Source of the DNA: a virus
UHGV virus genome: UHGV-0182401
Reading direction: 5' to 3' (one strand)
Length of the DNA: 40,878 bases
In this document: positions 1 to 40,878 of the stretch, piece after piece
How positions within the stretch are numbered: position 1 is the first letter of the stretch
How the letters are laid out: every line of letters starts with the position of its first letter
Notes under the pieces: model-generated
The model's input: only the letters and a program-made list of their open reading frames with translations
Told to the model about the DNA's origin: nothing
The model's database searches: none
Translations under genes and position numbers: made by a program

Positions 1-10
1 ATGGTCCTCA

Positions 11-30
11 TTCCCGCCGAAATGCGGGAA
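11..30 (+). promoter_or_regulatory. nutR boxB-like hairpin (TTCCCGC-CGAAAT-GCGGGAA)
   Basis: 7-bp stem hairpin about 13 nt downstream of boxA at the window end; same core hairpin recurs on the minus strand in nutL. Confidence 0.55.
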
Positions 31-87
31 TACAACGCGCATAAGTTGATGCGCATAACTTCTTATTTGTTAAGGAAATACTTACAT

Positions 88-366
88 ATGGAACTTACAA
101 GTACTCGCAAGAAAGCGAATGCAATTACAAGCAACATCCTAAATCGAATTGCTGTACGTGGTCAGCGAAAGGTTGCCGACGCGTTAGGGATTAATGAATC
201 GCAAATTTCGCGATGGAAAGACAGCTTCATCCCCAAAATGGGAATGCTTCTTGCTGTTCTTGAATGGGGTGTTGAAGACGAGGAGTTGGCGGAACTGGCT
301 AAGAAAGTAGCCAGAATGCTGACAAAAGAAAAAGCCCCGAAGAACGGCGAATTCTTCGAGGCCTGA
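88..366 (+). CDS. cII: CII-like transcriptional activator
   Basis: Translation from the ATG at 88 aligns along its length with remembered lambda CII (shared QISRWK and [10 protein letters not shown] motifs); AAGGAAA ribosome-binding site upstream. The 1..366 track ORF is just the open frame. Confidence 0.8.
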
Positions 367-400
367 TGTAGAAAGACTGGATCAATCCACAGGAGTCATT

Positions 401-547
401 ATGACAAAACAACTCAGTCCTTACCAGGACAAAATTCACAAACACATACTACGTGATCGCTTCCTGTCCAGCTTCAAGCAGCCTGGTCGATTCCGGGCTG
501 AGTTGGAAAAAGTGAAGCTGATGCAGAAGGAGAAAGGTCATGAGTAA
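401..547 (+). CDS. Hypothetical small protein (48 aa)
   Basis: ATG preceded by AGGAG; stop overlaps the start of the O-like gene. Below the ORF-track size cutoff. Confidence 0.3.
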
Positions 548-1439
548 CATATCTAATCTAGCCGAAGCCAGAGAGGCCAGAAGGCTACAACAACCGCATC
601 AAAGCAGCGGTAAGGGGTATGCCTTGCTGCACCGTAAAATTATGGATGTGCCGTTTTACAAGGACGCAGAAGCTGCGCATCTGTGGGTTCACTTAATCCT
701 CAAAGCAAAGCATACGCCTGAGTATGTAATGACTGACGCAGGAGAAATTCTGGTAGGCAGAGGGAAGCTACTTGGCGGTAGAAACTCTCTGGCGTTTGAA
801 ACAGGACTCAAACCAGATCGCGTTCAGTACCTGCTTAGAAAGTTCAAAAAACTCGGCATGATTGACTGGGTTTCACACGGTAAATTCTCAGTTTTCTCGG
901 TAGAGAAATATGACGATTATCAGTCAAATTTTGTACCAGCAGATTACCAGCAAATTACCACCTCAAAGCCAGCAATACCAATGCCTGCAAGCAATACTGT
1001 ACCAGCAGATTACCAGCAAATTACCACAGATAAAGAATATAATAATATTATCTCTAATACTGACGTATTAGAGAGTACCGCAGCAGACAAAAAGTCTGAC
1101 AAGAAAAAACCTTCCGTTAGCTGTCAGGATGTTGTCGATGCTTACCACGAAATCCTTCCTGAAGCGCCAAGAATCCGCGCACTGAATGACAAGCGTAAAA
1201 ACCAGATCCGAACGTTCTGGCGCAAAGCCGGAGTGATAACCCGCCAGCTTGACGGGCATGGGTTCACGATGCAGGACTGGAGAAATTATTTGAGCTACGT
1301 AGGCGAAAATTGCCGATGGATGTTCGAAGAGCGTCCAAACCATCAACGCGGAACTGTCTGGCACAAAAAGGGATTTGATTTCCTGCTTAACGATAATACC
1401 TACCTGAAAGTTCGTGAGGGTGAACACGATGACCGATAA
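540..1439 (+). CDS. Replication initiation protein (lambda O / P22 gp18 functional analogue)
   Basis: Sits between cII and the DnaB-like helicase; carries internal direct repeats plus an AT-rich tract like ori-lambda inside O. Family assignment is by position and architecture, not strong sequence recall. Confidence 0.7.
932..1075 (+). repeat. Candidate replication origin: two perfect 30-bp direct repeats (932-961, 998-1027) with ACCAGCA/ATTACCA sub-repeats, then an AT-rich tract (1028-1075)
   Basis: Repeats read directly from the sequence (TGTACCAGCAGATTACCAGCAAATTACCAC twice); each encodes [10 protein letters not shown] in the initiator. Confidence 0.6.
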
Positions 1440-2865
1440 TTTTTATGCGCCGCCCCATAGCATCGAGGCAGAGCAGGCGGTGATTGGTGGATTGCTTCTG
1501 GATGATGACAGCAGTGAGCGCGTCCAGAAAGTTCTGGCGATGCTGAAGCCTGATTCATTTTACAGCCGACCACACAAAATCATTTTCGAAGAAATAACCA
1601 GAATGCACCGTGAGCAAAAGCCAGTAGATGGCCTGACGCTTTTCGATGAACTGGAGCGTAAATCGTTAACTGTGTCTGTTGGCGGTTTTGCTTATATAGC
1701 TGAGATCGCAAAGAACACGCCAAGCGCCGCAAACATCGTTGCCTATGCAATGCAGGTTCGCGAAACCGCAATGGAACGCTACGCCATCAACCGCATGACT
1801 GAAGCGACGGAATTGCTCTATTCCCGCAACGGAATGACTGCGACGCAGAAGTACGAAGCTATTCAGTCGATTTTCACGCAACTGACAGACCATGCAAAAA
1901 CCGGATCGCGTCGCGGCCTTCGCTCATTTGGTGAGGTTATGGAAGACTGGGTTAGCGACCTTGAGAAGCGATTTGACCCGTCAGGCGAACAACGAGGAAT
2001 GAGCACAGGGATCCCATCGCTGGACAGGATGCTGTCACCGAAAGGTCTGGTGAAAGGCTCTCTGTTTGTCATTGGCGCTCGCCCTAAGATGGGGAAAACG
2101 ACGCTATACAGCCAGATGGCAATCAACTGCGCAGTGCATGAGAAAAAGCCCGCTCTGATGTTCAGCCTTGAAATGCCCGGTGACCAGATACTGGAAAAAC
2201 TGGTAGGACAGAAGTCAGGTGTTAACCCGAATATTTTTTACCTTCCGGCGACAAATGACGCTGATGACGGCTATCAGGGTGATTACGATGGTGACTTCAA
2301 CAGGGCGATCGAAACAGCCAATCGCTTGAGTGAAATCGACCTGCTTTACATCGACGACACGCCGGGATTATCTCTGGCTCAAATAGTCAGCGAAAGTCGT
2401 CGAATCAAGCGAGAAAAAGGATGTGTTGGCATGATTCTGGTCGATTACCTGACACTAATGACTGCTGAGAAGGCCGATCGCAACGACCTTGCTTACGGCA
2501 TGATCACCAAAGGACTGAAGAACCTTGCCAAAGAGCTTGATTGCGTTGTTGTGCTTCTGACGCAGCTTAACCGCGCACTGGAAAGCAGAACCAATAAACG
2601 CCCATTACCAAGTGACTCACGAGATACAGGGCAGATTGAACAGGATTGCGATTATTGGGTGGGGATCCATCGTGAAGGTGCTTTTGATGACAGTGTTCCA
2701 CCTGGTGAAACCGAACTAATCCTTCGTCTCAATCGTCATGGCAATACCGGCACGGTGTATTGCATTCAGGCAAATGGCTCTATTTATGACACAGACCAAC
2801 AGTCCGCTGAAATGCGCCGCCGTGAACGCGAGGAACCGCAATCCAAGAAGAAAGGAGGATTCTGA
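1429..2865 (+). CDS. DnaB-family replicative helicase
   Basis: N-terminal SIEAEQAVIGGLL motif and Walker-type GARPKMGKT typical of DnaB; start chosen at the ATG after GAGGGTG. Confidence 0.85.
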   Translation: MTDNFYAPPHSIEAEQAVIGGLLLDDDSSERVQKVLAMLKPDSFYSRPHKIIFEEITRMHREQKPVDGLTLFDELERKSLTVSVGGFAYIAEIAKNTPSAANIVAYAMQVRETAMERYAINRMTEATELLYSRNGMTATQKYEAIQSIFTQLTDHAKTGSRRGLRSFGEVMEDWVSDLEKRFDPSGEQRGMSTGIPSLDRMLSPKGLVKGSLFVIGARPKMGKTTLYSQMAINCAVHEKKPALMFSLEMPGDQILEKLVGQKSGVNPNIFYLPATNDADDGYQGDYDGDFNRAIETANRLSEIDLLYIDDTPGLSLAQIVSESRRIKREKGCVGMILVDYLTLMTAEKADRNDLAYGMITKGLKNLAKELDCVVVLLTQLNRALESRTNKRPLPSDSRDTGQIEQDCDYWVGIHREGAFDDSVPPGETELILRLNRHGNTGTVYCIQANGSIYDTDQQSAEMRRREREEPQSKKKGGF

Positions 2866-2895
2866 TGACCATCTACATCACTGAGCTAATAACAG

Positions 2896-2922
2896 GGGCT
2901 ATTTACACAGTAGCCCTTTTTT
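2896..2922 (+). terminator. Intrinsic terminator after the helicase gene (tR2-like position)
   Basis: 6-bp stem GGGCTA/TAGCCC with 9-nt loop followed by TTTTTTATT. Confidence 0.5.
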
Positions 2923-2949
2923 ATTGGATTAAGAACGAGGGGGATCCTG

Positions 2950-3162
2950 ATGGACACCGTTAACGGAATGTGTTCAGACGCACCGCGTGCCAAAAAATGT
3001 AAATGCGGAAAATCACCGACAATATTCGACATGGAGAACGGGTGCCAAATCTACTGCGCTAACCACGCTGCTGTGGCGGCCGCGAATTATCGCAGTGCGG
3101 TAACGGAGTGGAATAACCTGAAATCTGTTAGAGAGGGAAGTCATGAAAAAACTAACCTTTGA
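2950..3162 (+). CDS. Small Cys-rich hypothetical protein (70 aa)
   Basis: ORF with GAGGGGGA ribosome-binding site; five cysteines including CKC and CxxxC spacing suggest metal binding. Confidence 0.5.
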   Translation: MDTVNGMCSDAPRAKKCKCGKSPTIFDMENGCQIYCANHAAVAAANYRSAVTEWNNLKSVREGSHEKTNL

Positions 3163-3583
3163 AATTCGATCTCCGGCGCATCAGCAAAACGCTATTCACG
3201 CAGTACAGCAAATCCTTCCAGATCCAACCAAGCCAATCGTAGTGATCATTCAGGAGCGCAACCGTAGCTTAGACCAAAACAGGAAGCTATGGGCCTGCTT
3301 AGGTGACGTCTCTCGTCAGGTTGAATGGCATGGTCGCTGGCTGGATGCAGAAAGCTGGAAGTGTGTGTTTACCGCAGCATTAAAGCAGCAGGACGTTGTT
3401 CCTAACCTTGCCGGGAATGGCTTTGTGGTAATAGGCCAGTCAACCAGCAGGATGCGTGTAAGCGAATTTGCGGAGCTATTAGAGCTTATACAGGCATTCG
3501 GTACAGAGCGTGGCGTTAAGTGGTCAGACGAAGCGCGACTGGCTCTCGAATGGAAAGCGCGATGGGGAGACAGGGCGGCATGA
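3143..3583 (+). CDS. ninB: NinB recombination protein
   Basis: 146 aa, near-identical along its length to remembered lambda NinB ([27 protein letters not shown]...). Confidence 0.9.
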
Positions 3584-3762
3584 GACGACAGCGACGAAGT
3601 ATCACCGACATAATCTGCGAAAACTGCAAATACCTTCCAACGAAACGCTCCAGAAATAAACGCAAGCCAATCCCGAAAGAATCTGACGTAAAAACCTTCA
3701 ACTACACGGCTCACCTGTGGGATATCCGGTGGCTTAGAGAACGTGCGAGGAAAACAAGGTGA
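3580..3762 (+). CDS. ninD: Nin-region small basic protein (NinD/NinE family, 60 aa)
   Basis: [19 protein letters not shown]...; ATGA overlap with ninB stop. Which of ninD/ninE this is rests on gene order and is uncertain. Confidence 0.65.
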
Positions 3763-3929
3763 TTGACCAAAATCGAAGTTACGAACAAGGAAGTGTCGAG
3801 CGAGCTTTAACGTGCGCTAATTGCGGTCAAAAGCTGCATTTTCTGGAAGTTCACGTGTGCTCCGATTGCTGCGCAGAACTGATGAGCGATCCGAATAGCT
3901 CAATGTGCGAGGAAGAAGACGATGAATGA
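3759..3929 (+). CDS. ninE: Nin-region small Cys-rich protein (NinE/NinD family, 56 aa, GTG start)
   Basis: GTG start overlapping the previous stop; CANCGQ...VCSDCC motif; no in-frame ATG upstream. Confidence 0.6.
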
Positions 3930-4647
3930 GTTAATAAATGGCAATGCCATCAAAATGACAAGCATTGAAATCGCTGAGTTGGTAGAAAGCCGCCATAGCA
4001 ATGTAAAAGTATCCATAGATAGATTGGTGAAACGTGGCGTTATCAAGCCTCCTGCATTGCAGCACACTAACATAATCAATTATTTAGGTGTTATTACCGG
4101 GAAGCGTGATTTCTACGTCTTCGAGGGCGAACAAGGTAAGCGAGACAGTATTGTCGTTGTTGCCCAGTTGTCGCCAGAGTTCACCGCTCGCCTTGTTGAC
4201 CGCTGGCGAGAGCTTGAAGAAGCTGCGGTTAATATCCCCAAAACGCTACCAGAAGCGTTGCGCCTTGCTGCTGATCTTGCTGAGCAGAAAATGCAACTGG
4301 AAAACCAGCTCGCAATTGCCGCACCTAAAGTTGAGTTTGCCGATCGCGTTGGCGAGGCCAGCGGAATTTTGATTGGAAACTTTGCAAAGGTTGTCGGTAT
4401 TGGTCAAAACAAACTGTTTGCATGGATGCGCGATCACAAAATCCTTATTGCTTCAGGTTCCCGGCGAAATGTGCCAATGCAGGAATATATGGATCGCGGC
4501 TATTTCACAGTGAAAGAAACAGCGGTCAACACAAATCACGGAATACAGATATCGTTCACCACAAAAATCACCGGGCGTGGTCAACAGTGGCTGACCAGAA
4601 AGCTGCTCGATAACGGAATGCTGAAAGTAACAGGGGAGGCTGCTTAA
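3922..4647 (+). CDS. Roi/antirepressor-like DNA-binding protein (KilA-C/ANT-type C-terminal domain)
   Basis: 241 aa; position in nin region and domain pattern resemble HK022 Roi and phage antirepressors. Confidence 0.6.
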   Translation: MNELINGNAIKMTSIEIAELVESRHSNVKVSIDRLVKRGVIKPPALQHTNIINYLGVITGKRDFYVFEGEQGKRDSIVVVAQLSPEFTARLVDRWRELEEAAVNIPKTLPEALRLAADLAEQKMQLENQLAIAAPKVEFADRVGEASGILIGNFAKVVGIGQNKLFAWMRDHKILIASGSRRNVPMQEYMDRGYFTVKETAVNTNHGIQISFTTKITGRGQQWLTRKLLDNGMLKVTGEAA

Positions 4648-4937
4648 TGGCTAACCTACGCAAAGAAGCGCGCGGCAGAGAATGCCAGGTACGTATTTAC
4701 GGCGTATGCAATGGCAACCCTGAAACTACAGTTCTGGCACATTACCGGATGGCTGGAATTTGCGGAACGGGAATGAAGCCTGACGACCTGATCGGCGCAT
4801 GGGCTTGTAGTGACTGCCACGCGGAGATCGACCGACGCACCCATAATCTCGACAACAAAGACGCCAGACTTTACCACCTCGAAGGCGTAATCAGGACGCA
4901 GGCGATACTGCTGAAGGAGGGGAAGATTAAGTCATGA
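4647..4937 (+). CDS. ybcO: YbcO-like protein (DUF1364)
   Basis: 96 aa, MANLRKEARGRECQVRIYGVCNGNPET... closely matches remembered DLP12 YbcO; same position upstream of rusA. Confidence 0.75.
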   Translation: MANLRKEARGRECQVRIYGVCNGNPETTVLAHYRMAGICGTGMKPDDLIGAWACSDCHAEIDRRTHNLDNKDARLYHLEGVIRTQAILLKEGKIKS

Positions 4938-5296
4938 ACGAATATCAGTTTGTGCTTCCTTACCCGCCGTCGGTGAACACCTACTGGCGAAGACGGGGAA
5001 GCCAATACTACATCAGCGATAAAGGCCAGAAATACCGAAAAGACGTTCAGCAAATCATCCGCCAACTCAAGTTAGACATTTTCACCAAATCACGACTCCG
5101 CATCAAAGTCATCGCAGACGTTCCAGACTCCCGCCGCCGCGACCTCGACAACATCCTGAAAAGTTTACTCGACTCCCTTATCCACGCCGGATTTGCGGAA
5201 GACGACGAGCAATTCGATGACATTCGCGTAATTCGTGGTGTGAAAGTACCAGGTGGAAGACTTGGAATAAAAATCACCGAACTGGAGAACGCATGA
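4934..5296 (+). CDS. rusA: RusA Holliday-junction resolvase
   Basis: 120 aa with the conserved RRRDLDN motif and overall match to RusA. Confidence 0.9.
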   Translation: MNEYQFVLPYPPSVNTYWRRRGSQYYISDKGQKYRKDVQQIIRQLKLDIFTKSRLRIKVIADVPDSRRRDLDNILKSLLDSLIHAGFAEDDEQFDDIRVIRGVKVPGGRLGIKITELENA

Positions 5297-5478
5297 ACGC
5301 CACAATTCAAACGATACCAGAGCTTCTTATCCAGACACGAGGCAATCAGACCGAAGTGGCGAGGATGCTTTCCTGTGCAAGAGGAACAGTGCTCAAGTAC
5401 AACCGAGACAGCAAAGGTGAGCGTCACGTAATAGTTAACGGCGTCCTGATGGTAACGCCAGGCAAAAAGGGAAGATGA
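5293..5478 (+). CDS. ninH: NinH-like small DNA-binding protein
   Basis: GNQTEVARMLSCARGTVLKY matches the remembered lambda NinH core. Confidence 0.7.
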   Translation: MNATIQTIPELLIQTRGNQTEVARMLSCARGTVLKYNRDSKGERHVIVNGVLMVTPGKKGR

Positions 5479-5996
5479 TGAGCATAAGAGAACTAAACCT
5501 CACCAAAGAACAGCACGATTGGCTGAATTGCTGGCTTGAACTGTGGGGCGCATGGGTTTATTCAGGTCGTCTGGAAAAGCGCATGAGCAGCGTAATAGCG
5601 AAGTTCATGGAGAGCGTAGAGCCGGGAAGAGTTATGACAAGGCCAATGTGCAATGATGATGATGGAATGTTGATTTCTCAGGTCGTCGATTCCGTCATGT
5701 ACATTGACAAGAAAGCCTTTGGCATCCTCCTCAGCTACTACGCTCATGGTTCATCTAAGCGAGCAATTGCATCCTACTATCACGCGACTGCAAAGCCACG
5801 CAAGATGTGTGGACGTGGTGGCGAGGGATGGAGAAAACCTTCACTGGCAACCTGTAGAAACGAAATTGACGACATCCTGAAAGCGTCGTTATTTGTTTTG
5901 TACCAGCCAATGCAAAATGCTTTCAAAATGCGTAAACGTGTTGAGAAAGTTAAGCATGTTGCTGTTAAAAGCCTTGACATGCAATTATCCATTTAG
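5475..5996 (+). CDS. Late-gene antiterminator Q (Q21/QuuD-like family)
   Basis: WGAW and CNDDDGMLI motifs resemble remembered QuuD; last gene before the candidate late promoter. Confidence 0.7.
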   Translation: MMSIRELNLTKEQHDWLNCWLELWGAWVYSGRLEKRMSSVIAKFMESVEPGRVMTRPMCNDDDGMLISQVVDSVMYIDKKAFGILLSYYAHGSSKRAIASYYHATAKPRKMCGRGGEGWRKPSLATCRNEIDDILKASLFVLYQPMQNAFKMRKRVEKVKHVAVKSLDMQLSI

Positions 5997-6013
5997 CCAT
6001 AATTAGAAGGTAA

Positions 6014-6056
6014 GCTGCCGTTAGTGACTCTTAAGTTGCAATGGTGGCTTTTTTTG
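6014..6056 (+). terminator. Possible terminator downstream of Q
   Basis: Imperfect 9-bp stem with G-U pairs and a 17-nt loop, followed by TTTTTTT. Confidence 0.3.
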
Positions 6057-6132
6057 TTTGCACAACAGGTAAGAGCATTGAACCCGCAGACCTCGCGGAA
6101 TTGGTGAAAGGTGCCGCGCAGTGCTCTTATCG

Positions 6133-6263
6133 TTGTGGTGAACTCAATGGCGAGCTAGCAGATAGGCGACAGTGAAAATACTAGTCATGTAGCTGACCGC
6201 CGCGCGTACTGCAATCGGCAGCGCACCGATGGAAGCCGGTTCGATTCCGGCCGCCACAACCCA
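6133..6263 (+). other. tRNA-like element: canonical T-arm (GCCGG-TTCGATT-CCGGC), 7-bp acceptor-like pairing and CCA end, but about 131 nt long
   Basis: GGTTCGATTCC T-loop at 6238-6248; 6133-6139 pairs with 6253-6259; CCA at 6261-6263. No canonical D or anticodon arm could be folded by eye. Confidence 0.3.
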
Positions 6264-6423
6264 AACTGAGCCGTAGCCACTGGCTATCCTGAATTCATCA
6301 GTGATAGTTACGCTGCGGCCTTCTACACATGACCTTCGTGAAAGCGGGTGGTTCAATTCTGCTGTCTTCTTCACGTTAAAAGAGGAATTAGGCTTCGAAA
6401 ATGCAAAAACTTGCAAAAATGAC

Positions 6424-6452
6424 TTGAAAACGAGTTTTGAAACTGCATAATT
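6424..6452 (+). promoter_or_regulatory. Candidate late promoter (pR-prime-like): TTGAAA-N17-ATAATT
   Basis: Near-consensus -35/-10 with 17-bp spacer, downstream of Q and about 80 nt upstream of a strong terminator. Confidence 0.5.
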
Positions 6453-6534
6453 CCTATATGCTCGGACGTCAAAGGCGAAAGAGCTTACCCACCAGCGAAG
6501 ATGCCTTGTGCGGAGCGGTGGGAAACACATTCAA

Positions 6535-6565
6535 GCCCTTGCAGAAATGCAGGGGCTTTTTTATT
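6535..6565 (+). terminator. Intrinsic terminator (tR-prime-like)
   Basis: GCCCTTGCA-GAAA-TGCAGGGGC hairpin followed by TTTTTTATT; immediately upstream of the cargo cluster. Confidence 0.65.
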
Positions 6566-6592
6566 GGCTCAGTGCCACCAGGTGAACACCGT

Positions 6593-7144
6593 ATGCACAC
6601 GGCGATCATTTGCGCTTCCGGACCTTCCCTCACCCACGACGACTGCCAGAAAGCCATTGGCGCTGGATTACCCGTTATTGCGGTGAATTCTTCATGGCGC
6701 GCGGTGCCGGGATGCTCTCACATTTACGCGGGTGATCTGCGCTGGTGGGATGTGAACATTCCCGCGCTGCCCGATGGCCCCGAACGCTGGTCATGTAACC
6801 GGAGAGCACACACCCGATACGGCGTGAGCCTCTTCCCGACAGATACCAGCGGCACATTCAATTCGGGGCAGAGAGCAATCCTGTTCGCTCACTGGCTGGG
6901 TGCCAGTAGCATCATCCTTCTGGGCTTCGATTGCTCAATCTCAAACGGTAGTCACTGGCACGGCGATCACACAGTCCTCGATAACCCGACAGCAGCGAAC
7001 GTAAAGCGCTGGCATGGCGAGTTTGCCCGGGTTGCGGCGCAGCTGCGTGGAAGCGTCAATATCATCAACAGCAGCCGCCAGACGGCGCTTAATTGCTTTC
7101 GTCGCTTACCTCTTGAAGCTGCGATCAGCGAGGTTACATGCTGA
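6593..7144 (+). CDS. Cargo protein of unknown function (183 aa)
   Basis: ATG with GGTGA ribosome-binding site just after the terminator; the 6437 track start would run through the promoter and terminator. No confident family match. Confidence 0.55.
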   Translation: MHTAIICASGPSLTHDDCQKAIGAGLPVIAVNSSWRAVPGCSHIYAGDLRWWDVNIPALPDGPERWSCNRRAHTRYGVSLFPTDTSGTFNSGQRAILFAHWLGASSIILLGFDCSISNGSHWHGDHTVLDNPTAANVKRWHGEFARVAAQLRGSVNIINSSRQTALNCFRRLPLEAAISEVTC

Positions 7145-8079
7145 ATCCTCCGATTTACATCGATGGCATGCTGGGAATGGGAGATACCATTTACCAGCGC
7201 GCTTTCGTCAAACAACTGCCTGCTGGGACATTCATTAAGACGGCATGGCCGGAGCTTTACGAAGATCTGCCGGTGAAAGTTGTCCGAAGTGACACCACGC
7301 TCAGAACGCAGCGTAAAAATGAGTTTCGCAGTTCGGCAAAGTTTTATCCGCCGCCATCGCCACGACAGACGAAGCGAATATTTTACGGACCGTATGATCT
7401 GCGGCGCGGTTCGATATTTGATGCGATGCGACGCCAGTTCGGCGTAACGCCAGCAGCGCTTGATTTGCCATCCTTTGGCCCGTCGCAGTTTACGCACCAA
7501 AAGCCGATCGCCGTTATCCGTCCGGCAACGGTTCGTTCTGAATGGCGTAGCGACTCCCGAAACCCTGACCCCGATTACCTCCTGCGCGCATCGAGAATCC
7601 TGCGGAAACATTTCTGCGTGATTAGCGTTGCTGATTTGCAGGACGGGGAAGAGTGGCTGGTGGGTGAAGAACCAGAGGCGGATCTGAAAATGCACGCTGG
7701 CGAGCTCAATATCAAAGAGCTGATGCGCCTGGTTGAGCATGCCGCTGTCGTGGTTACGCCTGTTGGCTGGGCGCTGCCCGCTGCCATTGCGTACAAAACA
7801 CCTGTTTACGTTGTCGCTGGTGGGCGCGGTGGGCATAACGCTCCCGAGATAGTCACCGATCCGGCGATGGATTTATCCCGCGTTGGCTGGGCAATCCCGG
7901 ACAATTATTGTCGCTGCGAAGCGTGGGATCACCATTGCGACAAACGCATCTTCAACTTTGATTCAAAATTCGAGACATGGCTGAATGAAGTCGTTTTATC
8001 AGGAACTGAACAGCGGGCTGGTATTCCTCCCGGAGCTGGGCATCGGTCGTTATCCGGTTCCGGCATCACGCCCGTATGA
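7138..8079 (+). CDS. GT-B fold glycosyltransferase-like protein (GT9/heptosyltransferase-like motifs)
   Basis: N-terminal GMGD-type motif and C-terminal VVVTPVGWALPAAIAYKTPVYVVAGG resemble GT9 motifs; 7-nt overlap with the upstream gene. Confidence 0.55.
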   Translation: MLNPPIYIDGMLGMGDTIYQRAFVKQLPAGTFIKTAWPELYEDLPVKVVRSDTTLRTQRKNEFRSSAKFYPPPSPRQTKRIFYGPYDLRRGSIFDAMRRQFGVTPAALDLPSFGPSQFTHQKPIAVIRPATVRSEWRSDSRNPDPDYLLRASRILRKHFCVISVADLQDGEEWLVGEEPEADLKMHAGELNIKELMRLVEHAAVVVTPVGWALPAAIAYKTPVYVVAGGRGGHNAPEIVTDPAMDLSRVGWAIPDNYCRCEAWDHHCDKRIFNFDSKFETWLNEVVLSGTEQRAGIPPGAGHRSLSGSGITPV

Positions 8080-8599
8080 CGAGCAGTATTTCGCGAAGTA
8101 TCAGCAGCTTGCCGACACCGAAACAGGCAGAGCCTTAACGCAATCCCGTATTGAGCTGGTGGCGCGCCATTTTCACGGTCCTGTTCTCGACGTTGGTATC
8201 GGTGCCGGTCAGTTCGTCTCTACCCGACCGGGAACGCTTGGGTATGACATTAATCCGGCTGGTATCGCCTGGCTGAACGAGCGGGGCGCATTCGCTGACC
8301 TCTACGCCAGTCAGTGGCGCGCGCTGACGATGTGGGATGTCCTGGAGCACATCGACGAGCCGGAGCTGGCGGTACAGCAGGCTACAGAGTTTGTTTTCGT
8401 GTCGATCCCCATTTTTACCGATGCCGGAGACATTCTTCGCTCGCACCATTTCAGGAAGAACGAGCACATCTGGTATTTCACTGACGACGGTATTAAGCGC
8501 TGGTTTGCAGAGCAGGGCTTCGAATGCGCTGAACAGAACACAATCGAATGCCAGTTAGGGCGTAAGGGCGTCGCTTCGTACGCTTTCCGCCGCGTTTAG
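7985..8599 (+). CDS. Class I SAM-dependent methyltransferase
   Basis: Motif I VLDVGIGAGQF and downstream WDVLEHIDEP typical of the Rossmann-fold methyltransferases; only in-frame ATG is at 7985, giving a 95-nt overlap with the upstream gene. Confidence 0.7.
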   Translation: MKSFYQELNSGLVFLPELGIGRYPVPASRPYDEQYFAKYQQLADTETGRALTQSRIELVARHFHGPVLDVGIGAGQFVSTRPGTLGYDINPAGIAWLNERGAFADLYASQWRALTMWDVLEHIDEPELAVQQATEFVFVSIPIFTDAGDILRSHHFRKNEHIWYFTDDGIKRWFAEQGFECAEQNTIECQLGRKGVASYAFRRV

Positions 8600-8673
8600 T
8601 CCCCTCTTAGCCCATTGCATTTGGGTTTATTCCAGTTTCGCACACATCACCCGCAAACAGGCGAGGTCAACCT

Positions 8674-8832
8674 ATGAATAGCTCTCACGGGATTTTTGAA
8701 CAAACCATGAAATGGATCGCGCTATATCTGCCGTCAGTTTACGCCGGGTTATGCGCTCTGGGCATCTCAGCGCTTATCGACATACGCGCAGGGAAGCCGA
8801 AACTCTACACCGCCACTGGCGCGCTAAATTAA
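8674..8832 (+). CDS. Small hydrophobic protein (52 aa, one predicted transmembrane helix)
   Basis: ATG with GAGGT ribosome-binding site; hydrophobic stretch WIALYLPSVYAGLCALGISALI; just upstream of the holin. Below the ORF-track cutoff. Confidence 0.4.
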   Translation: MNSSHGIFEQTMKWIALYLPSVYAGLCALGISALIDIRAGKPKLYTATGALN

Positions 8833-8863
8833 ATAGAGCAAATCCCCTTATTGTGGGTAAGAC

Positions 8864-9187
8864 ATGAAGATGCCAGAAAAACATGACCTGTTAGCCGCCA
8901 TTCTCGCGGCAAAGGAACAAGGCATCGGGGCAATCCTTGCGTTTGCAATGGCGTACCTTCGCGGCAGATATAATGGCGGTGCGTTTACAAAAACAGTAAT
9001 CGACGCAACGATGTGCGCCATTATCGCCTGGTTCATTCGTGACCTTCTCGACTTCGCCGGACTAAGTAGCAATCTCGCTTATATAACGAGCGTGTTCATC
9101 GGCTACATCGGTACTGACTCGATTGGTTCGCTTATCAAACGCTTCGCTGCTAAAAAAGCCGGAGTAGAAGATGGTGGAAATCAATAA
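8864..9187 (+). CDS. S: Holin, lambda S type
   Basis: 107 aa, essentially identical to remembered lambda S, including the MKM dual-start motif. Confidence 0.9.
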
Positions 9188-9647
9188 TCAACGTAAGGCG
9201 TTCCTCGATATGCTGGCGTGGTCAGAGGGAACTGATAACGGACGTCAGAAAACCAGAAATCATGGTTATGACGTCATTGTAGGCGGAGAGCTATTCACTG
9301 ATTACTCTGATCACCCTCGCAAACTTGTCACGCTAAATCCGAAACTCAAATCAACAGCCGCCGGACGCTACCAGCTTCTTTCCCGTTGGTGGGATGCCTA
9401 CCGCAAGCAGCTTGGCCTGAAAGACTTCTCTCCGAAAAGCCAGGACGCTGTGGCATTGCAACAGATTAAAGAGCGTGGCGCTTTACCGATGATTGACCGC
9501 GGTGATATTCGTCAGGCAATCGACCGTTGCAGCAATATCTGGGCTTCACTGCCGGGCGCTGGTTATGGCCAGTTCGAGCATAAGGCTGACAGCCTGATTG
9601 CAAAATTCAAAGAGGCTGGCGGAACGGTCAGAGAGATTGAGGTATGA
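9171..9647 (+). CDS. R: Endolysin, lambda R type (lytic transglycosylase)
   Basis: 158 aa, near-identical to remembered lambda R. Confidence 0.9.
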
Positions 9648-10081
9648 GCAGAGTCACCGCGATTATCTCCGCTCTGGTTATCTGCATCATCGTTTGCCTG
9701 TCATGGGCTGTTAATCATTACCGGGATAACGCCATCGCCTACAAAGCCCAGCGCGACAAAGCCACATCCATCATCGCTGACATGCAGAAGCGTCAACGTG
9801 ATGTAGCAGAACTTGACGCCAGATACACAAAGGAGCTTGCTGATGCTAACGCGACTATCGAAAGTCTCCGTGCTGATGTTTCTGCTGGTCGTAAGCGCCT
9901 GCAAGTCGCCGCCACCTGTGCAAAGTCAACGACCGGAGCCAGCAGCATGGGCGATGGAGAAAGCCCAAGACTTACAGCAGATGCTGAACTCAATTATTAC
10001 CGTCTCCGAAGTGGAATCGACAGGATAACCGCGCAGGTTAACTACCTGCAGGAATACATCAGGACGCAATGCCTGAAATAA
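9644..10081 (+). CDS. Rz: Rz spanin (inner-membrane subunit)
   Basis: N-terminal transmembrane segment and strong match to lambda Rz in the first 40 residues. Confidence 0.85.
9843..10028 (+). CDS. Rz1: Rz1 spanin lipoprotein, embedded in the +1 frame of Rz
   Basis: Signal peptide [20 protein letters not shown] with lipobox VSAC and a proline-rich mature region, wholly inside Rz. Confidence 0.7.
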
Positions 10082-10279
10082 TTTTTTTGCAAATCACAAA
10101 GTCAATTTAATGAGCCTCGCGATGCGGGGCTTTTTATATCTGAATTTCACAGCGCATCTCACGCGCATATTAACGAGAGCCTTTCAGTAAGCGAGCCTGA
10201 GAAATGCCGTTATAGGTGGCGACCTCTCTCGGGCGGCTTTTCTGTGAGACAGGCTCACTTTCTAAAAGGTAAAGACGCT

Positions 10280-10798
10280 ATGAATCATCAATTGGCTAAT
10301 CTCGATTTCCGGGACATGGTGGTTGTTTCTGGTGATCGCGTGATCACAACCTCCCGCAAGGTAGCAGCTTACTTCGACAAGCAGCATCACCACATCATTC
10401 AGAAAATCGAAAAGCTAGACTGTTCGGATGAATTTCTAACCAGCAACTTTTCGCGGGTTACCTATGAACACAAGGGTAATCAGTATGTTGAATATGAAAT
10501 TTCCAAAGACGGCGCGATGTACATCATCATGTCGTTTACCGGCAAAAAAGCTGCCGCCATCAAAGAGGCGTTTATCAAAGCATTTAATTGGATGCGTGAC
10601 AGGCTGATGGAGATGGCTCACTCATACCAAAGAGAGCACAACGAGTTAATGCTGGAGTTCATGAAGGAAAAGGATGTTGCCAGTATGTCAGGACGCTTGC
10701 TGAACCGCTGGGGCAGGATCAAAAAACCGCAACTCATAGCAAGAATCGAAAGGCTTGAGCAGCAGGCGCAAATATCGATCCCCGGACTGCCAAAGTGA
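10280..10798 (+). CDS. rha: Rha-family phage regulatory protein
   Basis: N-terminal region resembles the Rha domain; start chosen at MNHQLANL. Confidence 0.65.
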   Translation: MNHQLANLDFRDMVVVSGDRVITTSRKVAAYFDKQHHHIIQKIEKLDCSDEFLTSNFSRVTYEHKGNQYVEYEISKDGAMYIIMSFTGKKAAAIKEAFIKAFNWMRDRLMEMAHSYQREHNELMLEFMKEKDVASMSGRLLNRWGRIKKPQLIARIERLEQQAQISIPGLPK

Positions 10799-11150
10799 CC
10801 ATTCCAAAGCCCATCTACGGGTGGGCTTGATAATGAAACCGTGATTTACATCCCCACAATCCGGGTATGTAAAAGATAGTTCAGGCGAGAACAGATTTAA
10901 CTAAATCTGTGCACCACCAGTTACGGCAGTACCACGAAGCAACCCAAGCCAGTAAGTGGGGAAATAACACTGGCAGCCACTGAAAGATGAACCTCCAGCC
11001 TTATGGCAAAAAAGATTCTTTGTGGTGGCGGGCTGATGGAAAGACATCGGTTATTGCAGAGACCATTCAATGAGTGGTCTCGACAATGGCTTATACCCTA
11101 CACGGGATAACTTAACTGATATCCCTTTTAACGGATAAACGGAGCCAATA

Positions 11151-11648
11151 ATGGCAAAGCTCACAGACAAACAAGAGCTGTTTGCCCATCCGGATGATGT
11201 GTATGTCGGAGAGTGTGTGATTTATACCGGCTACATAAATAAGCGAGGGTATGGGCAGAAGCACATTTCACGAAAGCCGCACTACGCACATCGAATCGCA
11301 TACTGCGAAGCTAACGGAATTTCGCTAGATAGCATCAAGGACCTGGTTGTTAGGCATAAATGCGATAATCCATCATGCGTGAATCCTGACCATCTGATTA
11401 TAGGTACTGTCGCTGACAATAATCGTGACAGGTCAAGGCGAGGCAGAAACTCATACCCTGACCGTTCAGGTGAAAAGAACGGAATGGCGAAATTAAAAGA
11501 GTGCGATGTCATCTGCATTCGACGTGAATATGTCCGCGGGAGCATTGGTAGGGGGCTTAGATCCTTATCAGAGAAATATGGCGTATCGACGACCATGATT
11601 GCTGACATCGTTAATTATAGAAATTGGAGCAACGTTTCGGGGGTGTGA
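11151..11648 (+). CDS. HNH endonuclease
   Basis: HRIAY...HKCDNPSCVNPDHL HNH motif; immediately upstream of the terminase genes. Confidence 0.75.
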   Translation: MAKLTDKQELFAHPDDVYVGECVIYTGYINKRGYGQKHISRKPHYAHRIAYCEANGISLDSIKDLVVRHKCDNPSCVNPDHLIIGTVADNNRDRSRRGRNSYPDRSGEKNGMAKLKECDVICIRREYVRGSIGRGLRSLSEKYGVSTTMIADIVNYRNWSNVSGV

Positions 11649-11649
11649 T

Positions 11650-12204
11650 TTGAAACAGCTCACACCTAAGCAGGAACTGTTCTGCCGGGAATATTTAAAA
11701 GATTTAAACGCCACTCAGGCAGCTATCAGGGCGGGTTACAGCGAGAAAACTGCTCGCGCCACTGGTAGCGAGAACCTGTCAAAACCTGACATAGCAGATC
11801 GCATTGCTGAGCTAAAGGCTGAACGCAATGAAGAGGTAGGTATAGACGCTGCCTATGTATTGCGACGGCTGACTGAAATCGATCAGATGGACGTGCTTGA
11901 CATTCTGCTTGCCAATGGCGAACTGAAGCCCATTAAAGACTGGCCTAAGGTATGGCGCACAACGCTATCAGGAATGGATGTCGTCGAGATGGCATCAGCA
12001 GATAGTGCTGCTCTCCTGAAGAAAATCAAATGGCCTGATAAGGTTAAAAACCTTGAGTTGCTCGGGCGTCATGTTTCTGTTCAGGCGTTTAAAGACAATG
12101 TCAAAAATGAAGTGACTGGTGCTGACGGAGGACCAGTCAGAACAGAAATTACCAACTTAACGCCGGAGCAGGCTGCAGAAGCGTATAAAAAAATGATGGG
12201 CTAA
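11650..12204 (+). CDS. Terminase small subunit
   Basis: [28 protein letters not shown] helix-turn-helix region typical of small terminase; start ambiguous (TTG at 11650 after GGGGGTG, or TTG at 11599). Confidence 0.7.
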
Positions 12205-12206
12205 GT

Positions 12207-13829
12207 ATGCCGTTACCATTTCCCTTCGATTTTAAACATCCTGATTACCAGATGGTTTTTGAATGGCGGATGGAACGCTTACAGCGCATTCGCCAGAACC
12301 CTGAAATATTGCCAGCACTAAAACAGTTTTACCGAACCAACCCGGCTCAGTTCATCATCGACTGGGGCATGACAACGGACCCGCGTAATATTGATTATGG
12401 CCTGCCGGTGACCATTCCGTTTTTACTCTTCCCTAAGCAGGAGGAGTGGATCCACTGGATTATGGAACGCTGGGGCAATCGGGAGAATGGTATTACCGAA
12501 AAATCCCGTGAAATGGGACTCAGTTGGACCGCGATCGGACTGGCCTGCTCGCTTTGTCTCTTCAACAAAGAAATGGTCATCGGCTTCGGCTCCCGTAAAG
12601 AGGAATACGTCGACAGCACCGGTGACCCGAAGGCGCTGTTCTGGAAGGCGCGAAAGTTCGTGGAAACACTGCCCATCGAGTTTCGTGGTTCGTGGGACGA
12701 GAAGAAGCATGCGCCGTATATGCGCGTTGAGTTTCCAGATACTGGCGCGGTTATCAAAGGCGAGGCTGGCGACAATATCGGACGTGGTGACCGTACCACG
12801 CTCTACCTGGTGGATGAAGCTGCATTCCTCCAGCGTCCTCTGTTGATTGATGCGGCGCTGTCGCAAACCACCCGTTGCCGTATTGACCTGAGCTCGGTTA
12901 ATGGCATGGCGAACCCGTTCGCGCAGAAGCGCCACGGCGGAAAAATACCAGTATTCACGTTCCACTGGCGAGATGACCCGCGCAAGGATGAAGAGTGGTA
13001 TCGCAGGGAGTGCGAGAAAATCGACAATCCGGTGGTGGTGGCGCAGGAACTTGACCTGAACTACAGCGCATCTGCGGAAGGCGTCCTGATCCCGTCCGAC
13101 TGGGTACAGGCTGCCGTCGACGCGCATATCAAACTTGGTATTCAGCCAACGGGCAAGCGACTGGGCGCGATGGACGTCGCCGACGAAGGCAGGGACAAAA
13201 ATTCCTTTTCCACCCGTCATGGCTTCCTCCTGGAGAATGTGCGGGAATGGTCCGGTGTGGGCAGCGACATTTATCAGTCCGTCGAGAAGGTCTTCGGTTT
13301 TTGCGAACAGGACAACCTCGAAGAGTTTCGCTTTGACGAGGACGGGCTGGGCGCTGGCGTTCGCGGCGATGCACGCGCTATCAACGAACTGCGTAACGCT
13401 GCGCGCCGACCGTCAATACTCGCCACACCGTTTCGAGGTAGTGGCGCGGTATTTGATCCGGATGATGAAGCTATTCGCGGGGACAACGGGCAAGCCGCCC
13501 GCCTGAACAAGGACTTCTTCGCTAACGCCAAGGCCCAGAGCTGGTGGCGGTTACGTAAACTTTTTCAGAATACCTGGCGCGCCGTGGTTGAAGGTATGGC
13601 TTACAACCCGGACGAAATCATCTCAATCAGCAGTAGCATGGCACTCAAAGATAAACTCATCATCGAGCTTTCGCAGCCGACCTATTCCATTAATGGTGTG
13701 GGAAAAATCGTTATTGATAAACAGCCTGACGGCACCAAGTCGCCGAACCTCGCCGACTCGGTGATGATCAGCTACGCGCCAATGAATTCAGCCCTGAACA
13801 TCTGGGAGCTGCTAGGGAGACAGGCCTGA
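12207..13829 (+). CDS. Terminase large subunit
   Basis: 540 aa directly after the small subunit; ATPase and nuclease-like regions. Confidence 0.8.
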
Positions 13830-15295
13830 TGGCACGAAACAAGCAAGCCTCTCAGCGAACGGCGCAGGCCACCGCTGATGGCTACGAGAACTTTGTCGCC
13901 CGCGTGGGGATGCAGACGCCTAACCAGCATTCAGCATCGACCTACCGGGCGAACTTCACCAGCCGCAACCGCATGCTGGTGGAATGGTCCTATCGTTCGT
14001 CCTGGATCATCGGCGAAGCGGTCGACGCTATCCCGGATGATATGACCCGCAAAGGCATTCGCATTACTTCGGAAATTGATGCAAAAGATCGCGGCATTCT
14101 CGAATCACAACTTGATGAGTTGCAGATCTGGGATGCGCTGAACGACGTGCTGAAATGGTCTCGCCTCTACGGCGGCGCGGTCGGCTTCATCATGATCGAG
14201 GGGCAGGCACCAATGACCCCGCTGCGGCTCGAAACCATTGGAGAAGGCAAGTTTAAGGGCATTCTCCCGCTTGACCGCTGGATGATTAACCCGGTGCTGA
14301 CCCGTCGCATTAAAGAGATGGGGCCAGATCTCGGCAAACCTGAGTTTTACGACGTGGTGACCACTGCAACGGGCATCCCGGCCTGGCGCATCCATCACAG
14401 CCGCCTGATTCGCTTCGACGGGGTGACGCTACCATTCCAGCAGAAGATGACCGAAAACGAATGGGGAATGTCGGTTGTAGAGCGTATCTGGGATCGGCTT
14501 ACTGCGTTCGACAGCGCCACTGTCGGCGCGGCGCAGCTTGTCTACAAAGCGCATCTGCGTACCTACAAAGTGAAAAAACTCCGTGAGCTTATTGCGCTGG
14601 GTGGCCCCGCGTTCGAAGCGCTGCTGAAGAACATCGATCTGATTCGCCAGTTCCAGAGCAATGAAGGCATGACGCTGATGGATTCCGAAGATACTTTCGA
14701 AACCCACCAGTACAGCTTCAGTGGTCTGGATGACATTCTTTCGCAGTTCGCTGAGCAGATCAGCGGTGCCGTTGGTATCCCGCTGGTACGCCTGTTCGGT
14801 CAATCCCCGAAAGGCTTCTCTACTGGTGATGCAGACCTCGCCAACTATTACGACCGGGTGAGTTCATTGCAGGAGCGCCGCTTACGGATTCCGATGCGCC
14901 GGATACTGGACATTATGCACCGCTCGGAACTCGGTAAGCCGCTGCCGGACGATTTCACGTTTGAGTTTAACCCGCTCTGGCAAATGTCTGATGTCGATCG
15001 CTCAACGGTGGCGTTAAACACTACCAACGCAATCAGTACGGCGCTGGGTGATGGTCTGATGACACTGAAAGCCGCTATGACCGATTTGCGCGAAAATTCT
15101 GACGTAACCGGCATCGGGGCATCCATTACCGACGAGGACATAGAGAATGCCGAAGACGAAGCGCCGCCAGGCATCGGCGAACTTGGCGACAAACCGCCAG
15201 AGTCGCCAGGCGGAGATCCGATATCGAACGAGCCTACGGCAGATAGCGCGGGCGGTCGGGGATATCGTAAATGGGCGCTACGATGGTTCAAATGA
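13829..15295 (+). CDS. Portal protein
   Basis: 488 aa following the large terminase with ATGA start overlap; size and position. Confidence 0.75.
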   Translation: MARNKQASQRTAQATADGYENFVARVGMQTPNQHSASTYRANFTSRNRMLVEWSYRSSWIIGEAVDAIPDDMTRKGIRITSEIDAKDRGILESQLDELQIWDALNDVLKWSRLYGGAVGFIMIEGQAPMTPLRLETIGEGKFKGILPLDRWMINPVLTRRIKEMGPDLGKPEFYDVVTTATGIPAWRIHHSRLIRFDGVTLPFQQKMTENEWGMSVVERIWDRLTAFDSATVGAAQLVYKAHLRTYKVKKLRELIALGGPAFEALLKNIDLIRQFQSNEGMTLMDSEDTFETHQYSFSGLDDILSQFAEQISGAVGIPLVRLFGQSPKGFSTGDADLANYYDRVSSLQERRLRIPMRRILDIMHRSELGKPLPDDFTFEFNPLWQMSDVDRSTVALNTTNAISTALGDGLMTLKAAMTDLRENSDVTGIGASITDEDIENAEDEAPPGIGELGDKPPESPGGDPISNEPTADSAGGRGYRKWALRWFK

Positions 15296-15920
15296 TAGCG
15301 TTACCGAAATAATGGATGCGCTGGAGCGCTACAGCGAAATCATCACCCCCTGGGCGACTAAGGTTGCTGAGAGCTTCACCGCCGACATTGCGCGCCAGAA
15401 TGAAAAGCAGTGGCGTCAACACAGCCGGAACATCAGCGCAGAGCTGCGCAACATGGTTGACCGCGCCCCGGTAGGCCAGGTGATGAAATCCATCGTCGCC
15501 GAGCAAATTAAGTACATCAAATCTCTGCCTCTTGAGGCCGCCGATCGGGTGTATGACATTCAGAACAAGGCCATCGAGGCCGTTGTGTCTGGTGGCCGCG
15601 CTGAACCATTCGCGAAAGAGATAGCAGCGTCCGGTGACGTGTCACGCTCACGAGCGAACCTTATCGCCCGGACTGAGCTTGGGCGCGCAACCGGCGCGCT
15701 CGATCAGGCGCGTGCGCTGTCAATCGGCTCGAATGGTTATATCTGGCGTACAGCCGAAGATGGCGACGTCCGGCATTCTCATCGAGAGATGGAAGGGAAG
15801 TTTGTCGAATGGGGCCGACCTCCAACGCTTGACGGCATGACCGGTCACGCTGGCGAGCTCCCGAACTGCCGCTGTTACAAAGAAATCGTCTTCCCCAACC
15901 CTCATTCTTATCTCGCCTGA
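15147..15920 (+). CDS. Head morphogenesis protein (Mu F-like)
   Basis: C-terminal TAEDGDVRHSHREMEG...NCRCY motif characteristic of the Mu F family; start uncertain because of the overlap with portal. Confidence 0.7.
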   Translation: MPKTKRRQASANLATNRQSRQAEIRYRTSLRQIARAVGDIVNGRYDGSNDSVTEIMDALERYSEIITPWATKVAESFTADIARQNEKQWRQHSRNISAELRNMVDRAPVGQVMKSIVAEQIKYIKSLPLEAADRVYDIQNKAIEAVVSGGRAEPFAKEIAASGDVSRSRANLIARTELGRATGALDQARALSIGSNGYIWRTAEDGDVRHSHREMEGKFVEWGRPPTLDGMTGHAGELPNCRCYKEIVFPNPHSYLA

Positions 15921-15934
15921 ATCGCAGGTAAACC

Positions 15935-17155
15935 ATGAAATATTTTTTCAATACCCGGCTGGGGGAAACCCGCTATCAGCTGGCTGACGGCTCGTTGCTG
16001 TGCAAAGACGTGCCGATAGGACGAACAGGTAAGCAGCTCTATGGTGCTGATGACCTGCCAAAACTGAAACCCGATAAGTTCGGTGAAATAGTCGTCACGC
16101 GTTCTCCTGAGCAGGTATTCCATCCCGCCACGCTTGCCTCATTCGAAGGAATGAGTATCACGGTGTTGCATCCCGAGGATGAAAACGGGGATGTGCGGCT
16201 GGTCAACCCCGAGAACTGGAAAGAGCTTGCGGTCGGGCATCTTCAGAACGTTCGGCGCGGGACTGGTGATCAGTCTGATTTGATGCTGGCTGACCTTATC
16301 GTCAAAGACGAAAGCGCCATTCAGCTTATCGAAGATGGCCTGCGTGAAGTGTCGTGTGGCTATGACGCGGAGTACGAGCAGACCGAGCCAGGTAAAGCCG
16401 AGCAGGTCGATATTACCGGAAACCATGTGGCTCTTGTCCCTAAAGGCAGAGCCGGAAATCGTTGTGCAATTGGAGACAGAGACACAATGGCAAATCAAAA
16501 GAAAAGCTGGTGGACCCGCATGCGCACGGCCATCAAAACGGGTGACGCTGACACCATGAACGAACTGCTGGACTCTGCGCCAGCGGCGGTAACGGGTGAC
16601 GAAGGGGATCTGCCGAGCGGCGTTAACCTCAACATTAACCTTTCACCGCAGCAACCATTGCCGGACAAAAAGCCGGAAATGGGCGGAGAGCCAACCGGCG
16701 ACGGCGAGGACGATATCAAAACCTTGCTTAAAGCCCTGCTGGCTAAGCTGGAAGGAAATGCGACGGGCGATAACGACAATAAGCCTGACGATAATCCGAC
16801 CGGTGACGGCGAGGACGATGAAGAGGAAACCACGATTACTGGTGACTCAGCCTGGCGTGCCGAAGTTATCGTTCCGGGTATCGATCTGAGCCGTAAGATG
16901 AAACCGACCGCGTTCAAACGCGAGGTTCTGGCTTCCGCTGACAAAACGCTGGTTCGCCAGATAGTCGGCGATGCGGATATCCGCAAATTGCCGAAACAAT
17001 CGGTCAACATGGCGTTTAATGCCGTGTCAGAGATTGCCAAAGGGCGAAACACCCGCAGCACCACGGGCGATGCACAACGTCCAAATATGGGCATGACCAG
17101 CATCGCTTCCCTGAACAAACAAAACGCCGACTTCTGGTCTAACCGCAAAGGATAA
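15935..17155 (+). CDS. Putative scaffolding/prohead protein
   Basis: 406 aa with an acidic low-complexity central region; position between head morphogenesis and capsid genes. Confidence 0.45.
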   Translation: MKYFFNTRLGETRYQLADGSLLCKDVPIGRTGKQLYGADDLPKLKPDKFGEIVVTRSPEQVFHPATLASFEGMSITVLHPEDENGDVRLVNPENWKELAVGHLQNVRRGTGDQSDLMLADLIVKDESAIQLIEDGLREVSCGYDAEYEQTEPGKAEQVDITGNHVALVPKGRAGNRCAIGDRDTMANQKKSWWTRMRTAIKTGDADTMNELLDSAPAAVTGDEGDLPSGVNLNINLSPQQPLPDKKPEMGGEPTGDGEDDIKTLLKALLAKLEGNATGDNDNKPDDNPTGDGEDDEEETTITGDSAWRAEVIVPGIDLSRKMKPTAFKREVLASADKTLVRQIVGDADIRKLPKQSVNMAFNAVSEIAKGRNTRSTTGDAQRPNMGMTSIASLNKQNADFWSNRKG

Positions 17156-17159
17156 TCCA

Positions 17160-17663
17160 ATGACTGCATATCTGTACCGGATGCCTGTTGGCATTGCCGG
17201 GGCTATCTCTCGCCCGCAGGACTTAACCGTCGAACCGGTGGTCCTTAAATCCGATAACGCCTTTGCTGCCTATGGGCTGGCTGGTAAATACGATGATGAC
17301 GGTTTTTTCGTGCCGCTGGAGGACGGTGACACCGCCGACAAGGTGAAGGGGATCTACGTTCGTCCGTATCCGACCACATCGCAGCCAGACATGGTTCGCC
17401 AGGTGGGGACGGATAAGAATTTCCCGGGCGACGCCATGAAACGTGGCTACATGACCGTTAACCTTGGATCTGGCTTCGATGCCAGCACCATCAAAAAAGG
17501 TGATCCTGTCTACGTGGTCGTTTCGCTCGATTCAACCATTGACGTGCCGCTGGGCGGCTTCATGTCCACGTCCGTCAGTGGCAAAAACGTGGCGCTGACC
17601 AACGCCGAATTCACAGGGGCCGGTGACGCTAACGGCAATGCAGAAATCTCCTGGAAGATTTAA
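17160..17663 (+). CDS. Head structural protein
   Basis: 167 aa immediately upstream of the major capsid gene. Confidence 0.45.
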   Translation: MTAYLYRMPVGIAGAISRPQDLTVEPVVLKSDNAFAAYGLAGKYDDDGFFVPLEDGDTADKVKGIYVRPYPTTSQPDMVRQVGTDKNFPGDAMKRGYMTVNLGSGFDASTIKKGDPVYVVVSLDSTIDVPLGGFMSTSVSGKNVALTNAEFTGAGDANGNAEISWKI

Positions 17664-17674
17664 GGAACAGACGA

Positions 17675-18616
17675 ATGATTACTTTTGATCAGGCAACAGT
17701 TGATAGCTCTGGTGCCTTTCTCATCGGGGAGCTGGAGCGACTCGACCAGACGCTGAACCTGCCACTGGTGGGGTACACCTGGACCCGCGATATCCAACTG
17801 CGTGAAGATGTCTCCATCGCAGATGACATTTCCAGCTGGACGAATACCAGCTTCGCCGCTGCGGGTACTGGCGCAAATCCGAATGGCAAAAACTGGGTAG
17901 GCAAAGACTCAACCGCTATTGCTGGCGTAAACGTGGATATCGGCAAATCCGGTAACCCGCTGAATCTCTGGGGCATGGAACTGGGCTGGACCGTTGTAGA
18001 GCTGGCAGCAGCTCAGCAGGTAGGTCGCCCGATTGACACCCAGAAGTACGACGGGATGCAGCTCAAATGGCAGATGGACAACGACGAGCAGGTGTATGTT
18101 GGCGATTCCGCATTAAACCTGAAAGGCCTTGTTACCCTGAACGGTGTTCCTGTCAACAACGCTGCCAAAACGTGGGCAACCTCAACACCGGACGAAATCC
18201 GCGCAAGCATTAACCAGGTGCTGTCTGATGCGTGGGCCGCTTCTGGTTACTCTGTGGTTCCGCGTGATTTGCTGATCCCGCCAGAGCAGTTTGCTCTGTT
18301 GTCCAGCATCATCGTTTCATCTGCGGGTAACCAGTCCCTGTTGACGTACCTTCAGACCAACACCATCAGCTATCACCAGAACGGTGTTCCGCTGAATATC
18401 CGCGCGGTTAAATGGCTGAAAGGCCGTGGTGTGGGGAATAAGGATCGCATGGTTGCGTACACCAACGATAAAAAATACGTCCGCTATCCGCTGGTGCCGT
18501 TGCAGAGCGTTCCTATCCAGTATCGCGGTCTGTATCAGATTGCGACCTACTACGGCAAGCTCGGTGCGGTTGAGCCAGTGTACAAAGAAACCATTTCGTA
18601 CGTTGATGGCATTTAA
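17675..18616 (+). CDS. Major capsid protein
   Basis: 313 aa in the capsid position, followed by a strong GC hairpin. Confidence 0.7.
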   Translation: MITFDQATVDSSGAFLIGELERLDQTLNLPLVGYTWTRDIQLREDVSIADDISSWTNTSFAAAGTGANPNGKNWVGKDSTAIAGVNVDIGKSGNPLNLWGMELGWTVVELAAAQQVGRPIDTQKYDGMQLKWQMDNDEQVYVGDSALNLKGLVTLNGVPVNNAAKTWATSTPDEIRASINQVLSDAWAASGYSVVPRDLLIPPEQFALLSSIIVSSAGNQSLLTYLQTNTISYHQNGVPLNIRAVKWLKGRGVGNKDRMVAYTNDKKYVRYPLVPLQSVPIQYRGLYQIATYYGKLGAVEPVYKETISYVDGI

Positions 18617-18623
18617 CAGCCAT

Positions 18624-18644
18624 ATGGCCCCCTTGCGGGGCCAT
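18624..18644 (+). other. Stable hairpin after the capsid gene (ATGGCCCC-TTGC-GGGGCCAT)
   Basis: 8-bp stem; no T-run, so more likely an mRNA-stabilising or attenuating structure than an intrinsic terminator. Confidence 0.4.
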
Positions 18645-18657
18645 TAAGGATGACCCA

Positions 18658-18879
18658 ATGGCAAAAAATAATGCAGTAATACACGTACATACCCCGTTTG
18701 TGCTCACGCTTCCCGACGGTTCGCGGCGCGAGTTTGTTAAAGGCCGTCATGCAGTGGAGGAAGACGTTGCCACGCACTGGTTCACTCGTGCGCACGCGGA
18801 AGTATCCGTTGGCAAAGCCACAGACGCGCGTAACGAGGTAAAAAATGCCAAAGAATCAAAGTCTGCCAACGGTAAGTGA
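18658..18879 (+). CDS. Hypothetical head-tail joining region protein
   Basis: ORF with upstream AGGA; position only. Confidence 0.4.
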
Positions 18880-19252
18880 TTTTCGCCGCGACTTCCCGCA
18901 GTTTGTTGACCCTGCCAAATATCCCGAAGCGCAAATCCAGTTTCGTCTGAATCTGGCCGATGAACTGCTGAGCGAAAACGTCACCGGCAAAAAGTTGTTT
19001 CCGTACTTTGCCGGGTTGTTCGTTGCGCACTACATGACGCTCTGGGCGGCAGACAGCAGAGCGATGCTGGCTGGTGGTCCGGGCGGTTCAACCAATGGTG
19101 TTCAATCCTCTAAGTCCGTTGACAAGGTAAGCGTCAGCTATGACACCAGCGCGACGCTGAATCCTGATGCAGGTTTCTGGAATAACACCCGATATGGCGT
19201 TGAATTTTATCAGTTGATCACGATGTTCGGTGCAGGTGGTCGCCAGCTATGA
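18845..19252 (+). CDS. Putative head-tail connector/adaptor protein
   Basis: Position and operon coupling. Confidence 0.45.
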
Positions 19253-19803
19253 GTTTCAAAAGCGGTGTAACAACGAGGGTGGATAACGCTAAGGCCATTC
19301 TGGATGCGCTCAGGTCGCTAACCAAAAAGGATGTGCTGGTCGGCATCCCTTCGGAAGACAGCGAGCGTGAAGATGTTCAGTTTGGTAATGCCGGGATCGG
19401 CTATGTCAACGAATACGGCTCACCAGCGCAAAACATCCCCCCACGCCCGCACCTGACCCCCGGCGTTAAATCGGTAGAGGAACAGACAGTGCCGCAGCTC
19501 AAAGCAGCGGCGCAGGCTGCGCTTGATGGAAATGCGGTGGGGGCGGAAAGAGCGCTCAACCGTGCCGGAACGCTGGCCGCTAATGGCGTCAGGCGTTACA
19601 TGACTATTACCGGCTTTACACCGCTTGCTGATAGCACCGTTGAAGCCCGCGCACGTCGAGGTCGCAAAGGGGCGAAAGCTGAGCTTGCCCGACGCGCTGC
19701 TGGTGAGTCTCCTGGAACCGATCTGGTGAAACCGCTAATCGACACCGGGCAATATCGCAGAGCTATTACCCATATTGTGAGGGATAAAGATGCCGACTCT
19801 TGA
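19249..19803 (+). CDS. Putative head completion protein
   Basis: ATGA overlap with the upstream gene; position. Confidence 0.45.
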
Positions 19804-20176
19804 TGTAACAGACGTGCTTTTTGACCCCGATTTTTGCGACTTCAACCTGTGGGTAACGCGTCGCGCGCAAACGGTGGACGATGACGGGATCGGCAGCGAC
19901 AGCGAAGTTAAAACGCAGTTTGCCGGGGTTGTTACTGTTGACCGCTCCCTGGAAAACCGCCGCATGCAGGCCGGGCAGGTTATCAGCGGCGCGATTCTCA
20001 TCGTGACAACTGAGCGGCTGACACAGGGGCAGACTGGCCGTGATGCCGATATCGTGACGTATCAGGGCCGTGATTATCGTGTGACATTCGTCGACCCGTA
20101 TACCGCTTACGGTGCTGGCTTCGTCCAGGCGCATTGCGAACTGTTGCCGTTTGATGGGGGTACTCCCGTTGAGTAA
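19790..20176 (+). CDS. Putative tail completion protein
   Basis: Position between head and sheath genes. Confidence 0.45.
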   Translation: MPTLDVTDVLFDPDFCDFNLWVTRRAQTVDDDGIGSDSEVKTQFAGVVTVDRSLENRRMQAGQVISGAILIVTTERLTQGQTGRDADIVTYQGRDYRVTFVDPYTAYGAGFVQAHCELLPFDGGTPVE

Positions 20177-20717
20177 TAACACCAGCACAGAGCGCGGCTG
20201 GCTGACACCCACCAGCGGCGATCCGGCTTATGACGAAGCGCTCGACAGGCTGTTAAGCCAGTGGATGCGTAACGTTTCCGGTCTGTCTGCCGGGATGGTT
20301 CGTCCGCGCTGGCAGAAAAATCAGCCGCCACTGCCACCCGTTGAAACGAACTGGTGCGCGTTTGGCGTTACCGGGTTGCTCATTGATAACAACCCTGCAT
20401 TCACCGGGCAGACTGAAGAGGGCGCTCAGCTCTGGAGGCATGAAACGTTCGAGTGCATGGCGTCGTTCTATGGTCCGGCGGGGATGGTGTATGCGTCCCG
20501 GTTTCGTGACGGTATATCTGTACCGCAGAACAACGCAGCACTGAATGCGCTGGGGCTGTCTCTTGGCGATTACACAGGTCTGACTCCCTTCCCCGAACTT
20601 ATCAACCAGCAATGGGTTCGCCGTTACGACATGACGGTGCGACTGCGCCGGAAGGTTGTCCGCGAGTATGGCATCAAATCGCTGGTGGAAGTGCCAGTCA
20701 CCTTTTTTGGAGAATAA
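20154..20717 (+). CDS. Putative tail completion protein
   Basis: Start chosen at the internal ATG (MGVLPLS) to avoid a long overlap. Confidence 0.45.
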   Translation: MGVLPLSNNTSTERGWLTPTSGDPAYDEALDRLLSQWMRNVSGLSAGMVRPRWQKNQPPLPPVETNWCAFGVTGLLIDNNPAFTGQTEEGAQLWRHETFECMASFYGPAGMVYASRFRDGISVPQNNAALNALGLSLGDYTGLTPFPELINQQWVRRYDMTVRLRRKVVREYGIKSLVEVPVTFFGE

Positions 20718-20720
20718 ACT

Positions 20721-21881
20721 ATGACGCAGGGCTTACCTGTATCCAACGTTGTAAACGTTGATGTGATCATCTCGCCGAAAGCGGCTACTGGTCGTAACTT
20801 CGGCGCATTGCTAATCCTTGGCTCTTCCACTGTCATTCCGGTGACAGAACGTACTCGCCTATATGCTTCCATTGAGGACATTGGCGAAGACTTCGGTGTC
20901 GACAGCCCGGAATATAAAGCAGCGCAGGTTTTCTTCAGCCAGTCACCGAAGCCGACACAGGTTTATGTTGGTCGCTGGGCGAAGACGCTGAGTTCTTCCG
21001 AGAGTGGAGATACTGAAACTATCGTGCAAGCCGTTAATGCCTGCCTGCAATATACCAACTGGTATGGGCTGGTTGTCGCTGATGATGTTGTCGCTGGTGG
21101 CGATGTGCTTGATGCTGATGACGTGATTGAGGTTGCTAAACTCATCGAAGCGTCCAGCCTGAGCCGCATTTTCGGGGTAACATCTGCTGACGCCGAGATT
21201 ATCAGCACGACTTCGACGACTGATGTTGCGTCGAAATTAAAGGCTGGCAAGTATTCCCGTACCTTTGTTCAGTATTCCACCAGCAGCCCTTATGCGGCTG
21301 TTTCAGCTTTCGGTCGCGCGTTTACTGTCAATTTCAACGGCAGCAATACCACCATTACCCTGAAATTCAAACAGGAACCGAGCGTAACCTACGAAACGCT
21401 GACGGTAGGACAGGCGGCGGCTGTGGATGCGAAGAATGCGAACGTGTTCGTGTACTACGCCAACGACACGGCGATCCTGCAACAGGGCGTCATGGCGAAC
21501 GGTGACTTCTTCGACGAGCGCCACGGGCTCGACTGGTTGCAGAACTACGTTCAGACCAACCTCTATAACCTGCTTTACACCAGCACCACCAAAATTCCGC
21601 AGACTGATGCCGGTGTGACCCGTCTGCTTTCCAACGTTGAACAGTCCATGGATCAGTCCGTCACGAACGGTCTGGTAGCGGCTGGCGTGTGGAATGGTGG
21701 ACCTATCGGACAGCTGAATTCCGGCGATACGCTGACCAAAGGTTATTACGTGTATGCGCAACCTCTTTCAGAACAGGCGCAGGCCGACCGAGAAGCTCGC
21801 AAAGCACCGTTAATTCAGGTGGCCTGTAAGCTGGCTGGCGCAGTTCATTATGCCGATGTGCAGATCAACGTGGTTCGCTAA
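20721..21881 (+). CDS. Putative tail sheath protein
   Basis: 386 aa followed by tube, frameshifted chaperone pair and tape measure, the P2-like order; size close to P2 sheath. Confidence 0.55.
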
Positions 21882-21891
21882 GGAGCGATAA

Positions 21892-22332
21892 ATGGCAACT
21901 TATTCTTTTCTCGATGTAACCGCGTCGCTCACCGGGCCGACCGGCGTTATCGATCTTGGTCAGGGTTCTGCCAACTCTGAGGAAGGTATCACCCAGACCA
22001 TGGGCGGCAACAAGAACACTATGACCATCGGTGCCGATGGCGAAGTGATGCACAGCCTGCACGCCGATAAGTCAGGCACCATTACGGTGACGCTGCTGAA
22101 AACCTCCCCGGTGAACAAGAAGCTGTCTCTGGCGTATAACGCGCAAAGCCAGTCCTCTGCCACCTGGGGCAATAACGTGATCGTCATTCGCAACACGGCA
22201 TCGGGTGATATTTCTACTGCGCGTTCGTGCGCATTCCAGAAACAGCCTGATTTCAATAACGCCAAAGAGGGCGGGACTGTTTCCTGGGTGTTCGACTGCG
22301 GCAAGATTGACCAGCTGCTCGGGGAGTTTTAA
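21892..22332 (+). CDS. Putative tail tube protein
   Basis: 146 aa following the sheath candidate. Confidence 0.55.
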   Translation: MATYSFLDVTASLTGPTGVIDLGQGSANSEEGITQTMGGNKNTMTIGADGEVMHSLHADKSGTITVTLLKTSPVNKKLSLAYNAQSQSSATWGNNVIVIRNTASGDISTARSCAFQKQPDFNNAKEGGTVSWVFDCGKIDQLLGEF

Positions 22333-22335
22333 CGC

Positions 22336-22761
22336 ATGGAATTCGAAATTAAAGGCGTGAAATATCGCACCGCAAAGCTCAGCGTTTTCGAACAGCTGAA
22401 GGTGTCCCGCAAGCTGTTGCCGGTGCTGGCCGGGATGGTTTCTGACTTTCGGAGCGTTCAGGAGAAGATCAGCAGCAAAGACACCGAAGGCGCGATGGCT
22501 ACCATCCTGCCAAAGATTGCCAATGCTGTGTCCGATCTGAGCGATGGCGACGTGGACGCTATCCTGTTCCCCTGCCTTTCCGTTGTTTCACGCGAGCACA
22601 TGAAAGGCTGGGTGCCGGTCTGCCAGCATGGCGAAATGGCGTTTGACGATATCGACCTGCTGACCATGCTGCAACTGGTGGCGCGGGTGGTCGCCGACTC
22701 GCTGGGAAATTTTTTGCAAGGACTCCCTACCAGCGAGACGCCCACCCCGCCAGCGGAATAA
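22336..22761 (+). CDS. Tail assembly chaperone (short form)
   Basis: Between tube and tape measure; slippery heptamer TTTTTTG near its 3-prime end. Confidence 0.6.
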   Translation: MEFEIKGVKYRTAKLSVFEQLKVSRKLLPVLAGMVSDFRSVQEKISSKDTEGAMATILPKIANAVSDLSDGDVDAILFPCLSVVSREHMKGWVPVCQHGEMAFDDIDLLTMLQLVARVVADSLGNFLQGLPTSETPTPPAE

Positions 22762-22949
22762 CCTTCAACAGCCTGCCGGGCGGTGAAGATTTTATTCTTC
22801 GTCCGGCGCTTGCCTTCCAGATTGACCAGAAAGACCTTAACAGCGGTGCGGTAGACCTCTGCCGCATCGCGCTTCTCAATGACTACCTCGACATGCGCGA
22901 GGATAACGACGCCCGGGTAGATAAATGGAGAGCGGCCAATGAGCGGTAA
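22710..22949 (+). other. Programmed -1 frameshift site and extended chaperone reading frame (analogous to P2 E/E+E-prime and lambda G/GT)
   Basis: T-TTT-TTG heptamer at 22710-22716 in frame; the -1 frame stays open for about 75 codons to a stop at 22947-22949. Confidence 0.55.
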
Positions 22950-24954
22950 CGCAGATACGATTAAAGATTTCCTTGTTTCGCTGGGATTCGATATCGATCA
23001 GGCTGGCGCTAATAAGTTTGAAGCCGTGCTGAAAGGCGTTACCGCGAACGTTCTGAAGGTCGGCGCGGTGGTGAAAGGCGCAGCGCTGAGCATTGTCGGA
23101 TTTACCACCCAGATCGCGAATGGTCTGGATAAAATTTACTGGGCATCCCAGCGGACGGGGGCCAGCGTCCAGGGCATCAAAGCGCTGGGCTATGCCGCAT
23201 CGCAAACTGGCGCCAGCGCTGAGTCGGCCATGTCCTCCCTCGAAGGGTTGGCTGGCTTCATGCGTAGCAATCCGGGGGCGGAAGGGTTCCTGAACCGTCT
23301 TGGTGTCCAGACCCGCGATGCCAGCGGAAAGATGCGTGATACTGCTGCCATCTTTACTGGCGTTGGGCAAAAGCTCAACAACATGCCGTATTACCGCGCG
23401 AAGCAATACGCGCAGATGCTCGGCATCGATGAAAACACGCTGATGGCGATGCGCAGAGGGATGGGGCAGCTCAGTTCTGAGTACGCGTTGACGGCAAAGC
23501 GTATTGGTTTTAATGCTGAGTCAGCGGCTAAACAGTCCAATATTTTCATGACCTCCATGCGTAATCTGACGATGACGCTTGGACAGGCGAAAGACAAGAT
23601 TGGCTCTAACCTAGCTGGTGGCCTTGCTGGCAGCATTGATAACTTCCGCAGGCAGATACTCGACAACTGGCCGAAGATTGAAGCGGTCATCACGAAGATC
23701 ATCAAAGGAATTCTCTGGGCAGGTGACGCGATTACCCGCGTGTTATGGCGAACTGGGCAAGCTGTTGAGGGTGTGATCGCCTGGTTCAAAAAGCTGAACC
23801 CAGCCACGCAGCAGCTTATCGCATTGTTCAGTGGGCTGTTGGTTGCATGGCGGCTGCTAAATACCGCTTTCATGTCATCACCCTTGGGCATGATAACGAC
23901 GCTTATTATTGCACTTGGTCTGCTCTTTGATGATTACCAGACGTGGAAAGAAGGTGGCAAAAGCCTGATTGACTGGGGGAAATGGAAGACTGAAATTGAT
24001 CAGGCCGTCAAAATGATTGGTGACCTGAAAAAGACTGTTACGGACCTGACAAAAGCGCTGGCTAAGTTGCTCGGTATTGACCCCAAGTCATGGTCCCTAA
24101 AGTGGGATTTTAGCAACTTCATTTCGCAAATGGGTGAGTTCGGCAAGATGCTGAACATGATCGCCGACCTGCTCAACGCCATTAAAGATGGCCGCTGGGC
24201 TGATGCCGCCAGCATCGGCAAACAGATGCTTAATCAGGGCAGCGAAAATCCGTCAGCGATGCCGATGGTAACAGACAGCGCCAACGGAACCGCCGACTGG
24301 ATTAAAGAGCACTGGGGATTCGATCCTCGCAGCGTGGGCCGAACGGTGCGCGGCTGGTTCGGTGATGATGAGCCTGAACAGCTCGGCCAGTCAGTTAAGC
24401 GGCCACAGCCAACCAAAGCAGGCTCTGAACTGCTGGGATGGATGCAGCCGATGTTTACCAACCTGGAACAGCTCTACCGGCTTCCGGAGGGGTTATTGCG
24501 CAGCGTGGCCATAACGGAATCGGGCGGTAATCAGTTCGCCGTTTCAGGCGCTGGCGCGAAAGGTCTGTTTCAGTTTATGGATGGCACGGCGCGCGACATG
24601 GGCCTGCGTGGCAATGATGTATTCGACCCGGAAAAGTCAGCTCAGGCAGCCGCTAAGTACCTCAGCCAGCTGTTGCGGCAGAACGGCGGAGACCTTAGCA
24701 AAGCACTGGCATCATATAACTGGGGGATCGGGAATGTTAAGCGTTATGGAATGGGGCTAATGCCGCAGGAAACGCGCAACTACATTCCGAAAGTAATGAG
24801 CAATATGCCCACCAGCGCCCCGGTGATTCAGCAGGAAACGAATATTAACATCCACGGTGTTTCCGATCCGCGTGAAGCTGCCCGTTTGACTGTTGACCGT
24901 CAAAAGGGCGTGAATTCACAGTTAACCCAGCAACTCCCCGCAGGACCGAGATAA
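22939..24954 (+). CDS. Tail tape measure protein with C-terminal lytic transglycosylase (SLT) domain
   Basis: 671 aa; ESGGNQFAVSGAGAKGLFQFMDGTARDMG matches the SLT catalytic motif. Confidence 0.75.
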   Translation: MSGNADTIKDFLVSLGFDIDQAGANKFEAVLKGVTANVLKVGAVVKGAALSIVGFTTQIANGLDKIYWASQRTGASVQGIKALGYAASQTGASAESAMSSLEGLAGFMRSNPGAEGFLNRLGVQTRDASGKMRDTAAIFTGVGQKLNNMPYYRAKQYAQMLGIDENTLMAMRRGMGQLSSEYALTAKRIGFNAESAAKQSNIFMTSMRNLTMTLGQAKDKIGSNLAGGLAGSIDNFRRQILDNWPKIEAVITKIIKGILWAGDAITRVLWRTGQAVEGVIAWFKKLNPATQQLIALFSGLLVAWRLLNTAFMSSPLGMITTLIIALGLLFDDYQTWKEGGKSLIDWGKWKTEIDQAVKMIGDLKKTVTDLTKALAKLLGIDPKSWSLKWDFSNFISQMGEFGKMLNMIADLLNAIKDGRWADAASIGKQMLNQGSENPSAMPMVTDSANGTADWIKEHWGFDPRSVGRTVRGWFGDDEPEQLGQSVKRPQPTKAGSELLGWMQPMFTNLEQLYRLPEGLLRSVAITESGGNQFAVSGAGAKGLFQFMDGTARDMGLRGNDVFDPEKSAQAAAKYLSQLLRQNGGDLSKALASYNWGIGNVKRYGMGLMPQETRNYIPKVMSNMPTSAPVIQQETNINIHGVSDPREAARLTVDRQKGVNSQLTQQLPAGPR

Positions 24955-25580
24955 TGGATATTTTATCAGCGATTTTTCGCCAGCAATCCCGGCGAATTGG
25001 CCTGCTGATCCCCAGCGTGGTCGTCTCCGAAAAGCATTCTGATGCGCTCGAAATTACTGAGCATCCGGTGGAGAAGCCAACAACGAATAGCGCGTCGGGT
25101 TTCATCGCCGATCATGCGTATAAGCGTCCCAGCGAAGTCACAATGGAATGCGGCTTTGCTGGTGGCGGTTCGTTGCTGGACTTCATCGATACATCTTCAA
25201 TCGGCCTCAGCGCCGGGCTTAGCCCAAAAGAAACATACCAAAAGCTGCTGGATATGCAGCTTGAGCGCGTGCCATTCGATGTGGTTACCGGGAAGAGGGT
25301 GTACACCAATATGCTGGTGCGTGCCATTGAGGTGACGACCGATAAAACCAGCGAGAACGTGCTGAACTGCACGCTTACCCTGCGTGAAGTCATCATAACG
25401 CATACAAAAAATGTCACCGTTGCTGATAAATCCGATATGCAGGACGGGGTTAGTACATCTGCGGTGCAGAATTCCGGGACTAAATCCACCACCCCAGTAA
25501 ATGAATCGGTAATTAAGTCAACAGGGTGGTTTGATGGACTAAAAGGAACCAGTCTTGGTAACTCTATAGGTATCCAATGA
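24954..25580 (+). CDS. Tail protein (P2 gpU-position)
   Basis: Position after tape measure. Confidence 0.45.
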   Translation: MDILSAIFRQQSRRIGLLIPSVVVSEKHSDALEITEHPVEKPTTNSASGFIADHAYKRPSEVTMECGFAGGGSLLDFIDTSSIGLSAGLSPKETYQKLLDMQLERVPFDVVTGKRVYTNMLVRAIEVTTDKTSENVLNCTLTLREVIITHTKNVTVADKSDMQDGVSTSAVQNSGTKSTTPVNESVIKSTGWFDGLKGTSLGNSIGIQ

Positions 25581-25882
25581 ATGTAACTGAAATCCCTTTA
25601 TCGCCGGATAACCAGCTATTTCGCATTCAGTTAGCAGAGACAACATACACGCTGAGAGTCATTTGGCGTGATTCTGCTGGCTGGATTCTGGATGTACAAG
25701 ATAGCAGTGGCGAACCGCTTCTTTCTGGCGTGCCGCTGGTAACCGGTGTAAATCTTCTTGAGCAATATCCTCAACTAGGTATTAACGGGGCGCTGCTCGT
25801 TGGCTGCGATGTAGGCGCACCGGACGAGCCCACCAAAACCAACCTCGGCACATACAGCCACCTCATTTTCGTGCAGGAGTAG
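25577..25882 (+). CDS. Tail protein (P2 gpX-position)
   Basis: ATGA overlap with the upstream gene; position. Confidence 0.45.
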   Translation: MNVTEIPLSPDNQLFRIQLAETTYTLRVIWRDSAGWILDVQDSSGEPLLSGVPLVTGVNLLEQYPQLGINGALLVGCDVGAPDEPTKTNLGTYSHLIFVQE

Positions 25883-25884
25883 AA

Positions 25885-26949
25885 ATGTCTCTTAACTGGA
25901 TGCGCCATTTTGAGTTGCAGCTGTTGGACCAGAACGGGCAGGGTATTTCCCTGTCTGATTTTAAGGTCACGTTCCAGATCGAGTGGGCAGATACACGCTG
26001 GCCGCGCGTGGCAAACGTGAAAATTTACAACCTTTCGACCGATACCACGAACAAGATACTGGGGCAGGAATTTGCCAAAATTCGCATCATTGCCGGGTAT
26101 GACGGTATTGCGCCGGATGTTGATGCGAGCCAGGTTGGTGTCGCCCGGGAGATTTCACCAGACCAGGTAGGGCAGGTGAACGGTCAGAACTACGGCCTGA
26201 TATTTGACGGTGATATTCGCTTCACCGTCACCGGGAAGGACAACATCACCGATTCCTGGGTGCTGATTCAGGCCATCAGTAACCACGAAGCGTTCCTCTA
26301 CGCGACTACCATCACCACGCTTGCCGCTGGTTATACCGTTGCGGACCTGCACCGGGCGACTATGCAGGATTTCAACGCGTTCGGCGTGACGCAGGGCATT
26401 ACCGGTGACTTTCCTGATACCGTGTTTCCTCGTGGCCGTGCGATTTATTCATCCACCCGTAACGTGATGGATAATATTGCTGCGCAGTGCAAAGCGACAT
26501 GGCAGCTGGTGGATGGTCAGGTCCAGATGGTGCCGGAGGATAAATATATTCACGAAGCCATTGTGTTGAATGCCGATACTGGCCTGATCGGTATGCCGCA
26601 ACAAACGATGGGCGGCGGAGTAAACGTGCGGTGCCTGATAAACCCAAACATCCGTATTAATGGTCTTATCCAGCTCGATCAGGCTTCGGTGTACCGCGCT
26701 GCGCTCGGCAATAGCGAAATCGCTCAGTCGCCCGGGCGTATCACCGAAACGGAAGAGAACGGCAACCGCGTGCTGACAGGTACGACGTCACAGGCTGCCA
26801 GCATTGCGACAGATGGCGTTTATATCGTCAAAGCTATCGACTATACTGGCGACACCAGAGGTCAGGCGTGGTACATGGATTTGATGTGTTTTGCGCGTGG
26901 GGCTCGCGAGCTTTACAGCCAGAATGCCATGCTGAAAACCAACTATTGA
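25885..26949 (+). CDS. Tail/baseplate hub protein (P2 gpD-position)
   Basis: 354 aa, position. Confidence 0.5.
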   Translation: MSLNWMRHFELQLLDQNGQGISLSDFKVTFQIEWADTRWPRVANVKIYNLSTDTTNKILGQEFAKIRIIAGYDGIAPDVDASQVGVAREISPDQVGQVNGQNYGLIFDGDIRFTVTGKDNITDSWVLIQAISNHEAFLYATTITTLAAGYTVADLHRATMQDFNAFGVTQGITGDFPDTVFPRGRAIYSSTRNVMDNIAAQCKATWQLVDGQVQMVPEDKYIHEAIVLNADTGLIGMPQQTMGGGVNVRCLINPNIRINGLIQLDQASVYRAALGNSEIAQSPGRITETEENGNRVLTGTTSQAASIATDGVYIVKAIDYTGDTRGQAWYMDLMCFARGARELYSQNAMLKTNY

Positions 26950-26959
26950 GGTGAATATT

Positions 26960-27304
26960 GTGAAGCGTGTAGCAGCCGTAATTTTTCTGCTGACTTCGTT
27001 TTTATCCTTGAGTGCATTTGCTGATTCACAATGTGGTAACTACAGGGTGCACTGGGCGGATGATGGGCTTGCAAGAATTAATGGCGCAAAACCAGAAACT
27101 CAAAAAATCACTTTTCTGAAAAAAGAAGGTGATTATAACAATGTAAAATTTGAGTGGGTTGTTGCTACCGATCAACCCGGTCGCTGGGTGGGAATGGAGT
27201 TCATTGGGCGCAACGGAAAAGCCATTCTCAATGTCCAGTGGCTGCAAGCCAGCATGAATGCGCCGCGTCAGTATGCAACATACGACTGCCGAAAAGTAAA
27301 ATAG
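26960..27304 (+). CDS. Small secreted protein with signal peptide (moron candidate)
   Basis: GTG start after GAGGTGA; signal peptide MKRVAAVIFLLTSFLSLSAFA; inserted between baseplate genes. Confidence 0.5.
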   Translation: MKRVAAVIFLLTSFLSLSAFADSQCGNYRVHWADDGLARINGAKPETQKITFLKKEGDYNNVKFEWVVATDQPGRWVGMEFIGRNGKAILNVQWLQASMNAPRQYATYDCRKVK

Positions 27305-27322
27305 CCCGCCAGATAGGCGGGC
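27304..27322 (-). terminator. Hairpin terminator between convergent genes
   Basis: GCCCGCC-AGATA-GGCGGGC perfect 7-bp stem; T-rich on the minus strand downstream of the 27328..27618 gene. Confidence 0.5.
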
Positions 27323-27327
27323 ATGCG

Positions 27328-27618
27328 TCAAAAATATTGAGCTTTAATTATAATAAACACAATAATTACGAACAGGATGTTTCTAATTATTTTTTGCTTA
27401 TGAGTAAGTTGTTTTTTTTCTGTCGATTTCCCGGGAGAGTAAAGGTTAGTGGTATGCGACAGCCCCGTGCCGGGAAGGCCATTTGTCATCTTTACGCCTT
27501 TTTTCCCGATGTTAATGGTGGAACCTTTACCACCAATTGAAGTGCTTACTCCGCTTTTGCTAATGTTGATCGCGAGTCCGGGCGCAATCCGGATTCTTTT
27601 GCGAAATCTAAAGCCCAT
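27328..27618 (-). CDS. DUF4236-like protein with C-terminal transmembrane segment
   Basis: N-terminal MGFRFRKRIRIAPGLAINISKSGVS...GLPGTGLS pattern matches remembered DUF4236; lies in an AT-rich tract. Confidence 0.55.
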   Translation of the reverse strand: MGFRFRKRIRIAPGLAINISKSGVSTSIGGKGSTINIGKKGVKMTNGLPGTGLSHTTNLYSPGKSTEKKQLTHKQKIIRNILFVIIVFIIIKAQYF

Positions 27619-27805
27619 TTGTTACTCCTGTAGTCAAGAATGCGATGGTGCAGGTCCACTCTATGGCGGCTTCATGGCTGAAATTGATTTTTAATGCTTA
27701 CTTGTTGCAAATATATCCTAATACACCTTGTGAATATGTGCCATTGCAGCGGAAAAGCCTTACTTCACACTGATGTAGCTTAGTTACTAAGAGATAATTG
27801 ATACC

Positions 27806-27829
27806 AAACCAGCTTCGGCTGGTTTTTTT
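27806..27829 (+). terminator. Intrinsic terminator just upstream of the baseplate spike gene
   Basis: AAACCAGC-TTCG-GCTGGTTT followed by TTTTT. Confidence 0.5.
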
Positions 27830-27840
27830 ATGGGGTTTTT

Positions 27841-28581
27841 ATGCCAATTCCTACTCAATCACAGATCGGCGGCGAGCAGCAGACCGCGCAGGCCATTGCC
27901 GATTCGGTGTCTACTCAGATGCGCGTAGCGATGCCTGGCATCATTCAGTCGTTCGATCCTGACGCTGTAACCTGCACAGTAGAGGTGGCGCTTCGCGGTA
28001 TTGTTGGCGACGACTCCACCGAATTAAAACCGCTGGTGGATGTGCCTGTCATCTTCCCGCGCGGAGGCGGTTGCACGCTGACCTTTCCGGTAAAAGAAGG
28101 CGATGAGTGCCTGCTGATCTTTGCCGACCGTTGCATCGATTTCTGGTGGCAGAGCGGCGGCGTTCAGGAGACCGTCGACCCGCGCCAGCATGACTTATCT
28201 GATGCGTTCGCCATCGTTGGCCCGCAGTCGCAAGCGCAAAAAATCAGCGGTATCAGTACCAGCGCCGCGCAGCTGCGAACCGATGATGGTGTGGCGTTCG
28301 TAGAGGTTTCCGCAGGACATAACATCACCGTTCAAACACCGGGCCAGCTCACGGCTACGGCTGAAGGTGGAACGACAATCACATCCCCGACTATCACGCT
28401 GAACGGCAACGTAACGATTAATGGCAATCTGTCTCAGGGAATGGGAGAAAGTGGTGGTACTGCGACGATGCTTGGGCCGGTTACGGTAACGAATGATGTG
28501 ACAGCTTCAGGTATAAGTGTCGCCACGCATAAACATGGCGGAGTTCAGACAGGCGGGGGAACTACTGGAGGGCCGCAATAA
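27841..28581 (+). CDS. Baseplate spike protein (P2 gpV-like)
   Basis: 246 aa with glycine-rich C-terminus; followed by W/J/I-like genes in P2 order. Confidence 0.65.
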   Translation: MPIPTQSQIGGEQQTAQAIADSVSTQMRVAMPGIIQSFDPDAVTCTVEVALRGIVGDDSTELKPLVDVPVIFPRGGGCTLTFPVKEGDECLLIFADRCIDFWWQSGGVQETVDPRQHDLSDAFAIVGPQSQAQKISGISTSAAQLRTDDGVAFVEVSAGHNITVQTPGQLTATAEGGTTITSPTITLNGNVTINGNLSQGMGESGGTATMLGPVTVTNDVTASGISVATHKHGGVQTGGGTTGGPQ

Positions 28582-28934
28582 TGCGATACCGACGAGAAGA
28601 TGCTGACGGCGATTACACTTTCGGGCAAGGTGACGACACCTTCCTTATCGACAGTCCGGAATGTGTCGCCCAGGCCGTAAAAACCCGTTTCGAGCTCTGG
28701 CGCGGTCAGTGGTTTCTCGATCTGACGGAAGGCACGCCGTATGTTCAGTCAGTGCTTGGGAAACAGCGATCAGACGTCTACATCCTGGCTATACGCGAAC
28801 GCATACAGGACACGCCGGGCGTTCTGTCGATTCTTTCCTTCGATACCAATTATGACGGCACCAGCCGCCGCGTCACTTTCACTTCCTCCATTGACACAAT
28901 CTACGGCCAGACGACTGTAACAAGCGAGGCATAA
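28581..28934 (+). CDS. Baseplate protein (P2 gpW-like)
   Basis: 117 aa, position and size. Confidence 0.65.
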   Translation: MRYRREDADGDYTFGQGDDTFLIDSPECVAQAVKTRFELWRGQWFLDLTEGTPYVQSVLGKQRSDVYILAIRERIQDTPGVLSILSFDTNYDGTSRRVTFTSSIDTIYGQTTVTSEA

Positions 28935-30134
28935 ATGGCTTTGAACCTCGACACGCTGGGGCTATCGGCAACGGTAACCGCCCAGGGGATTAGTGCGCCT
29001 GATTACCAGACAATCCTCGATACACTGACCAGCTATTTCAGGCAGATTTACGGTAGTGATGCCTACCTCGAACCAGACAGCAAAGATGGGCAAATGGTCG
29101 CGCTGGTGGCTCTGGCTGTGCATGATGCTAACAATACCGCTATCGAGATCTACAACTCGTTTTCACCGACGACAGCGCAGGCCGCAGCGCTTAGCAGCAA
29201 TGTGAAAATTAACGGGATCACGCGAAAAGTAGCGACAAACTCTACTGCTGACCTTCTGTTAACCGGTACGGCGGGCACGACTATCACGAATGGCTCCGCA
29301 CGGGATAAAAACGGCATTATCTGGAATTTTCCCGCGAGTGTAGCAATCGGGGTTGATGGTACTGTGCTGGTGACGGCCACATGTGCGAATAGCGGTTCGG
29401 TTGCGGCGATGGCCGGGACTATTACCACCATTAACACACCGACTCGCGGCTGGGTGTCGGTAACCAACCCTGCTGCGGCTATTGTCGGTTCACCAGCCGA
29501 AACCGACGCAGAGCTGCGCATTCGGCAGGGGCAAAGCGTCGCGCTACCATCGATCACACCGTTTGAAGGTGTCGACGGTGCAATAGCTAACGTTGCTGGC
29601 GTGACACGTCACAAGCTGTATGAGAACGACACGGGGGCAACCGACAGCAACGGGCTGCCGCCGCACTCAATTTCCGCCATCGTCGATGGTGGGGATGTTA
29701 CCGAAATAGCCCAGACCATCAGGGGGAATAAAGGGCAGGGAACGGCAACCTACGGGACAACTTCTGTCACGGTGCCGGATACTTACGGTAATCCTCACGT
29801 CATCAGTTTTTCACGCTCTACCGATGTGCCAATTTTCGTAGCCATTACCCTGAAAGTTTTTACCGGGTATACCTCTCAAATCGGCGAGCAGATCAAACAG
29901 GCTGTTGCCGACTATATTAACGGCCTGACAATTGGCGACGACGTTCTGCTGAGCCGTATTTATTCCCCGGCAAACCTTGGTGTTGTGAGCGGCGGTAATG
30001 CCCGATATTACGACATTCAGGAGCTGCTCATCGGCAAATCCTCTGACTCAGTCGCAAGCGGAAATATCGATATTGCTTATGACGAATCTGCGTCATGCGT
30101 TGCGAGTCACGTCACTATCACGGTGACCTCATGA
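28935..30134 (+). CDS. Baseplate protein (P2 gpJ-like)
   Basis: 399 aa, position and size. Confidence 0.65.
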   Translation: MALNLDTLGLSATVTAQGISAPDYQTILDTLTSYFRQIYGSDAYLEPDSKDGQMVALVALAVHDANNTAIEIYNSFSPTTAQAAALSSNVKINGITRKVATNSTADLLLTGTAGTTITNGSARDKNGIIWNFPASVAIGVDGTVLVTATCANSGSVAAMAGTITTINTPTRGWVSVTNPAAAIVGSPAETDAELRIRQGQSVALPSITPFEGVDGAIANVAGVTRHKLYENDTGATDSNGLPPHSISAIVDGGDVTEIAQTIRGNKGQGTATYGTTSVTVPDTYGNPHVISFSRSTDVPIFVAITLKVFTGYTSQIGEQIKQAVADYINGLTIGDDVLLSRIYSPANLGVVSGGNARYYDIQELLIGKSSDSVASGNIDIAYDESASCVASHVTITVTS

Positions 30135-30811
30135 GCAAATACACCGAACTGATCACTAACTACCATGCTACCAAGCCACTCTTTTTTGACCATATAGATC
30201 TGAGCACCCGCCCGCTGATTGATGTGTCCAGCACTATGTCAGGGCTTATAACAGCCTTCGATATCGATACTGCTGTCGGTGTACAGCTCGACATCCTCGG
30301 TCTGTGGATCGGACGCAGTCGCATAGTCAGCCAGCCAATTAGCGGAGTTTATTTCAGCTGGGACACTGACGGGCTTGGGTATGACCAGGGCATCTGGCAA
30401 GGGCCATATGATCCTGATTCTGGCTATACGACGCTAAGCGATGAGACGTACCGCATCATTCTGAAAGCGAAAATCGCTATCAACAACTGGGACGGTCGGA
30501 ACGACTCTCTGCCTCCCATCCTTGACGCTGCTACCGCAGGCTCAGGCCTGAGGATGCAGATCGTCGACAACCAGGACATGACGATTTCGGTCTGGGTTTT
30601 CCCTGAAACTGATATTTCTGATGTGTCTCTCGAACTGATCGCCGCTATCAAACAGGGCTATCTCACCGTTAAATCAGCTGGCGTATGGGCCGGTGATGTT
30701 GAAACGCCTTCGGTAGAAACACCGTCAGAAGGCTCTAAATTCTTTGGGTTTGATATGGATAACGAATACATCGGCGGGCTCGATGTTGGAGCATGGGGGA
30801 CTTTACTCTAA
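30131..30811 (+). CDS. Baseplate/tail protein (P2 gpI-like)
   Basis: ATGA overlap with the upstream gene. Confidence 0.6.
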   Translation: MSKYTELITNYHATKPLFFDHIDLSTRPLIDVSSTMSGLITAFDIDTAVGVQLDILGLWIGRSRIVSQPISGVYFSWDTDGLGYDQGIWQGPYDPDSGYTTLSDETYRIILKAKIAINNWDGRNDSLPPILDAATAGSGLRMQIVDNQDMTISVWVFPETDISDVSLELIAAIKQGYLTVKSAGVWAGDVETPSVETPSEGSKFFGFDMDNEYIGGLDVGAWGTLL

Positions 30812-31692
30812 TGGCAACAAATAACTTTAAAGCGTTCGCGCTTGATCCTAACGCTAACGTCATGTCACAGGCAGACTGGGAAGCGCTTCCGGCGCTGCTG
30901 TCTGGTTTTACTGCCGGGAAGGCCTCCAGTGCGCAGGTTAACAAGGCGTTGCGGCAGAGCAGTACCATGGCAGCTGTTATCGCGCAATTCATGGCTGATA
31001 AAACAGGACAGGATGTACTGGATAATGGTAACACCAGCCAATTAGAGGCGATATTTGCCAGTGCAATCCAGGGGCGTCTAATCAATGTCCGTGTGTTTAC
31101 ATCATCCGGGACTTACACGCCAACCAATGGAACAAAGTCGATTATCGTCGAAGTGCAAGGAGGAGGCGGAGGTGGTGGTAATGCCAAGGCCACTTCGTCC
31201 ACCACATATACATTGACCTCATCGGGAGGGGCTGGTGGGTATGCTAAATCCAGACTTACCAATCTTGCCGCCTCTTATTCTGTAACTGTAGGAGCAGGAG
31301 GCGCGGGAGGTGTTTCTGGAGGGCAGTCAGTTTTTGGCTCTATTACATGCGGAGGAGGAGGTGCTGGCAGCCAAATAGGCGGGTCTTATACAGCATCGAG
31401 CAGTGTAGTAACACTTGGCGCATCAGGAGGCGATGCTTCGGGTGGCAATATAGTTAATGTTCCTGGTTCGAGTGCCGATCCGTCACTTTTAATCGCTGGC
31501 GGGGCTGTGTCTGCTGTTGGTGGAAATTCAGTCATCGGTACTGGTGGGAAAGGTGCCGGTTCTTCTTCTGCTACCGGACTTCCTGGAACACTAGGCGGCG
31601 GTGGTGGTGGTGCTAATGCCGCTGGAAATACTACGTTAATTGCTGGCGGTAAAGGCGGTGACGGTATTGTTATAATTTGGGAGTTTGCATGA
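30811..31692 (+). CDS. Tail fibre protein with glycine-rich repeats
   Basis: Long Gly/Ser/Ala-rich repeat tracts (GGGGGGNAK..., TLGGGGGGANAAG...). Confidence 0.65.
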   Translation: MATNNFKAFALDPNANVMSQADWEALPALLSGFTAGKASSAQVNKALRQSSTMAAVIAQFMADKTGQDVLDNGNTSQLEAIFASAIQGRLINVRVFTSSGTYTPTNGTKSIIVEVQGGGGGGGNAKATSSTTYTLTSSGGAGGYAKSRLTNLAASYSVTVGAGGAGGVSGGQSVFGSITCGGGGAGSQIGGSYTASSSVVTLGASGGDASGGNIVNVPGSSADPSLLIAGGAVSAVGGNSVIGTGGKGAGSSSATGLPGTLGGGGGGANAAGNTTLIAGGKGGDGIVIIWEFA

Positions 31693-32087
31693 TGGCTATT
31701 TACGCATTAGTTAAAGACGGCGTTGTAGAAAACACAGTCATCTGGGATGGGGGAGGTGATTTGTTTCCTGACTACCAGGCGGTTGAACTGAACGAAAATG
31801 AAACCGCTGGTCCGGGATGGACTTATGACGGAACTGAGTTCTATCCTCCAGTTGAACCGGAAAAGAGCCATGAAGAGTTGGTGGTTGAGGCTGAGCAGCA
31901 GAAAGAAGCTTTATTGTCAGAGGCGCAGACAACGATAAGCCTTTGGCAAACTGAACTGCAACTTGGCATCATCAGCGACGAAGATAAGGCAAGTCTGATC
32001 GCGTGGGTTCAGTACATCAAAGCCCTTAAGGCGGTCGACACGTCGAAAGCTCCGGATATCACCTGGCCTGTGCCACCAGCGACTTAA
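31689..32087 (+). CDS. Tail fibre assembly chaperone
   Basis: Small gene immediately after the fibre gene with ATGA overlap. Confidence 0.6.
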   Translation: MMAIYALVKDGVVENTVIWDGGGDLFPDYQAVELNENETAGPGWTYDGTEFYPPVEPEKSHEELVVEAEQQKEALLSEAQTTISLWQTELQLGIISDEDKASLIAWVQYIKALKAVDTSKAPDITWPVPPAT

Positions 32088-32225
32088 TTTCATTTTGGCG
32101 ATGTGCCATATTTGTGTCATACGTGGTAAATCGCCTTTCACTATCTTGCGTCATGTGCCATTGAGTTATGCAATGTGAATGCGGCAATGTACATGTAAAA
32201 CAGTTAGTTAAAAGTGATTCTACTA

Positions 32226-32271
32226 ATTCGTAATGCGAAGGTCGTAGGTTCGACTCCTATTATCGGCACCA
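32226..32271 (+). other. Phage attachment core: 3-prime 46 nt of tRNA-Thr (thrW-like), anticodon loop to CCA
   Basis: ATTCGTAATGCGAAGGTCGTAGGTTCGACTCCTATTATCGGCACCA matches the remembered 3-prime part of E. coli thrW; 14 nt from the integrase stop. Confidence 0.7.
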
Positions 32272-32285
32272 CTAACCACGCGGGT

Positions 32286-33449
32286 TCACGCGATATTCAC
32301 CAGTTCAGCAAAAGCGCCTTGTGCCATATTTGTGCCATTCCCCGCCAGAAATGAGTCGATTTGCATGGCATGCTGCGTCAGGTGATTCGGTGCCAGATGG
32401 GCATAACGCTGTACCATCTCGATACTTTCCCACCCGCCCATTTCCTGTAGCGCACTGAGTGGCACGCCGGACTGTACAAGCCAGCTTGCCCAGGTGTGCC
32501 GCAGGTCATGGAAGCGGAAATTTTCTATTCCCGCCCGCCTTAACGCTGCTCGCCATGCCGTGTTAGCATCAGACCGCATTTTGCGCACTGCCTTTGTTCT
32601 CGTTCCATCCGGGCGAACGGATGATTCAGTGTGAACAAAGACCCACCGGTTATGTTTCCCCAGCTGCTCCCGCAGCACCTTACAGGCCGATTCGTTCAGG
32701 GCGACCCCAATCGCCCTTCCTGCTTTCGCGTCCTCGGGGTGAATCCACGCGACCTTCCTCTGCATATCAATTTGTGACCACTCCAGATCGGTGATGTTCG
32801 ACCTGCGCAGCCCCGTCGCCAGTGCAAAAATAACAACTGGCTTCATATGCTCGGGAAGTTCCCGGATCAGGTTCGCCGCTTCCTCTTTGGTTAGCCAGCG
32901 AATACGCTTATTTTTCGGCACCGGGCATTTGATGTTCGGCGCCTTGGCTATCCATCGCCATTCGTTGGCCGCACATCGTAACAGCGCCCGGATGAAAGCA
33001 AGGTGCGTCGCCTTCGTCGCCAGCGACGCTGGTTTATCCTTAAATTCAGGAACCGGCTTACCTCTTCGCAGCAGGCTGTCCCGTTTCGCCTCCCAGTTCA
33101 TTCGATGTTTGCGATTAACCATCGAACTCACCGCCGACAAGATCCTGTCTTCCGTGATTGCTGACAGGTCCATTCCTTTGAAGTGCATTCTCCAGAATCC
33201 GATCCGGCTTTTGTCATCGTCCAGGCTTTTCTTGTGCTGCTTTTCGTTAAGCCAGCGAACGCACGCTTCATCGAACGTTCTCGGCTTAAACTCACCCATC
33301 TTATCAACTCGCCATGCTTCAGCTTTCAGCTGATCATAGAGCTCCTGCGCTTGCCTTTTGTCCGTTGTCCCAAGAGACCGTCTAATTCGACTTCCACCAG
33401 GCGTAACGAAGTCGCAGTGCCACGTACCGGCACGTTGTTTGATTGACAT
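32286..33449 (-). CDS. int: Tyrosine integrase
   Basis: 387 aa; N-terminus resembles remembered P22 Int; C-terminal HDLRHTWAS...Y catalytic region. Confidence 0.9.
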
Positions 33450-33673
33450 GCTTTAACCTCCTGCACATCAACCGCATTCACCGCGCTATTGTGTCTCACA
33501 GACTTAAGCGCCGCAATGCAGTCTGACTTGCAAATGCGATATGGGCTTTTAGGTTTATCTGGATTTATCTTTGCGGCCTGAAGTCGTCCACTTCGTATCC
33601 ACTGCGTGATAGTGCCTTTGTCTACCTTCAGATACGATGCTGCCTCTTCACGAGTGAAGATTTCTTCTTCCAC
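33326..33673 (-). CDS. xis: Excisionase-like helix-turn-helix protein
   Basis: [22 protein letters not shown] helix-turn-helix; directly upstream of and overlapping int. Confidence 0.55.
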
Positions 33674-33760
33674 TTGGAATCTCCATTTATTGAGTTGGTA
33701 TTATTGCGGTAGGTCTGGATATCTTGAGAAATGAACAGGCCTCATCGAGTGTGAGGCGGG

Positions 33761-34105
33761 TTAGTCCTTGCGTAGCTCGCTAATTCTTCTGTAAGTCTCT
33801 GGTGCTTTGTTTCCGTGTATCTTCATTTCAGACTTCAACAGAGCAACGAGGGAATCCCATTCGTTGAGGATGCCTTTGAATGCCGGAACGCGCTTTGCAA
33901 CCTTGTTGAATGAATCTCTGATTTCTGGAATCTGCTCAACAAGTGCAACGCATCGCCGAAAGTCTGCTGCGTCATGGGGAGCACCGAAGTAATGACCATA
34001 GATATTCTTTTTCAGTCCACATGCGATTGAGGCAAGAGTTGCGCTACTGATGCCAACATCGCCAGTCGATTGCCATTTCAAAACCTTCATAGCCAAATCT
34101 GACAT
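33761..34105 (-). CDS. Hypothetical protein (114 aa)
   Basis: Start placed at the internal ATG (MSDLAMK) because the track start codon lies inside a terminator hairpin; GGAGACAAG upstream. Confidence 0.5.
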   Translation of the reverse strand: MSDLAMKVLKWQSTGDVGISSATLASIACGLKKNIYGHYFGAPHDAADFRRCVALVEQIPEIRDSFNKVAKRVPAFKGILNEWDSLVALLKSEMKIHGNKAPETYRRISELRKD

Positions 34106-34116
34106 TTCTTGTCTCC

Positions 34117-34140
34117 AATAAAAAACCGCCATCAGGCGGC
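34117..34140 (-). terminator. Intrinsic terminator within the leftward early operon
   Basis: CCGCC-loop-GGCGG hairpin followed by TTTTTTATT on the minus strand, directly upstream of the next start codon. Confidence 0.5.
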
Positions 34141-34205
34141 TTGGTGTTCTTTCAGTTATTCAATTCGAATATTGGTTACATTGTTTTCATATATGAATAA
34201 ATAAA

Positions 34206-34385
34206 TTAGCTTTTTTCGTTGCCTTCGCTTTCTTTATTAATTTTAACAAACTCGTTTTTACCACGCTCTCCAAATGCGTCTTTAGAGTCGTTGTATCCGC
34301 AATCGCAGCACACATAATCTCCAGACCATCCACGCATTGTTTTTTCTTTTGCAATATTTCCAGAACCGCATTTTGGACAAGACAT
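34206..34385 (-). CDS. Small zinc-ribbon protein (59 aa)
   Basis: CPKCGSG...CCDCGYND, two CxxC pairs; GGAGG ribosome-binding site. Confidence 0.5.
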   Translation of the reverse strand: MSCPKCGSGNIAKEKTMRGWSGDYVCCDCGYNDSKDAFGERGKNEFVKINKESEGNEKS

Positions 34386-34481
34386 ATCACTACCTCCAAA
34401 GCATGAGTGAGATGACAACGTAACATTGATTGGAGATTAACAATAGATTGCTGATGTAAAAGATATGTATAAGCTTCGCTT

Positions 34482-35048
34482 TCAAAGTGGAGGCTCTGGT
34501 AGCGGCATCCAGTGAGTTACGTCATCCAAGATATTTCCTGATAAATACGTGAAAGCTCTATATTTTTTGTAATCAATTGGATTTACAACCCAGTTCCAAT
34601 ATGCGGCCACGATTTCACCTTGACTAAATGCCAGTAACATTTTGGTTTCTTCCGGCATTCGCTCACTACAGCTTATCCAACCATCCGGAGTTACCGGAGA
34701 GTTGCCCGATAGCTCGTTCAACTTGTAAGTTTGGCTTACGAGTTCGGCTTCCAGTTCTGCTATGCGCTTTTTTGCTGCTTCCAGCTCGCCAAGCAGCGCC
34801 AAGACGGTAGCCGGATTGGCTGCAGCGATGAATTCAGCATTGGCCTGCTGTTCCATTTGGAAATCTTCATCGAAACCGCTTTCAGGATGCGCTCCTTCAA
34901 TTCTGCAAATGGGAAGATATCCAACAACGTCACGATGAATTAGCGCATCATCACAATCAAATCGGCTCTCTCCATATTCGAGCGACCACACCCCACACGT
35001 TGCTTTCTCTGCCGCTTCACGCAGTGCCTGATAGTCAATCTTGCTCAT
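34482..35048 (-). CDS. Ead/Ea22-like protein with C-terminal DUF551-like region
   Basis: 188 aa; C-terminal WISCSERMPEE...THWMPLPEPP resembles DUF551. Confidence 0.55.
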   Translation of the reverse strand: MSKIDYQALREAAEKATCGVWSLEYGESRFDCDDALIHRDVVGYLPICRIEGAHPESGFDEDFQMEQQANAEFIAAANPATVLALLGELEAAKKRIAELEAELVSQTYKLNELSGNSPVTPDGWISCSERMPEETKMLLAFSQGEIVAAYWNWVVNPIDYKKYRAFTYLSGNILDDVTHWMPLPEPPL

Positions 35049-35049
35049 G

Positions 35050-35349
35050 TCACATCACCCTGAATCCGTTGCATTTACGTAAGAAATCGCAGATATAGCC
35101 CTTCATTTTTTCATGCCAATCTCGATCATTCCCATTGCACCACCCATCAGGTGGAGTCCAGTTTTCTATCAGAGCAGCCATTTTCTTTGCTTTCGCCGGA
35201 GTAGCTGTTGCGGTATCGCAGTAATGACGAGTGTCAACAAACTTATCCATGCCATCGATATCAAGTACGCAAAACCATGTGTGATTCGGAATTCCTACAG
35301 GTGGTATTTGTTGCCCACGTCGGCGTTTATCAATGAGATATACACTCAC
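35050..35349 (-). CDS. Hypothetical protein (99 aa)
   Basis: Translationally coupled to its neighbours on both sides. Confidence 0.45.
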   Translation of the reverse strand: MSVYLIDKRRRGQQIPPVGIPNHTWFCVLDIDGMDKFVDTRHYCDTATATPAKAKKMAALIENWTPPDGWCNGNDRDWHEKMKGYICDFLRKCNGFRVM

Positions 35350-35795
35350 TGGTTACCTCCTTTGCGAAGCTCTGCGGCGAACTCGTTAAGTGATATGTAG
35401 CAATCTCCAAATGTTAACGAACCGCTCGACTGCATATGCTCCATAGCCATCTCCACGCCCTGCGCCCGTACTTCAGCCAGGAAAGCATCGGTGGCTGGGG
35501 TTTCAGTAACATCATCTTCCCATTCGCTAAACTCCTCACGACAAAAGTCATTAAATTCCTTCTCAGATTGCTTAAGCGAGGTATTTTCAGCAGCCATCTT
35601 CGCGCATTTAGCCTCAAGGTTATCAATCGTGATTCCAGCAGAACGACACTCCCGCAACGCCGTTTCTAGTTTTGATTCAAGTTCACCGAACTTACGCACC
35701 AGATATTCAGCGTTTGTTTCGTTAACCTTTAAATCTCGGGGGATGCATTTACCTTTCAGAAAACCATCCATCTCAATTAGTGACATTTGTTTCAT
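35346..35795 (-). CDS. Hypothetical protein (about 149 aa)
   Basis: Start chosen at the ATG after GGAG; the track start is a GTG 18 nt upstream. Confidence 0.45.
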   Translation of the reverse strand: MKQMSLIEMDGFLKGKCIPRDLKVNETNAEYLVRKFGELESKLETALRECRSAGITIDNLEAKCAKMAAENTSLKQSEKEFNDFCREEFSEWEDDVTETPATDAFLAEVRAQGVEMAMEHMQSSGSLTFGDCYISLNEFAAELRKGGNQ

Positions 35796-35951
35796 TTCTT
35801 CCCACTCCGCCACATTGCATTCAGATATTTGTTGTCATTAACAGAACCGAAATATTTCTCTTAAGCAATTCCTCTCTCGATGGCATTGGCTTTACGCGTT
35901 GGCGAATAATCATTTCTGCCGGAAGAATGCCGGGATTGTATGCAAGTCCTC

Positions 35952-36242
35952 TCATGATTTACTCTCCACGAACTGGTCAACGGCCATGCTAAGTGACACA
36001 CCTAAAGTATCGATATGCTGCTGAATATCCTGTAGCGTCCGCGCTTGAGATAACAGAATTTCACGGTTGCATAACTCTTTAACCAGATGCTCAAACTTGC
36101 TGTAATAACCGATACGGCTTAGTGTTTCTTTCCCTGCATTCTCACCTTCTTTGATAATTCCTCTTTCGCTAAGAATCAGGTCGTGTTTGGTTCCGGTAAT
36201 AACGTATTTGCCGAGGTCGATGTTTAGCTTCATTGTTTTCAT
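35952..36242 (-). CDS. Hypothetical protein (97 aa)
   Basis: Start at ATG ([10 protein letters not shown]) after GAGGA; the track ORF extends upstream from a TTG into the preceding gene. Confidence 0.45.
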
Positions 36243-36252
36243 TGTTAATTCC

Positions 36253-36549
36253 TCAGTCATTACTGATAGCGCCATAGCGTGAGCGGTAATTACGCAGGCG
36301 CGGGTCGATATATTCAGGGAAGTGGGTATATGTGGCTTTGCGGAATGGTCGGATTGATGTCTGGTAAATTCGCTCTCGTTCTTCTTTCTCTGCAAGCCAT
36401 ATACAGTGGCGAAATTCCTTTTCTTCTTTCGTTTCCTGCGGTAGCGACATTATCCGGTCGTAGTTTTTCCTGAATTTATCCAGCACCTCCGATACGGAAT
36501 TGCCGGAACAGCGGCGCGCGTCGTCCGCACCATACAGAGGCGCTGGCAT
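36253..36549 (-). CDS. Hypothetical protein (98 aa)
   Basis: ORF with ATG start; first gene after ssb in the leftward operon. Confidence 0.45.
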   Translation of the reverse strand: MPAPLYGADDARRCSGNSVSEVLDKFRKNYDRIMSLPQETKEEKEFRHCIWLAEKEERERIYQTSIRPFRKATYTHFPEYIDPRLRNYRSRYGAISND

Positions 36550-36562
36550 GATTTTCTCCTGA

Positions 36563-37078
36563 TTAAATTGCGTGAATAGCGTGACGAGGGAAGGGGAGGG
36601 TTACTGGCGCAAAAGGTATATCGTCGTCAAACTCCATAGGTGGTTCGCTGTGATTTACCTGCTTCTGAGGCTGCTGTTTTTGTTGCTGACCGTTATTTCG
36701 CTGAGGTGAAGACTGTTCATTGCTTCCTTGCTTGCCACCAAGCATTTGCATGGTTCCACCAACGCCCACGATAACTTCGGTAGTGAACCGATCCTGTCCG
36801 CTTTGATCCTGCCATTTTCTTGTCCGCAATTTTCCTTCAAGATAAACCTCAGAGCCTTTTCGCAGATATTCGCTGGCAATTTCTGCCAGTTTCCCGCTCA
36901 TTACCACACGGTGCCACTCCGTCTGCTCCTTTTGCTCTCCAGTTTGCTTATCACGCCATTGTTCTGACGTAGCAACTATAAGGTTTGCAAATGCCGTTCC
37001 TGATGGTGAATATCTGATTTCTGGATCATGCCCAAGGCGACCAATAATGATCACCTTATTTACGCCTCTACTTCCCAT
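36563..37078 (-). CDS. ssb: Single-stranded DNA-binding protein, with a 15-aa extension beyond the canonical DDDIPF tail
   Basis: OB-fold N-terminus typical of SSB and acidic [11 protein letters not shown] near the C-terminus, followed in frame by [15 protein letters not shown] before the stop. Confidence 0.85.
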
Positions 37079-37786
37079 TTATGCCGCCTGTTTTAGTTCG
37101 TTAACTCTGATGTTCATTACCTGAACGCATTTAGCCTGCGCATCCTCATTGCCAGCCATTAATTGCCAGTCATGCTGATAACGTTCTATGAGTTTTTTCT
37201 TGTCAGTTTCTGTTGATGCATAATCGCTGAAGTCTTTCAGGATTTGTTCGCAGTCAACCGATGGAGATTTCTGGTTGGTATTTTCTGGTGATGGTTTGTT
37301 ATCTGATGCTGGGATTGCCCAGCCCGGCAGCGATGGAGGGAGCCAGTAAAATCCTGTTCCATCCTTCAGTTTTGCCCTGTGCCACCCCTGTTTTTTATCG
37401 GGAGATGTTTGTGCGAAACCTTCCTCAAGGTTATACAGATACCGACCGATTCCCCACTGAACGGCAGCGCGCTTCATTGCACCGGAACGACCACCTTTGA
37501 CGGCTTCTACCTGCGTGTTTTCAGCAGCATCCCATTTGGTTACCCATTCGGAATCAATCTTTATTGATATGCCGCATTCAACGCCGCCGTTGTTGGGAAT
37601 ATCGCGGTATTCATTGCGCCATCCTGCTTTGCCACAAACATCGTCAAGGCGTTTCATGATTGCCCGGTTCGTAACATAAGCCAGCACCATAGCCCACACC
37701 TTGCCATCGCGTGTTTTACCGCTTTGCTGTATTCGCCATTCGATATCTTCAGGGCAGAATGGCTCATCGAATTTGTTCAAATCCAT
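37079..37786 (-). CDS. Single-strand annealing recombinase (Rad52/Sak-like)
   Basis: GAMKRAAVQWGIGRYLY motif typical of Rad52-like annealing proteins; paired with ssb. Confidence 0.65.
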   Translation of the reverse strand: MDLNKFDEPFCPEDIEWRIQQSGKTRDGKVWAMVLAYVTNRAIMKRLDDVCGKAGWRNEYRDIPNNGGVECGISIKIDSEWVTKWDAAENTQVEAVKGGRSGAMKRAAVQWGIGRYLYNLEEGFAQTSPDKKQGWHRAKLKDGTGFYWLPPSLPGWAIPASDNKPSPENTNQKSPSVDCEQILKDFSDYASTETDKKKLIERYQHDWQLMAGNEDAQAKCVQVMNIRVNELKQAA

Positions 37787-37873
37787 AATTCACCTCAGAA
37801 TGGACATGGCCCAAGGAAATAACGCTGGTTTAATACTTCGACTCGGGACAAATTAAGGCATACCCGCATTCCT

Positions 37874-38044
37874 TCGCGGTCACCATTATGGCGATACCAG
37901 AGAGCTTTCTGCGTGTACATGCGTCTCTGTAACTTGCTCTCCTTCACTGTGGTTGCAAGTGACATGAATATCTCCTTCGTTACCGATTAATTCTTTCATC
38001 TGACGAATGAATTCTTCGTCTGACCAGTTATCTGTAAAACTCAT
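37874..38044 (-). CDS. Small hypothetical protein (56 aa), coupled to the kil-like gene
   Basis: ATGA overlap with the kil-like stop. An alternative 58-aa ORF in another frame with an AAGGAG site overlaps it, so the frame choice is uncertain. Confidence 0.3.
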
Positions 38045-38193
38045 TTCCTGCGATACCACGGAATGTTGATCGCTGATTTCATCGCTTTATTTGCTTCAAG
38101 CCACATTTTGGAATCACCAATAAATCTGGCTATTACTGCTTTGTTCTGTGCAGCACGAAGCATCTGGTGATTGATGGCTATTTCATTGCGCAT
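38041..38193 (-). CDS. kil: Kil-like small protein (50 aa)
   Basis: GGAGG ribosome-binding site; FIGDSKMW resembles my (uncertain) recollection of lambda Kil; position between cIII-like gene and the recombination genes matches lambda order. Confidence 0.45.
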   Translation of the reverse strand: MRNEIAINHQMLRAAQNKAVIARFIGDSKMWLEANKAMKSAINIPWYRRK

Positions 38194-38312
38194 AACGCCT
38201 CCAGTTGTTTCTTTGCTGCTCTGATTAATTGTTTAACTCGGCGTGATAATTCAGATTCGTGCGGGTAGAAAGCGGACATGACGCCGCTACCCGCGAGCTG
38301 AAAGTGCATCAT
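38178..38312 (-). CDS. cIII: CIII-like small protein (44 aa)
   Basis: AAGGAG site; ESELSRRVKQLIRAAKKQL resembles the lambda CIII central helix. Below the ORF-track cutoff. Confidence 0.5.
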   Translation of the reverse strand: MMHFQLAGSGVMSAFYPHESELSRRVKQLIRAAKKQLEALCAMK

Positions 38313-38395
38313 GGGTAACTCCTTATATTTGATTGCATAACGAAAACGCCTCGAGTGAAGCGTTATTGGTATGCGGTAAAGCCGCGCTCAGGCGG

Positions 38396-38644
38396 CTACT
38401 CTATTTCTTCTTCGAATGATTTTATTAGTCGGTCAATAACATCATCCGTTTCAATATCATTTCCGTCTGATTGCTTTAATACATCTATTGATTCTGCAGC
38501 GGTAAATTCCATCGCTGTGAGAAACTCGACAATTGCACACTCAACGACATATCGTTCTTCATCTGTACGACATGAGATAAAAGAGCATTTAATTGCTGTT
38601 ATTACTTTTTGTTTAAGCTCTGCAGGGTAATCAGTTTTTATCAT
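38396..38644 (-). CDS. Small acidic hypothetical protein (82 aa)
   Basis: ORF with GGAG site, preceded by a terminator hairpin. Confidence 0.45.
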   Translation of the reverse strand: MIKTDYPAELKQKVITAIKCSFISCRTDEERYVVECAIVEFLTAMEFTAAESIDVLKQSDGNDIETDDVIDRLIKSFEEEIE

Positions 38645-38657
38645 CGTTTACTCCGTC

Positions 38658-38686
38658 AAAAAAATTGCCCTCACATTAGAGGGCAA
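38658..38686 (-). terminator. Intrinsic terminator within the leftward early operon
   Basis: TTGCCCTC-ACATTA-GAGGGCAA hairpin followed by TTTTTTT on the minus strand, directly upstream of a gene start. Confidence 0.5.
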
Positions 38687-39050
38687 AGAAGATTTCCAAT
38701 AATCAGAACAAGTCGGCTCCTGTTTAGTTACGAGCGACATTGCTCCGTGTATTCACTCGTTGGAATGAATACACAGTGCTGTGTTTATTCTGTTATTTAT
38801 GCCAAAAATAAAGGCCACTATCAGGCAGCTTTGTTGTTCTATTAACCAAGTTCTCTGGCAATCATTGCCGTCGTTCGTATTGCCCACACCATTGATTCTT
38901 ATCAATAGTCGTAGTCATACGGATAGTCCTGGTATTGTTCCATCACATCCTGCGGATGCTCTTCGAACTCTTCAAATTCTTCTTCCATATCTCACCTCAA
39001 ATAAGTGGTTTGCTGCCAAAACAATGAACCATCCGGAAATTCCAGATAGT

Positions 39051-39278
39051 TCATAATTCACTCTTCAATACTTCCAACTTACTAATCGCCGATAGATATC
39101 CGCGCTGATAGGGCATCATCATTCCTTCGAGCTTGCCACTTCTTAACTCCTCCCTGAGCAATTGTATTGCTTGATCAATAACCTCTGCCTTAGCGTCCTT
39201 TATGGCTTGCTTGCGGGGCTTTGCTTTCTGCTTTGGCAGATTTCTCAAGCATGATGGAATGTATGTCTGATTCATCAC
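39051..39278 (-). CDS. Hypothetical early protein (75 aa)
   Basis: Immediately downstream of the N-like gene. Confidence 0.45.
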   Translation of the reverse strand: MMNQTYIPSCLRNLPKQKAKPRKQAIKDAKAEVIDQAIQLLREELRSGKLEGMMMPYQRGYLSAISKLEVLKSEL

Positions 39279-39551
39279 TTACCTGGCTGTCAGTTGTTTT
39301 GATTTCCGGTAGCCTGCCGAGTAAATGGCTACGTTTGGCAGGCAAATACTTCCACTGCATTCTTCTGCCTTCTTGCAGCGAAGGCTTCCTAGTGATGCTG
39401 CTTTATCTGCTCTGACGCAACCAGAGAGCTTTAGCGCAATTTTTCGTGACAATCGCTGTTCTTGCATTGCCTGTTCACGTTGAGCCTGTCTGCGTGCTCT
39501 GCGGCGATTTCTGGCGTTATCGTCAGCCAGATATGTAATGACTACTGTCAT
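39279..39551 (-). CDS. N: N-like transcription antiterminator (P22 gp24-like)
   Basis: Arginine-rich motif NARNRRRARRQAQREQ; C-terminus YSAGYRKSKQLTAR resembles remembered P22 gp24; first gene after pL and nutL. Confidence 0.75.
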   Translation of the reverse strand: MTVVITYLADDNARNRRRARRQAQREQAMQEQRLSRKIALKLSGCVRADKAASLGSLRCKKAEECSGSICLPNVAIYSAGYRKSKQLTAR

Positions 39552-39657
39552 GTTGACCTCCGATGATTGACTTTGGCGGTGACGCGCCGGGTGCTTATCT
39601 TCCGGTTGCCGTCGTGCAGCTGCACTTCACGTCACCCCAAAGCCAACTACTCTTTGG

Positions 39658-39700
39658 TTCCCGCATTTCGGCGGGACAATCCCATCAATGTTAAAGAGCC
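39658..39700 (-). promoter_or_regulatory. nutL: boxA (GCTCTTTAACA) plus boxB hairpin
   Basis: On the minus strand, boxA at 39689-39699 followed 11 nt later by the same TCCCGCCGAAATGCGGGA hairpin seen in nutR. Confidence 0.6.
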
Positions 39701-39745
39701 TGCCAATCTGTTCCGTTTGGCTACCAGCTTCCTGCTGATGGCTAG

Positions 39746-39774
39746 ATAATCACAAATTGTGGTCGTACTGTCAA
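39746..39774 (-). promoter_or_regulatory. Candidate pL promoter (TTGACA-N17-GATTAT) with overlapping operator-like palindrome
   Basis: Consensus -35 and reasonable -10 on the minus strand; palindrome CACAAATTGTG at 39751-39761 in the spacer. Confidence 0.45.
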
Positions 39775-39846
39775 CACGAAATGTGATTGTTTTTATCACA
39801 ACCCGTGTTTACATTGATTTTAAAGGTAATTTAATTTTCTTTGGGC

Positions 39847-39871
39847 AACAAAAAACCCGCCGAAGCGGGTT
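39847..39871 (-). terminator. Intrinsic terminator downstream of cI
   Basis: AACCCGC-CGAA-GCGGGTT hairpin followed by a T-run on the minus strand, about 25 nt after the cI stop. Confidence 0.55.
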
Positions 39872-39895
39872 TGATGTTTTTAAGTGGCGGGTATA

Positions 39896-40537
39896 TCAGG
39901 AGAATTTCATCATCATCTGCACTGCTACGCCGATTATCTTGCAGTTGCCGTCGATTGGGATCAACGGATAGGCAGGGTTAAGCCCTTTCAGGTATTTGTT
40001 ACCGCCATCAATGATTAGCTTCTTGAACGTGGCTTCATTAGCATCTGTCAGCTTCGCAACTACCAGGCTTCCATTAACGGCTTCCTTTCCAGTGTCGAAC
40101 AGAACCAGCATACCCTCAGGAACGCTAAGGCCGGTAGGAGCTGTCATTGAGTCGCCCTGAACCCTGAGCCAGAAGGCGTCACCGACAACGTGACAATCTG
40201 ATTCATACCACTCATCCACTGCCTGAGGGTTGTACGGCTCTACGGCCTCACTCCATGCACCTGCGCTAACCCAGCTAATCAACGGAAACTTTTCCCCTGG
40301 CTTGTATTGTCCCTGATAGTTGTCGCCAAAAAGCAGTTCTGCCGGAGCGACACCCAAAGCTTTAGCTATTACCTCTGCGTCATCAACACTAACGCTTCTG
40401 GTTCCTGATTCATAGTTGCCGATCCGAGATTGTGAAGCCCAGCCGCAAAGCTCCGCAAGAGCCTTCTGTGTAAGCCCTTTATCTTCCCGTAATCGCTTGA
40501 TACGCGCGGCGATAGTTTCTGTTCTGTTCATGCGCAT
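39896..40537 (-). CDS. cI: CI-type repressor (helix-turn-helix plus LexA-like S24 autocleavage domain)
   Basis: 213 aa; C-terminal domain PLISWVSAG...VQGDSMTAP...CKIIGV closely resembles remembered P22 C2; divergent from cro. Confidence 0.9.
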   Translation of the reverse strand: MRMNRTETIAARIKRLREDKGLTQKALAELCGWASQSRIGNYESGTRSVSVDDAEVIAKALGVAPAELLFGDNYQGQYKPGEKFPLISWVSAGAWSEAVEPYNPQAVDEWYESDCHVVGDAFWLRVQGDSMTAPTGLSVPEGMLVLFDTGKEAVNGSLVVAKLTDANEATFKKLIIDGGNKYLKGLNPAYPLIPIDGNCKIIGVAVQMMMKFS

Positions 40538-40579
40538 TTTATATCACATTCCGTGGTTTAAGGCTTTACACGATTTGTG

Positions 40580-40608
40580 TTGACTATCAATCACAATGTG
40601 TGTTTAAT
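40580..40608 (+). promoter_or_regulatory. Candidate pR promoter (TTGACT-N17-TTTAAT) with operator-like palindromes
   Basis: In the cI-cro intergenic region; ACACGATTTGTGT and TCACAATGTGTG nearby. Confidence 0.45.
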
Positions 40609-40641
40609 AAAGACTGAGTGAACTAGCTCTTAAGGAAACCT

Positions 40642-40857
40642 ATGAACAACATTGCCAACGAACGGAAAAAGCTTGGCATCACTCAATCTGCGTTAGCAGG
40701 CGCGTGTGGCTGGAACCAGTCCCGCTTAGCTAACTACGAGTCAGGTATCCGGACTCCAGATTTAGAGTCGTGCCGTAGCCTGGTAAAGGCGCTGAATAAA
40801 TTGGGGAGCAAGACAACGCTAGATGGCTTGTTCCCGCCGCGTAAGAACGCCGCATAA
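40642..40857 (+). CDS. cro: Cro-like helix-turn-helix regulator
   Basis: 71 aa XRE-type helix-turn-helix (LGITQSALAGACGWNQSRLANYESG), divergent from cI. Confidence 0.7.
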   Translation: MNNIANERKKLGITQSALAGACGWNQSRLANYESGIRTPDLESCRSLVKALNKLGSKTTLDGLFPPRKNAA

Positions 40858-40863
40858 GCAAAT

Positions 40864-40875
40864 TGCTCTTTAACA
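40864..40875 (+). promoter_or_regulatory. nutR boxA (TGCTCTTTAACA)
   Basis: Matches the rrn-type boxA consensus as remembered; its boxB partner is at positions 11-30. Confidence 0.55.
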
Positions 40876-40878
40876 GTC

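Follow-up and report, generated by a model that had tools for sequence, protein, structure and literature searches.

Gene Content and Composition of the Hub-Spike Junction

The window, i.e., the whole stretch of 40,878 nucleotides analyzed here (UHGV-0182401), comes from a temperate phage of E. coli whose tail is contractile and whose regulator is of the lambdoid type. It carries an integrase gene, and a Q-like antiterminator gene is located upstream of the lysis and structural genes on the same strand. The prophage is also present, at 99% identity, in E. coli CUPF09 and EC596. Between the baseplate hub and spike genes, the region 26951-27840 contains a plus-strand gene for a small secreted protein, a minus-strand gene for a DUF4236 protein and two predicted intrinsic terminators of opposite polarity, the sole canonical ones in the 20-kb structural module (Table 1). 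For comparison, we used 90 related loci, mostly obtained from an IMG/VR scan (a scan of genome contigs gave 5); the slot defined below could be scored in 85 of them.

Table 1. Features of the hub-spike junction and of its regulatory setting (positions in the window).
Feature	Position	Strand	Evidence or location
Q-like antiterminator gene	5475..5996	+	phrog_943 'anti-termination protein Q-like', E 1.1e-92
Baseplate hub gene, 354 aa (left backbone anchor)	25885..26949	+	profile matches and conservation
Weak candidate sigma-70-like promoter, TTTATA-17-TATACT	26819..26847	+	3' end of hub gene
Secreted (periplasmic) beta-barrel protein gene, 114 aa, predicted	26960..27304	+	phrog_3443, signal-peptide features
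Intrinsic terminator of DUF4236 gene, predicted	27294..27322	-	stem-loop 27322-27304 + T-tract
DUF4236 gene, 96 aa	27328..27618	-	Pfam PF14020, E 1.8e-20
Cassette-specific non-coding region, presumed promoter and 5' leader of DUF4236 gene	27619..27805	-	conserved among DUF4236 cassettes
Conserved intrinsic terminator, right slot border, predicted	27806..27840	+	stem-loop 27806-27825 + T7
gpV-type baseplate spike gene (right backbone anchor)	27841..28581	+	Pfam, TIGR01644

Profile matches identify the left neighbor as an E217 gp41-like hub (Pfam E217_GP41, E 7e-6; NCBIfam orf58_phage_fam, E 1e-47; phrog_196 'baseplate hub', E 6e-84) and the right one as a gpV-type spike (Pfam spike N-terminal domain, E 1.5e-41; GpV Apex motif, E 6e-9; TIGR01644 phage_P2_V, E 3e-13). 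Identity of the hub gene across the 90 related loci was 80-100% in almost every case and 68% in one. The order of the cluster (Dit-like, Pam3 gp18 plug, hub, spike, sheath initiator, J) is of the Pam3/E217 type, and the tail is Pam3/E217-like, not P2. An earlier note on this DNA had assigned the left flank to a gpD-position gene in a P2-like cluster, a framing that we have replaced. It had also considered the adjacency of the two flanking genes as a P2-like trait. D and V are not neighbors on the P2 map, but the adjacency itself does occur elsewhere: in Pam3 and in Rosemountvirus birk, the spike gene directly follows the hub gene and neither accessory gene is present between them. The abutting of hub and spike genes in these phages thus indicates that the junction is a hotspot for accessory genes. 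In Burkholderia phage Magia, the junction is occupied by a different minus-strand signal-peptide gene.

The GC content of 26951-27840 is 0.427, against a mean of 0.539 (sd 0.027) for 890-bp windows of the structural module (12207-31692). Only 0.27% of these windows are equally low, and the minimum of the module starts at position 26941. The deficit relative to the flanks amounts to about 11 points, bringing the region to a level similar to that of the early region of the phage. The same tendency was observed at third codon positions, with GC3 values of 0.43 and 0.42 for the secreted-protein and DUF4236 genes, respectively. The hub and spike genes reach 0.64 and 0.58, respectively. The region is compositionally foreign to the structural module. 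The windowed GC computation therefore bore out the anomaly announced in the earlier note, although the wording "strongly AT-rich" is valid as a relative statement only. The two genes reported in this note were also recovered: the plus-strand signal-peptide gene from its sequence features and family conservation, and the minus-strand gene, whose DUF4236 N-terminus was identified by an HMM search (73.6 bits, the gathering score of the family being 27; residues 3-55 span model positions 1-54 of 55) and whose C-terminal membrane helix was predicted from hydrophobicity and the AF2 model.

A Lineage-Fixed Gene for a Predicted Periplasmic Protein

The 114-aa form of the secreted protein, starting at GTG 26960, is the one annotated in RefSeq relatives; an alternative in-frame GTG is present at 26951. 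The N-terminus consists of MKR, the hydrophobic core VAAVIFLLTSFLSLS and AFA/D, corresponding to a predicted Sec signal peptide that appears conserved across the family. In the AF2 model (pLDDT 81), a helix (residues 2-15) is followed by an 8-strand beta-barrel. The protein matched phrog_3443 over its full length (E 6.2e-46, residues 2-114 vs model positions 2-114 of 115), a family annotated 'unknown function', and had no match in Pfam, NCBIfam or PADLOC (PADLOC threshold E <= 0.01 for both proteins of the region). Sequence-profile searches against the PDB returned nothing significant, a 37-residue match of the secreted protein to avidin being marginal (E 0.002), and the fold searches yielded no more than generic barrels and sheets. 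Avidin-family barrels, the T6SS immunity protein BtaiB and the PliC/MliC lysozyme inhibitors are likewise small periplasmic 8-strand barrels, at 5-13% identity to the secreted protein.

The secreted-protein gene has a dN/dS of about 0.1, with saturated dS, which indicates that it is a real gene, and Cys25 and Cys110, which would form a DsbA-dependent disulfide, are invariant in the family. All homolog clusters with an organism name (n = 97) belong to Enterobacterales. The gene follows the hub gene in 90/90 related loci and is still recognizable in Klebsiella phage Mulock and in prophages of Hafnia and Klebsiella, where identity drops to 32-40%; we thus consider it as a fixed gene of this lineage, though not a structural one. 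In one Hafnia prophage, an unrelated secreted protein is encoded in its place. The gene was never absent within the lineage, its absence being observed only in comparison with Pam3 and Rosemountvirus, so that its role could lie in the phage's own cycle and not in the lysogen. The alleles are deeply diverged, very diverse and reassorting. Their divergence showed no association with that of the Dit, plug, hub, spike, sheath-initiator or J genes (rho <= 0.24), and this lack of co-variation with the neighboring structural genes gives no support for a specific tail target of the secreted protein. The presence of old, reassorting alleles of a lineage-fixed periplasmic protein in a baseplate operon suggests a specificity determinant.

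Sigma-70 scans performed for both accessory genes gave nothing above the expectation from shuffled sequences. The weak candidate at the 3' end of the hub gene, some 110 nt ahead of the secreted-protein gene, matches 9/12 consensus positions. In 67 unique sequences, high conservation extends over the coding block around it, not specifically at the hexamers, and since this conservation is uniform, it is uninformative about the promoter candidate.

The DUF4236 Cassette

In the 96-aa DUF4236 protein, a very basic beta-meander domain at the N-terminus (residues 1-60) is connected by a linker to a predicted transmembrane helix at the C-terminus. The hydrophobic segment extends from residue 77 to 91 (KD 3.05), and the AF2 model (pLDDT 83) exhibits six strands and a helix at 73-95. 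The protein is very basic, with 17 K+R vs 1 D+E, and is predicted to be tail-anchored with a cytoplasmic N-terminus. The same layout is kept in an alignment of 43 sequences, which argues for a real gene. An identical protein is named 'DUF4236 domain-containing protein' in RefSeq. DUF4236 was the only Pfam domain found, and there was no match in PADLOC. Neither of the two proteins of the region matched NCBIfam, but one RefSeq relative bears the name 'STY1065/STY2022 family'; a literature search on DUF4236 and STY1065/STY2022 found no functional paper.

The gene is preceded by a GGAG ribosome-binding site 7 nt ahead of its ATG and by the cassette-specific non-coding region (27619-27805). The latter contains a conserved block at about 27700-27760, which is a candidate for the promoter site of the DUF4236 gene, and a leader of about 50 nt at about 27630-27680, shared with the cassette found in a Leclercia lambda-like tail and missing from the variants L032 and L065. 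No canonical sigma-70 promoter or Rfam match was detected in 27619-27805, and there was no consensus site upstream of the DUF4236 gene. We do not regard a 42-aa plus-strand ORF at 27645-27773 as a gene, since it lacks a ribosome-binding site and the variants L032 and L065 have lost 39 nt in this region.

The cassette is present in 18/90 related loci, with 84-100% nucleotide identity where the secreted-protein gene is only 60-73% and the spike gene 43-99% identical. The DUF4236 gene, together with the terminator of its own, is a self-contained cassette that undergoes horizontal exchange.

An Exchangeable Cargo Slot Closed by a Conserved Terminator

In the related loci, the slot extends from the stop codon of the secreted-protein gene to the conserved terminator just ahead of the spike gene. 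The distance between this stop codon and the spike ATG varies from 62 nt in the two loci in which the slot is empty (L007 and L078) to 1714 nt. At least 21 non-homologous cargo types, most of them without annotation, occupy the slot across the related loci. They include Phd/Doc pairs, an EACC1-like protein, a protein with a P22 antirepressor N-terminal domain and HEPN-like pairs, the HEPN match being weak (E 0.006). In PADLOC-DB 2.0, most cargo proteins had no match, and two other ones gave weak matches to SngB and HEPN_IX. When the flanks were searched for direct or inverted repeats that would point to transposition, only short matches at chance level were obtained, which favors homologous recombination in the conserved flanks for the exchange of cargo.

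The minus-strand terminator has seven G-C pairs (dG -16.7 kcal/mol, z -4.2) and shares the last base of the stop codon of the secreted-protein gene; among cargo types, it was found only in loci with the DUF4236 cassette. The plus-strand terminator (dG -11.9) merges into the ribosome-binding site of the spike gene (ATGGGGTTTTT), followed by ATG 27841, and is predicted to end plus-strand transcripts 8 nt short of this ATG. It was recovered in 85/85 scorable related loci as well as in the window, whatever the cargo and including the empty slots, and thus corresponds to a feature of the slot, not of the DUF4236 cassette alone. Its stem exhibits compensatory changes (CCCGC/GCGGG, CCAGC/GCTGG, GCCGC/GCGGC, GTCGCA/TGCGGC), the variant CCAGC being found exclusively with the DUF4236 cassette. 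An Rfam scan of the whole window detected no RNA family and thus gave no support for a known sRNA with its 3' end at the plus-strand terminator.

The Juhala/Hendrix definition of morons, as summarized in PMC3594210, includes a base composition unlike that of the surrounding genes, an own transcription terminator, and presence in some phages with absence from close relatives at the same position. The definition also includes an own promoter, for which the block at about 27700-27760 is a candidate, and expression from the repressed prophage, which is hypothetical here. Both genes of the region deviate from their neighbors in GC and GC3; the DUF4236 gene has the cassette-only minus-strand terminator, the plus-strand one closing the compartment; and the position of the cassette is filled by 20 other cargo types or empty in most close relatives. 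The earlier note had proposed a single moron insertion of about 0.9 kb bracketed by hairpin terminators. The terminators are indeed both present, the right one belonging to the slot in general, but the constant position of the secreted-protein gene after the hub gene contradicts a single insertion. The synteny comparison instead separates a variable cargo slot from a constant gene; the presence-absence pattern of a moron is seen for the DUF4236 cassette among close relatives, and for the secreted-protein gene only against Pam3 and Rosemountvirus. It was also suggested that the moron reading would fail if both genes were conserved structural components in all relatives: the secreted-protein gene is conserved but apparently non-structural, and the DUF4236 gene is variable.

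DUF4236 Proteins in Other Genomes

Small DUF4236 proteins fall into more than 6,000 clusters (90% identity), with lengths of 85-107 aa in almost all cases, and the small stand-alone protein is the dominant form of the family. Distant members recur in tail modules of unrelated phages. They occupy the same slot in Hafnia and Klebsiella and are located between the tape-measure gene and gpM in the lambda-like tail of Leclercia, between gpK and gpJ in Pseudomonas syringae, and between the tube and chaperone genes in a Proteus siphovirus. A further DUF4236 gene is located at a prophage end; 5/7 of these genes are antisense to the tail genes. Some homologs lie outside prophages, in chromosomal or mobile-element islands. 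In Polaromonas, a homolog is found among restriction-modification, HipA-like and ubiquitin-like system genes; in Proteus, one adjoins an AAA_15/AAA_21 ATPase gene inserted in the tail module. In one homolog (P0057), DUF4236 is fused to an FtsK-gamma DNA-binding domain.

Discussion

We interpret the region as an accessory (moron) compartment at the hub-spike junction, whose products may provide envelope-level exclusion when expressed from the prophage. This interpretation seems to us slightly more probable than all others taken together. Three layers would be superimposed: a lineage-fixed gene for a small periplasmic beta-barrel protein, with many old, reassorting alleles; an exchangeable slot, occupied here by an antisense cassette composed of the upstream region, the DUF4236 gene and its own terminator, and swapped among prophages via recombination in the conserved flanks; and the conserved plus-strand terminator abutting the ribosome-binding site of the spike gene. 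In the lysogen, the accessory genes would be transcribed from weak promoters of their own, and the terminators would shield the baseplate genes from this transcription. During lytic growth, RNA polymerase modified by Q would pass the terminators; the Q-like antiterminator would explain how late transcription gets beyond the terminator at 27806. Being antisense to the DUF4236 gene, late transcription would silence it. The DUF4236 gene is probably a prophage-expressed moron. The C-terminal helix of its product would be located in the inner membrane, with the basic beta-meander domain on the cytoplasmic face, and this protein and the periplasmic one would most likely act together at the envelope, keeping incoming phages from delivering their genome or from passing the first steps of infection, in the manner of HK97 gp15 or P22 SieA. 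Searches for homology to known exclusion or defense proteins returned no PADLOC match for either protein and only DUF4236 in Pfam.

The location of both genes within the baseplate cluster and the universality of the secreted-protein gene in close relatives could suggest that one or both encode structural or assembly components of the baseplate. However, neither product looks like a virion protein, one having a predicted Sec signal peptide and the other a putative C-terminal membrane anchor. A baseplate component would be expected to have a counterpart in Pam3 or Rosemountvirus birk and no export signal, a combination that neither protein exhibits, and the minimal myophage Pam3, whose cluster has been structurally solved, lacks both genes, as does Rosemountvirus. 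The DUF4236 gene is moreover missing from about 80% of relatives and on the opposite strand, making this explanation barely credible. Alternatively, the DUF4236 cassette could be the sole moron and the secreted protein a late lytic helper acting in the periplasm, where it might keep sibling virions from injecting into cells already infected or lysing, or modulate the tape-measure transglycosylase. This fits poorly with the low GC3 of its gene compared to that of the hub gene, with alleles far older than the flanks and reassorting independently, with the presence of a terminator after this gene even in empty loci, with its absence from Pam3 and Rosemountvirus and with its substitution by an unrelated secreted protein in one Hafnia prophage; we consider such a role rather unlikely.

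The DUF4236 protein could also be an abortive-infection or toxin-like effector, the basic domain sensing a phage component or DNA, the helix oligomerizing and the membrane being depolarized, in which case the cassette would be one of many conflict systems using the slot. The conflict-type nature of other cargo (Phd/Doc, EACC1-like and the weak HEPN-like match), the neighborhoods of the Polaromonas and Proteus homologs, the extreme basicity of the protein and the P0057 fusion are all consistent with this scenario. Nevertheless, the cassette encodes the 96-aa protein only, neither a partner nor an antitoxin accompanying it, this protein had no PADLOC match and the dominant DUF4236 form is always small and stand-alone, so that an effector seems unlikely to us. 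A further scenario, which we regard as distinctly improbable, is that both genes are lysogenic-conversion factors acting on the host envelope (stress tolerance, colonization or resistance to host factors), like lambda bor/lom. The secreted-protein family was found only in this phage lineage and always within the baseplate cluster, and DUF4236 recurs specifically in tail modules of unrelated phages; these two observations fit better with phage-phage conflict than with host physiology.

Morons and prophage cargo hotspots are well established, and the kind of locus described here is not new. T4 Imm is a small inner-membrane protein blocking genome delivery by related phages. Our working model for the DUF4236 protein, an inner-membrane block of genome delivery, would resemble both T4 Imm and P22 SieA, the latter being a protein of 162-164 aa with three predicted transmembrane segments (PMC10883804). 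In contrast to these proteins, the DUF4236 protein has a single predicted C-terminal helix and a basic beta-meander domain, and there is no homology. A close parallel concerns HK97 gp15, a small inner-membrane protein expressed from the prophage that blocks DNA entry (PMC3594210; Juhala et al., 2000; Cumby et al., 2012). In both cases, a small gene is inserted in a tail operon, in an enterobacterial phage that is temperate and regulated in the lambdoid way, has a GC content unlike that of its neighbors and its own terminator, is absent from close relatives and encodes a small inner-membrane product (here a predicted one). The two proteins have no sequence relationship, gp15 being YebO-like, and Pfam and homolog searches with the 96-aa protein for a gp15/YebO relationship returned only DUF4236. 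Moreover, the gene described here is antisense and located at the hub-spike junction of a contractile tail, in a multi-cargo hotspot behind a fixed secreted-protein gene, and its exclusion function and expression in the lysogen are putative.

The slot also recalls the prophage hotspots at which P2-like phages and P4-like satellites carry anti-phage systems (Rousset et al.; bioRxiv 10.1101/2021.01.21.427644), by its fixed site between conserved genes, by the alternation of unrelated cargo among near-identical prophages and by the presence of toxin-antitoxin and HEPN-type modules (the HEPN match being weak here). It differs from them by the phage family, by its location in the baseplate operon of a Pam3/E217-type tail and by its cargo, mostly without known defense match, whose defense activity is hypothetical. 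We tentatively suggest, as a possibility going well beyond this locus, that small tail-anchored DUF4236 proteins could be new, widespread prophage factors acting against phages at the envelope and preferring tail-gene junctions, that their highly basic cytoplasmic beta-meander could intercept phage DNA or ejection proteins at the inner membrane, and that the hub-spike junction could be an undescribed site of conflict genes. The recurrent antisense insertion of this orphan family in tail modules leads to a testable exclusion hypothesis. The hotspot itself, precise and recognizable, provides a compact list of candidates for screens of phage defense or lysogenic conversion in a common enterobacterial prophage lineage: among 5426 complete E. 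coli genomes, the prophage family was present in 53 and the DUF4236 cassette in 19.

Gene Order and Composition of the Hub-Spike Interval

The window is the near-complete genome of a temperate phage whose lysis and structural genes are all carried by the plus strand (see table). The order of its baseplate genes is that of the Pam3/E217 "simple myophage" and not that of P2, so the P2-like tail cluster proposed in the earlier note has to be abandoned. The accompanying claim that the two genes flanking the interval are normally adjacent holds for the Pam3/E217 tail type, since the hub and spike genes abut both in Pam3, a minimal myophage of solved structure, and in Rosemountvirus birk, which is virulent, but it fails for P2, on whose map D and V are not neighbors.

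The hub-to-spike interval (891 bp) had been described as a strongly AT-rich stretch of about 0.9 kb, and its compositional anomaly is real. Its GC content (42.7%) is the minimum of the structural module (mean 53.9%, sd 2.7% in 890-bp windows), and GC at third codon positions is 0.42-0.43 in the two accessory genes versus 0.58-0.64 in the flanking genes. We also recovered the expected plus-strand signal-peptide gene, the minus-strand DUF4236 gene with its C-terminal transmembrane segment, and the bracketing hairpin terminators, with the refinement that the latter are oriented in opposite directions. These two hairpins were the only canonical intrinsic terminators found by a terminator scan of the 20-kb structural module; the remaining matches were weak and intragenic, and the total count corresponded to the shuffle expectation.

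Features of UHGV-0182401 and of comparison loci (L-numbers)
Feature	Position	Strand	Remarks
Q-like antiterminator	5475-5996		phrog_943, E 1e-92
Three genes downstream of Q	6437-8599	+
Lysis genes	from 8864	+
Tail sheath	20721	+	contractile tail
Tail tube	21892	+	contractile tail
Tape-measure protein	22939-24954	+	671 aa; C-terminal SLT lytic-transglycosylase domain, Pfam E 4e-25
Dit-like protein	24954	+
Pam3 gp18-type plug	25577	+
Hub, E217 gp41-like	25885-26949	+
Secreted-protein ORF	26960-27304	+	in-frame GTG also at 26951; 114-aa form in RefSeq relatives
Left hairpin	27304-27322		7-bp G-C; T-tract on minus strand; -16.7 kcal/mol
DUF4236 ORF	27618-27328	-
Candidate leader	27630-27680	-	GCCGCCATAGAGTGGACCTGCACCATCGCATTCTT
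Block upstream of leader	~27700-27760
Non-coding DNA	between DUF4236 ORF and right hairpin		187 bp
Right hairpin	27806-27825	+	followed by T7, spike ATG 8 nt further on; -11.9 kcal/mol
Spike, gpV-type	27841-28581	+
Sheath initiator, then J-like wedge protein	after spike gene	+
Integrase	32286-33449	-
Signal-peptide protein, Burkholderia phage Magia	L107 3445-3816	-	123 aa
Signal-peptide protein, Hafnia paralvei prophage	L092 6418-6894		158 aa
AAA_15/AAA_21 ATPase, Proteus prophage	L110 1889-3268		459 aa
Leader in Leclercia cassette	L094 ~5950-5990

The Secreted-Protein Gene

The secreted protein starts with a textbook Sec leader as judged from sequence features (MKR, a hydrophobic core, then AFA|D), is modeled by AlphaFold as an eight-strand up-and-down barrel (pLDDT 81), and has two invariant cysteines near either end in the family comparison. 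The SLT domain of the tape-measure protein may be relevant if this periplasmic barrel inhibits cell-wall penetration.

We compared 90 related loci from complete Escherichia coli genomes, Citrobacter phage Omnitron (one isolated phage), species-representative genomes, and IMG/VR. A homologue of the secreted-protein gene lies directly 3' of the hub gene in all 90, which would also suit a role in the lytic cycle of the phage itself. More distant homologues, 32-40% identical, were found in Klebsiella phage Mulock and in prophages of Hafnia and Klebsiella with hub identities of about 63-65%, and those of the 97 clusters of its family (phrog_3443) with an organism name all belong to Enterobacterales. 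It evolves under purifying selection (dN/dS about 0.1), and its product is the most divergent of the cluster (median amino-acid divergence 30% versus 3-22% for the neighbors), with 15 allele groups at 90% identity. Its dS is saturated (median 1.5, versus 0.27 for the adjacent hub gene), and its divergence showed no correlation with that of any neighboring gene (rho at most 0.24), indicating that the gene is old and that its alleles have been shuffled among otherwise closely related prophages. Divergence changes sharply, and exactly at the hub stop codon, which implies that the boundary of recombination is no more than a few bases away from it.

The hub-spike junction itself seems to draw secreted proteins repeatedly. 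In phage Magia and in the H. paralvei prophage, unrelated signal-peptide proteins take the place of the phrog_3443 protein after the hub. The empty junction of Pam3 and birk and the different gene of Magia indicate that it was colonized several times in temperate relatives.

An Exchangeable Cargo Slot

The variable slot extends from the stop codon of the secreted-protein gene to the plus-strand terminator, and its length ranges from 62 nt when empty (Rahnella locus L007 and IMG/VR locus L078) to 1714 nt. We distinguished 22 slot states in the 85 scorable loci and the window, namely 21 non-homologous cargo types and the empty slot. Among the cargo are two Phd/Doc toxin-antitoxin pairs unrelated to each other, two versions of a minus-strand EACC1-like protein, a gene resembling the P22 antirepressor that is accompanied by small regulators, a pair, again in two versions, whose proteins measure 258-261 aa and 123-130 aa and of which the shorter is weakly HEPN-like (E 0.006), several signal-peptide or membrane proteins without family match, and many ORFs without match (examples from L003, L006, L044, L089, L004, L062, and L042).

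The most frequent of these states is the DUF4236 cassette (18 of the 90 loci); of 5426 complete E. coli genomes, 19 have the cassette and 53 the prophage family. Its nucleotide identity is mostly 94-100%, falling to 84% in two variants, as against 60-73% for the adjoining secreted-protein gene and 43-99% for the spike gene at the same loci, the signature of exchange by recombination. We detected neither flanking repeats nor mobility genes at the slot. Of the interval proposed as one 0.9-kb moron, the swappable DUF4236 cassette displays the moron traits of differential presence, deviant composition, and its own terminator, whereas the secreted-protein gene is common to every related locus.

In the window and in 85 of 85 scorable loci, the spike ATG is preceded without a gap by ATGGRGTTTTT, and this in turn by a T-run and a hairpin. 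The terminator is kept in empty slots and in phage Mulock; it belongs to the slot and is universal in the scored loci. Its stem varies between cargo types by paired changes (CCCGC/GCGGG, CCAGC/GCTGG, GCCGC/GCGGC, and GTCGCA/TGCGGC). The CCAGC stem occurs only with the DUF4236 cassette, which locates the right recombination joint in or just after the hairpin. The left hairpin, likewise restricted to this cassette, is the DUF4236 gene's own terminator.

The DUF4236 Family

The minus-strand product matches Pfam DUF4236 (E 1.8e-20). Its N-terminal domain is highly basic (K+R 17 versus D+E 1). In the AlphaFold model (pLDDT 83), a six-strand beta-meander precedes a helix (residues 73-95) predicted for the strongly hydrophobic C-terminus. 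A profile search with the 60-residue domain retrieved more than 6,132 clusters, the best-scoring being almost all 85-107 aa long, in which a conserved basic domain is joined by a variable linker to a hydrophobic helix at the C-terminus. A Vibrionaceae variant carries an SH3 domain beyond the helix, which fits an N-in/C-out topology.

We examined the genomic neighborhoods of nine more distant homologues. Those of Hafnia and Klebsiella occupy the same hub-spike slot; others lie in lambda-like tails of Leclercia (between the tape-measure gene and gpM) and Pseudomonas syringae (between gpK and gpJ), in a Proteus siphovirus, where tube and chaperone genes flank the homologue and an inserted AAA ATPase gene adjoins it, and at one end of a prophage, beyond its final tail gene. 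The Polaromonas and Photobacterium homologues are in mobile-element or defence-type islands, and one is in a small-gene-rich region of an ambiguous metagenomic contig devoid of tail genes. Of the seven cases in tail modules, five have the DUF4236 gene antisense to its tail-gene neighbors. This distribution marks DUF4236 as a recurrent tail-module moron across unrelated phages.

In the Proteus prophage L110, an insertion with the ATPase gene and small ORFs separates the chaperone gene from the tape-measure gene of a siphovirus tail module. A further DUF4236 gene lies nearby, and the arrangement has the look of a second cargo site in tail modules, here with a defence-like ATPase. The 5' leader of the DUF4236 gene includes about 50 nt common to the Leclercia cassette, located in an unrelated lambda-like tail. 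This stretch, which could be a regulatory leader, is deleted in variants L032 and L065, both of which retain the upstream block and the ribosome-binding site.

Possible Function of the Accessory Genes

Neither accessory protein belongs to a characterized family: Pfam and PADLOC gave no homology to characterized exclusion or defence proteins, fold matches were generic only, and our literature search found no paper addressing DUF4236 function. Scans of the region yielded no promoter assignable to the accessory genes. In the lysogen, weak constitutive promoters would drive these genes, and the terminators would keep their transcription out of the baseplate genes. In lambdoid late operons, Q-modified polymerase ignores terminators; after induction it would here pass the plus-strand terminator, and late antisense transcription would then turn off the DUF4236 gene. 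The DUF4236 protein would be tail-anchored in the inner membrane with its basic domain facing the cytoplasm, and the secreted barrel could contribute to this pathway on the periplasmic side.

We consider it very probable that the locus combines an accessory hotspot with a mobile cassette. The most likely role of the DUF4236 protein, put forward tentatively by analogy with the HK97 gp15 moron (PMC3594210) and P22 SieA (PMC10883804), would be to stop superinfecting phages at genome delivery or at an early step. Toward the composite explanation, joining this anatomy to an exclusion function, we lean slightly. The slot behaves like the cargo hotspots of P2-like prophages, although the phage family and the position differ. 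What is new is an undescribed hotspot and an uncharacterized, very common moron family, not the type of system itself; a specialist would not be surprised, and the locus offers concrete, cheap experiments and a list of candidates.

Genes Downstream of the Q-Like Antiterminator

Three genes between the Q-like antiterminator and the lysis genes have a GC content of 0.54-0.56, above that of their flanks (0.48-0.50). They encode a phrog_4603 "alpha-2,3-sialyltransferase" (E 9e-49, with a weak Pfam MptE-like match), a phrog_6804 protein without assigned function (E 2e-110), and a methyltransferase (phrog_6564; Pfam Methyltransf_23). They sit at the site behind Q that classically receives cargo, the location of stx in Stx phages, and they may form a lysogenic-conversion module modifying surface glycans.

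Follow-up and report, generated by a model that had tools for sequence, protein, structure and literature searches.

Why should a phage genome carry a piece of a host transfer RNA gene between its tail genes and its integrase gene? The question is raised by positions 32226–32271 (+ strand) of the virus genome UHGV-0182401, a stretch of 40,878 nt referred to below as the window. The letters of this block, ATTCGTAATGCGAAGGTCGTAGGTTCGACTCCTATTATCGGCACCA, are identical at 46 of 46 nt to the chromosomal tRNA-Thr(CGU) gene thrW, located 3′ of proB-proA in E. coli, from A31 to CCA76. The initial annotation had described the block as running from the anticodon loop as far as the CCA end of a thrW-like tRNA-Thr, and alignment to host tRNA-Thr genes bears this out: it is the exact 3′ part (positions 31–76) of the thrW gene beside proA, with a 5′ limit one base ahead of the anticodon loop and a 3′ limit at the CCA end. 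The 46-mer is present once in the window, and in shuffled sequences 0 matches are expected, even at 3 mismatches. ARAGORN detected 0 tRNA genes and no complete tRNA over the whole window, and an Rfam search of 31900–32600 with E values up to 10 returned no tRNA, only chance matches to miRNAs and sRNAs; the 46 nt are therefore a fragment and not a gene. A phage-encoded tRNA would be a complete cloverleaf, which is absent, only positions 31–76 being there. We conclude with high confidence that the block is the common core (O) of an attP, that the phage to which this attP belongs is temperate and lambdoid and has a contractile-tail module, and that the window is the whole genome of this phage. 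The site itself is ordinary: that P22/SfV-type phages attach in thrW at this sequence was known before, and finding the site here, in its attP form, leaves current understanding unchanged.

The neighbourhood of the core is that of a phage attachment site. As had been annotated, the core is placed between a tail fibre assembly gene (31677–32087, + strand) and an integrase gene (32286–33449, − strand). The former, the last of the late genes (Pfam Caudo_TAP, E 7e-27), ends 138 nt upstream of the core, and only 14 nt separate the CCA end from the stop codon of int, which is convergent with the tRNA fragment. After integration the tail fibre assembly gene would end the prophage at its attR side; its homologue adjoins the second copy of the core in a lysogen, E. 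coli O19:H7 730V1, described below. The 138 nt between this gene and the core (32088–32225) are non-coding and hold no lysogenic-conversion genes (gtrABC, oac), and in this the locus differs from P22, with gtrABC beside attP, and from the Shigella phages, in which the tail genes are separated from attP by gtrABC or oac, genes for O-antigen conversion. Several relatives have an acyltransferase gene at the equivalent spot (EcPF16, L003 39746–40783; L152 4833–5876; L154 477–1514).

The borders of the core can be read directly from integrated prophages. In searches covering 5,426 complete E. coli genomes, integrated prophages match on the int side from exactly 32226 onwards, over a region annotated as 'site-specific integrase | tRNA-Thr', and on the tail side the chromosome matches stop at exactly 32271, so that both borders of the 46-nt block are fixed independently. 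The initial annotation had also proposed looking in host genomes for a 46-bp core duplicated at both prophage ends, and this is what 730V1 contains: two exact 46-mers, 42,062 bp apart (L004 4274–4319 and 46336–46381), bracket a prophage syntenic with the window, the full tRNA-Thr being at the int end. The annotated order is phoE-proB-proA, complete tRNA-Thr, int, early genes, late genes, tail fibre assembly gene and second core, and local BLAST identifies this prophage as the window circularly permuted at the core, with 6351–32271 on one side and 32226–33566 on the other. In a three-way alignment the window has the structure P-O-P′, the proA-thrW-int junction B-O-P′ and the junction at the tail fibre end P-O-B′, and the sole block common to all three is the 46-nt core. 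Four further pairs of cores on the same contig were found in IMG/VR. In lysogens, attL thus consists of proA, a complete thrW and int; the tRNA gene is not truncated, since its 3′ part is also present on the phage. At attR, past the tail fibre assembly gene, the 46 nt recur as a displaced copy that is not functional.

The same target is found beside close relatives of the integrase. When Int relatives in other genomes were compared, using one genome per species, those of at least 72% identity adjoined tRNA-Thr(CGU) in 15 loci out of 15, most of them with the same 14-nt spacing between the int stop and the tRNA. Integration into thrW had been predicted from the window, and both this result and the identical core of phage SfI agree with it. 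At 68% identity or below, the relatives adjoin Arg(TCT), Lys(CTT), Met, Thr(TGT) or Ser genes with the geometry unchanged, and from these varied neighbours it appears that the Int family retargets between tRNA genes while the geometry is kept. Integrases of 42–68% identity, convergent with tRNA-Arg(TCT), Lys(CTT), Lys(TTT), Met(CAT), Thr(TGT) and Ser genes (L026–L090), occur in Enterobacterales, in Neisseriaceae and in other beta-proteobacteria.

The integrase is a protein of 387 aa of the tyrosine family (PF00589, E 1e-42), sharing 65% identity with P22 Int over 385 aa and 64% with the Int of mEp213. It is 100% identical to the Ints of prophages in Trabulsiella guamensis and Enterobacter bugandensis, and the modules of the window other than int are closest to coliphages. 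The predicted excisionase gene, xis (33326–33673, − strand; 115 aa, HTH_17), overlaps the start of int by 124 nt, as it does in P22, and the layout of the two genes is that of P22, SfI, ES18, mEp213 and HK542. The Xis protein is 84% identical to that of mEp213 and 44% identical to that of P22. Indeed, the first ~47 codons of int, together with xis and the next ORF, have 93% DNA identity to mEp213/mEp043 (33307–34000), and the difference between this 93% in DNA at the start and the 64% in protein over the remainder places within int a mosaic joint that separates the arm-binding part from what follows. Judging from these sequence relationships, the arm-binding domain and Xis seem to travel as a module, together with one of the two classes of arm repeat described next.

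The approximate full attP, with P arm, core and P′ arm, extends over ~250 bp (32095–32345; its limits are estimates) and holds five arm-type repeats. This size fits the 260 bp given for P22 in Table 1 of a review, where a 27-bp attB and a 116-aa Xis are also listed (PMC4111918). The repeat TGTG(C/T)CAT has 7 copies in the window, 5 of which, all on the same strand, are clustered in 237 bp about the core (Poisson P ~2e-12). The P arm contains a tandem pair of putative Int sites, TGTGCCAT-ATT-TGTGTCAT (32102–32120, + strand), whose offsets from the start of the core are −124 and −113, and a single putative site, TGTGCCAT (32154–32161, + strand), at −72; the P′ arm contains a second tandem pair, TGTGCCAT-ATT-TGTGCCAT (32320–32338, + strand), at +95 and +106, inside the last codons of int. 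This arrangement of two plus one repeats in P and two in P′ has matching positions in six phages. In mEp213, repeats of the form TGTGCCGT/TGTGACAT/TGTGCCAT occupy the five positions of the window attP, including the single site at −72, and in P22, ES18, SfI and the Hafnia phage yong1 repeats of the TGGGACA type are located at −125, −114, −60, +95 and +106. Across 22 att regions the class of repeat tracks the N-terminus of Int: TGTGCCAT goes with MSIKxRxGTWHCDF and TGGGACA with MSLFRRGETWYASF. The P′ sites are kept in 13 attL loci of the Int class of the window, and the P22 class has TGGGACA-N4-TGGGACA and a different Int N-terminus. Because the positions match and the repeats covary with the Int N-terminus, we identify the five repeats as arm-type sites, putatively bound by Int; the reading of such sites by the N-terminal domain of lambda-like integrases is part of the knowledge of lambda Int summarised in PMC2951348. 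The P′ sites double as the GTNMAQ codons of the C-terminal tail of Int, a place where the TGGGACA repeats of the P22 class encode VPNMSH. Since these sites are int codons, the sequence of the Int tail and that of the arm sites are locked together.

Other elements of the attP were also sought. Between the P-arm sites and the core lies a direct repeat, GCAATGTGAATG/GCAATGTACATG (32170–32195, + strand; repeat family D5), of which the GTGAATGCGG/GTGAGCGCAG portion is kept across phage classes; its position hints that it might contain sites for Xis or for an accessory protein. The IHF consensus WATCAANNNNTTR has no match with up to one mismatch in 32040–32400, and one of the references in PMC4111918 calls IHF dispensable for P22 in its title. 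Downstream of int we found no retroregulator or terminator resembling lambda sib, the fold of 32060–32290 on the minus strand having z = −0.31. The 23-mer ATGCGAAGGTCGTAGGTTCGACT (32233–32255, + strand), which corresponds to 21300–21322 of the P22 RefSeq sequence, is labelled as 'attP core/site' in the P22 and phage L records. We rejected it as a mapped overlap region, since a passage in PMC8022706 traces the P22 label to the homology report of Lindsey et al. 1992.

How does this locus compare with the known systems? The att region matches 109 phage records, and an attP for thrW is annotated in those of P22, ES18, SfI, mEp213, mEp043, HK542 and HK446. Of the elements of the thrW module, the window has core identity, a convergent P22-like Int, an overlapping xis and arm repeats, and its integrated relatives have the flanking repeats. 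(i) The Shigella phages SfI, SfII, SfIV, SfV and SfX have a letter-for-letter identical 46-bp core and the same order of int, xis and attP. In SfI the core was verified by sequencing attP, attB, attL and attR, and the 46-mer is stated to be common to SfII, SfV, SfX and P22 (PMC3636060); the same statement is made in the SfIV paper (PMC3851460). SfI, SfII and SfV also have contractile tails. For this group of phages, integration beside proA was verified by attP/attB/attL/attR sequencing. In contrast to the window phage, which is of the TGTGCCAT class, SfI has an Int and arm repeats (TGGGACA/TGAGACA) of the P22 class. (ii) P22, the prototype for biochemical work, shares the 46-bp identity to thrW, an Int of the same length and nearly the same positions of the arm repeats, but differs in the sequence of these repeats, in the Int N-terminus, in its more distant Xis and in its short tail. 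(iii) In mEp213, mEp043, HK542, HK446, HK75, mEpX2 and ECP1 the core is the same and the attP is annotated as 'thrW/ptwF, CP4-6 type'. The mEp213-type coliphages share the arm-repeat family TGTGCCGT/TGTGCCAT at identical positions and a closely related Xis, but the rest of Int is much less similar, and their tails are long and non-contractile. (iv) The attP of lambda, whose integrase is the paradigm of two-site binding, likewise has five arm-type sites over P and P′, a core flanked by arms, excision directed by Xis and, according to the Campbell model, integration as a circular permutation. However, its core is of 15 bp and lies between gal and bio, outside any tRNA gene, and in the window no IHF consensus was found in 32040–32400. 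(v) Epsilon34 and DLP12, which integrate in argU, have an integrase of the same family whose stop codon is a few nt from the convergent 3′ end of a tRNA gene; the identity block of this type of site is 43 bp (PMC2629481). (vi) The P4-type islands in thrW are different: they are identical to about the last 18 nt, and their P4-like integrase points the same way as the tRNA. In the window 46 nt are identical, and the Int, which is P22-like, is convergent with the tRNA fragment.

The life of the site may be pictured as follows. The infecting genome would circularise, and the N-terminal domain of the 387-aa Int would bind the five TGTG(C/T)CAT repeats (three of them in P, two in P′), while the core-binding and catalytic domains would bind the core. 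The core would then pair with the identical sequence of the host thrW, and strands would be exchanged within the 46 bp of identity. Excision would be directed by the 115-aa Xis, as homology predicts.

Where within the core the strands are exchanged is the point on which competing readings fare best. We sought to map it with allele tables for 60+ junctions, the association of alleles with the identity of the flanks and the allele frequencies in E. coli. A second thrW allele, G50-C64, a compensatory pair in the T stem, is carried by ~4.5% of E. coli records and also by Trabulsiella, Hafnia-like and other hosts. One reading is that exchange takes place near the 3′ side of the core, at tRNA positions 64–68 (~32259–32263 of the window), with the phage always being T-A; the thrW of the lysogen would then keep its own anticodon arm and T arm and gain about the last 10 nt from the phage. 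It accounts simply for several observations. Host G50-C64 alleles do exist; junctions with a P arm of the window-phage class on the left are T50-A64 in 33 cases out of 33, regardless of their right side, and those with the 5′ half of thrW on the left and a P′ arm of this class on the right carry either allele. Two same-genome pairs combine a G-C attL with a T-A attR (L108/L126, and also L011, in Trabulsiella guamensis; L095/L112). The Trabulsiella attL has T68 opposite the host G5, forming a G5-U68 pair in the tRNA, and its attR has C68, a difference that places the exchange 5′ of position 68. Moreover, the int flanks of EcPF16 (G-C) and L141 (T-A) are only 0.5% apart, and Hafnia phage yong1 is the only sequenced phage with this core to carry G-C: of the 109 phage records with a match to the att region, its two alone match a query with the G-C core.

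However, all these observations are reversible: they would look the same if the phage were G-C, the host T-A and the exchange left of position 50. The natural G50-C64/T50-A64 and T68/C68 variants fit exchange either left of 50 or between 64 and 68, and in each thrW array the allele may be assigned to the left or to the right flank, so that the variants do not fix the exchange point. With ~95% of E. coli thrW genes being T-A, 33 T-A junctions out of 33 are unsurprising for the hosts alone, and since markers 64 and 68 are 3 bp apart, a 7-bp overlap would hold a mismatch in Trabulsiella. In addition, the 46 nt are perfectly conserved across phage classes whose arms cannot be aligned, and the variant of yong1 is compensatory, two facts to be expected solely where the T arm from the phage becomes part of a working tRNA. 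We rate exchange at the 3′ side somewhat below an even chance. The alternative, in which the phage allele is G-C, the host allele is T-A and exchange occurs at the anticodon loop or at the centre of the core, fits the conservation of the 46 nt, the compensatory pair of yong1 and the usual rule for such sites, by which the identity block begins at the crossover and stops at the tRNA's 3′ end.

If exchange at 64–68 is true, most of the phage tRNA copy never enters the working gene, and the conservation of the core needs another cause, such as the recognition of core sites or recurrent homogenisation against the thrW of the host. If the unit formed by the Int N-terminus and Xis moves independently of the catalytic part, two arm specificities (TGTGCCAT and TGGGACA) serve one chromosomal target, and two arm-site classes on one target could interest builders of orthogonal integration tools. 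Only as a tentative proposal, which we think has perhaps one chance in three or slightly better, do we suggest that the integrase clade of the window phage exchanges at thrW positions 64–68 and that, separately, the Int N-terminus and Xis move as a unit.

A further reading places the locus in a chromosome rather than in a free phage genome. The initial annotation took the core to be in attP and not in attL or attR arrangement, and this holds: host DNA, which would lie beside the core at an integrated end, is found on neither flank, phage arms flank the one core on both sides, and the two ends of the window join. It had further argued that tail genes on one side and int on the other are the layout of a free genome. 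The conclusion stands, but the layout alone is no proof of it, since P-O-P′ also occurs in tandem arrays. The window might accordingly represent tandem prophages in a chromosome, its P-O-P′ being the internal junction of two integrated copies, and such junctions do occur at thrW: L002 contains a P arm of the P22 class, the core and a P′ arm of the window-phage class, and in 730V1 a second element lies immediately past attR. Nevertheless, we consider this highly improbable for the window, whose length is that of one genome, in which no matches to chromosomal genes were seen anywhere, and whose attP has the same class of arm repeat on both arms.

The ends of the window also argue against tandem copies. 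When its final 500 nt are placed in front of its first 500 nt, the resulting sequence aligns to phage ECP1 as a single unbroken stretch, at 99.7%. The final ORF is Cro-like and ends at the window end, the first is CII-like and starts at 88, and the window was opened between cro and cII, inside the nutR region (40642–40878 plus 1–420); the break is straddled by a boxA-like sequence, TGCTCTTTAACA (40864–40875), and by a hairpin, TTCCCGC..GCGGGAA (11–30). From the joined ends, the window is one closed and whole genome of a lambdoid phage, and together with the matching arm repeats on both sides of the core they settle its attP form. This genome is a mosaic, HK022/HK620-like in the early-right region and ECP1-like in the early-left region, with a contractile-tail module like that of Citrobacter phage Omnitron, and in the phage-record collection none of the records covers at least 80% of any stretch searched. 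The 'circular' record of Omnitron (L010, CP115737.1) begins at nt 3 of the core and has one extra T at its joined ends; it looks like a prophage excised at its att sites and closed in silico, rather than a sequenced circle.

The weakest of the alternatives, that the 46 nt are a decayed phage tRNA gene or a scrap of host DNA from an aberrant excision, with no role in integration, can draw on the tRNA genes and fragments often carried by phages and on the failure of ARAGORN and Rfam to see a functional tRNA, but is close to negligible in view of 0 substitutions in 46 nt between phage classes whose flanks have fully diverged, of prophage ends that coincide with the borders of the 46-mer in lysogens, and of the spacing to the int stop that recurs across Int relatives adjoining tRNA-Thr(CGU).

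With the block read as the attP core, the practical value of the result lies in the identification of the window as a complete temperate phage genome, whose prophage is predicted in thrW beside proA, and in the junction sequences it supplies for finding lysogens or checking them by PCR. Correct core coordinates also help to delimit prophages at thrW, which is a crowded site. Indeed, thrW is a hot spot for tandem insertions, including tandem phages, CP4-6-like elements and P4-type islands. In 730V1 a second integrase gene lies directly past attR (L004 3141–4319), and the mixed-arm junction of L002 occupies positions 3011–3056. The P4-type islands (L146 1073–1138; L093) have their insertion points within the final 18 nt of the reconstituted tRNA; L093, which had been a candidate for an unoccupied thrW, was rejected because it carries such an island with its P4-type integrase. 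We also rejected L152 as a secondary-site junction with a core broken at nt 18/19: another att system, adjacent to ybhB, makes up part of it, so that it is a hybrid. This other system, located beside ybhB-bioA, takes as its site the 3′ end of a fragment of a P4-like integrase (L152 6308–6400; L154 1500–1700; L155 500–700), and in L152 it is fused to a P arm of the window class and nt 1–18 of the core, with the breakpoint in the middle of the thrW core; as evidence on core exchange, the hybrid is at most suggestive.

Follow-up and report, generated by a model that had tools for sequence, protein, structure and literature searches.

Predicted intrinsic terminators ahead of two accessory genes are conserved landmarks of the PL operon in a lambdoid phage genome

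The DNA analysed was the virus genome UHGV-0182401, hereafter the window, in its full length of 40,878 nt. From the putative PL promoter to the integrase gene, the following features were identified.

39746–39774, minus strand: PL-like promoter (TTGACA, 17 nt, GATTAT, with TG)
39700–39690 and 39676–39659, minus strand: nutL candidate, consisting of boxA GGCTCTTTAAC and boxB hairpin TCCCGCCGAAATGCGGGA, respectively
39279–39551, minus strand: gene for an N-like antiterminator of 90 aa with the arginine-rich motif NARNRRRARRQAQRE (PF25694, phrog_271)
39024–39054, minus strand: 14-bp hairpin and then TGTTTTGG, beyond N and orf75, where lambda has tL1
38745–38658, minus strand: 88-nt copy of the PreS/LPR1 sRNA, by alignment to lambda LPR1, with identical seed TTGTTCTGATTATTGG
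38686–38658, minus strand: predicted intrinsic terminator T2, orthologue of lambda tL2a (lambda 33952–33925)
38396–38654, minus strand: Shine-Dalgarno (SD) sequence GGAG (38654–38651) and cassette gene orf82, ATG at 38644 (phrog_14587, 'anti-restriction protein')
38397–38376 and 38364–38339, minus strand: right edge of the T2 slot, hairpin AGCCGCCTGAGCGCGGCT plus TTAC, and cIII leader with a tL2b-like hairpin, respectively
34206–34385, minus strand: eaG-like zinc-ribbon gene upstream of T1, near-identical to eaG of P22 and phage L
34143–34179, minus strand: conserved 37-nt block (GTAACCAATATTCGAATTGAATAACTGAAAGAACACC) directly 5' of the T1 hairpin, common to lambda, P22, L, 434 and HK629
34142–34117, minus strand: predicted intrinsic terminator T1, hairpin plus T-run, with a 20-nt hairpin identical to lambda 29128–29109
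33761–34116, minus strand: SD sequence GGAG (34116–34113) and cassette gene orf114, ATG at 34105 (phrog_1229; phage 434 ORF114 type)
33673–33326 and 33449–32286, minus strand: xis (phrog_2907 excisionase, HTH_17) and int, beyond T1

The PL-like promoter was the best promoter-like site in nt 30000–40878 (10/12 matches) and was flanked by nutL/N on one side and by the cI-like repressor gene and its terminator on the other. The initial annotation had proposed an N-like antiterminator and a nutL site upstream of the hairpins, and both were found: the predicted protein matched Pfam PF25694 (N_peptide) with 57.4 bits (cut-off 27.9) and phrog_271 with an E value of 4.5e-34, and was 97.8% identical to N of mEp213, while the nutL candidate was mirrored after cro by nutR (nt 40864–40874 and 12–29), which had an identical boxB and shared the boxA core GCTCTTTAAC. 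The two parts of nutR are contiguous in phage ECP1. The hairpin at the tL1 position had a folding energy of -18.1 kcal/mol (z = -4.66).

T1 read AAGCCGCC-TGAT-GGCGGTTT on the minus strand (nt 34142–34123), followed by the T-run TTTTTTATT ending at nt 34117, and T2 read TTGCCCTC-TAATGT-GAGGGCAA (nt 38686–38665), followed by T7 at nt 38664–38658. Each contained an 8-bp stem with 5 G-C pairs, with a tetraloop and T6ATT in T1 and a 6-nt loop and T7 in T2, which is the structure defining an intrinsic terminator, in both cases on the transcribed strand of the PL operon. The hairpin energies were -12.4 (T1) and -13.8 kcal/mol (T2), and folding of the 71-nt contexts gave z values of -2.5 and -3.4, respectively, relative to shuffled sequences. 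The arrangement originally described, a hairpin and T-run followed within 10–15 nt by a ribosome binding site and start codon on the minus strand, was thus confirmed at both sites by the stems, the GGAG and the ATG, with gaps of 11 nt (T1) and 13 nt (T2) between the last T and the ATG. The start of orf114 as called mechanically, nt 34132, fell inside the T1 hairpin loop, and nt 34105 is the likelier start.

A strict scan (stem of at least 7 bp, at least 5 G-C pairs, at least 6 T in 8) detected about 9 separate sites across the 40.9 kb of the window versus 0.45 ± 0.68 (maximum 3) in 100 dinucleotide shuffles, that is, terminator-like sites were about 20-fold commoner in the window; 4 of these sites were on the transcribed strand, inside the PL operon or immediately upstream of it. 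A looser scan gave 22 sites versus 10.9 ± 3.9 expected. A chance origin of these hairpin/T-run sites was ruled out by the shuffle comparison, and bidirectional termination at T1 and T2 was rejected on account of poor plus-strand T-tracts. By sequence and fold, both hairpins were thereby confirmed as predicted canonical intrinsic terminators of the minus strand. Compensatory covariation was not observed in the stems of T1 and T2, the copies being too alike to back the stems independently; at loci not selected on the hairpin, the variants were one-sided G.U to A-U changes, loop changes, or rare disruptions such as the GGAGG variant of 434.

The copy of PreS/LPR1 ending at T2 lay downstream of an orf28/ral remnant, in which ral was deleted and frameshifted, and upstream of the cIII leader. 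With LPR1 delimited by the cloning primer P810 at its 5' end and by tL2a at its 3' end, it matched lambda LPR1 at 85 of 88 positions, the differences being 3 substitutions (2 in the loop and one G.U to A-U) and one extra T, none of them in the seed. The lambda counterpart of the T2 hairpin itself is at nt 33952–33931. The window, lambda, Sf6 and ECP1 were nearly identical over about 170 nt up to the T-run of T2, with similarity ending just after the T-run or the SD; the Sf6 record labels its copy 'tL2A, homology to phage lambda', as part of a 'bsq4 boundary sequence'. In lambda, PreS/LPR1 is an Hfq-dependent sRNA that accumulates during the lytic cycle, raises dnaN translation and supports lytic replication; its 3' end is tL2a, a reported termination site between ral and ea10 (10.1101/2024.10.31.621285). 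By sequence, T2 is identified as the tL2a orthologue, predicted to form the terminator hairpin and U-tail of PreS. That T2 coincides with the 3' end of PreS had been overlooked in the initial annotation.

No match was obtained when the whole window was searched against Rfam at gathering thresholds, PreS being absent from Rfam 15, and an E-value search of nt 33000–40878 returned only chance-level matches (SraG, rsmX, mir-15). Inspection by eye of the region 5' of PreS revealed no convincing -35/-10 pair, a sigma-70 scan detected no site able to drive PreS, and its biogenesis is not defined in the preprint (10.1101/2024.10.31.621285). If read-through of tL2a by N-modified polymerase were efficient, the origin of the PreS 3' end would be left without explanation. 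A CUUCUU tract 5' of the T2 hairpin was considered as an anti-SD clamp; its predicted pairing with the SD was strong in three cassette types (P = 0.73–0.99) but reached only 0.35 in lambda, the SD of the window had a different pairing partner, and the clamp was rejected as a general mechanism. Nt 38745–38658 merit annotation as a PreS/LPR1 sRNA gene, which is missing from almost all phage records inspected.

For T1, the lambda counterpart has been predicted by ARNold as 't5 lambda' (PMC4195576, Table 4), the only paper found in a literature search with the hairpin sequence; no experiment on T1 was found, and it stands as a predicted or annotated terminator. The records of P22 and phage L annotate a terminator at this site, between eaG and eaC and 10–17 nt before eaC, and the order eaG, terminator, cassette, xis and int was the same in the window, P22 and L. 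The eaG-like gene (38.9% GC) had a weak match to Lar_restr_allev, under the Pfam cut-off. The 37-nt block sat behind differing upstream modules in lambda, P22, L, 434 and HK629; in lambda and 434 it is the 3'-terminal part of ORF55, but in the window it is non-coding. A tL4 is annotated in the 434 record, upstream of ORF55. On sequence grounds T1 is assigned as orthologous to the terminator just upstream of PI/xis in lambda and to the eaG-eaC terminator of P22 and L, and as such would be the last terminator before xis and int.

The initial annotation had named independent promoters of the downstream genes as evidence that would count against its reading; none appeared. No sigma-70-like promoter (at least 9/12 matches) was detected between T1 or T2 and the genes behind them, no cII-type site between T2 and the genes behind it, and no match to the cII-type site TTGC-N6-TTGC, even with one mismatch, on the minus strand from T1 to int. 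With no cII-type PI site detected, this phage may obtain Xis and Int mainly by read-through of T1, which, if so, matters for prophage stability. The N-like protein, nutL and nutR being present, N-dependent read-through of T1 and T2 is the likely mechanism: polymerase lacking N modification at nutL should stop at T1 and T2, and N-modified polymerase should read through into orf82-cIII-kil-erf and the genes following, and into orf114-xis-int, as judged by homology.

The genes immediately behind the terminators were variable. The GC content of orf82 was 34.9% versus 50.9% for the genome; the T2 slot is occupied elsewhere by ea10 (lambda), followed by the same right-hand hairpin and cIII leader as in the window, by gene 33 (Sf6), or by nothing (mEpX1), where the cIII leader alone is joined to tL2a. 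Of 40 loci chosen independently of T2, 19 had tL2a fused directly to the cIII leader in this way. At the position of orf114, P22 has eaC, with the SD and ATGTCAG in common. Among the matches listed, 125 T1 loci showed 16 pairings of 5 module types upstream with 7 downstream, and 115 T2 loci showed 38 pairings of 21 types upstream with 6 downstream, counts that are only indicative because the IMG/VR samples are redundant. Sequence identity persisted through the T-run and SD and then broke. Both odd composition and presence/absence polymorphism, as expected of morons, were thus seen (orf82 and the empty T2 slots), whereas a promoter of their own was not, given the 11–13 nt from T-run to ATG and no promoter-like site near orf82 or orf114; because of this, they are not classical morons. 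The block of terminator, T-run and SD probably forms a conserved left edge to a variable slot, directly behind which recombination within the slot would have placed differing promoter-less cassettes, or none. Such a border position would explain why the terminators touch start codons, orf82 and orf114 being cassettes without promoters of their own that occupy two hot slots of the PL operon.

That the terminators were set against these start codons for the very purpose of confining orf82 and orf114 to strictly N-dependent, delayed-early expression, as the initial annotation implied, would agree with the presence of N and nutL and with a spacing that leaves no room for a promoter, yet it appears unlikely. 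The claim that they are placed to gate these genes was not supported, since each stays with its upstream block rather than with the downstream gene and, among the matches listed, precedes 6–7 unrelated cassettes or none; moreover, the whole downstream operon (cIII, kil, erf, xis, int) would be affected equally, not the adjacent gene alone. T2 also occurs in the Nun-type phages mEpX1 and mEp235, whose relative HK022 uses put RNA and is not known to use an N protein. The opposite assignment, in which the hairpins terminate independently transcribed upstream morons (eaG; ral/orf28) and are not landmarks of the PL operon, draws on the low GC content of eaG just upstream of T1, but is very improbable, as neither the region 5' of eaG nor the ral-PreS region contained a promoter-like site with at least 9/12 matches, and T1 and T2 lie behind 5 and 21 upstream modules, respectively, among the matches listed.

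Conservation of the full 88-nt PreS with its seed, whatever the downstream cassette or antiterminator type, together with the documented function of PreS in lambda, raises the possibility that T2 is chiefly the Hfq-binding terminator module of PreS and affects downstream transcription incidentally. This is conceivable although doubtful: the two roles are compatible with each other, the hairpin and U7 tract are those of a canonical terminator, and a source cited by the preprint had already named tL2a as a site of PL termination when PreS was still undiscovered (10.1101/2024.10.31.621285). The T1 block (37 nt plus hairpin, about 63 nt) resembles PreS in architecture, a GC hairpin and U-tail preceded by a short, conserved A-rich segment with little structure, and it shows 95–99% conservation across differing flanks and is non-coding where it lies behind eaG, but we consider it quite unlikely to be another 3'-end-derived sRNA of the PreS kind. 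The 37 nt form the 3' end of ORF55 in most loci, which could account for their conservation, the block had no Rfam match, and the lambda RIL-seq study, in its available portion, names only LPR1, LPR2 and 6S and makes no mention of the xis or ea8.5 region. Similarly improbable is the extended proposal that nt 34179–34117 encode a further Hfq-binding sRNA of the PreS type, freed from the PL transcript just upstream of xis/int, with sRNA/terminator and SD blocks as selected docking sites for cassette exchange.

The T1 and T2 elements were present in 151 and 325 phage records, respectively, and each in 2,228 of 5,426 complete E. coli genomes. Taken together, the window quite probably represents a complete mosaic lambdoid temperate phage with its PL operon on the minus strand, in which the two hairpins are conserved Rho-independent terminators, T2 as tL2a and the end of PreS and T1 as the orthologue of the lambda, P22 and L element, read through with the help of N and bordering variable slots. 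T1 and T2 are fixed landmarks of the PL operon, not dedicated gates, and neither is new, near-identical elements being already present in lambda and P22. The finding is ordinary because the terminators are near-copies of these elements and the genes behind them are swappable; the classical delayed-early design of lambda is re-found with little new biology, and the gain lies in corrections to annotation.

As in lambda, PL is followed by nutL (boxA and boxB), N and a series of intrinsic terminators, and of the lambda PL terminators (tL1, the tL2 cluster, tL3 and tL4) tL2a- and tL2b-like hairpins are conserved in the window; however, the N-like protein has nothing but the arginine-rich motif in common with lambda N, and boxB differs (CCCGC-CGAAAT-GCGGG). 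The tL2a/PreS region agrees with that of lambda in the seed, in position after ral and before the next PL gene, and in the hairpin and U-tail, but has U7 versus U6, two altered loop bases, A-U for G.U, orf82 in place of ea10, and the damaged ral. The eaG-eaC terminator of P22 and L and t5 of lambda share the 20-nt hairpin and T-run with T1, with one base different in the 37-nt block; P22 and L, unlike lambda, also share the SD and ATGTCAG behind the terminator but have eaC downstream versus the 434-type ORF114 in the window, whereas lambda has no cassette after its counterpart, the T-run of which abuts the cII site of PI. Unlike classical promoter-gene-terminator morons, the cassettes of the window have no promoter of their own; their surroundings resemble the bsq4 'boundary sequences' of Sf6, in which a conserved non-coding block separates interchangeable modules and which comprise exactly the PreS/tL2A stretch.

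The genome is complete and circularly permuted, and belongs to a mosaic lambdoid temperate phage whose early-left region was closest to Escherichia phages ECP1, mEpX2, Sf6, and HK75, and whose structural genes most resembled those of Citrobacter phage Omnitron and E. coli vB_EcoM-606R2-type phages. The nutR site, unsplit in ECP1, spanned the window end and start (40864-40878 joined to 1-29); therefore, the window is the entire genome, circularly permuted, with its ends lying inside nutR. The PL operon occupied the minus strand, with the following elements in transcription order, nutR being given last:

39774-39746, minus strand: PL-like promoter
39700-39690, minus strand: nutL boxA
39676-39659, minus strand: nutL boxB hairpin
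39551-39279, minus strand: N-like gene (PF25694, 57.4 bits versus a cut-off of 27.9; phrog_271)
no coordinates, minus strand: orf75
39054-39024, minus strand: 14-bp hairpin at the tL1 position
between this hairpin and T2, minus strand: orf28 and a deleted ral
38745-38658, minus strand: PreS copy, by alignment to lambda
38686-38665, minus strand: T2 hairpin, UUGCCCUC-UAAUGU-GAGGGCAA
38664-38658, minus strand: T2 U-tract, U7
38654-38651, minus strand: GGAG
38644, minus strand: AUG behind T2
then, minus strand: orf82, cIII, kil, erf, ssb, abc2, further genes, an Ead/Ea22-like gene, and eaG
34142-34123, minus strand: T1 hairpin, AAGCCGCC-UGAU-GGCGGUUU
to 34117, minus strand: T1 U-tract, U6AUU
34116-34113, minus strand: GGAG
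34105, minus strand: AUG behind T1
then, minus strand: orf114, xis, and int
40864-40874 and 12-29, plus strand: nutR boxA TGCTCTTTAAC and boxB TCCCGCCGAAATGCGGGA

Further elements were observed around these genes. In the ral remnant (38862-38918, minus strand), about 120 bp had been lost internally between short TGG(G/A)CAAT repeats, causing a frameshift with the product MTTTIDKNQWCGQYERRQ*, and this form was also present in several IMG/VR loci and ECP1. A tR1-like hairpin followed nutR (about 35-75). Between the cI-like repressor gene (39896-40537) and PL, immediately behind the gene, a hairpin at 39853-39872 (both strands) had a U-run that was good on the minus strand and weaker on the plus strand, resembling the immunity-region terminator of lambda. 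Strong terminators were located at 334-362 (minus strand), antisense to cII (88-366; PF05269) at the 3′-end of that gene, as in lambda OOP RNA, and with no Rfam match; at 6533-6558 (plus strand), separated from a Q antiterminator gene (5475-5996; PF06530) upstream by about 540 nt that include a 128-aa minus-strand ORF; and at 10113-10131 (plus strand), directly after the holin/Rz lysis genes.

T1 and T2 had canonical terminator anatomy, with hairpin energies of -12.4 and -13.8 kcal/mol and local folds at z = -2.5 and -3.4 relative to shuffles, respectively. Under a strict definition (stem of at least 7 bp, at least 5 G-C pairs, at least 6 T in 8), about 9 terminator sites were found in the window versus 0.45 ± 0.68 in 100 dinucleotide shuffles, which excludes chance; both sites are real. 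The initial annotation, which described a terminator-like hairpin and T-run, a ribosome binding site, and a start codon at both positions, agreed with these coordinates and folds, and its N-like antiterminator with nutL upstream was borne out by the PF25694/phrog_271 gene and by boxA and boxB matching nutR (boxA core common, boxB identical). This observation is confirmed and the finding is already known; the interpretation, that the downstream genes are expressed only after N-mediated antitermination, is partly supported. Read-through RNA of the region 38645-38700 (minus strand) can form a pairing between the SD immediately 3′ of the U-run and a CUUCUU tract immediately 5′ of the T2 hairpin; this was strongly predicted for three cassette types and not for lambda, and the window SD pairs elsewhere.

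About 170 nt up to the T2 U-run were near-identical across the window, lambda, Sf6, and ECP1, similarity ending just past the T-run or SD. The hairpin lies between ral and ea10 in lambda (33952-33931), and the Sf6 record labels its copy "tL2A, homology to phage lambda", inside "bsq4; boundary sequence". The tL2 cluster was reportedly described by Luk and Szybalski (Virology, 1983). In lambda, this region encodes the Hfq-dependent sRNA LPR1/PreS of about 88 nt (processed form about 68 nt), which has tL2a as its 3′-end, is expressed in the lytic cycle, raises dnaN translation, and supports replication of the phage DNA (10.1101/2024.10.31.621285). With the 5′-end taken from the cloning primer of that study, the window copy had a seed identical to that of lambda and differed in two loop bases, one G.U changed to A-U, and one extra U. 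Judged by sequence, T2 is orthologous to lambda tL2a/PreS; the near-identical lambda copy reveals an identity missed when T2 was read as a plain terminator. Rfam 15 has no model for PreS; the 88-nt sequence occurred in 325 phage records and 2,228 of 5,426 complete E. coli genomes. At its left edge (38796-38829, minus strand), the conserved PreS block had another terminator U-run (CTTTATTTTTGG), before which upstream modules in IMG/VR loci supplied differing hairpins (GCTGCC..TGGC, GGCCG..CGGCC, and AACCCGC..GCGGGTT); the window version was weak (z = +1.2).

The 20-nt T1 hairpin was identical in lambda (29128-29109), where it corresponds to "t5 lambda", an ARNold prediction (PMC4195576). Records of P22virB-3 and phage L annotate a terminator at this element, between eaG and eaC, and the window was near-identical to them across eaG, the hairpin, SD, and ATGTCAG, diverging thereafter; T1 is, from this match, orthologous to the P22/L eaG-eaC terminator. 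The phage 434 record has the order tL4, ORF55, T1 hairpin, ORF114, xis, int, and the window orf114 was of the 434 type. Phage records carrying the 68-nt T1 block numbered 151, some of them from Salmonella and Shigella phages; 2,228 of the 5,426 E. coli genomes had it too, exactly the count obtained for PreS. The block is unlikely to be a second PreS-like sRNA. No experimental test of T1 was found in the literature.

By homology, read-through of T1 and T2 is likely N-dependent: polymerase lacking N modification would stop at T2 and T1, N-modified polymerase would read through both, and all genes distal to each terminator, not the adjacent gene alone, would be delayed-early, T2 having the added role of hairpin and U-tail of PreS. 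Consistent with the initial annotation, no promoter-like or cII-type site was present between T1 or T2 and the genes behind each. T2 also occurs in the Nun-type phages mEpX1 and mEp235, whose relative HK022 relies on put RNA, not N, for antitermination; if put RNA replaces N in this group, the element would not be tied to one antiterminator. The preprint on PreS does not cover how the 3′-end of this RNA arises under suppression of termination by N (10.1101/2024.10.31.621285). A perfect PRE-type site was located at 121-134. Ahead of int or xis (32286-34105, minus strand), the coding strand contained no TTGC-N6-TTGC (cII/C1) site even when one mismatch was allowed, nor was a PI-like promoter recognisable there, so int may depend on T1 read-through.

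IMG/VR loci with each hairpin were collected and their flanks clustered into module types. Among the matches listed, T1 was flanked by 5 upstream and 7 downstream types in 16 combinations (125 loci), and T2 by 21 and 6 types in 38 combinations (115 loci). Identity crossed the U-run and SD and then broke, the shared sequence ending in ...TTTTTTATTGGAGACAAGAAATGTCAGA for T1 and ...TTTTTTTGACGGAG for T2, with an ATG 9-20 nt past the U-run in most downstream types. In 40 loci chosen without selection on T2, the PreS seed was followed by the hairpin in 39, and in 19 the hairpin was joined straight to the cIII leader (compare mEpX1), which is an empty slot. Varied modules on both sides, the identity break after the SD, and empty slots thus mark the terminators as fixed landmarks, the "accessory early genes" being promoter-less cassettes dropped in behind them; that unrelated cassettes or none follow the same hairpins speaks against dedicated gates for accessory genes. 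The GC content of orf82 was 34.9% versus 50.9% for the genome. The same second hairpin closes the right side of the unrelated cassettes orf82 in the window and ea10 in lambda, followed in both by the cIII leader with tL2b. Behind T1, lambda has no cassette: the U-run of its counterpart adjoins the TTGC-N6-TTGC cII site of PI, with the xis start a further 27 nt away.

Follow-up and report, generated by a model that had tools for sequence, protein, structure and literature searches.

The segment between the recombination genes and the xis/int module of a lambdoid phage raises a simple question: do the small genes packed into it act as one system, or were they assembled as separate pieces? We analyzed this segment, positions 34482-36549, in the virus genome UHGV-0182401 (40,878 nucleotides; the window). 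We establish here the order of the genes, their families, their operon context and the boundaries of the mosaic. On these grounds the block is very likely the accessory segment at the promoter-distal end of the N-antiterminated early-left (PL) operon in a temperate lambdoid phage, made up of six independently exchangeable single-gene cassettes and not of one system. Its counterparts are the 'ea' region in P22-like phages and, in lambda, the exo-xis region.

Six minus-strand ORFs fill 98% of the block (Table 1), leaving 36 of 2068 nt non-coding. An earlier note, made from the sequence alone, had described co-directional, packed genes here, namely five minus-strand ORFs and a possible sixth. The packing, the positions, the strand and the reality of the ORFs are borne out, while the number is six: the possible 45-aa ORF, placed at about 35818-35955, is a real member of the DUF2737 family, with 44 aa, a boundary at 35821 and a frameshifted tail. 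Lengths of 98, about 149, 99 and 188 aa were noted correctly, and the 97 aa given for the remaining ORF included the stop codon. Two numberings are used: ORF1-ORF5 skips the 44-aa ORF, whereas genes 1-6 count it as gene 3.

The spacer from ssb to ORF1, read from the sequence, is 13 nt, and 10 nt separate ORF1 from ORF2. ORF2 and the 44-aa ORF overlap in ATGA, ORF3 and ORF4 in GTGA, and ORF4 lies 1 nt from ORF5. A Shine-Dalgarno-like motif is present at each of the six starts, the one at ORF5 being the weakest. With stop and start codons that overlap or abut, and with these motifs, the layout is of the coupling type. The exception is a 25-nt gap, caused by a frameshift, between the 44-aa ORF and the ATG of ORF3 (7 nt if a GTG is used). 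Most homologues of ORF2 begin three codons later than the start listed, at 36233.

Table 1 Features of the block and of the surrounding early-left region.
Feature	Positions	Strand	Length, start	Assignment and evidence
cro	40642-40857			beyond N
cI	39896-40537			beyond N
N antiterminator	39279-39551	-		Pfam N_peptide, E 2.3e-15
cIII	38178-38312	-		Pfam cIII, E 2e-30
kil	38041-38193	-		Pfam Lambda_Kil, E 1.7e-20
erf	37079-37786	-		Rad52-type annealing protein; Pfam Rad52_Rad22, E 5.6e-25
ssb	36563-37078	-		Pfam SSB, E 1.4e-37; ~96% nucleotide identity to Sf6 ssb
ORF1 (gene 1)	36253-36549	-	98 aa, ATG	abc2, predicted anti-RecBCD protein 2
ORF2 (gene 2)	35952-36242	-	96 aa, ATG (93 aa if from ATG at 36233)	DUF5405 protein
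44-aa ORF (gene 3)	35821-35955	-	44 aa, ATG	DUF2737 protein, frameshifted C-terminus
ORF3 (gene 4)	35346-35795	-	149 aa, ATG	acidic, probably coiled-coil; HK97 gp37 / HK620 hkaH / HK75 gp28 family
ORF4 (gene 5)	35050-35349	-	99 aa, GTG	DUF7739 protein
ORF5 (gene 6)	34482-35048	-	188 aa, ATG	Ead/Ea22-like with C-terminal DUF551, predicted 'Ea22 V2' architecture
Zn-ribbon 'Eag' ORF	34206-34385	-		downstream of block
123-aa ORF	33761-34132	-	123 aa	phrog_1229; downstream of block
xis-like HTH	33326-33673	-		downstream of block
integrase	32286-33449	-		downstream of block

The six ORFs are more than chance, as three lines of evidence indicate. Curated families match all of them, with Pfam E-values of 3e-19 to 4e-61 except for ORF2 (7e-5, above the gathering score), and PHROG matches range from E 1e-22 to 2e-61. 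On the plus strand, seven ORFs reach at least 60 aa, and they have neither PHROG matches nor family support. Pairwise dN/dS against Sf6, HK620 and N7 is 0.06-0.54, below 1 for every gene for which it is calculable, with small counts. Scans of the eight ORFs in and adjoining the block against NCBIfam returned nothing relevant, and a PDB sequence search with ORF2, ORF3, ORF4 and ORF5 gave no significant match. Rfam has no match in the whole window, and a repeat search found just short pairs at chance level.

Since N, cIII, kil, erf and ssb precede the block and xis and int follow it, the block forms the end of the PL operon that is farthest from the promoter. Together with abc2, ssb and erf form a recombination module. 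At the downstream edge, the stretch from 34116 to 34514 and the HK620 hkaD region share 99.5% identity. A promoter/terminator scan found zero minus-strand sites within 34482-36549, and no counterpart could be detected for the tL3 terminator that is annotated within hkaI of HK620. Elsewhere in the window, the 56-aa ORF at 37795-37965 was considered as HK75 gp33, a recently reported trigger of P2 OLD, and shows no similarity to it.

Comparison with related phages supports the earlier placement of the block in a variable accessory stretch between the recombination genes erf and ssb and the xis/int genes. Sf6 (gp21-gp25) carries abc2, DUF5405, DUF2737, DUF7739 and Ea22-like genes in the same slot and orientation at 95-96% nucleotide identity; it matches 34750-35366 and 35808-36607 and does not have gene 4. 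HK620 (hkaG-hkaJ) and N7, again in the same early-left slot and orientation, match 35448-35956 and from 36239 on, and are without genes 2 and 5. In HK75 (gp27-gp30) the slot and orientation are also the same, and abc2, DUF2737, the gp37-like gp28 and the DUF7739 gene gp27 follow in the same order without DUF5405. Exchange thus occurs exactly at gene junctions, and each gene behaves as an independent cassette. The window unites the gp37-like gene, absent from Sf6, with DUF5405, absent from HK620, N7 and HK75; it differs from all four phages in its Ea22-like gene with a DUF551 tail and its frameshifted DUF2737 gene. Distant DUF7739 and DUF5405 homologues occupy the same early-left slot with other neighbours in Serratia, Plesiomonas and Providencia prophages, and both families pass between temperate phages of different types, among them lambdoid, P2-like and P1-sized ones.

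ORF1 is identified by homology as Abc2, the anti-RecBCD protein of P22. It matches PF11043 with E 4.1e-61 (203.6 bits, cutoff 25), residues 1-98 aligning with profile positions 1-97, and phrog_656 'abc2 anti-RecBCD' with E 2.3e-56. P22 Abc2 (PDB 8b1t_A) is ~90% identical (E 1.8e-55), and the exact ORF1 protein occurs on at least 1000 contigs. Erf and SSB are encoded immediately upstream, which confirms the Erf-type annealing-protein neighbour; the full-length match and this position make the locus alike to the Erf-SSB-Abc2-type lambdoid Rec module. The arrangement differs from the P22 map: between erf and abc2 the window shows no separate gene for abc1 or arf, and ssb stands in that place. The earlier note held that none of the genes had a confident assignment, and itself named confident homology to a well-characterised phage protein as evidence to the contrary. 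ORF1 has such homology, and for this gene the statement falls, P22 Abc2 having a cryo-EM structure on RecBCD (PDB 8B1T/8B1U; PMC9836394). Abc2 binds the RecC subunit, after which RecBCD is blind to Chi and serves phage recombination, and Abc2 Pro68 engages the host protein PpiB (PMC9836394). Pro68 is kept in ORF1, within ...SIRPFRK.... The place of Abc2 within lambdoid Rec modules has been described (PMC12315714).

At the other end of the block, ORF5 was described beforehand as Ea22-like with a DUF551-like tail, and both domains are found: Ead_Ea22 (PF13935; E 1.7e-22, 80.9 bits, cutoff 27) at residues 2-102 and DUF551 (PF04448; E 2.3e-21, 76.8 bits, cutoff 22) at residues 123-187. This predicted order is the published Ea22 V2 architecture, which is defined by its C-terminal DUF551 (PMC10834534). 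Genetic evidence that the Ea22 family favours lysogeny exists for lambda and Stx-phage proteins (PMC10834534, PMC7093339). ORF5 shares the order of the two domains with the V2 variant, and its slot, between recombination genes and xis in the lambdoid early-left operon, with the exo-xis region of lambda and Stx phages. The conserved lambda cassette (orf60a, orf63, orf61, orf73, ea8.5) is not seen here. ORF5 is shorter than many relatives (Sf6 gp21, 226 aa; HK620 hkaG, 238 aa), and its exact protein is on 12 contigs. The picture of five early genes of unknown function is thus kept in part: four of the six genes belong to uncharacterised families, while Abc2 and Ea22 V2 have been described.

Gene 4 is, by its similarities, a shorter relative of the modular Ea22-like family. 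ORF3 matches phrog_614 (E 2.1e-61) and phrog_368 (E 3.7e-22), the latter also matched by the Ea22-like ORF. Its N-terminal 84 aa are 95% identical to a 239-aa ead/Ea22-like protein, to which its C-terminal region is 62% identical over 109 residues, the last 50 being near-identical. The protein is 71% identical to HK75 gp28, has a pI of 4.6 and is probably a coiled coil. Its length of 149 aa is that annotated in databases; translation from a GTG at 35813 would extend it to 155 aa. Homologues form more than 7000 clusters, and our literature search found no functional test of this family.

Gene 3 equals Sf6 gp23, HK620 hkaI and HK97 gp38. It matches PF10930 (E 3.4e-19) at profile positions 1-34 of 53 only and fails a match to the whole DUF2737 profile (~53 positions), as a truncated member of the family. 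Relative to HK620, N7 and Sf6, a 1-nt deletion that is private to the window lies between 35852 and 35853; it alters the final 10 codons, and ~10 further ones are lost. In HK620 and N7, gene 3 and gene 4 are joined by an ATGA overlap. The frameshift abolishes this overlap, so coupling would be uneven along the block.

ORF2 and ORF4 belong to DUF families. ORF2, which is Sf6 gp24, matches DUF5405 (PF17399; 23.7 bits, cutoff 21.6) and phrog_154 (E 1.1e-31). By tblastn it aligns with P2 Orf83 (P2 27769-28035) at 33% identity over 92% of its length (E 9e-9). Orf83 is likewise an early-operon gene of ~90 aa in a temperate enterobacterial phage, but the phage type and the neighbours differ, Orf83 being encoded between DksA/TraR-like Orf82 and the replication nickase A. 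RefSeq names it just 'DUF5405 family protein', and a search of the literature on P2 orf81-83 found nothing functional. The AlphaFold model of a DUF5405 protein is confident and has no convincing fold match.

ORF4, which equals Sf6 gp22 and HK75 gp27, matches DUF7739 (PF24881; 68.4 bits, cutoff 27), residues 3-93 aligning with profile positions 3-92 of 98, and keeps the conserved RR, TW, AKKM, PPxGW and CNGF motifs. A search of the DUF7739 profile against 1.84 billion representatives reached 72 proteins, nearly all stand-alone and of ~95 aa. Longer matches were considered as fusions and turned out to be chimeric gene calls or low-complexity hits (lambda P, YopX, zinc fingers). The AlphaFold model of a DUF7739 protein is again confident without a convincing fold match; Foldseek returned no PDB match (best probability 0.08). 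Neisseria DMP12, the CdiI immunity protein 5J4A and YfbM of E. coli may resemble it, at the level of the fold only and with 9-11% sequence identity. The strongly acidic charge of a DNA mimic is absent (pI 8.65, net charge +2.7 at pH 7), and the profile search reaches no DMP12-like proteins.

A scheme for the block can be proposed from this arrangement, with the mechanism of Abc2 and the phenotype of Ea22 taken from the literature. One leftward transcript from PL would read all six cassettes, and ribosomes could move from gene to gene where stop and start codons overlap or abut. Gene 1 would functionally be part of the adjoining erf-ssb module: by analogy with P22, its product would act on RecC, so that RecBCD loses its Chi response and is turned to phage recombination. 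Gene 6 would encode an oligomeric Ea22-type protein, possibly a tetrameric coiled coil as expected for this family, with an N-terminal Ead_Ea22 domain and a swappable C-terminal DUF551; as in its lambda and Stx-phage relatives, it may tilt the lysis-lysogeny decision to lysogeny. Genes 2, 3 and 5 encode small non-enzymatic proteins that most probably act soon after infection by binding a protein of the host or of the phage, which we infer from their small size, the lack of catalytic motifs and their genomic position.

Other readings of the block can be weighed against independent cassettes. It is extremely unlikely that some of the short ORFs, chiefly the 44-aa one, are non-functional here, having arisen by chance or being remnants in decay. 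In favour of this reading, the deletion costs the 44-aa ORF the final third of the DUF2737 profile, and the exact sequence of this ORF is a singleton, found on one public contig. However, its first 34 codons are essentially identical to those of Sf6, HK620 and N7, the family match remains significant, and the deletion could be an assembly error. The other ORFs are full length for their families and widely conserved, and for them family-wide conservation refutes this reading. Genes 2-5 directly follow erf, ssb and abc2 and could form an extended recombination module whose products assist Erf, SSB and Abc2, a role also supposed for P22 Arf and Abc1. On this reading, a real role of DUF5405 in DNA metabolism would underlie the 'replication initiation protein' label of phrog_154, and P2 Orf83 does lie directly upstream of, and overlaps, replication gene A. 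We nevertheless regard this as highly unlikely. The genes come and go independently of Abc2, Erf and SSB (HK620, N7 and HK75 are without DUF5405, HK620 and N7 without DUF7739, and Sf6 without the gp37-like gene), and the Providencia and Plesiomonas homologues sit beside other recombination genes (YqaJ-type, RdgC) or none. Pfam and NCBIfam give no nucleic-acid-binding or enzymatic domains, and we found no experimental basis for the label.

The cassette reading is compatible with a further suggestion, which adds to it and does not compete. At least one of DUF5405, DUF7739, the gp37-like protein and DUF2737 would be dedicated to inhibiting a host immune system or a competing phage, and the position of these genes beside Abc2 would reflect the clustering of counter-defence genes in accessory regions. 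The slot is hypervariable, and DUF7739 and DUF5405 have spread across unrelated phage types. A study that screened phage accessory genes systematically used accessory regions with Abc2 as anchors, and in it the neighbouring P22 abc1 set off a P4-encoded abortive response (bioRxiv 10.1101/2023.04.06.535777). An anti-defence role of the remaining genes, as also raised in the earlier note, is a reasonable reading, but our literature and sequence searches found nothing that specifically supports it, and we consider it possible but rather unlikely. A literature search by family names and Pfam accessions yields no mention of DUF5405 or DUF7739 and one incidental mention of DUF2737. DUF7739 is not acidic and lacks a Foldseek match in the PDB, and the profile search gave no informative domain fusions. 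The eight ORFs in and adjoining the block match no PADLOC model either, which is expected because that library covers defence systems and not counter-defence proteins. It is unlikely, in our estimate, that DUF7739 and/or DUF5405 is a new inhibitor that acts by protein binding on a host factor of nucleic-acid handling or immunity and is carried in the early operons of several unrelated temperate enterobacterial phage types.

Taken as a set of early-left accessory genes of a lambda/P22-type temperate phage, the block is ordinary and of a type that is already known. This type, all gene families in the block and the exact proteins of five of the six genes (on 12 to at least 1000 contigs) are already public, and for two of the genes functional or structural work has been published. 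The practical value of the block is modest, as a clean case of cassette-by-cassette mosaicism at gene junctions. DUF5405, DUF7739, the HK97 gp37-like family, DUF2737 and the DUF551 domain are abundant and predicted to be expressed early, and are sensible candidates for anti-defence, toxicity and lysogeny-decision screens. A 3-kb stretch containing the block is covered to at least 80% neither by any phage record nor by any complete E. coli genome, although parts of this stretch occur in 3464 of 5426 E. coli genomes.

The region at 34482-36549 contains six consecutive ORFs on the minus strand, numbered here in leftward reading order. The earlier note had counted five, with a possible sixth of 45 aa; the packed minus-strand ORFs are present, but their number is six. 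Genes 1 and 2 are separated by 10 nt, genes 2 and 3 overlap at ATGA, 25 nt lie between genes 3 and 4, genes 4 and 5 overlap at GTGA, and 1 nt separates genes 5 and 6; only 36 of the 2068 nt are non-coding. A Shine-Dalgarno-like motif is located 5' of all six starts. Each ORF can be placed in a curated family (Pfam, PHROG or both), the seven antisense ORFs of at least 60 aa have no PHROG match, and pairwise dN/dS values against Sf6, HK620 and N7 are 0.06-0.54. The six ORFs are therefore true genes rather than chance ORFs.

Coordinates of the six genes of the block
Gene	Position	Strand	Product
1	36253-36549	minus	98 aa
2	35952-36242	minus	96 aa
3	35821-35955	minus	44 aa
4	35346-35795	minus	149 aa; 155 aa with GTG start at 35813
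5	35050-35349	minus	99 aa, GTG start
6	34482-35048	minus	188 aa

Upstream, the same strand carries N (39279-39551), cIII, kil and the genes for an Erf/Rad52-type annealing protein and SSB. cI and cro are located past N. A Zn-ribbon 'Eag' gene, a 123-aa ORF, an HTH excisionase-like gene and the integrase follow downstream. This places the block at the distal end of the early-left operon. Taken as a whole, the window resembles a complete genome of a temperate phage with a hybrid composition. P22/Sf6/HK75-type early-left and immunity genes (32286-40878) are joined to contractile-tail (myovirus) structural genes (11000-32100), which are nearest to Citrobacter phage Omnitron (77% coverage, 92% identity), Salmonella phage SEN34 and vB_EcoM phages.

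Gene 1 is identified by sequence as Abc2. It matches PF11043 (Pfam, E 4e-61) and phrog_656, 'abc2 anti-RecBCD', and aligns end to end with the P22 Abc2 chain in PDB 8B1T at ~90% identity. The product retains Pro68, which in that structure occupies the active site of the host PpiB (PMC9836394).

In the gene 6 product, residues 2-102 match Ead_Ea22 and residues 123-187 match DUF551, a layout known from Stx phages as the 'Ea22 V2' architecture. The acidic protein encoded by gene 4 is a member of a very large family that includes HK97 gp37, HK620 hkaH and HK75 gp28. Since its N- and C-terminal modules are common to a 239-aa 'ead/Ea22-like' protein, and phrog_368 is matched by both gene 4 and gene 6, we consider it a short relative of the Ea22-type modular proteins. 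The observation made in the earlier note is borne out, and its interpretation in part: it correctly recognized the lambdoid variable accessory slot and the Ea22-like protein with its DUF551-like tail. Its statement that no gene has a confident assignment is wrong for gene 1 and overstated for gene 6.

Gene 3 encodes a DUF2737 protein (counterparts Sf6 gp23, HK620 hkaI and HK97 gp38) that matches positions 1-34 of the profile only. In a DNA alignment with HK620, N7 and Sf6, one nucleotide is missing between 35852 and 35853; the deletion shifts the frame of the last third, alters the final codons and brings in an early stop, leaving 44 aa instead of 54-60 and abolishing the ATGA overlap with gene 4. 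The exact protein is a singleton among 15 billion proteins, originating from a TPA Caudoviricetes MAG, so either a mutation private to this sequence or faulty assembly accounts for the deletion.

Gene 2 encodes a DUF5405 protein corresponding to Sf6 gp24, with a confident AlphaFold2 model (pLDDT 89.5). It shares 33% identity with P2 Orf83, which in P2 sits just upstream of replication gene A; no experimental basis was found for the PHROG label 'replication initiation protein' on DUF5405. Gene 5 encodes a DUF7739 protein (counterparts Sf6 gp22 and HK75 gp27), also confidently modelled (pLDDT 85.8). The family is small, with 72 representatives among 1.84 billion in a profile search, and consists of ~95-aa stand-alone proteins; the whole-library search returned no informative fusions. 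A fold resemblance of DUF7739 to DMP12, the CdiI immunity protein (5J4A) and YfbM is kept solely as a weak lead from the model. It is undercut by the lack of a Foldseek match in the PDB, the slightly basic pI of 8.65 and the absence of a link to such families in permissive Pfam scans or the whole-library profile search.

In prophages of Serratia, Plesiomonas and Providencia, distant homologues of the DUF5405 and DUF7739 proteins hold the same early-left slot beside other neighbours. Relatives of DUF7739 at 36-41% identity are also found in phages of ~35 kb and of ~95 kb, the latter a size typical of P1-like phages. DUF5405 is spread throughout the P2-like phages and is further present in 72-kb Salmonella phages and one Pseudomonas phage. 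Both small genes thus travel between temperate phage lineages that are not related to each other.

In BLAST comparisons with Sf6, HK620 and N7, all breakpoints coincide with gene junctions. Gene 4 is absent from Sf6, which shares genes 1, 2, 3 and 5 and the head of gene 6; genes 2 and 5 are absent from HK620 and N7, which share 1, 3 and 4; HK75 has genes 1, 3, 4 and 5. Because of these junction breakpoints, and because homologues share the slot with different neighbours, we interpret the block genes as independent cassettes, not parts of one machine. Gene 5 is preceded by gene 4 here and in HK75, and by gp23 (DUF2737) in Sf6, yet ~18-20 nt around its start (...CGCAAAGGAGG...GTGA; window 35345-35366) are kept. 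This tract comprises the end of the upstream gene, a GGAGG ribosome-binding site and the GTGA start/stop overlap, and looks like a short junction homology of the type where cassettes exchange. No phage record or complete E. coli genome covered 80% of the 3-kb stretch, pieces of which occur in 3464 of 5426 E. coli genomes.

From the order of the genes and from what is established for lambda and P22, the block would be transcribed leftward from PL under N antitermination, jointly with the recombination genes. The tight junctions would let ribosomes pass from one gene to the next. By analogy, Abc2 would bind RecC, rendering RecBCD deaf to Chi and aiding Erf-mediated recombination (PMC9836394, PMC12315714). 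The gene 6 protein, and perhaps its shorter relative from gene 4, may tilt the decision towards lysogeny, as lambda and Stx Ea22 homologues do (PMC7093339, PMC10834534).

For the DUF5405, DUF2737 and DUF7739 proteins, the most probable role is binding to host or phage proteins early in infection. One or more of the unassigned genes could plausibly serve in anti-defence, as the slot is of a kind that fits such genes (bioRxiv 10.1101/2023.04.06.535777), but nothing specific to these genes supports it. That they are extra recombination factors is unlikely, since they are gained and lost independently of erf, ssb and abc2. Lack of function would apply at most to the frameshifted 44-aa ORF.

All components are already known kinds of thing, and five of the six exact proteins each occur on public contigs, in numbers from 12 to at least 1000. 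What is new, and trivially so, is confined to this combination of cassettes and the private frameshift.

Several features were observed in the flanks. Two overlapping minus-strand ORFs of 56-57 aa (37795-37965 and 37886-38059) lie between erf and kil, in the slot upstream of erf where HK75 carries gp33, reported in a 2026 preprint to trigger the P2 OLD abortive system; the 56-aa ORF at 37795-37965 has no similarity to gp33. The 59-aa CxxC...CxxC zinc-ribbon ORF (34206-34385, minus) lies in DNA 99.5% identical to HK620, where the gene is named hkaD ('Eag protein'). Its match to the Lar restriction-alleviation family is sub-threshold (23.1 bits, cutoff 28.6), and starting from the TTG at 34418 would lengthen the protein by 11 residues and improve the PHROG profile fit. 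Between this gene and the 123-aa ORF, a terminator-like minus-strand hairpin (34123-34142; 8 pairs, 5 GC, then TTTTATT) overlaps the first ATG of that ORF (34132). As the PHROG alignment of the ORF begins at residue 10, its true start may be the ATG at 34105, leaving the hairpin intergenic.

What the first reader, a model, noticed from the sequence alone, without database searches (positions are those of the whole stretch)
36563..36610. SSB whose canonical C-terminal DDDIPF tip is masked by a 15-residue extension
The reading frame runs past the normally terminal [11 protein letters not shown] into [15 protein letters not shown] before the stop. The free C-terminal Phe of the DDDIPF tip is what bacterial SSB uses to recruit partner proteins, so an extended tail would be expected to change the interaction profile. 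It could be real biology, a lost stop codon, or a sequencing error.
Basis: partly seen in the sequence, partly recalled or inferred. Interest (0 to 1): 0.5.

Follow-up and report, generated by a model that had tools for sequence, protein, structure and literature searches.

The report
Phage SSB with a capped tip
The 15 extra residues after the DDDIPF tip of this phage single-strand DNA-binding protein are a real feature, conserved across about 116 clusters of closely related prophage SSBs and untested experimentally; they bury the terminal Phe that bacterial SSBs use to recruit partner proteins.

Summary
A 171-aa SSB (minus strand, 36563-37078) runs 15 codons past [11 protein letters not shown] into [15 protein letters not shown].

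It is not a sequencing error or a recently lost stop:
- Phages ECP1 and HK75 carry the same tail, as do 116 of the 120 closest SSB clusters (E. coli, Klebsiella, Salmonella, Citrobacter, Enterobacter).
- About 39% of a sample of viral SSBs with the MDFDDDIPF motif are extended.
- 403 of 5426 complete E. coli genomes match the tip-tail region.

The tail is constrained as a peptide. It is as invariant as the OB fold (0.41 vs 0.37 bits; linker 1.51), and pN/pS is 0.34 with near-saturated synonymous change. AlphaFold predicts it disordered, and it lies outside the SSB family profile.

The tip/tail boundary is also the insertion site of a 444-nt HNH nuclease cassette (phage Sf6). The cassette gives SSB a stop right after IPF and reads into the same 14 residues itself.

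Most likely (inferred) the tail is a short linear motif that removes the Phe carboxylate host partners need and offers a different docking peptide. The partner is unknown and no experiment exists.

I rate this a new variant of a known kind, of moderate to high interest.

The parts
36563..37078 (-). ssb gene, 171 codons plus stop: bacterial-type SSB with extended C-terminus
   Evidence: ORF list. PF00436 E 1.4e-37. TIGR00621 and PRK09010 hits. phrog_44. 99.8% identical to ECP1 gp52.
36764..37063 (-). OB-fold DNA-binding core (residues 6-105)
   Evidence: Pfam match to residues 6-105. The AlphaFold model has strands and a helix at residues 21-103 with pLDDT 64-79. Mean column entropy is 0.37 bits.
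36644..36742 (-). Gln/Pro-rich disordered linker (about residues 113-145)
   Evidence: pLDDT about 30. Mean entropy is 1.51 bits, the only fast-evolving part of the protein.
36611..36643 (-). acidic tip [11 protein letters not shown], here internal rather than C-terminal
   Evidence: Sequence. F150, P155 and F156 are invariant and P146, P147, M148, D151 and D152 nearly so across 47 homologues. The TIGR00621 profile ends here.
36566..36610 (-). 15-codon extension [15 protein letters not shown] (the cap); motif [AS]P[VI][TG]Lx[FY]P[RK]Hx[IV]xx[ILV]
   Evidence: Present in 116 of 120 closest clusters. Entropy 0.41 bits. pN/pS 0.34 over 21 distinct tail DNAs. pLDDT about 30, not docked on the core. 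Outside both the SSB and the HNH family profiles.
36563..36565 (-). TAA stop of ssb. The same stop is used by the HNH gene in Sf6-type phages.
36608..36613 (-). Phe-Ala codon pair: insertion point of the 444-nt HNH cassette in Sf6-type relatives (empty site in this window)
   Evidence: Alignment of window, Sf6 and HK75. 26 HNH-occupied loci have the same junction.
36556..36560 (-). AGGAG ribosome-binding site of abc2, 3 nt after the ssb stop
   Evidence: Sequence TAATCAGGAGAAAATCATG. It is replaced as a block by GGACTTACATG plus an exonuclease gene in other phages.
36253..36549 (-). abc2 anti-RecBCD gene, downstream neighbour
   Evidence: PF11043 E 4.1e-61.
37079..37786 (-). Rad52-like single-strand annealing protein gene, upstream neighbour; its stop abuts the ssb start
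   Evidence: PF04098 E 5.6e-25. Its C-terminal 60 aa are shared among SAPs with different N-terminal parts.

Best explanation
The extension is a genuine, selected part of a large family of temperate-phage and prophage SSBs of Enterobacteriaceae. It is an intrinsically disordered 15-residue short linear motif, [AS]-P-[VI]-[TG]-L-x-[FY]-P-[RK]-H-x-[IV]-x-x-[ILV]-COOH, fused directly to a still-conserved DDDIPF tip.

Shown here: it is real, widespread, constrained at the peptide level, outside the SSB fold and the family profile, and not tied to any one neighbouring phage gene.

Also shown: the Phe/Ala boundary is a module junction. In Sf6-type phages a 444-nt cassette (stop codon, GGAG, HNH-type nuclease ORF without its own stop) sits exactly there. 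That arrangement gives a free-tip SSB and a nuclease that reads into the last 14 tail codons and uses the old stop.

Inferred mechanism: the cap turns the terminal Phe into an internal residue and removes the alpha-carboxylate that the SSB-Ct pockets of ExoI, RecQ, PriA, chi, DnaG and RecO use. The phage SSB would then coat phage ssDNA without engaging the host SSB interactome in the normal way. The conserved hydrophobic, proline-rich peptide, probably together with the retained tip, would dock a different and still unidentified partner.

Because capped SSBs sit next to Rad52-like, Erf-like, Sak4-like and RdgC-like genes, that partner is more likely a host protein or the SSB itself than one particular phage protein.
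For: Reality and spread:
- Identical tail in ECP1 and HK75.
- About 90 SSB-fused loci, from at least 5 SSB N-terminal lineages, in an IMG/VR scan for the tail.
- 116 of 120 nearest SSB clusters are extended; the best-matching one has 1030 member sequences.
- 47 of 120 viral contigs found by the tip codons alone are extended, with divergent tails such as APIGLMYPRHLINVI and APIGLQYGRNFIHCI.
- 403 of 5426 complete E. coli genomes match the 156-nt tip-tail region; 132 of them cover at least 80% of it.

Constraint:
- Entropy is 0.41 bits for the extension, 0.37 for the OB fold and 1.51 for the linker.
- pS 0.67, pN 0.23 and pN/pS 0.34, with A1, P2, L5, P8, R9, H10, I12 and I15 nearly invariant.
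- Within the close family, free-tip alleles are seen only where the HNH cassette is inserted (P0026, P0028).

Structure: the tail is disordered in both carriers (pLDDT about 30 in SSB; 50-75 in HNH while the rest of that protein is about 98).

The tail belongs to the ssb locus, not to the HNH family:
- The phrog_2340 profile ends at gp26 residue 143.
- Most HNH homologues end at ...KPIY(E) without the tail.
- Only SSB and the Sf6-type HNH carry the peptide.

It is not a feature of the downstream gene: the tail is followed by either abc2 or a DnaQ-like exonuclease, with unrelated sequence starting right after the TAA.

Need for the free carboxylate in canonical SSB-Ct pockets: PMC5872125 and PMC6393309.
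Against: - No binding or genetic experiment exists, and the partner is unknown.
- AlphaFold gave no docking signal.
- No exclusive co-occurrence with any SAP type, SAP C-terminal domain, abc2 or exonuclease, so there is no comparative handle on a partner.
- If the aim were only to avoid host partners, losing the tip would do. Yet DDDIPF stays invariant, so simple masking is incomplete as an explanation.
- Phages with the HNH cassette live with an uncapped SSB, so the cap is dispensable in that setting.
- The pN/pS rests on 15 codons and 21 sequences with near-saturated synonymous sites.
- Part of the sampling was selected on the tail itself.
Confidence: 0.55

Rival explanations
1. Sequencing or assembly error, or a very recent loss of the stop codon in this one genome.
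For: None beyond the departure from the textbook SSB end. A 15-codon read-through is within chance expectation for any single lost stop.
Against: The same extension is found in ECP1, HK75, 116 of 120 nearest protein clusters, about 90 IMG/VR contigs and 403 E. coli genomes. There are synonymous differences between copies.
Confidence: 0.01
2. Neutral scar: the tail is a conserved mosaic boundary sequence, or the remnant left when the HNH cassette is deleted in frame. It is kept at the DNA level for recombination between modules and has no role as a peptide.
For: - The tail sits between exchangeable modules: different SSB bodies or HNH upstream, abc2 or exonuclease downstream.
- 63 of 95 tails have identical DNA, while HK75 and the window differ strongly in the linker.
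- The region is deletion-prone: there are SSB-HNH and HNH-exonuclease fusion proteins and an HNH pseudogene.
- Sf6 carries annotated boundary sequences elsewhere.
Against: - Across wider taxa the DNA changes but the residues do not (pN/pS 0.34; four Pro codons, four Ala codons and four Leu codons used at invariant positions).
- Substitutions are conservative: R/K, F/Y, I/V/L, H/Y.
- Divergent tails exist in lineages where no HNH was seen.
- The HNH family profile and fold end before the tail.
Confidence: 0.1
3. Pro-peptide or degron: the non-polar C-terminal end (…[HY][AV][IL]-COOH) directs proteolysis. This would either trim the cap to unmask DDDIPF at the right time or mark SSB, and the HNH nuclease, for turnover by a C-terminus-reading protease such as ClpXP.
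For: - The tip remains invariant under the cap, as expected if it is used after unmasking.
- There is a conserved small residue plus Pro right after Phe, and an aliphatic last residue in nearly all variants, including the short caps in Pseudomonas and other genera.
- The same tail sits on a potentially toxic nuclease.
- The resemblance to the MuA and ssrA C-terminal tags is from memory only.
Against: Conservation covers all 15 positions, not just the last three. No protease site or adaptor motif was identified, and nothing was tested.
Confidence: 0.15
4. The cap carries a beta-sliding-clamp-binding hexapeptide (PVTLPF, PVGLPF or PIGLQY), so the phage SSB, or the HNH nuclease when it owns the tail, is tethered to DnaN.
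For: Positions 2-7 of the cap fit x-hydrophobic-[ST/G]-L-x-[FY]. Compare the epsilon subunit's clamp motif QTSMAF and its strong variant QLSLPL (PMC4478557). L5 is invariant and position 7 is always aromatic or His. The motif is in a disordered terminal segment, as clamp motifs usually are.
Against: The first residue is Pro, not Gln, and Q-to-A weakens the epsilon motif. The conserved PRHxIxxI part has no counterpart in clamp motifs. The resemblance is a lead only; no binding or co-folding was possible with these tools.
Confidence: 0.1
5. The 45 nt act at the RNA or DNA level as a regulatory element for abc2 expression (structure, promoter or terminator), and the reading frame is incidental.
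For: The ssb stop lies 13 nt before the abc2 start with an AGGAG between them, so translational coupling is likely.
Against: - The RNA fold is weaker than shuffled controls (z +1.33).
- There is no promoter- or terminator-like site on the coding strand.
- The tail also precedes a different gene with a different RBS.
- The pattern of change is codon-wise synonymous.
Confidence: 0.03

Closest known systems
Escherichia coli SSB and the bacterial SSB family (PF00436, TIGR00621)
   Same: OB-fold core, Gln/Pro-rich disordered linker and the acidic PPMDFDDDIPF tip. The top NCBIfam hit is PRK09010.
   Different: In the canonical family the tip is the C-terminus. Here 15 conserved residues follow it, so Phe156 has no free carboxylate. 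Plasmid SSBs in PLSDB align only up to residue 156 in most listed rows.
Phage Sf6 gp27 (SSB) plus gp26 (HNH-type endonuclease); the ES18 gp48/gp47 arrangement
   Same: 96% identical flanking DNA, the same SAP-ssb-abc2 module, and the same 14 residues [14 protein letters not shown] read to the same stop.
   Different: In Sf6 a 444-nt cassette splits tip from tail. SSB ends …NFDDSDIPF* and the tail belongs to the nuclease. The window has the empty site with the tail on SSB. The GenBank note on Sf6 gp26 already records '14 contiguous amino acids identical to … E. coli SSB', so the shared peptide was noticed in 2004 but not explained.
HK75-type lambdoid Rec module (Abc2 + SSB-1 + SAP), as classified in Genome Res 2025 (PMC12315714)
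   Same: This window has exactly that module, and HK75 SSB carries the identical cap.
   Different: That paper states these SSB-1 proteins have not been studied experimentally. The passages I searched (SSB, Abc2, C-terminal) do not mention the C-terminal extension.
HK620 SSB (HkaK, 'SSB-2') with the terminal NDYPPF needed by Sak4 (PMC5928155)
   Same: A phage SSB in the same genomic position whose C-terminal peptide recruits the phage recombinase.
   Different: It is not homologous to this SSB. Its functional motif is at the very C-terminus, not capped.
Lambda Red-beta C-terminal domain binding either Exo (internal Phe-94) or the SSB tip (PMC6393309)
   Same: Precedent that a phage annealing protein reads the SSB tail, and that a pocket of this kind can accept an internal Phe and is shared between a nuclease and SSB.
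   Different: Different proteins. No evidence here that this SAP binds the cap, and capped SSBs also occur with unrelated SAPs.
Free-standing homing endonuclease genes of phages (HNH type)
   Same: Presence/absence polymorphism at one precise site between near-identical genomes, altered flanking target codons in occupied alleles (NFDDSDIPF), and pseudogenised and deleted copies.
   Different: The cassette lacks its own stop and fuses in frame to the host gene's last 14 codons. The Genome Res 2025 authors regard this HNH as a likely Rec-module nuclease rather than a selfish element. Cleavage specificity is unknown.

Membership tests
Bacterial-type SSB (PF00436 / TIGR00621) | N-terminal OB-fold ssDNA-binding domain | tested here: met
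   PF00436 E 1.4e-37, residues 6-105. TIGR00621 179 bits against a cutoff of 54. The AlphaFold model shows the beta-barrel strands.
Bacterial-type SSB (PF00436 / TIGR00621) | Disordered Gly/Gln/Pro-rich linker followed by the acidic motif D-D-D-I-P-F | tested here: met
   Residues 113-145 have pLDDT about 30 and entropy 1.51 bits. [11 protein letters not shown] is at residues 146-156, with F150, P155 and F156 invariant.
Bacterial-type SSB (PF00436 / TIGR00621) | The acidic motif is the extreme C-terminus, so the last Phe has a free alpha-carboxylate | tested here: not met
   15 residues follow Phe156. The family profile ends at residue 156.
Bacterial-type SSB (PF00436 / TIGR00621) | Homotetramer that binds ssDNA and recruits partners through the tip | not testable with these tools
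   Needs biochemistry. Only single-chain prediction is available.
Short linear interaction motif in a disordered tail | Short, disordered on its own, more conserved than the flanking disorder, conservative substitutions | tested here: met
   pLDDT about 30. Entropy 0.41 vs 1.51 bits in the linker. pN/pS 0.34. Variants R/K, F/Y, I/V/L.
Short linear interaction motif in a disordered tail | An identified binding partner | tested here: inconclusive
   No exclusive co-occurrence with SAP type, SAP C-terminal domain, abc2 or exonuclease. Binding itself is not testable here.
Beta-clamp-binding motif (QL[SD]LF / QLxLxL type) | Gln at position 1, hydrophobic at 2, Leu/Met at 4, Phe/Leu at 5 or 6 | tested here: inconclusive
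   PVTLPF and PIGLQY fit positions 2, 4 and 6 but have Pro instead of Gln. Reference motifs are QTSMAF and QLSLPL.
Homing endonuclease insertion site (for the Phe/Ala junction) | Same gene with and without the endonuclease cassette at one precise position in otherwise near-identical genomes | tested here: met
   Window vs Sf6: 96% identical flanks and a 444-nt insert right after the Phe codon. 26 occupied and about 90 empty sites in IMG/VR.
Homing endonuclease insertion site (for the Phe/Ala junction) | The inserted gene encodes a nuclease of a homing-endonuclease family | tested here: inconclusive
Homing endonuclease insertion site (for the Phe/Ala junction) | The enzyme cleaves the empty allele near the insertion site and the cassette spreads in mixed infection | not testable with these tools
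   Needs cleavage and co-infection assays.

The most novel reading that the evidence does not exclude
Capped-tip SSBs are a distinct class of mobile-element SSB. The cap would be a selectivity filter that hides the DDDIPF tip from the host SSB interactome (ExoI, RecJ, RecQ, PriA, chi…) while recruiting one specific partner through the new peptide. That partner could be the beta clamp via the PVTLPF/PIGLQY hexapeptide, or phage annealing proteins whose pocket accepts an internal Phe. Analogous shorter caps (APLHPLAGA in Pseudomonas, APEWR in Rhizobium and Devosia) would be independent versions of the same trick. The HNH cassette would act as a natural switch between capped and uncapped SSB.
Probability: 0.25. 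Interest if true: 0.75.

Novelty: new variant of a known kind. Interest (0 to 1): 0.6.

Why it matters
The free C-terminal Phe of DDDIPF is treated as the universal handle by which bacterial SSB organises replication, repair and recombination proteins. It is also the handle that phage annealing proteins used in recombineering read.

This family keeps that handle intact but buries it under a conserved 15-residue peptide. It comprises about 116 clusters of closely related prophage SSBs, and the tip-tail region is matched in roughly 7% of complete E. coli genomes. Apparently the family has never been examined.

If the cap blocks host partners or recruits a new one, three things follow:
- It would explain why phages that could use host SSB carry their own.
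- It would give a natural tool for separating SSB's DNA-coating role from its recruiting role.
- It could matter for portable recombineering systems that pair an annealing protein with an SSB.

The question is directly testable with two peptides and a stop-codon mutant. The HNH cassette provides a natural capped/uncapped pair.

Tried and rejected
1. Tail as part of the downstream abc2 unit. Rejected: the sequence after the TAA is either abc2 or an unrelated exonuclease gene.
2. RNA structure, promoter or terminator in the region. Nothing found: z +1.33, and no sites on the coding strand.
3. Partner by gene co-occurrence. I clustered upstream and downstream ORFs of 175 tip-bearing loci, the SAP N- and C-terminal parts separately, and ran tblastn for the SAP C-domain, abc2, exonuclease and HNH. 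No exclusive association with the cap emerged.
4. AlphaFold of SSB with a 47-sequence alignment, looking for the tail docking on the OB fold. The tail came out disordered, mean pLDDT only 51.9, which is uninformative about binding.
5. AlphaFold of the HNH protein, asking whether the tail is part of its fold. It is not.
7. Tail as a portable tag on many proteins. Rejected: only SSB and the Sf6-type HNH carry it.
8. Literature. No paper in the library contains the peptide. The Sf6 genome paper (PMID 15136040) is not held. The MGE Pol-SSB paper concerns unrelated SSB extensions.
9. The 50%-identity representative search returned many frameshifted or truncated metagenomic proteins and was of limited use.
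10. The genome contigs pattern was short, and only 22 of 122 matches were SSBs.

Full report
**What is there**

The finding's coordinates are the 3' end of a minus-strand gene. ORF 36563..37078 encodes a 171-aa protein ending …[29 protein letters not shown]. It is a bacterial-type SSB: PF00436 at E 1.4e-37 over residues 6-105, plus phrog_44 and TIGR00621.

The TIGR00621 profile is matched from end to end by residues 4-156, so the family model stops at the Phe of DDDIPF and residues 157-171 are extra.

The gene sits in a recombination module. A Rad52-like annealing protein gene (37079-37786, PF04098) lies upstream, with its stop abutting the ssb start. The anti-RecBCD gene abc2 (36253-36549, PF11043) lies downstream, 13 nt after the ssb stop and behind an AGGAG.

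The region is 99.8% identical to Escherichia phage ECP1 and 96% identical to Shigella phage Sf6. The module is the 'HK75 type' of a recent survey of lambdoid Rec modules. That survey says these SSBs have not been studied experimentally, and the passages I searched do not mention the extension (PMC12315714).

**It is not an error or an accident**

- ECP1 gp52 is identical. HK75 SSB, whose linker DNA is strongly diverged, has the identical 15 residues.
About 90 of these, plus the three annotated phage loci, have the tail fused to an SSB. At least five different SSB N-terminal lineages are represented.
- Of the 120 best clusters in the 5.8-billion-protein search, 116 are extended. They come from E. 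coli, Klebsiella, Citrobacter, Enterobacter and Salmonella, and fit [AS]P[VI]TLPFPRH[AT][IV][HY][AV][IL]. A distant phage MAG has SPVGLQYGKHRVYAL.
- A scan anchored only on the tip codons (MDFDDDIPF), and so blind to the tail, gave 120 viral contigs. Of these, 73 stop right after IPF and 47 continue, with further tail types: [45 protein letters not shown] and APIGLQYGRNFIHCI.
- 403 of 5426 complete E. coli genomes match the 156-nt tip-tail region, almost always in chromosomes; 132 of them cover at least 80% of it. PGAP annotates the gene plainly as ssb.
- Plasmid SSBs that reach the tip mostly align only up to residue 156.

**The peptide is under constraint**

In a 47-sequence alignment of homologues that are 73-95% identical to the window's SSB, mean column entropy is 0.37 bits in the OB fold, 1.51 in the linker, 0.36 in the tip and 0.41 in the extension.

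Over 21 distinct tail DNAs, Nei-Gojobori pS is 0.67 and pN is 0.23, giving a ratio of 0.34. Positions A1, P2, L5, P8, R9, H10, I12 and I15 are almost invariant although they use three to five different codons each. Replacements are conservative: R/K, F/Y, I/V/L and H/Y.

Within the close family, the only free-tip alleles are those with the HNH cassette described below. I saw no allele with a simple nonsense mutation at the boundary.

The RNA of the region folds less well than shuffled controls (z +1.33), and there is no promoter or terminator signal on the coding strand. The constraint is therefore on the protein.

AlphaFold2 with the alignment models the OB fold modestly (pLDDT 64-79) and leaves residues 106-171 at about 30, with no docking. 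The extension behaves as a short linear motif at the end of the disordered tail.

**The tip/tail boundary is a module junction used by an HNH cassette**

In Sf6 the SSB (gp27) ends …PPMNFDDSDIPF*. The next gene (gp26, 159 aa) ends …[22 protein letters not shown], the same 14 residues on nearly the same DNA and using the same stop.

The three-way alignment shows a clean 444-nt insert right after the Phe codon. It consists of TAG, GGAG, a short spacer and an ORF with no stop of its own, and it replaces the Ala codon.

Twenty-six IMG/VR loci have this arrangement. Nearly all have the variant tip NFDDSDIPF, with an extra Ser codon and several synonymous changes just upstream of the insert.

The tail is not native to the nuclease family:
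- The phrog_2340 profile ends at gp26 residue 143.
- Most homologues end …HKHNKPIY(E) or with unrelated short ends. Only the Sf6-like subgroup has the tail, in variants (…AIHAL, …AIYAI) that mirror local SSB tail variants.
- In the AlphaFold model, residues 1-140 have pLDDT about 98 while the tail drops to 50-75.

One copy has an in-frame stop at codon 10 (L005). SSB-HNH and HNH-exonuclease in-frame fusions also exist. This looks like the gain, decay and loss cycle of a mobile endonuclease gene, although others regard this HNH as a working Rec-module nuclease.

Only SSB and this HNH carry the peptide. The HNH most likely owns the tail simply because of where it landed. Reading on to the old stop would also keep the termination site 13 nt before the abc2 start; that is my inference.

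The GenBank note on Sf6 gp26 ('14 contiguous amino acids identical to … E. coli SSB') shows the shared peptide was seen in 2004. I found no paper that contains the peptide or discusses it, and the Sf6 genome paper itself is not in the library.

**What it probably does**

Established knowledge: the SSB-Ct pockets of ExoI, RecO, chi, PriA and DnaG bind the ring of the last Phe and make an ionic contact with its carboxylate. Red-beta is proposed to do the same (PMC5872125, PMC6393309). Fifteen residues after that Phe remove the carboxylate, so canonical binding should be lost or much weakened. That step is an inference, not a result.

Masking alone does not explain two facts. DDDIPF stays invariant under the cap, and the cap's own sequence is conserved.

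My best reading is a re-specified interaction hub: host partners are kept off, and a new partner is bound through the cap, perhaps together with the tip.

Capped SSBs occur next to Rad52-like, Erf-like, Sak4-like (AAA_24) and RdgC-like genes. They occur with or without abc2, the DnaQ-like exonuclease and the shared SAP C-terminal domain. The partner is therefore more likely a host protein or the SSB itself than one phage protein.

Three more specific ideas remain open, and none was testable here:
- A selectivity filter that still allows pockets accepting an internal Phe, as the Red-beta C-terminal domain does with Exo Phe-94.
- A clamp-binding-like hexapeptide: PVTLPF or PIGLQY compared with QTSMAF or QLSLPL, but lacking the Gln.
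- A C-terminal degron or removable pro-peptide.

**Wider picture**

Among 50%-identity representatives with a recognisable tip, 15 of 87 have something after IPF.

A genome scan for DDIPF followed by Ala-Pro found short caps in other Proteobacteria: Pseudomonas (APLHPLAGA, APISRLLLNII), Rhizobium and Devosia (APEWR), Paenalcaligenes, Endozoicomonas, and Proteus and Providencia (APIGLPYPRHAIYVI). Capping of the SSB tip may be a recurrent theme on mobile elements. The pattern forced the Ala-Pro, and I did not check the context of these loci.

**Verdict**

Error and accident are excluded. The extension is a conserved, selected and experimentally uncharacterised variant of the SSB tail, sitting at a junction that a nuclease cassette exploits. 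The mechanism is inferred, the partner is unknown, and the decisive experiments are simple.

I rate it a new variant of a known kind, with interest 0.6.

Noticed in passing
L005:9900-10740 (IMG/VR contig IMGVR_UViG_2713896799_000014): The Sf6-type HNH gene after ssb has an in-frame stop at codon 10 (MKICSRCHQ*KEERDF…) while the rest is intact. It is a decaying cassette or a sequencing error. This contig has the same length as the window (40878) but is a different phage.
   Followed up: partly
proteins P0297, P0284, P0306, P0319, P0331, P0334: In-frame deletion fusions around the cassette: SSB N-terminus joined to the HNH C-terminus plus tail, and HNH N-terminus joined to the C-terminus of the DnaQ-like exonuclease. 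The ssb-HNH-exo stretch is deletion-prone.
   Followed up: no
L026 and five other loci, ORF just upstream of ssb: A second, unrelated HNH_3 endonuclease gene (PF13392, 155 aa) is inserted between the annealing-protein gene and ssb. The ssb gene is therefore flanked by endonuclease insertion sites on both sides in different phages.
   Followed up: partly
window 37079-37260 (minus strand), last ~60 residues of the Rad52-like protein: This C-terminal segment (…DCEQILKDFSDYASTETDKKKLIERYQ…NELKQAA) is shared by annealing proteins with at least four unrelated N-terminal parts. That fits the 'Erf domain swap' noted for epsilon34 (PMC2629481). It is a candidate partner-binding domain, but it occurs with both capped and free-tip SSBs.
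   Followed up: partly
L224-L341, e.g. L292, L313, L250, L283, L294, L229: SSBs in Pseudomonas, Rhizobium, Devosia, Paenalcaligenes and Endozoicomonas genomes carry other short peptides after DDDIPF (APLHPLAGA, APISRLLLNII, APEWR, APLLARCEYVI, APLYPRMVI). I did not check whether these are on prophages or under selection.
   Followed up: no
L132, L152: SSBs with the tail type …GLQ[FY]PAL… lie downstream of a 377-413-aa RdgC-like protein. The L132 copy, the one scanned, carries a C-terminal FtsK-gamma domain (PF04381 + PF09397), an unusual fusion.
   Followed up: no
window 37079-37786 vs L001:2341-2952: RefSeq annotates the ECP1 annealing-protein gene as 612 nt, while the window has an uninterrupted 708-nt ORF like Sf6 and HK75. 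This is either a different start call or a real difference in ECP1.
   Followed up: no
L131, L139, L151, L169, L203, L206, L215: The tail variant [14 protein letters not shown][VL] is always followed by a 99-aa gene (MLTPQQVLACLRRDSRNHITESW…) with no Pfam match, in the position where abc2 sits in the window.
   Followed up: no

Follow-up and report, generated by a model that had tools for sequence, protein, structure and literature searches.

Two classes of CIII protein have been described in lambdoid phages, one lambda-like and the other HK022-like, with the proteins of HK022, HK97 and H-19B being identical to one another (Kobiler et al. 2007, PMC1838920). Lambda CIII is a competitive inhibitor of FtsH and at the same time one of its degradation substrates, and a conserved 24-residue amphipathic region constitutes the essential, sufficient and active part of the protein (PMC1838920). 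Lambda Kil disrupts FtsZ-ring assembly in a ZipA-dependent manner, causing filamentation (PMC3961180; PMC11762379). A helix-turn-helix hairpin with a G19-D20 turn is essential in this protein, and an RSK/RSSK C-terminal motif occurs in nearly all lambda Kil homologues, where it is suspected to be functionally important (Naha et al. 2025, PMC11762379); the same paper presents the motif as a common feature and not as a strict requirement (PMC11762379).

Herein, we compare with these systems a segment of a 40,878-nt stretch of DNA (the window, i.e., the whole stretch analysed), which represents the complete genome of a mosaic, temperate lambdoid phage. With a probability of roughly 0.88, we consider this segment to be the cIII-kil portion of the phage's leftward early (pL) operon, in the allelic form carried by HK022 and HK97. 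The original prediction had placed a cIII-like and a kil-like gene, followed by one or two further small ORFs, on the minus strand between positions 37874 and 38312. Both genes are present there, as are two further ORFs; the range encloses the ORFs of 44, 50 and 52 aa together with the start of one of 56 aa, its lower end (37874) falling 12 nt past the stop codon of the third.

Layout of the leftward operon

On the minus strand, from 38800 to 37500, the window carries a tight run of small ORFs, four of which lie downstream of N and of two terminator-like hairpins. The operon order is that of lambda, i.e., pL, nutL, N, terminators, cIII overlapping kil, and recombination genes. The window also holds CII, CI, Cro, O-like and DnaB-like genes. 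Its features are as follows:

88..366, plus strand: cII gene (Pfam PF05269 Phage_CII, E=1.2e-42, full length)
40642..40857, plus strand: Cro-type HTH protein
40537..39896, minus strand: CI-type repressor
39774..39746, minus strand: pL-like promoter TTGACA-17-GATTAT (promoter scan, 10/12 match, extended-10 TG)
Downstream of the pL-like promoter, minus strand: nutL-like site, with boxA-like GCTCTTTAA and a boxB-like hairpin (found by eye)
39551..39279, minus strand: N antiterminator gene (Pfam PF25694 N_peptide, E=2.3e-15; Shine-Dalgarno duplex -10.2 kcal/mol)
38644..38396, minus strand: ral-like anti-restriction ORF of 82 aa, upstream neighbour of cIII (phrog_14587, E=2e-48)
38397..38380 and 38364..38345, minus strand: two terminator-like hairpins between the ral-like gene and cIII (terminator scan and RNA fold)
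38312..38178, minus strand: cIII of the HK022 class, 44 aa, MMHFQLAGSGVMSAFYPHESELSRRVKQLIRAAKKQLEALCAMK (MMHFQLAGSG...CAMK; Pfam PF08134, phrog_550)
38193..38041, minus strand: kil of the lambda-Kil family, 50 aa (Pfam PF06301, phrog_2055)
38044..37886, minus strand: HK97 gp42.1-like ORF, 52 aa from its ATG, which overlaps the kil stop (phrog_2123, E=9e-42)
37965..37795, minus strand: HK97 gp42-like ORF, 56 aa, with a strong Shine-Dalgarno sequence (phrog_1723, E=9e-36)
37786..37079, minus strand: Rad52/22-type single-strand annealing protein, 235 aa (Pfam PF04098, E=5.6e-25)
37078..36563, minus strand: SSB, directly after the annealase (Pfam PF00436, E=1.4e-37)

In HK97, a putative terminator is annotated where the window has its hairpins before cIII. 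The counterpart of the 82-aa ORF in Escherichia phage ECP1 is annotated as "antirestriction protein ral". An Rfam scan of positions 36500-40878 at E<=1 returned no RNA element that would explain the region, its sole match (mir-15, 18 bits) being due to chance, and an NCBIfam scan returned no model matching any of the four small ORFs.

The four ORFs are missing from the ORF track solely because of its 60-aa cut-off, as the original prediction had pointed out, and public annotation already carries cIII and kil. The DNA from 37700 to 38700 is 100% identical to that of ECP1 and 94-99% identical to that of HK106, HK97, HK022, H-19B and many Stx phages, in which cIII and kil are annotated. Likeness to ECP1 is confined to the early-left region; the structural genes of the window resemble those of other phages, and the window is thus distinct from ECP1. 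Annotation of these small genes varies between records: the ECP1 GenBank entry attaches "cIII protein" to the gp42-like ORF, with the genuine cIII and kil entered as "hypothetical", and the RefSeq PGAP annotation names kil and leaves the HK022-class CIII as "hypothetical".

Relatives and mosaic junctions

As a set of relatives, 80 IMG/VR loci encoding the same Kil were projected onto the window; a search of viral contigs with an alignment of the window and lambda Kil proteins gave the same near-identical loci and no further diversity. Blocks of homology end at fixed points, i.e., at ~38374 (between the hairpins), 38195 (the start of kil), 37995 and, where the 56-aa ORF ends, 37794, and these fixed block ends are mosaic junctions. 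In 28 of 85 related sequences, a lambda/P22-class cIII (MIYAIAGGARMGAFQLNESLLERITRKLRDGWKR) has been joined to the same terminal codons (..LLCAMK) and the same kil. The two cIII classes have thus been swapped naturally in one slot on the same kil, which supports their functional equivalence. Of 5426 complete E. coli genomes, 2057 (about 38%) carry parts of the segment.

Translation signals and gene overlaps

Duplex energies with the anti-Shine-Dalgarno (anti-SD) sequence were computed and set against a background of 1445 ATGs in the window (mean -2.3 kcal/mol, with 3.6% reaching -7). Three of the four small ORFs have strong SD sequences:

38324..38319, minus strand: SD AAGGAG of cIII (-8.8 kcal/mol), 6 nt before the ATG
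38202..38198, minus strand: SD GGAGG of kil (-9.3 kcal/mol), within the cIII coding sequence
37977..37972, minus strand: SD AAGGAG of the gp42-like ORF (-8.8 kcal/mol)

The values for cIII and kil bear out the strong ribosome-binding sites that had been read by hand for these two genes. In the predicted mRNA fold, the cIII SD is unpaired; the cIII leader is predicted to form hairpins plus an intragenic stem (z=-2.46), in a sequence that is invariant among the relatives. The gp42.1-like ORF has no usable SD, its duplex energy (-2.8 kcal/mol) being that of the ATG background. As for the overlapping stop and start codons that had also been proposed, these occur between kil and the third ORF, as a 4-nt ATGA that is conserved, but not between cIII and kil, which share a 16-nt out-of-frame overlap (GGAGGCGTTATGCGCAATGAAATAG) with the kil ATG lying 13 nt upstream of the cIII TAG.

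The cIII gene

The 44-aa ORF matches the Pfam PF08134 "cIII protein family" over all 37 profile positions (E=2e-30; 104.7 bits, the cut-off being 25) and phrog_550 (CIII) at E=2.6e-13. By these matches, which in the curated profile lie well above threshold, its assignment as a CIII protein is supported. All 44 residues are identical to those of CIII from HK022 and HK97 (44/44), and the gene occupies the location seen in HK97, HK022 and lambda, i.e., in the pL operon, downstream of N and with its 3' end overlapping kil. The CIII proteins of HK022, HK97 and H-19B share with it the same 44 aa, the same slot after N and a terminator, and the same 16-nt overlap with kil; with no detectable difference, it is the same allele in another mosaic genome. 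As Kobiler et al. (2007) describe the HK022 class, the CIII of the window is an already described protein.

Against the lambda-class profile PF02061, the ORF scores 12.4 bits, under the cut-off of 25.7 (E=0.17), and BLASTP yields no alignment between the window and lambda CIII proteins; it was therefore assigned to the HK022 class and not to the lambda class. Lambda CIII (54 aa) occupies the same operon slot in a phage that likewise encodes CII, and it has the same kind of kil overlap, amphipathic region and N-terminal glycines, with the window protein being 10 residues shorter and devoid of the lambda C-terminal tail. When anchored on the common ES motif, the window CIII is identical to lambda residues 14-37 at 9 of 24 positions, and its ES.L.R...L....K..L..L pattern and N-terminal AG..G align with both lambda and P22 CIII. 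Residues 21-38 form an amphipathic helix with a hydrophobic moment (muH) of 0.72, a value reached by none of 2000 shuffles (0/2000), and the maximum of this moment falls at the same place in the window, lambda and P22 proteins. Variable sites among the relatives lie mostly at codon position 3 (6/9), a selection signal that is weak owing to the low diversity of the sample, which has just these 9 sites.

The kil gene

The 50-aa ORF matches Pfam PF06301 Lambda_Kil over all 31 profile positions (E=1.7e-20; 72.6 bits, the cut-off being 27.6) and phrog_2055 (Kil) at E=3e-35; the curated-profile match, again well above threshold, supports the assignment of this ORF as a Kil protein. Scores of this size put cIII and kil far outside what chance ORFs would give. 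It is identical to the Kil of HK022 and HK97 at 49 of 50 residues, the difference being I44 instead of L44. BLASTP aligns it with the core of lambda Kil at 17 of 30 identical residues (57%, E=3e-9), the FIGD.KM turn included. Purifying selection on kil is clear, with 13 of 15 variable sites among the loci of the relatives at codon position 3.

AlphaFold2 prediction from the single sequence gives a helix (residues 2-25), a turn at G26-D27 and a second helix (residues 28-41), with a mean pLDDT of 85; G26-D27 aligns with G19-D20 of lambda. Lambda Kil (47 aa) thus has in common with the window protein the core, the FIGD.KM turn and the predicted helix-GD-helix hairpin, and its gene likewise overlaps the 3' end of cIII. 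The two differ at their termini: the N-terminus of the window Kil is 7 residues longer, and its tail reads IPWYRRK as opposed to the RSSK-containing tail of lambda. The C-terminus of the window protein (SAINIPWYRRK) is basic, and the RSK/RSSK motif is absent from it. We found no filamentation test on an HK022-type Kil in the literature.

Two further small ORFs

HK97/HK022 gp42.1 and gp42 and Sf6 genes 29-31, all annotated as hypothetical, have products 88-100% identical to the third and fourth ORFs; as with cIII and kil, PHROG families match both ORFs.

The third, gp42.1-like ORF would be 57 aa long if begun at an upstream GTG, for which there is no SD. Only its first 16 aa, MSFTDNWSDEEFIRQM, are conserved; these are invariant ahead of three downstream modules, i.e., gp42 plus Erf, gp42 plus a Rad52-type annealase, and a 103-aa ORF plus RecT. 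C-terminal variants of 35, 44, 52, 56 and 60 aa follow one and the same N-terminus, with lengths of up to 83 aa among the relatives. In the part of the frame that does not overlap the fourth ORF, there is no codon-position signature (0, 7 and 6 variable sites at positions 1, 2 and 3, respectively), and in the overlap with gp42, 14 of 15 variable sites are nonsynonymous in the gp42.1-like frame. The recurrent polymorphisms are synonymous or conservative (F3F, N6S, M16I, E18D and I26M). The third ORF is probably translated by coupling to kil via the ATGA overlap, judging from the layout, and probably only its N-terminal ~16-25 residues matter.

The nearest named counterpart of this ORF is P22 Arf (accessory recombination function; 47 aa, Pfam PF17585), which starts with MQHEFSDEEFIALI and has the motif (F/W)SDEEFI in common with it. 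The P22 arf gene, small and encoding an acidic product, likewise follows a gene called kil, precedes erf and overlaps the end of the preceding gene; however, the "kil" ahead of P22 arf is unrelated to the lambda-family Kil, and the conserved gp42.1-like N-terminus accompanies kil no matter whether the recombinase that comes next is Erf, Rad52-type or RecT. PF17585 matched neither the 57-aa form (E<=1) nor the 35-aa form (E<=0.01), with the P22 Arf control scoring 121 bits; against phrog_2445 Arf, the ORF reached only E=0.044, and hhalign against Arf gave a weak match (P=0.0012, probability 19%) over 19 columns centred on SDEEFI. "Arf-like" may thus be a weak lead for this ORF, as opposed to a statement of family membership. 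The molecular function of Arf itself is not established (PMC12315714). An nr entry 90% identical to the gp42.1-like ORF bears the depositor's name "accessory recombination function protein".

The fourth, gp42-like ORF shares 80 nt with the third, read in a different frame. Its 35 homologues (65-100% identity) have a variable middle and an invariant C-terminus, NQRYFLGPCPF, and its frame shows an excess of variation at codon position 3, the overlap included (9 of 15 sites there being synonymous). AlphaFold2 models it as a two-helix hairpin (pLDDT 92), for which the Foldseek matches in the PDB were all to generic helical hairpins or designed binders, the best having E=0.6. It is a genuine conserved family, independently initiated, with a predicted helical-hairpin fold.

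Other readings of these two ORFs were set aside. The "recombinase" label of phrog_2123 and phrog_1723 has no counterpart in a Pfam or NCBIfam domain in either ORF (52 and 56 aa), and it probably derives from the neighbouring genes. The gp42-like ORF and Kil are both ~50-aa hairpins with a G-D turn; as candidate paralogues, they gave an hhalign probability of 1.9%, and neither the Pfam nor the PHROG search linked the two. The gp42.1 of HK97 is an 83-aa protein in which a 2-nt length difference has joined the gp42.1 and gp42 frames, and public databases hold 81-83-aa fusions whose junctions lie at many positions, mostly in singleton clusters; indel mutations or assembly errors explain these better than does a programmed frameshift at a slippery site.

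Discussion

Taking the segment as cIII-kil of the HK022/HK97 form, the course of events would be that of a lambda-type leftward operon. Transcription from pL would cross the nutL-like site and the N gene, and N antitermination would then permit read-through of the hairpins after the ral-like gene into cIII, kil, the two small ORFs, the annealase and SSB; from the layout, cIII and kil would be N-dependent delayed-early genes. By homology with its lambda counterpart, CIII would act as an oligomeric amphipathic helix that is both a competitive inhibitor and a substrate of the host FtsH, and inhibition of FtsH would transiently stabilise CII, thus favouring lysogeny. The Kil hairpin would, again by homology, block assembly of the FtsZ ring in a ZipA-dependent manner and lead to filamentation during lytic growth or induction. 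FtsH as the target of CIII and FtsZ as that of Kil, which the original prediction had drawn from lambda, are targets assigned here by homology as well. For the HK022-class CIII, the lambda mechanism is one that we infer, because the protein is too diverged from lambda CIII for BLASTP and falls below the Pfam lambda-CIII cut-off.

This same divergence from lambda, together with the PGAP label "hypothetical protein" and the want of an NCBIfam model, would suit the idea that the HK022-class "CIII" acts unlike lambda CIII, e.g., on another protease or as a membrane peptide, such that its name is misleading. We consider this very improbable, given that (i) the ES.L.R...L....K..L..L pattern and the AG..G residues have aligned counterparts in the CIII proteins of lambda and P22, (ii) the amphipathic helix lies at the same place, (iii) natural chimeras exchange the N-terminal parts of both classes on the same C-terminus and the same kil, and (iv) Kobiler et al. 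treat both as CIII classes with a common essential region (PMC1838920). More improbable still is that a defective prophage carries these ORFs as decaying relics of cIII and kil that have lost expression or function. Fragments of the region are indeed found among complete E. coli genomes (2057 of 5426), many of them likely to represent cryptic prophages, an IS903B insertion adjoins the region in one relative, and singleton nonsense and missense variants of the third ORF are found among the relatives. However, the four ORFs and their SDs are intact in the window, the viable phages HK022 and HK97 have the very same CIII and a Kil that is one residue off, the surrounding genome holds a complete set of regulatory genes (cII, cI, cro, N, O-like and DnaB-like), and variation in kil is nearly all synonymous. 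Kornitzer et al. reportedly carried out a functional comparison of the lambda, P22 and HK022 CIII proteins in 1991 (PNAS 88:5217).

The third ORF invites a more serious doubt, i.e., that it is a by-product encoding no functional protein, with its kil-coupled translation merely delivering ribosomes towards gp42 and the recombinase. We regard this as a credible prospect that nonetheless falls short of being probable. The ORF has background-level SD pairing (-2.8 kcal/mol) and no codon-position signature, its overlap with gp42 is nonsynonymous at 14 of 15 sites in its own frame, its length varies from 35 to 83 aa with a premature stop in one relative, and the annotators of ECP1 did not call it. 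Yet its 16 N-terminal residues stay the same ahead of at least three different downstream modules, recurrent polymorphisms either are synonymous or make conservative changes, the ATGA shared with kil is conserved, the ORF matches P22 Arf in its SDEEFI motif and in its position, and both PGAP and the annotators of HK97 and HK022 did call it.

There is nothing new in the finding of cIII and kil as such, since identical or near-identical proteins are known in HK022 and HK97; genes of this type have been in the literature since those sequences were published, and both have Pfam families. At the level of annotation, ORF tracks with a 60-aa floor miss a run of four pL-operon genes, each of them real or probable. 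A speculative and rather unlikely extension is that the third and fourth ORFs are host- or recombination-directed micro-proteins, with MSFTDNWSDEEFIRQM as an Arf-type accessory peptide and the fourth ORF as a second effector. Were this so, the MSFTDNWSDEEFIRQM peptide would travel with kil and work with any annealase that follows (Erf, Rad52-type or RecT), and the gp42-like hairpin with its NQRYFLGPCPF end would constitute a second small effector of the operon.

Mosaic junctions around kil

In 28 of the 85 related sequences, the N-terminal part of a lambda/P22-class cIII (…ESLLERITRKLRDGWKR) is fused to the last codons …LLCAMK, accompanied by the same HK022-type kil as in the window. Carriers include the related loci L015, L017, L019, L020, L026, L029, L030, L032, L036, L059, and L065, as well as others. 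Judged from their sequences, these lambda-class cIII genes on an HK022-type kil are natural chimeras, with the mosaic junction located ~2 nt 5' of the kil ATG, in the following region:

38178-38200, minus strand: cIII/kil overlap, chimera junction region

The chimeric lambda-class CIII is 41–43 aa long and, compared to lambda CIII, is missing the entire C-terminal tail. In HK022 itself, IS903 is found directly 5' of cIII.

The invariant first 16 residues of the third ORF (gp42.1-like, after the HK97 gene; MSFTDNWSDEEFIRQM, window 37996-38044) are part of the same mosaic module as kil. Downstream of this N-terminus, three different recombinase modules are encountered, namely Erf, Rad52-type, and RecT. 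The third ORF also has an SDEEFI motif in common with P22 Arf, the genomic position of which is equal; when the two profiles are aligned, hhalign assigns a probability of 19% (P=0.0012 over 19 columns). In the prophage of E. coli ETEC1722 (NZ_CP122844.1 1395454-1396422), an IS903B transposase gene separates the gp42.1-like ORF from the Rad52-type annealase gene; no gp42-like ORF is annotated between the two.

Overlapping gp42.1-like and gp42-like frames

The third ORF, of 52 aa, overlaps the fourth, a 56-aa gp42-like ORF:

37886-37965, minus strand: gp42.1-like/gp42-like ORF overlap, 80 nt, out-of-frame

The overlap holds 15 substitutions, 9 of them synonymous in the gp42-like frame; read in the gp42.1-like frame, 14 of the 15 are nonsynonymous. 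The upstream (gp42.1-like) ORF thus looks unconstrained in its tail. In HK97, the two frames are joined into 83 aa through a 2-nt length difference. Fusions of 81–82 aa are numerous in public assemblies and have differing junction positions; these most likely reflect indels as opposed to programmed frameshifting.

The gp42-like protein (window 37795-37965) is a conserved micro-protein of enterobacterial phages, with an invariant C-terminal NQRYFLGPCPF and a confident AF2 prediction of a helical hairpin with an N-G-D turn. No known domain was found in it in Pfam or NCBIfam. The PHROG label "recombinase" is unsupported for this protein.

Annotation of public records and window ends

The closest public record, ECP1 (KY979108.1 36853-37370, corresponding to window 37795-38312), contains an annotation error at cIII/kil: ECP1_054, named "cIII protein," is the gp42-like ORF; the true cIII (ECP1_056) and true kil (ECP1_055) are each a "hypothetical protein"; and the gp42.1-like ORF is uncalled. 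For the ETEC1722 prophage, RefSeq PGAP names kil and leaves the HK022-class cIII "hypothetical."

The window starts within the early-right operon (window 1-366, plus strand), and cro (40642..40857) sits at the opposite end; the window is thus a whole phage genome, either circularly permuted or cut. The listed ORF 1..366 is an artificial N-terminal extension of cII, the real cII (plus strand) being 92 aa, with an ATG start at 88 and a full-length PF05269 match. Between pL and N, a nutL-like site was recognized by eye only (window 39655-39700, minus strand), made up of a boxA-like GCTCTTTAA and, 3' of it, the boxB-like hairpin CCCGC-CGAAAT-GCGGG.

Predicted structure of the cIII leader

The cIII leader mRNA (window 38230-38400, minus strand; fold z-score −2.46) is predicted to form two hairpins 3' of the ral-like stop, the second being terminator-like with a U-rich tail. 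The predicted fold leaves the cIII SD unpaired and places a strong stem, GCGGGUAG/CUACCCGC, within cIII codons 7–18. The leader is without variation among relatives, precluding any covariation signal. Translation of lambda cIII is structure-dependent, and the modelled fold could tie in with cIII translation of this lambda type.

Follow-up and report, generated by a model that had tools for sequence, protein, structure and literature searches.

A sequence-variable, structure-conserved stem-loop of the leftward PL transcript at the 5' edge of the PreS small RNA gene

Phage lambda encodes an Hfq-dependent small RNA (sRNA) between ea10 and ral that was described as LPR1 and then renamed PreS (bioRxiv 10.1101/2024.10.31.621285). 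The 3' end of PreS has been equated with the terminator tL2a, and the RNA occurs as species of ~88 nt and ~68 nt that are made only in the lytic cycle and are absent in lysogens; in lambda, it activates dnaN and represses alaS (bioRxiv 10.1101/2024.10.31.621285). Homologues have been reported only at 92% identity or above (bioRxiv 10.1101/2024.10.31.621285). The locus is not new in itself, having been described as an sRNA gene (PreS), as a terminator (tL2a) and as a boundary sequence (bsq4), and it is an established concept that short conserved boundary sequences mediate mosaic joints (PMC3029335). The text of the PreS paper is silent on any hairpin or stem-loop, and on the promoter, transcription start and biogenesis of LPR1, and the hairpin that we describe here, which directly precedes PreS, is itself not described in the literature searched. 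AgvB/AsxR and PasA-D of pathogenic E. coli are likewise Hfq-associated sRNAs of lambdoid prophages, but they belong to different loci; we rejected them as identities for the present element because they occupy other prophage positions (the PR' moron site and the late region) and because no Rfam match to their families was obtained. The most fitting class for the hairpin is that of intercistronic processing or stabiliser stem-loops, of which it would be a new example, joined to an sRNA already known. It resembles intercistronic hairpins such as T7 R1.1-type RNase III sites and 3' protective stem-loops in being a stem-loop of a polycistronic early phage transcript, with a mismatch-containing base and the 5' end of a downstream RNA at its 3' foot. 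It differs from the R1.1 type in that its helix is shorter than canonical RNase III substrates, its upper stem is hypervariable and cleavage is here only proposed.

The stretch of DNA analysed, which we call the window, is the 40,878-nt virus genome UHGV-0182401. Its positions 36500-40878 are ~99.7% identical to Escherichia phage ECP1, and positions 38659-38886 match lambda 33925-34152 at 97.4% identity in a single piece, so that a window coordinate here equals the lambda coordinate plus 4734. In the lambda annotation, the counterpart of the interval lies between ral (34087-34287) and ea10. The Sf6 record (AF547987) annotates the homologous left-end stem-loop as the terminator 'tL2A' and the adjoining 113 nt as 'bsq4; boundary sequence', and the lambda and Sf6 annotations together put the stretch between ral and tL2a.

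On the minus strand, the locus begins with a ral pseudogene remnant (38821..38918, by alignment with lambda ral) that has lost 103 nt internally between short TGG repeats and reads TAATAG for AAACAG near its 3' end; its frame stops after 18 codons, and its neighbour orf28 (38902-38988) is intact. A GAAUAA motif (38785..38790, minus strand) lies just 5' of the hairpin, with the 5-nt ACACA between them. Beyond the hairpin lies an 88-nt homologue of PreS (38658..38745, minus strand), located by the published primers and by alignment with lambda, whose body matches lambda lpr1 at every position between the 5' end and the terminator stem. Its seed, UGUUCUGAUUAUUGGAA, occupies 38710->38694, and its fold has a z of -4.9. 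The PreS 3' end is the intrinsic terminator tL2a (38658..38686, minus strand; terminator scan, Sf6 annotation and PreS paper), here a stem TTGCCCTC-6-GAGGGCAA (38686-38665) followed by U7 (38664-38658). The interval 38658-38745 thus has what identifies a PreS locus: lambda lpr1 identity, a position on the PL strand downstream of the ral remnant and a U-tailed terminator. Compared with PreS in lambda, the locus is the same, and so are the sRNA body, the seed and the tL2a-type terminator that directly follow the hairpin; the downstream gene differs, being an 82-aa ORF and not ea10. Compared with the lambda tL2 cluster, this is the same intergenic region downstream of ral in the PL operon, with tL2a 59 nt downstream of the 3' foot of the hairpin; the hairpin is without a U-tract and is not a terminator. 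An earlier note, made from the letters of the sequence, had called the stretch gene-free. It holds the PreS/LPR1 sRNA, the tL2a terminator and the ral pseudogene remnant, and with the hairpin among them the 'gene-free' stretch is really a small-RNA cassette.

Several neighbouring features deserve mention in their own right. The 82-aa ORF is acidic, runs from 38396 to 38644 on the minus strand directly downstream of tL2a, and replaces lambda ea10. RefSeq names it 'anti-restriction protein' in phage ECP1, and GenBank lists 'antirestriction protein ral' under the stretch; no Pfam family matches it, it exceeds lambda Ral in length (82 vs 66 residues), and it lies downstream of the ral-homologous DNA, not inside it. 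A weak terminator-like site at 38814-38829 (minus strand; a GCTGC/GTGGC stem, then CTTTATTTTT) overlaps the old ral stop codon and is kept in lambda-type contexts only. Further upstream, a terminator-like 14-bp hairpin at 39024-39054 (minus strand; ATGAACTATCTGGAATTTCCGGATGGTTCAT, then TGTTTTGG) starts at the last three codons (Ser-Glu-Leu) and stop of a 75-aa ORF, ends ~35 nt upstream of orf28 and has no counterpart in lambda. A symmetric stem-loop at 39853-39872 (AAACCCGC-TTCG-GCGGGTTT, read on both strands, with T-runs on either side) sits just beyond the 3' end of a 213-aa repressor-like gene and looks like a bidirectional terminator.

The earlier note had drawn attention to nested inverted repeats at 38747-38790. 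Both 8-mers are present, as GTGTATTC (38747-38754) and, after a 12-nt spacer, GAATACAC (38767-38774) in the plus-strand view, and so is the small palindrome ACACAG-TG-CTGTGT (38771-38784). The palindrome was said to follow the repeat; instead it shares 4 nt (ACAC) with the right arm, and therefore with the 5' arm of the main hairpin, so that the two hairpins are mutually exclusive. It is perfect only in a T->A minority variant, the one in this window; lambda (primer P969) and most copies read ACACTGCACTGTGT at this place, and as RNA the palindrome would need a 2-nt loop, which is impossible. It is a by-product of the T->A variant and no unit of its own, and the idea of a nested unit falls away, since the palindrome is not conserved and competes with the main stem.

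The main hairpin (38745..38776, minus strand), defined by the fold, the repeat listing and covariation over alleles, is larger than the plus-strand view suggests, because G.U pairs on the minus-strand RNA lengthen the stem to 14 bp. It reads CUGUGUAUUCAUUC (38776->38763), a CAAC loop (38762->38759) and GAGUGAAUACACGG (38758->38745), two of the 14 pairs being G.U. The pairs G38779-C38742 and C38778-G38743 add a lower stem and give an extended hairpin (38742..38779, minus strand) in which an A38777 x A38744 mismatch sits between the lower GC/GC stem and the 14-bp upper stem; in the present context, ACA/UGU pairing carries the structure further, to 38737-38784. Structure prediction on the minus strand, one of the checks that the earlier note had proposed, gave a strong result: the 66-nt fold has a free energy of -23.0 kcal/mol (z = -6.77), and none of 200 dinucleotide shuffles was as good. 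The plus-strand version is weaker (-20.6 kcal/mol, z -4.1). Despite a G+C content of about 34%, the hairpin ranks ~15th of 40,836 44-nt segments taken from both strands over the whole window.

We then placed the hairpin relative to PreS by means of the published primers. Primers P810, P1103 and P1107 put the start of lpr1 at GAGCAATGTCG / GAGCAATGTCGCTCGTAACT, the cloning, T7 and deletion primers begin PreS at the stem-closing G, and the full-deletion arm (P969) ends ...GAGTGAATACACG / ...CACTGTGTATTCATTCCAACGAGTGAATACACG immediately before lpr1 (bioRxiv 10.1101/2024.10.31.621285). The 53-nt junction string built from these primers has one occurrence in the window, at 38726-38778 on the minus strand, and G38745, which closes the 14-bp stem, is PreS nucleotide 1 as cloned, 'nucleotide 1' being the authors' cloning boundary and perhaps approximate. 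None of the 44 nt of the reported interval 38747-38790 is inside PreS as cloned, the interval starting 2 nt upstream of 38745; PreS shares G38745 with the larger stem and nothing with the repeat originally noted. The hairpin is therefore outside the mature sRNA as its authors define it, and their lpr1 deletion design leaves it intact. Judged by the fold, the start of the ~68-nt form would fall within an A/U-rich loop, the one in the 5' domain of PreS.

In an alignment of eight phages (the window, lambda, Sf6, HK97, HK022, HK75, an Stx phage and a Salmonella phage), no position varies from the hairpin loop through the terminator stem; in HK97 and the Stx phage the homology sets in exactly at GCACTGTG, where the extended hairpin has its 5' base. 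HK022 has the end of an IS903 inserted in the 5' arm, which leaves a 6-bp remnant stem before PreS, and is in effect a natural hairpin-disruption mutant. Scanning IMG/VR with a PreS-seed anchor yielded 124 usable 230-nt contexts (the eight phage-record loci included), 106 of them distinct. Across these, column identity to the window rises from 0.36-0.7 to at least 0.92 at the lower-stem G and is ~1.0 from there up to the terminator; at least nine unrelated upstream flanks are joined at this G. Sf6 bsq4 extends exactly from the lower-stem G to the last terminator-stem base, that is, over hairpin, PreS and terminator stem, and the block in the window is the same sequence. It is short, non-coding, conserved and located at a mosaic junction, as a lambdoid 'boundary sequence' should be; bsq4 was annotated only as a mosaic boundary, whereas here it resolves into a covarying hairpin and an sRNA gene.

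The 131-nt block of hairpin and PreS occurs at 3,193 places in E. coli; of 5,426 complete genomes, 2,234 (~41%) carry it. Among 12 sampled matches, 11 have no annotated feature and one lies under a 'hypothetical protein'. In most contexts (C)GAATAA stands before the hairpin, and in many CGAATAA directly abuts its base. GAATAA supplies the stop codon of the upstream ORF in P22 orf87, epsilon34 gp40, SI5 and SE16, so the cassette may carry its own stop codon; in E. coli prophage contigs with allele B (below), the upstream ORF likewise stays open as far as this TAA. The exact PreS seed string was also found in assemblies of Shewanella, Pseudomonas, Bacillaceae, Bradyrhizobium and others, often on contigs of ~48.4-48.5 kb or of low coverage, and these non-enteric matches are almost certainly lambda DNA contamination.

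Such a distribution could be taken to mean that the element acts at the level of DNA, as a boundary sequence or palindrome that serves as a recombination linker or cruciform hotspot for the exchange of lambdoid modules and has no RNA function of its own. The 5' base of the hairpin is precisely where the mosaic junctions fall, the block bears the label of a boundary sequence in the Sf6 record, in line with an established concept (PMC3029335), and hairpin alleles and sRNA bodies reassort, as set out below. A linker needs sequence identity, however, and the upper stem is the sole part of the block that lacks sequence conservation, while the rest of the block is a functional sRNA.

Six IMG/VR contigs carry at the same place a hairpin, allele B, with the sequence GC-G/A-C-C-UAUAGCAGAUU-UACG-AGUCUGCUAUG-U-G-A-GC; its flanks are those of allele A, its upper stem is unrelated and its hairpin is equally good. 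Allele B also turns up in 92 E. coli genomes and in two phages, mEp043 and mEp213; in P22 it stands directly after the TAA of orf87. A distant search seeded with P22, in which 12 loci of P22-like Salmonella phages were fetched and aligned, produced a graded series, and a second IMG/VR scan anchored on the 5' end of the P22-type sRNA gave further copies. The pooled set, drawn from lambda-like and P22-like phages, comprises 267 copies of the cassette, among which 52 hairpin regions are distinct. A stem-loop stands at this position in 265 of the 267, the exceptions being HK022 (IS903) and one odd contig. The copies include at least five upper-stem alleles unrelated in sequence (A, B, C, D and F), together with B2, which differs from B by a compensated A->U/U->A change, and E, which is B with a variant loop. 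Stems in the other alleles are 11-13 bp long, and loops vary freely; allele A alone has CAAC, CAGU, CAAU, CGGU, CGUU, CGAU and UUCU among its loops.

When the alleles were aligned by MAFFT without adjustment, their arms were out of register and RNAalifold missed the hairpin; the alignment was therefore re-registered from the conserved flanks (GCx ... AGC). This gave 13 ungapped arm positions per side and 23 distinct rows, with the loop swapped for a constant linker and the loop length of each row chosen to maximise pairing. Paired cells amount to 92.8%, against 67.3 +/- 1.7% in shuffled alignments (0/500 as high); sliding the register lowers the figure to 54.8% or less. For covariation the score is 0.617, compared with 0.156 +/- 0.021 in shuffles (0/500) and at most 0.131 when the register is slid. 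Cells changed on both sides number 86, compared with 29.8 in shuffles (0/500), a count that over-counts events since the copies are related. Counted by position, double-changed pairs are 9 of 15, close to the 8.0 of shuffled alignments (124 of 500 had as many), with at most 5 in slid registers. Some of the apparent compensation may be mutational and not selective, since template switching at a quasi-palindrome can restore complementarity. The conservation analysis that the earlier note had called for is thus answered by the near-universal presence of the hairpin and by its covariation.

The base of the stem behaves differently from the arms. GCAC...G(Y)GAGC is kept in nearly all alleles (columns 1-4 and 33-36 are identical in 21-22 of 23 rows); the GC/GC lower stem and the first pair, C-G, scarcely vary, and the position between them is almost always unpaired, mostly A x A. 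The second pair is mismatched in 15 of the 23 rows, and U.G wobbles occur at two stem positions in 12 and 20 of the 23. In allele B, as in allele A, the sense strand folds better (-26.2 kcal/mol vs -21.5 kcal/mol antisense). The conserved wobbles and mismatches and the greater stability of the sense strand argue for an RNA on the PL-sense strand, as opposed to a DNA palindrome or an antisense RNA. For a DNA element, the wobbles are awkward, as they would turn into A-C mismatches in DNA or on the opposite strand, and so is the preference for the sense strand in both alleles tested; we consider a purely DNA-level linker quite unlikely. We conclude that the inverted repeat is a selected, evolutionarily maintained stem-loop of the leftward PL (minus-strand) transcript.

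The same patterns bear on the idea that the hairpin is a neutral quasi-palindrome, in which template-switch repair keeps the arms complementary while the sequence hitch-hikes, without function, beside a strongly selected sRNA. Palindrome 'correction' predicts upper stems that are highly variable and nearly perfect, as these are, and single-copy variants with broken pairs do exist. Template switching would, however, erase the A x A mismatch, the mismatched second pair and the two G.U wobbles, all of which are kept, and the hairpin has outlasted changes of allele (at least five), of sRNA body (at least three types) and of upstream gene (many), in 265 of 267 copies. Neutral upkeep thus strikes us as improbable, and we retain the reading of a selected RNA stem-loop.

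We also compared the element with other kinds of feature. Rfam 15 returned only chance matches over it (E<=10 for 36000-40878; E<=1 for the P22, BTP1 and epsilon34 loci). An intrinsic terminator was rejected: the stem has about 34% G+C and is followed by AGCAAUGUCG with no U-tract, and the terminator scan did not report it. A nut/boxB element has a 5-bp stem and a conserved purine-rich pentaloop and is preceded by boxA; compared by inspection, the hairpin has an 11-14-bp stem and free loops of 4-5 nt (6 without the innermost pair), and we set this identity aside as well. Two small ORFs were dismissed for want of support, a 30-aa ATG ORF (38740-38648) that lies inside PreS and has its GGAG 3 nt from the ATG and sequestered in the stem, and a 50-aa TTG ORF (38905-38753) that ends inside the hairpin. 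In the minimum free energy fold of a 181-nt precursor, the upstream flank AAUAACAGAAUAA pairs with the PreS seed, which raised the idea of an anti-seed; this too was rejected, the duplex energy being unexceptional (z = -1.4, 21 of 300 shuffles as good) and the pairing absent in other upstream contexts.

Of the two natures that the earlier note had offered for the repeat, the regulatory RNA structure gains from the strong sense-strand fold, from compensatory changes over at least five alleles and from its position against a known sRNA. The other, a protein-binding DNA site, is unlikely, because arm sequence is freely replaced while pairing and G.U wobbles are kept. A palindromic DNA operator was rejected on similar grounds: half-sites are not conserved, and alleles B, C, D and F have entirely different upper-stem sequences that still pair. 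More broadly, one could imagine a promoter or operator here, with the repeat binding a protein or holding -10/-35 elements that drive PreS independently. The repeat is immediately upstream of the sRNA 5' end, and palindromes are commonly bound by dimeric regulators. But a scan found no sigma-70-like site at the hairpin, the would-be -10/-35 elements would fall in the hypervariable arms, where no hexamer is common to the alleles by inspection, and PreS is absent in lysogens and appears only on PL derepression. A promoter or operator here is very unlikely.

PreS is seen only while PL is active and has no conserved promoter in front of it, from which we infer that it is cut out of the PL transcript. 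The hairpin is most likely a processing and insulating element in a cassette with the order (stop codon), hairpin, PreS/LPR1 sRNA and tL2a terminator. An endonucleolytic cut at the loosely paired base, positioned or limited by the hairpin, would set the 5' end of PreS. The hairpin would then stay behind as a 3'-terminal stem-loop and could shield the upstream mRNA (ral, orf28 and the N side) from 3' exonucleases; it would also keep variable upstream sequence from pairing with the sRNA body. Such insulation could be useful to a cassette that recombines behind many different genes. Translation termination at the abutting stop codon may, more speculatively, open the stem transiently. Taken as a whole, the reading of the element as a PL-transcript stem-loop that forms the conserved 5' boundary of a mobile cassette and serves in PreS processing and insulation is, in our judgement, probably right.

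RNase E and RNase III are candidate nucleases for PreS excision. RNase E reportedly prefers U at +2, a preference associated with Chao et al. in 2017, and the hairpin-PreS junction, CACG followed by GAGC, does not fit it. Transcripts from lambda PL are known RNase III substrates at other places, and this raises an alternative in which the hairpin is an RNase III site of the T7 R1.1 or lambda N-leader/sib type that uncouples N-ral from cIII, kil and the recombination genes, PreS being incidental. The architecture would suit this, since a conserved internal mismatch separates the upper stem from a short lower one and the downstream 5' end lies 3' of that mismatch. Four complete E. coli genomes (including VL40) point the same way; in these the hairpin and GAGCAAT are joined directly to the cIII ribosome-binding site, and PreS, tL2a and ea10 are deleted. 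Since the hairpin persists there without PreS, it may have a PreS-independent role, for example in stabilising or uncoupling mRNA segments. RNase III, however, accommodates ~22 bp of double-stranded RNA in its substrate valley (PMC6212723), and the helix falls below this: here it has 14 bp, the A x A mismatch and 2 bp (plus 3 bp), and the stems of other alleles measure 11-13 bp. Beneath the putative cut there are only 3-6 positions, loosely paired. We regard a dedicated RNase III site with PreS as a bystander as unlikely, and continue to favour a hairpin that serves PreS processing and insulation.

Hairpin alleles reassort with sRNA body types. Allele A occurs with lambda-type and P22-type bodies, allele B with both, and allele F with a third seed type, and a hairpin is always present whatever the type of sRNA body. 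A bolder version of the argument would make the cassette a self-contained mobile sRNA gene with its own maturation signal, in which the base is the processing recognition site and the upper stem is under diversifying pressure. Diversification of the upper stem might avoid cross-pairing or targeting between co-resident prophages, or might give a phage factor an allele-specific handle. We hold this extension to be rather unlikely; if true, it would represent a new type of portable sRNA-biogenesis element, found in lambda-like and P22-like phages with at least three seed types.

The hairpin also precedes PreS-like RNAs beyond lambda-like phages. In P22 (BK000583, ~28735-28880), a diverged PreS-like RNA with its own terminator follows the allele B hairpin, upstream of gene 17, and P22, ST104, epsilon34, BTP1, ES18 and others have diverged, longer PreS-like RNAs behind the same hairpin. 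The seed is altered in the P22-like phages (CGUUCUGGUUAAUCGAAAAAUC vs UGUUCUGAUUAUUGGAAAUC), and the third seed type reads CCUGUUCUGGUUAGAUUGAGAAAUC; the core common to the seed types is GUUCUGRUU. These RNAs of P22-like Salmonella phages widen the PreS family beyond the homologues of at least 92% identity.

The finding is explained largely by known biology. PreS is among the first phage sRNAs shown to reprogramme host replication, and its excision from the N-antiterminated PL transcript is not addressed in the paper that described it (bioRxiv 10.1101/2024.10.31.621285). A hairpin conserved in structure and free in sequence at the 5' edge of PreS offers a mutable handle on the biogenesis of this RNA, and it also gives a functional explanation for one long-noted lambdoid 'boundary sequence'.
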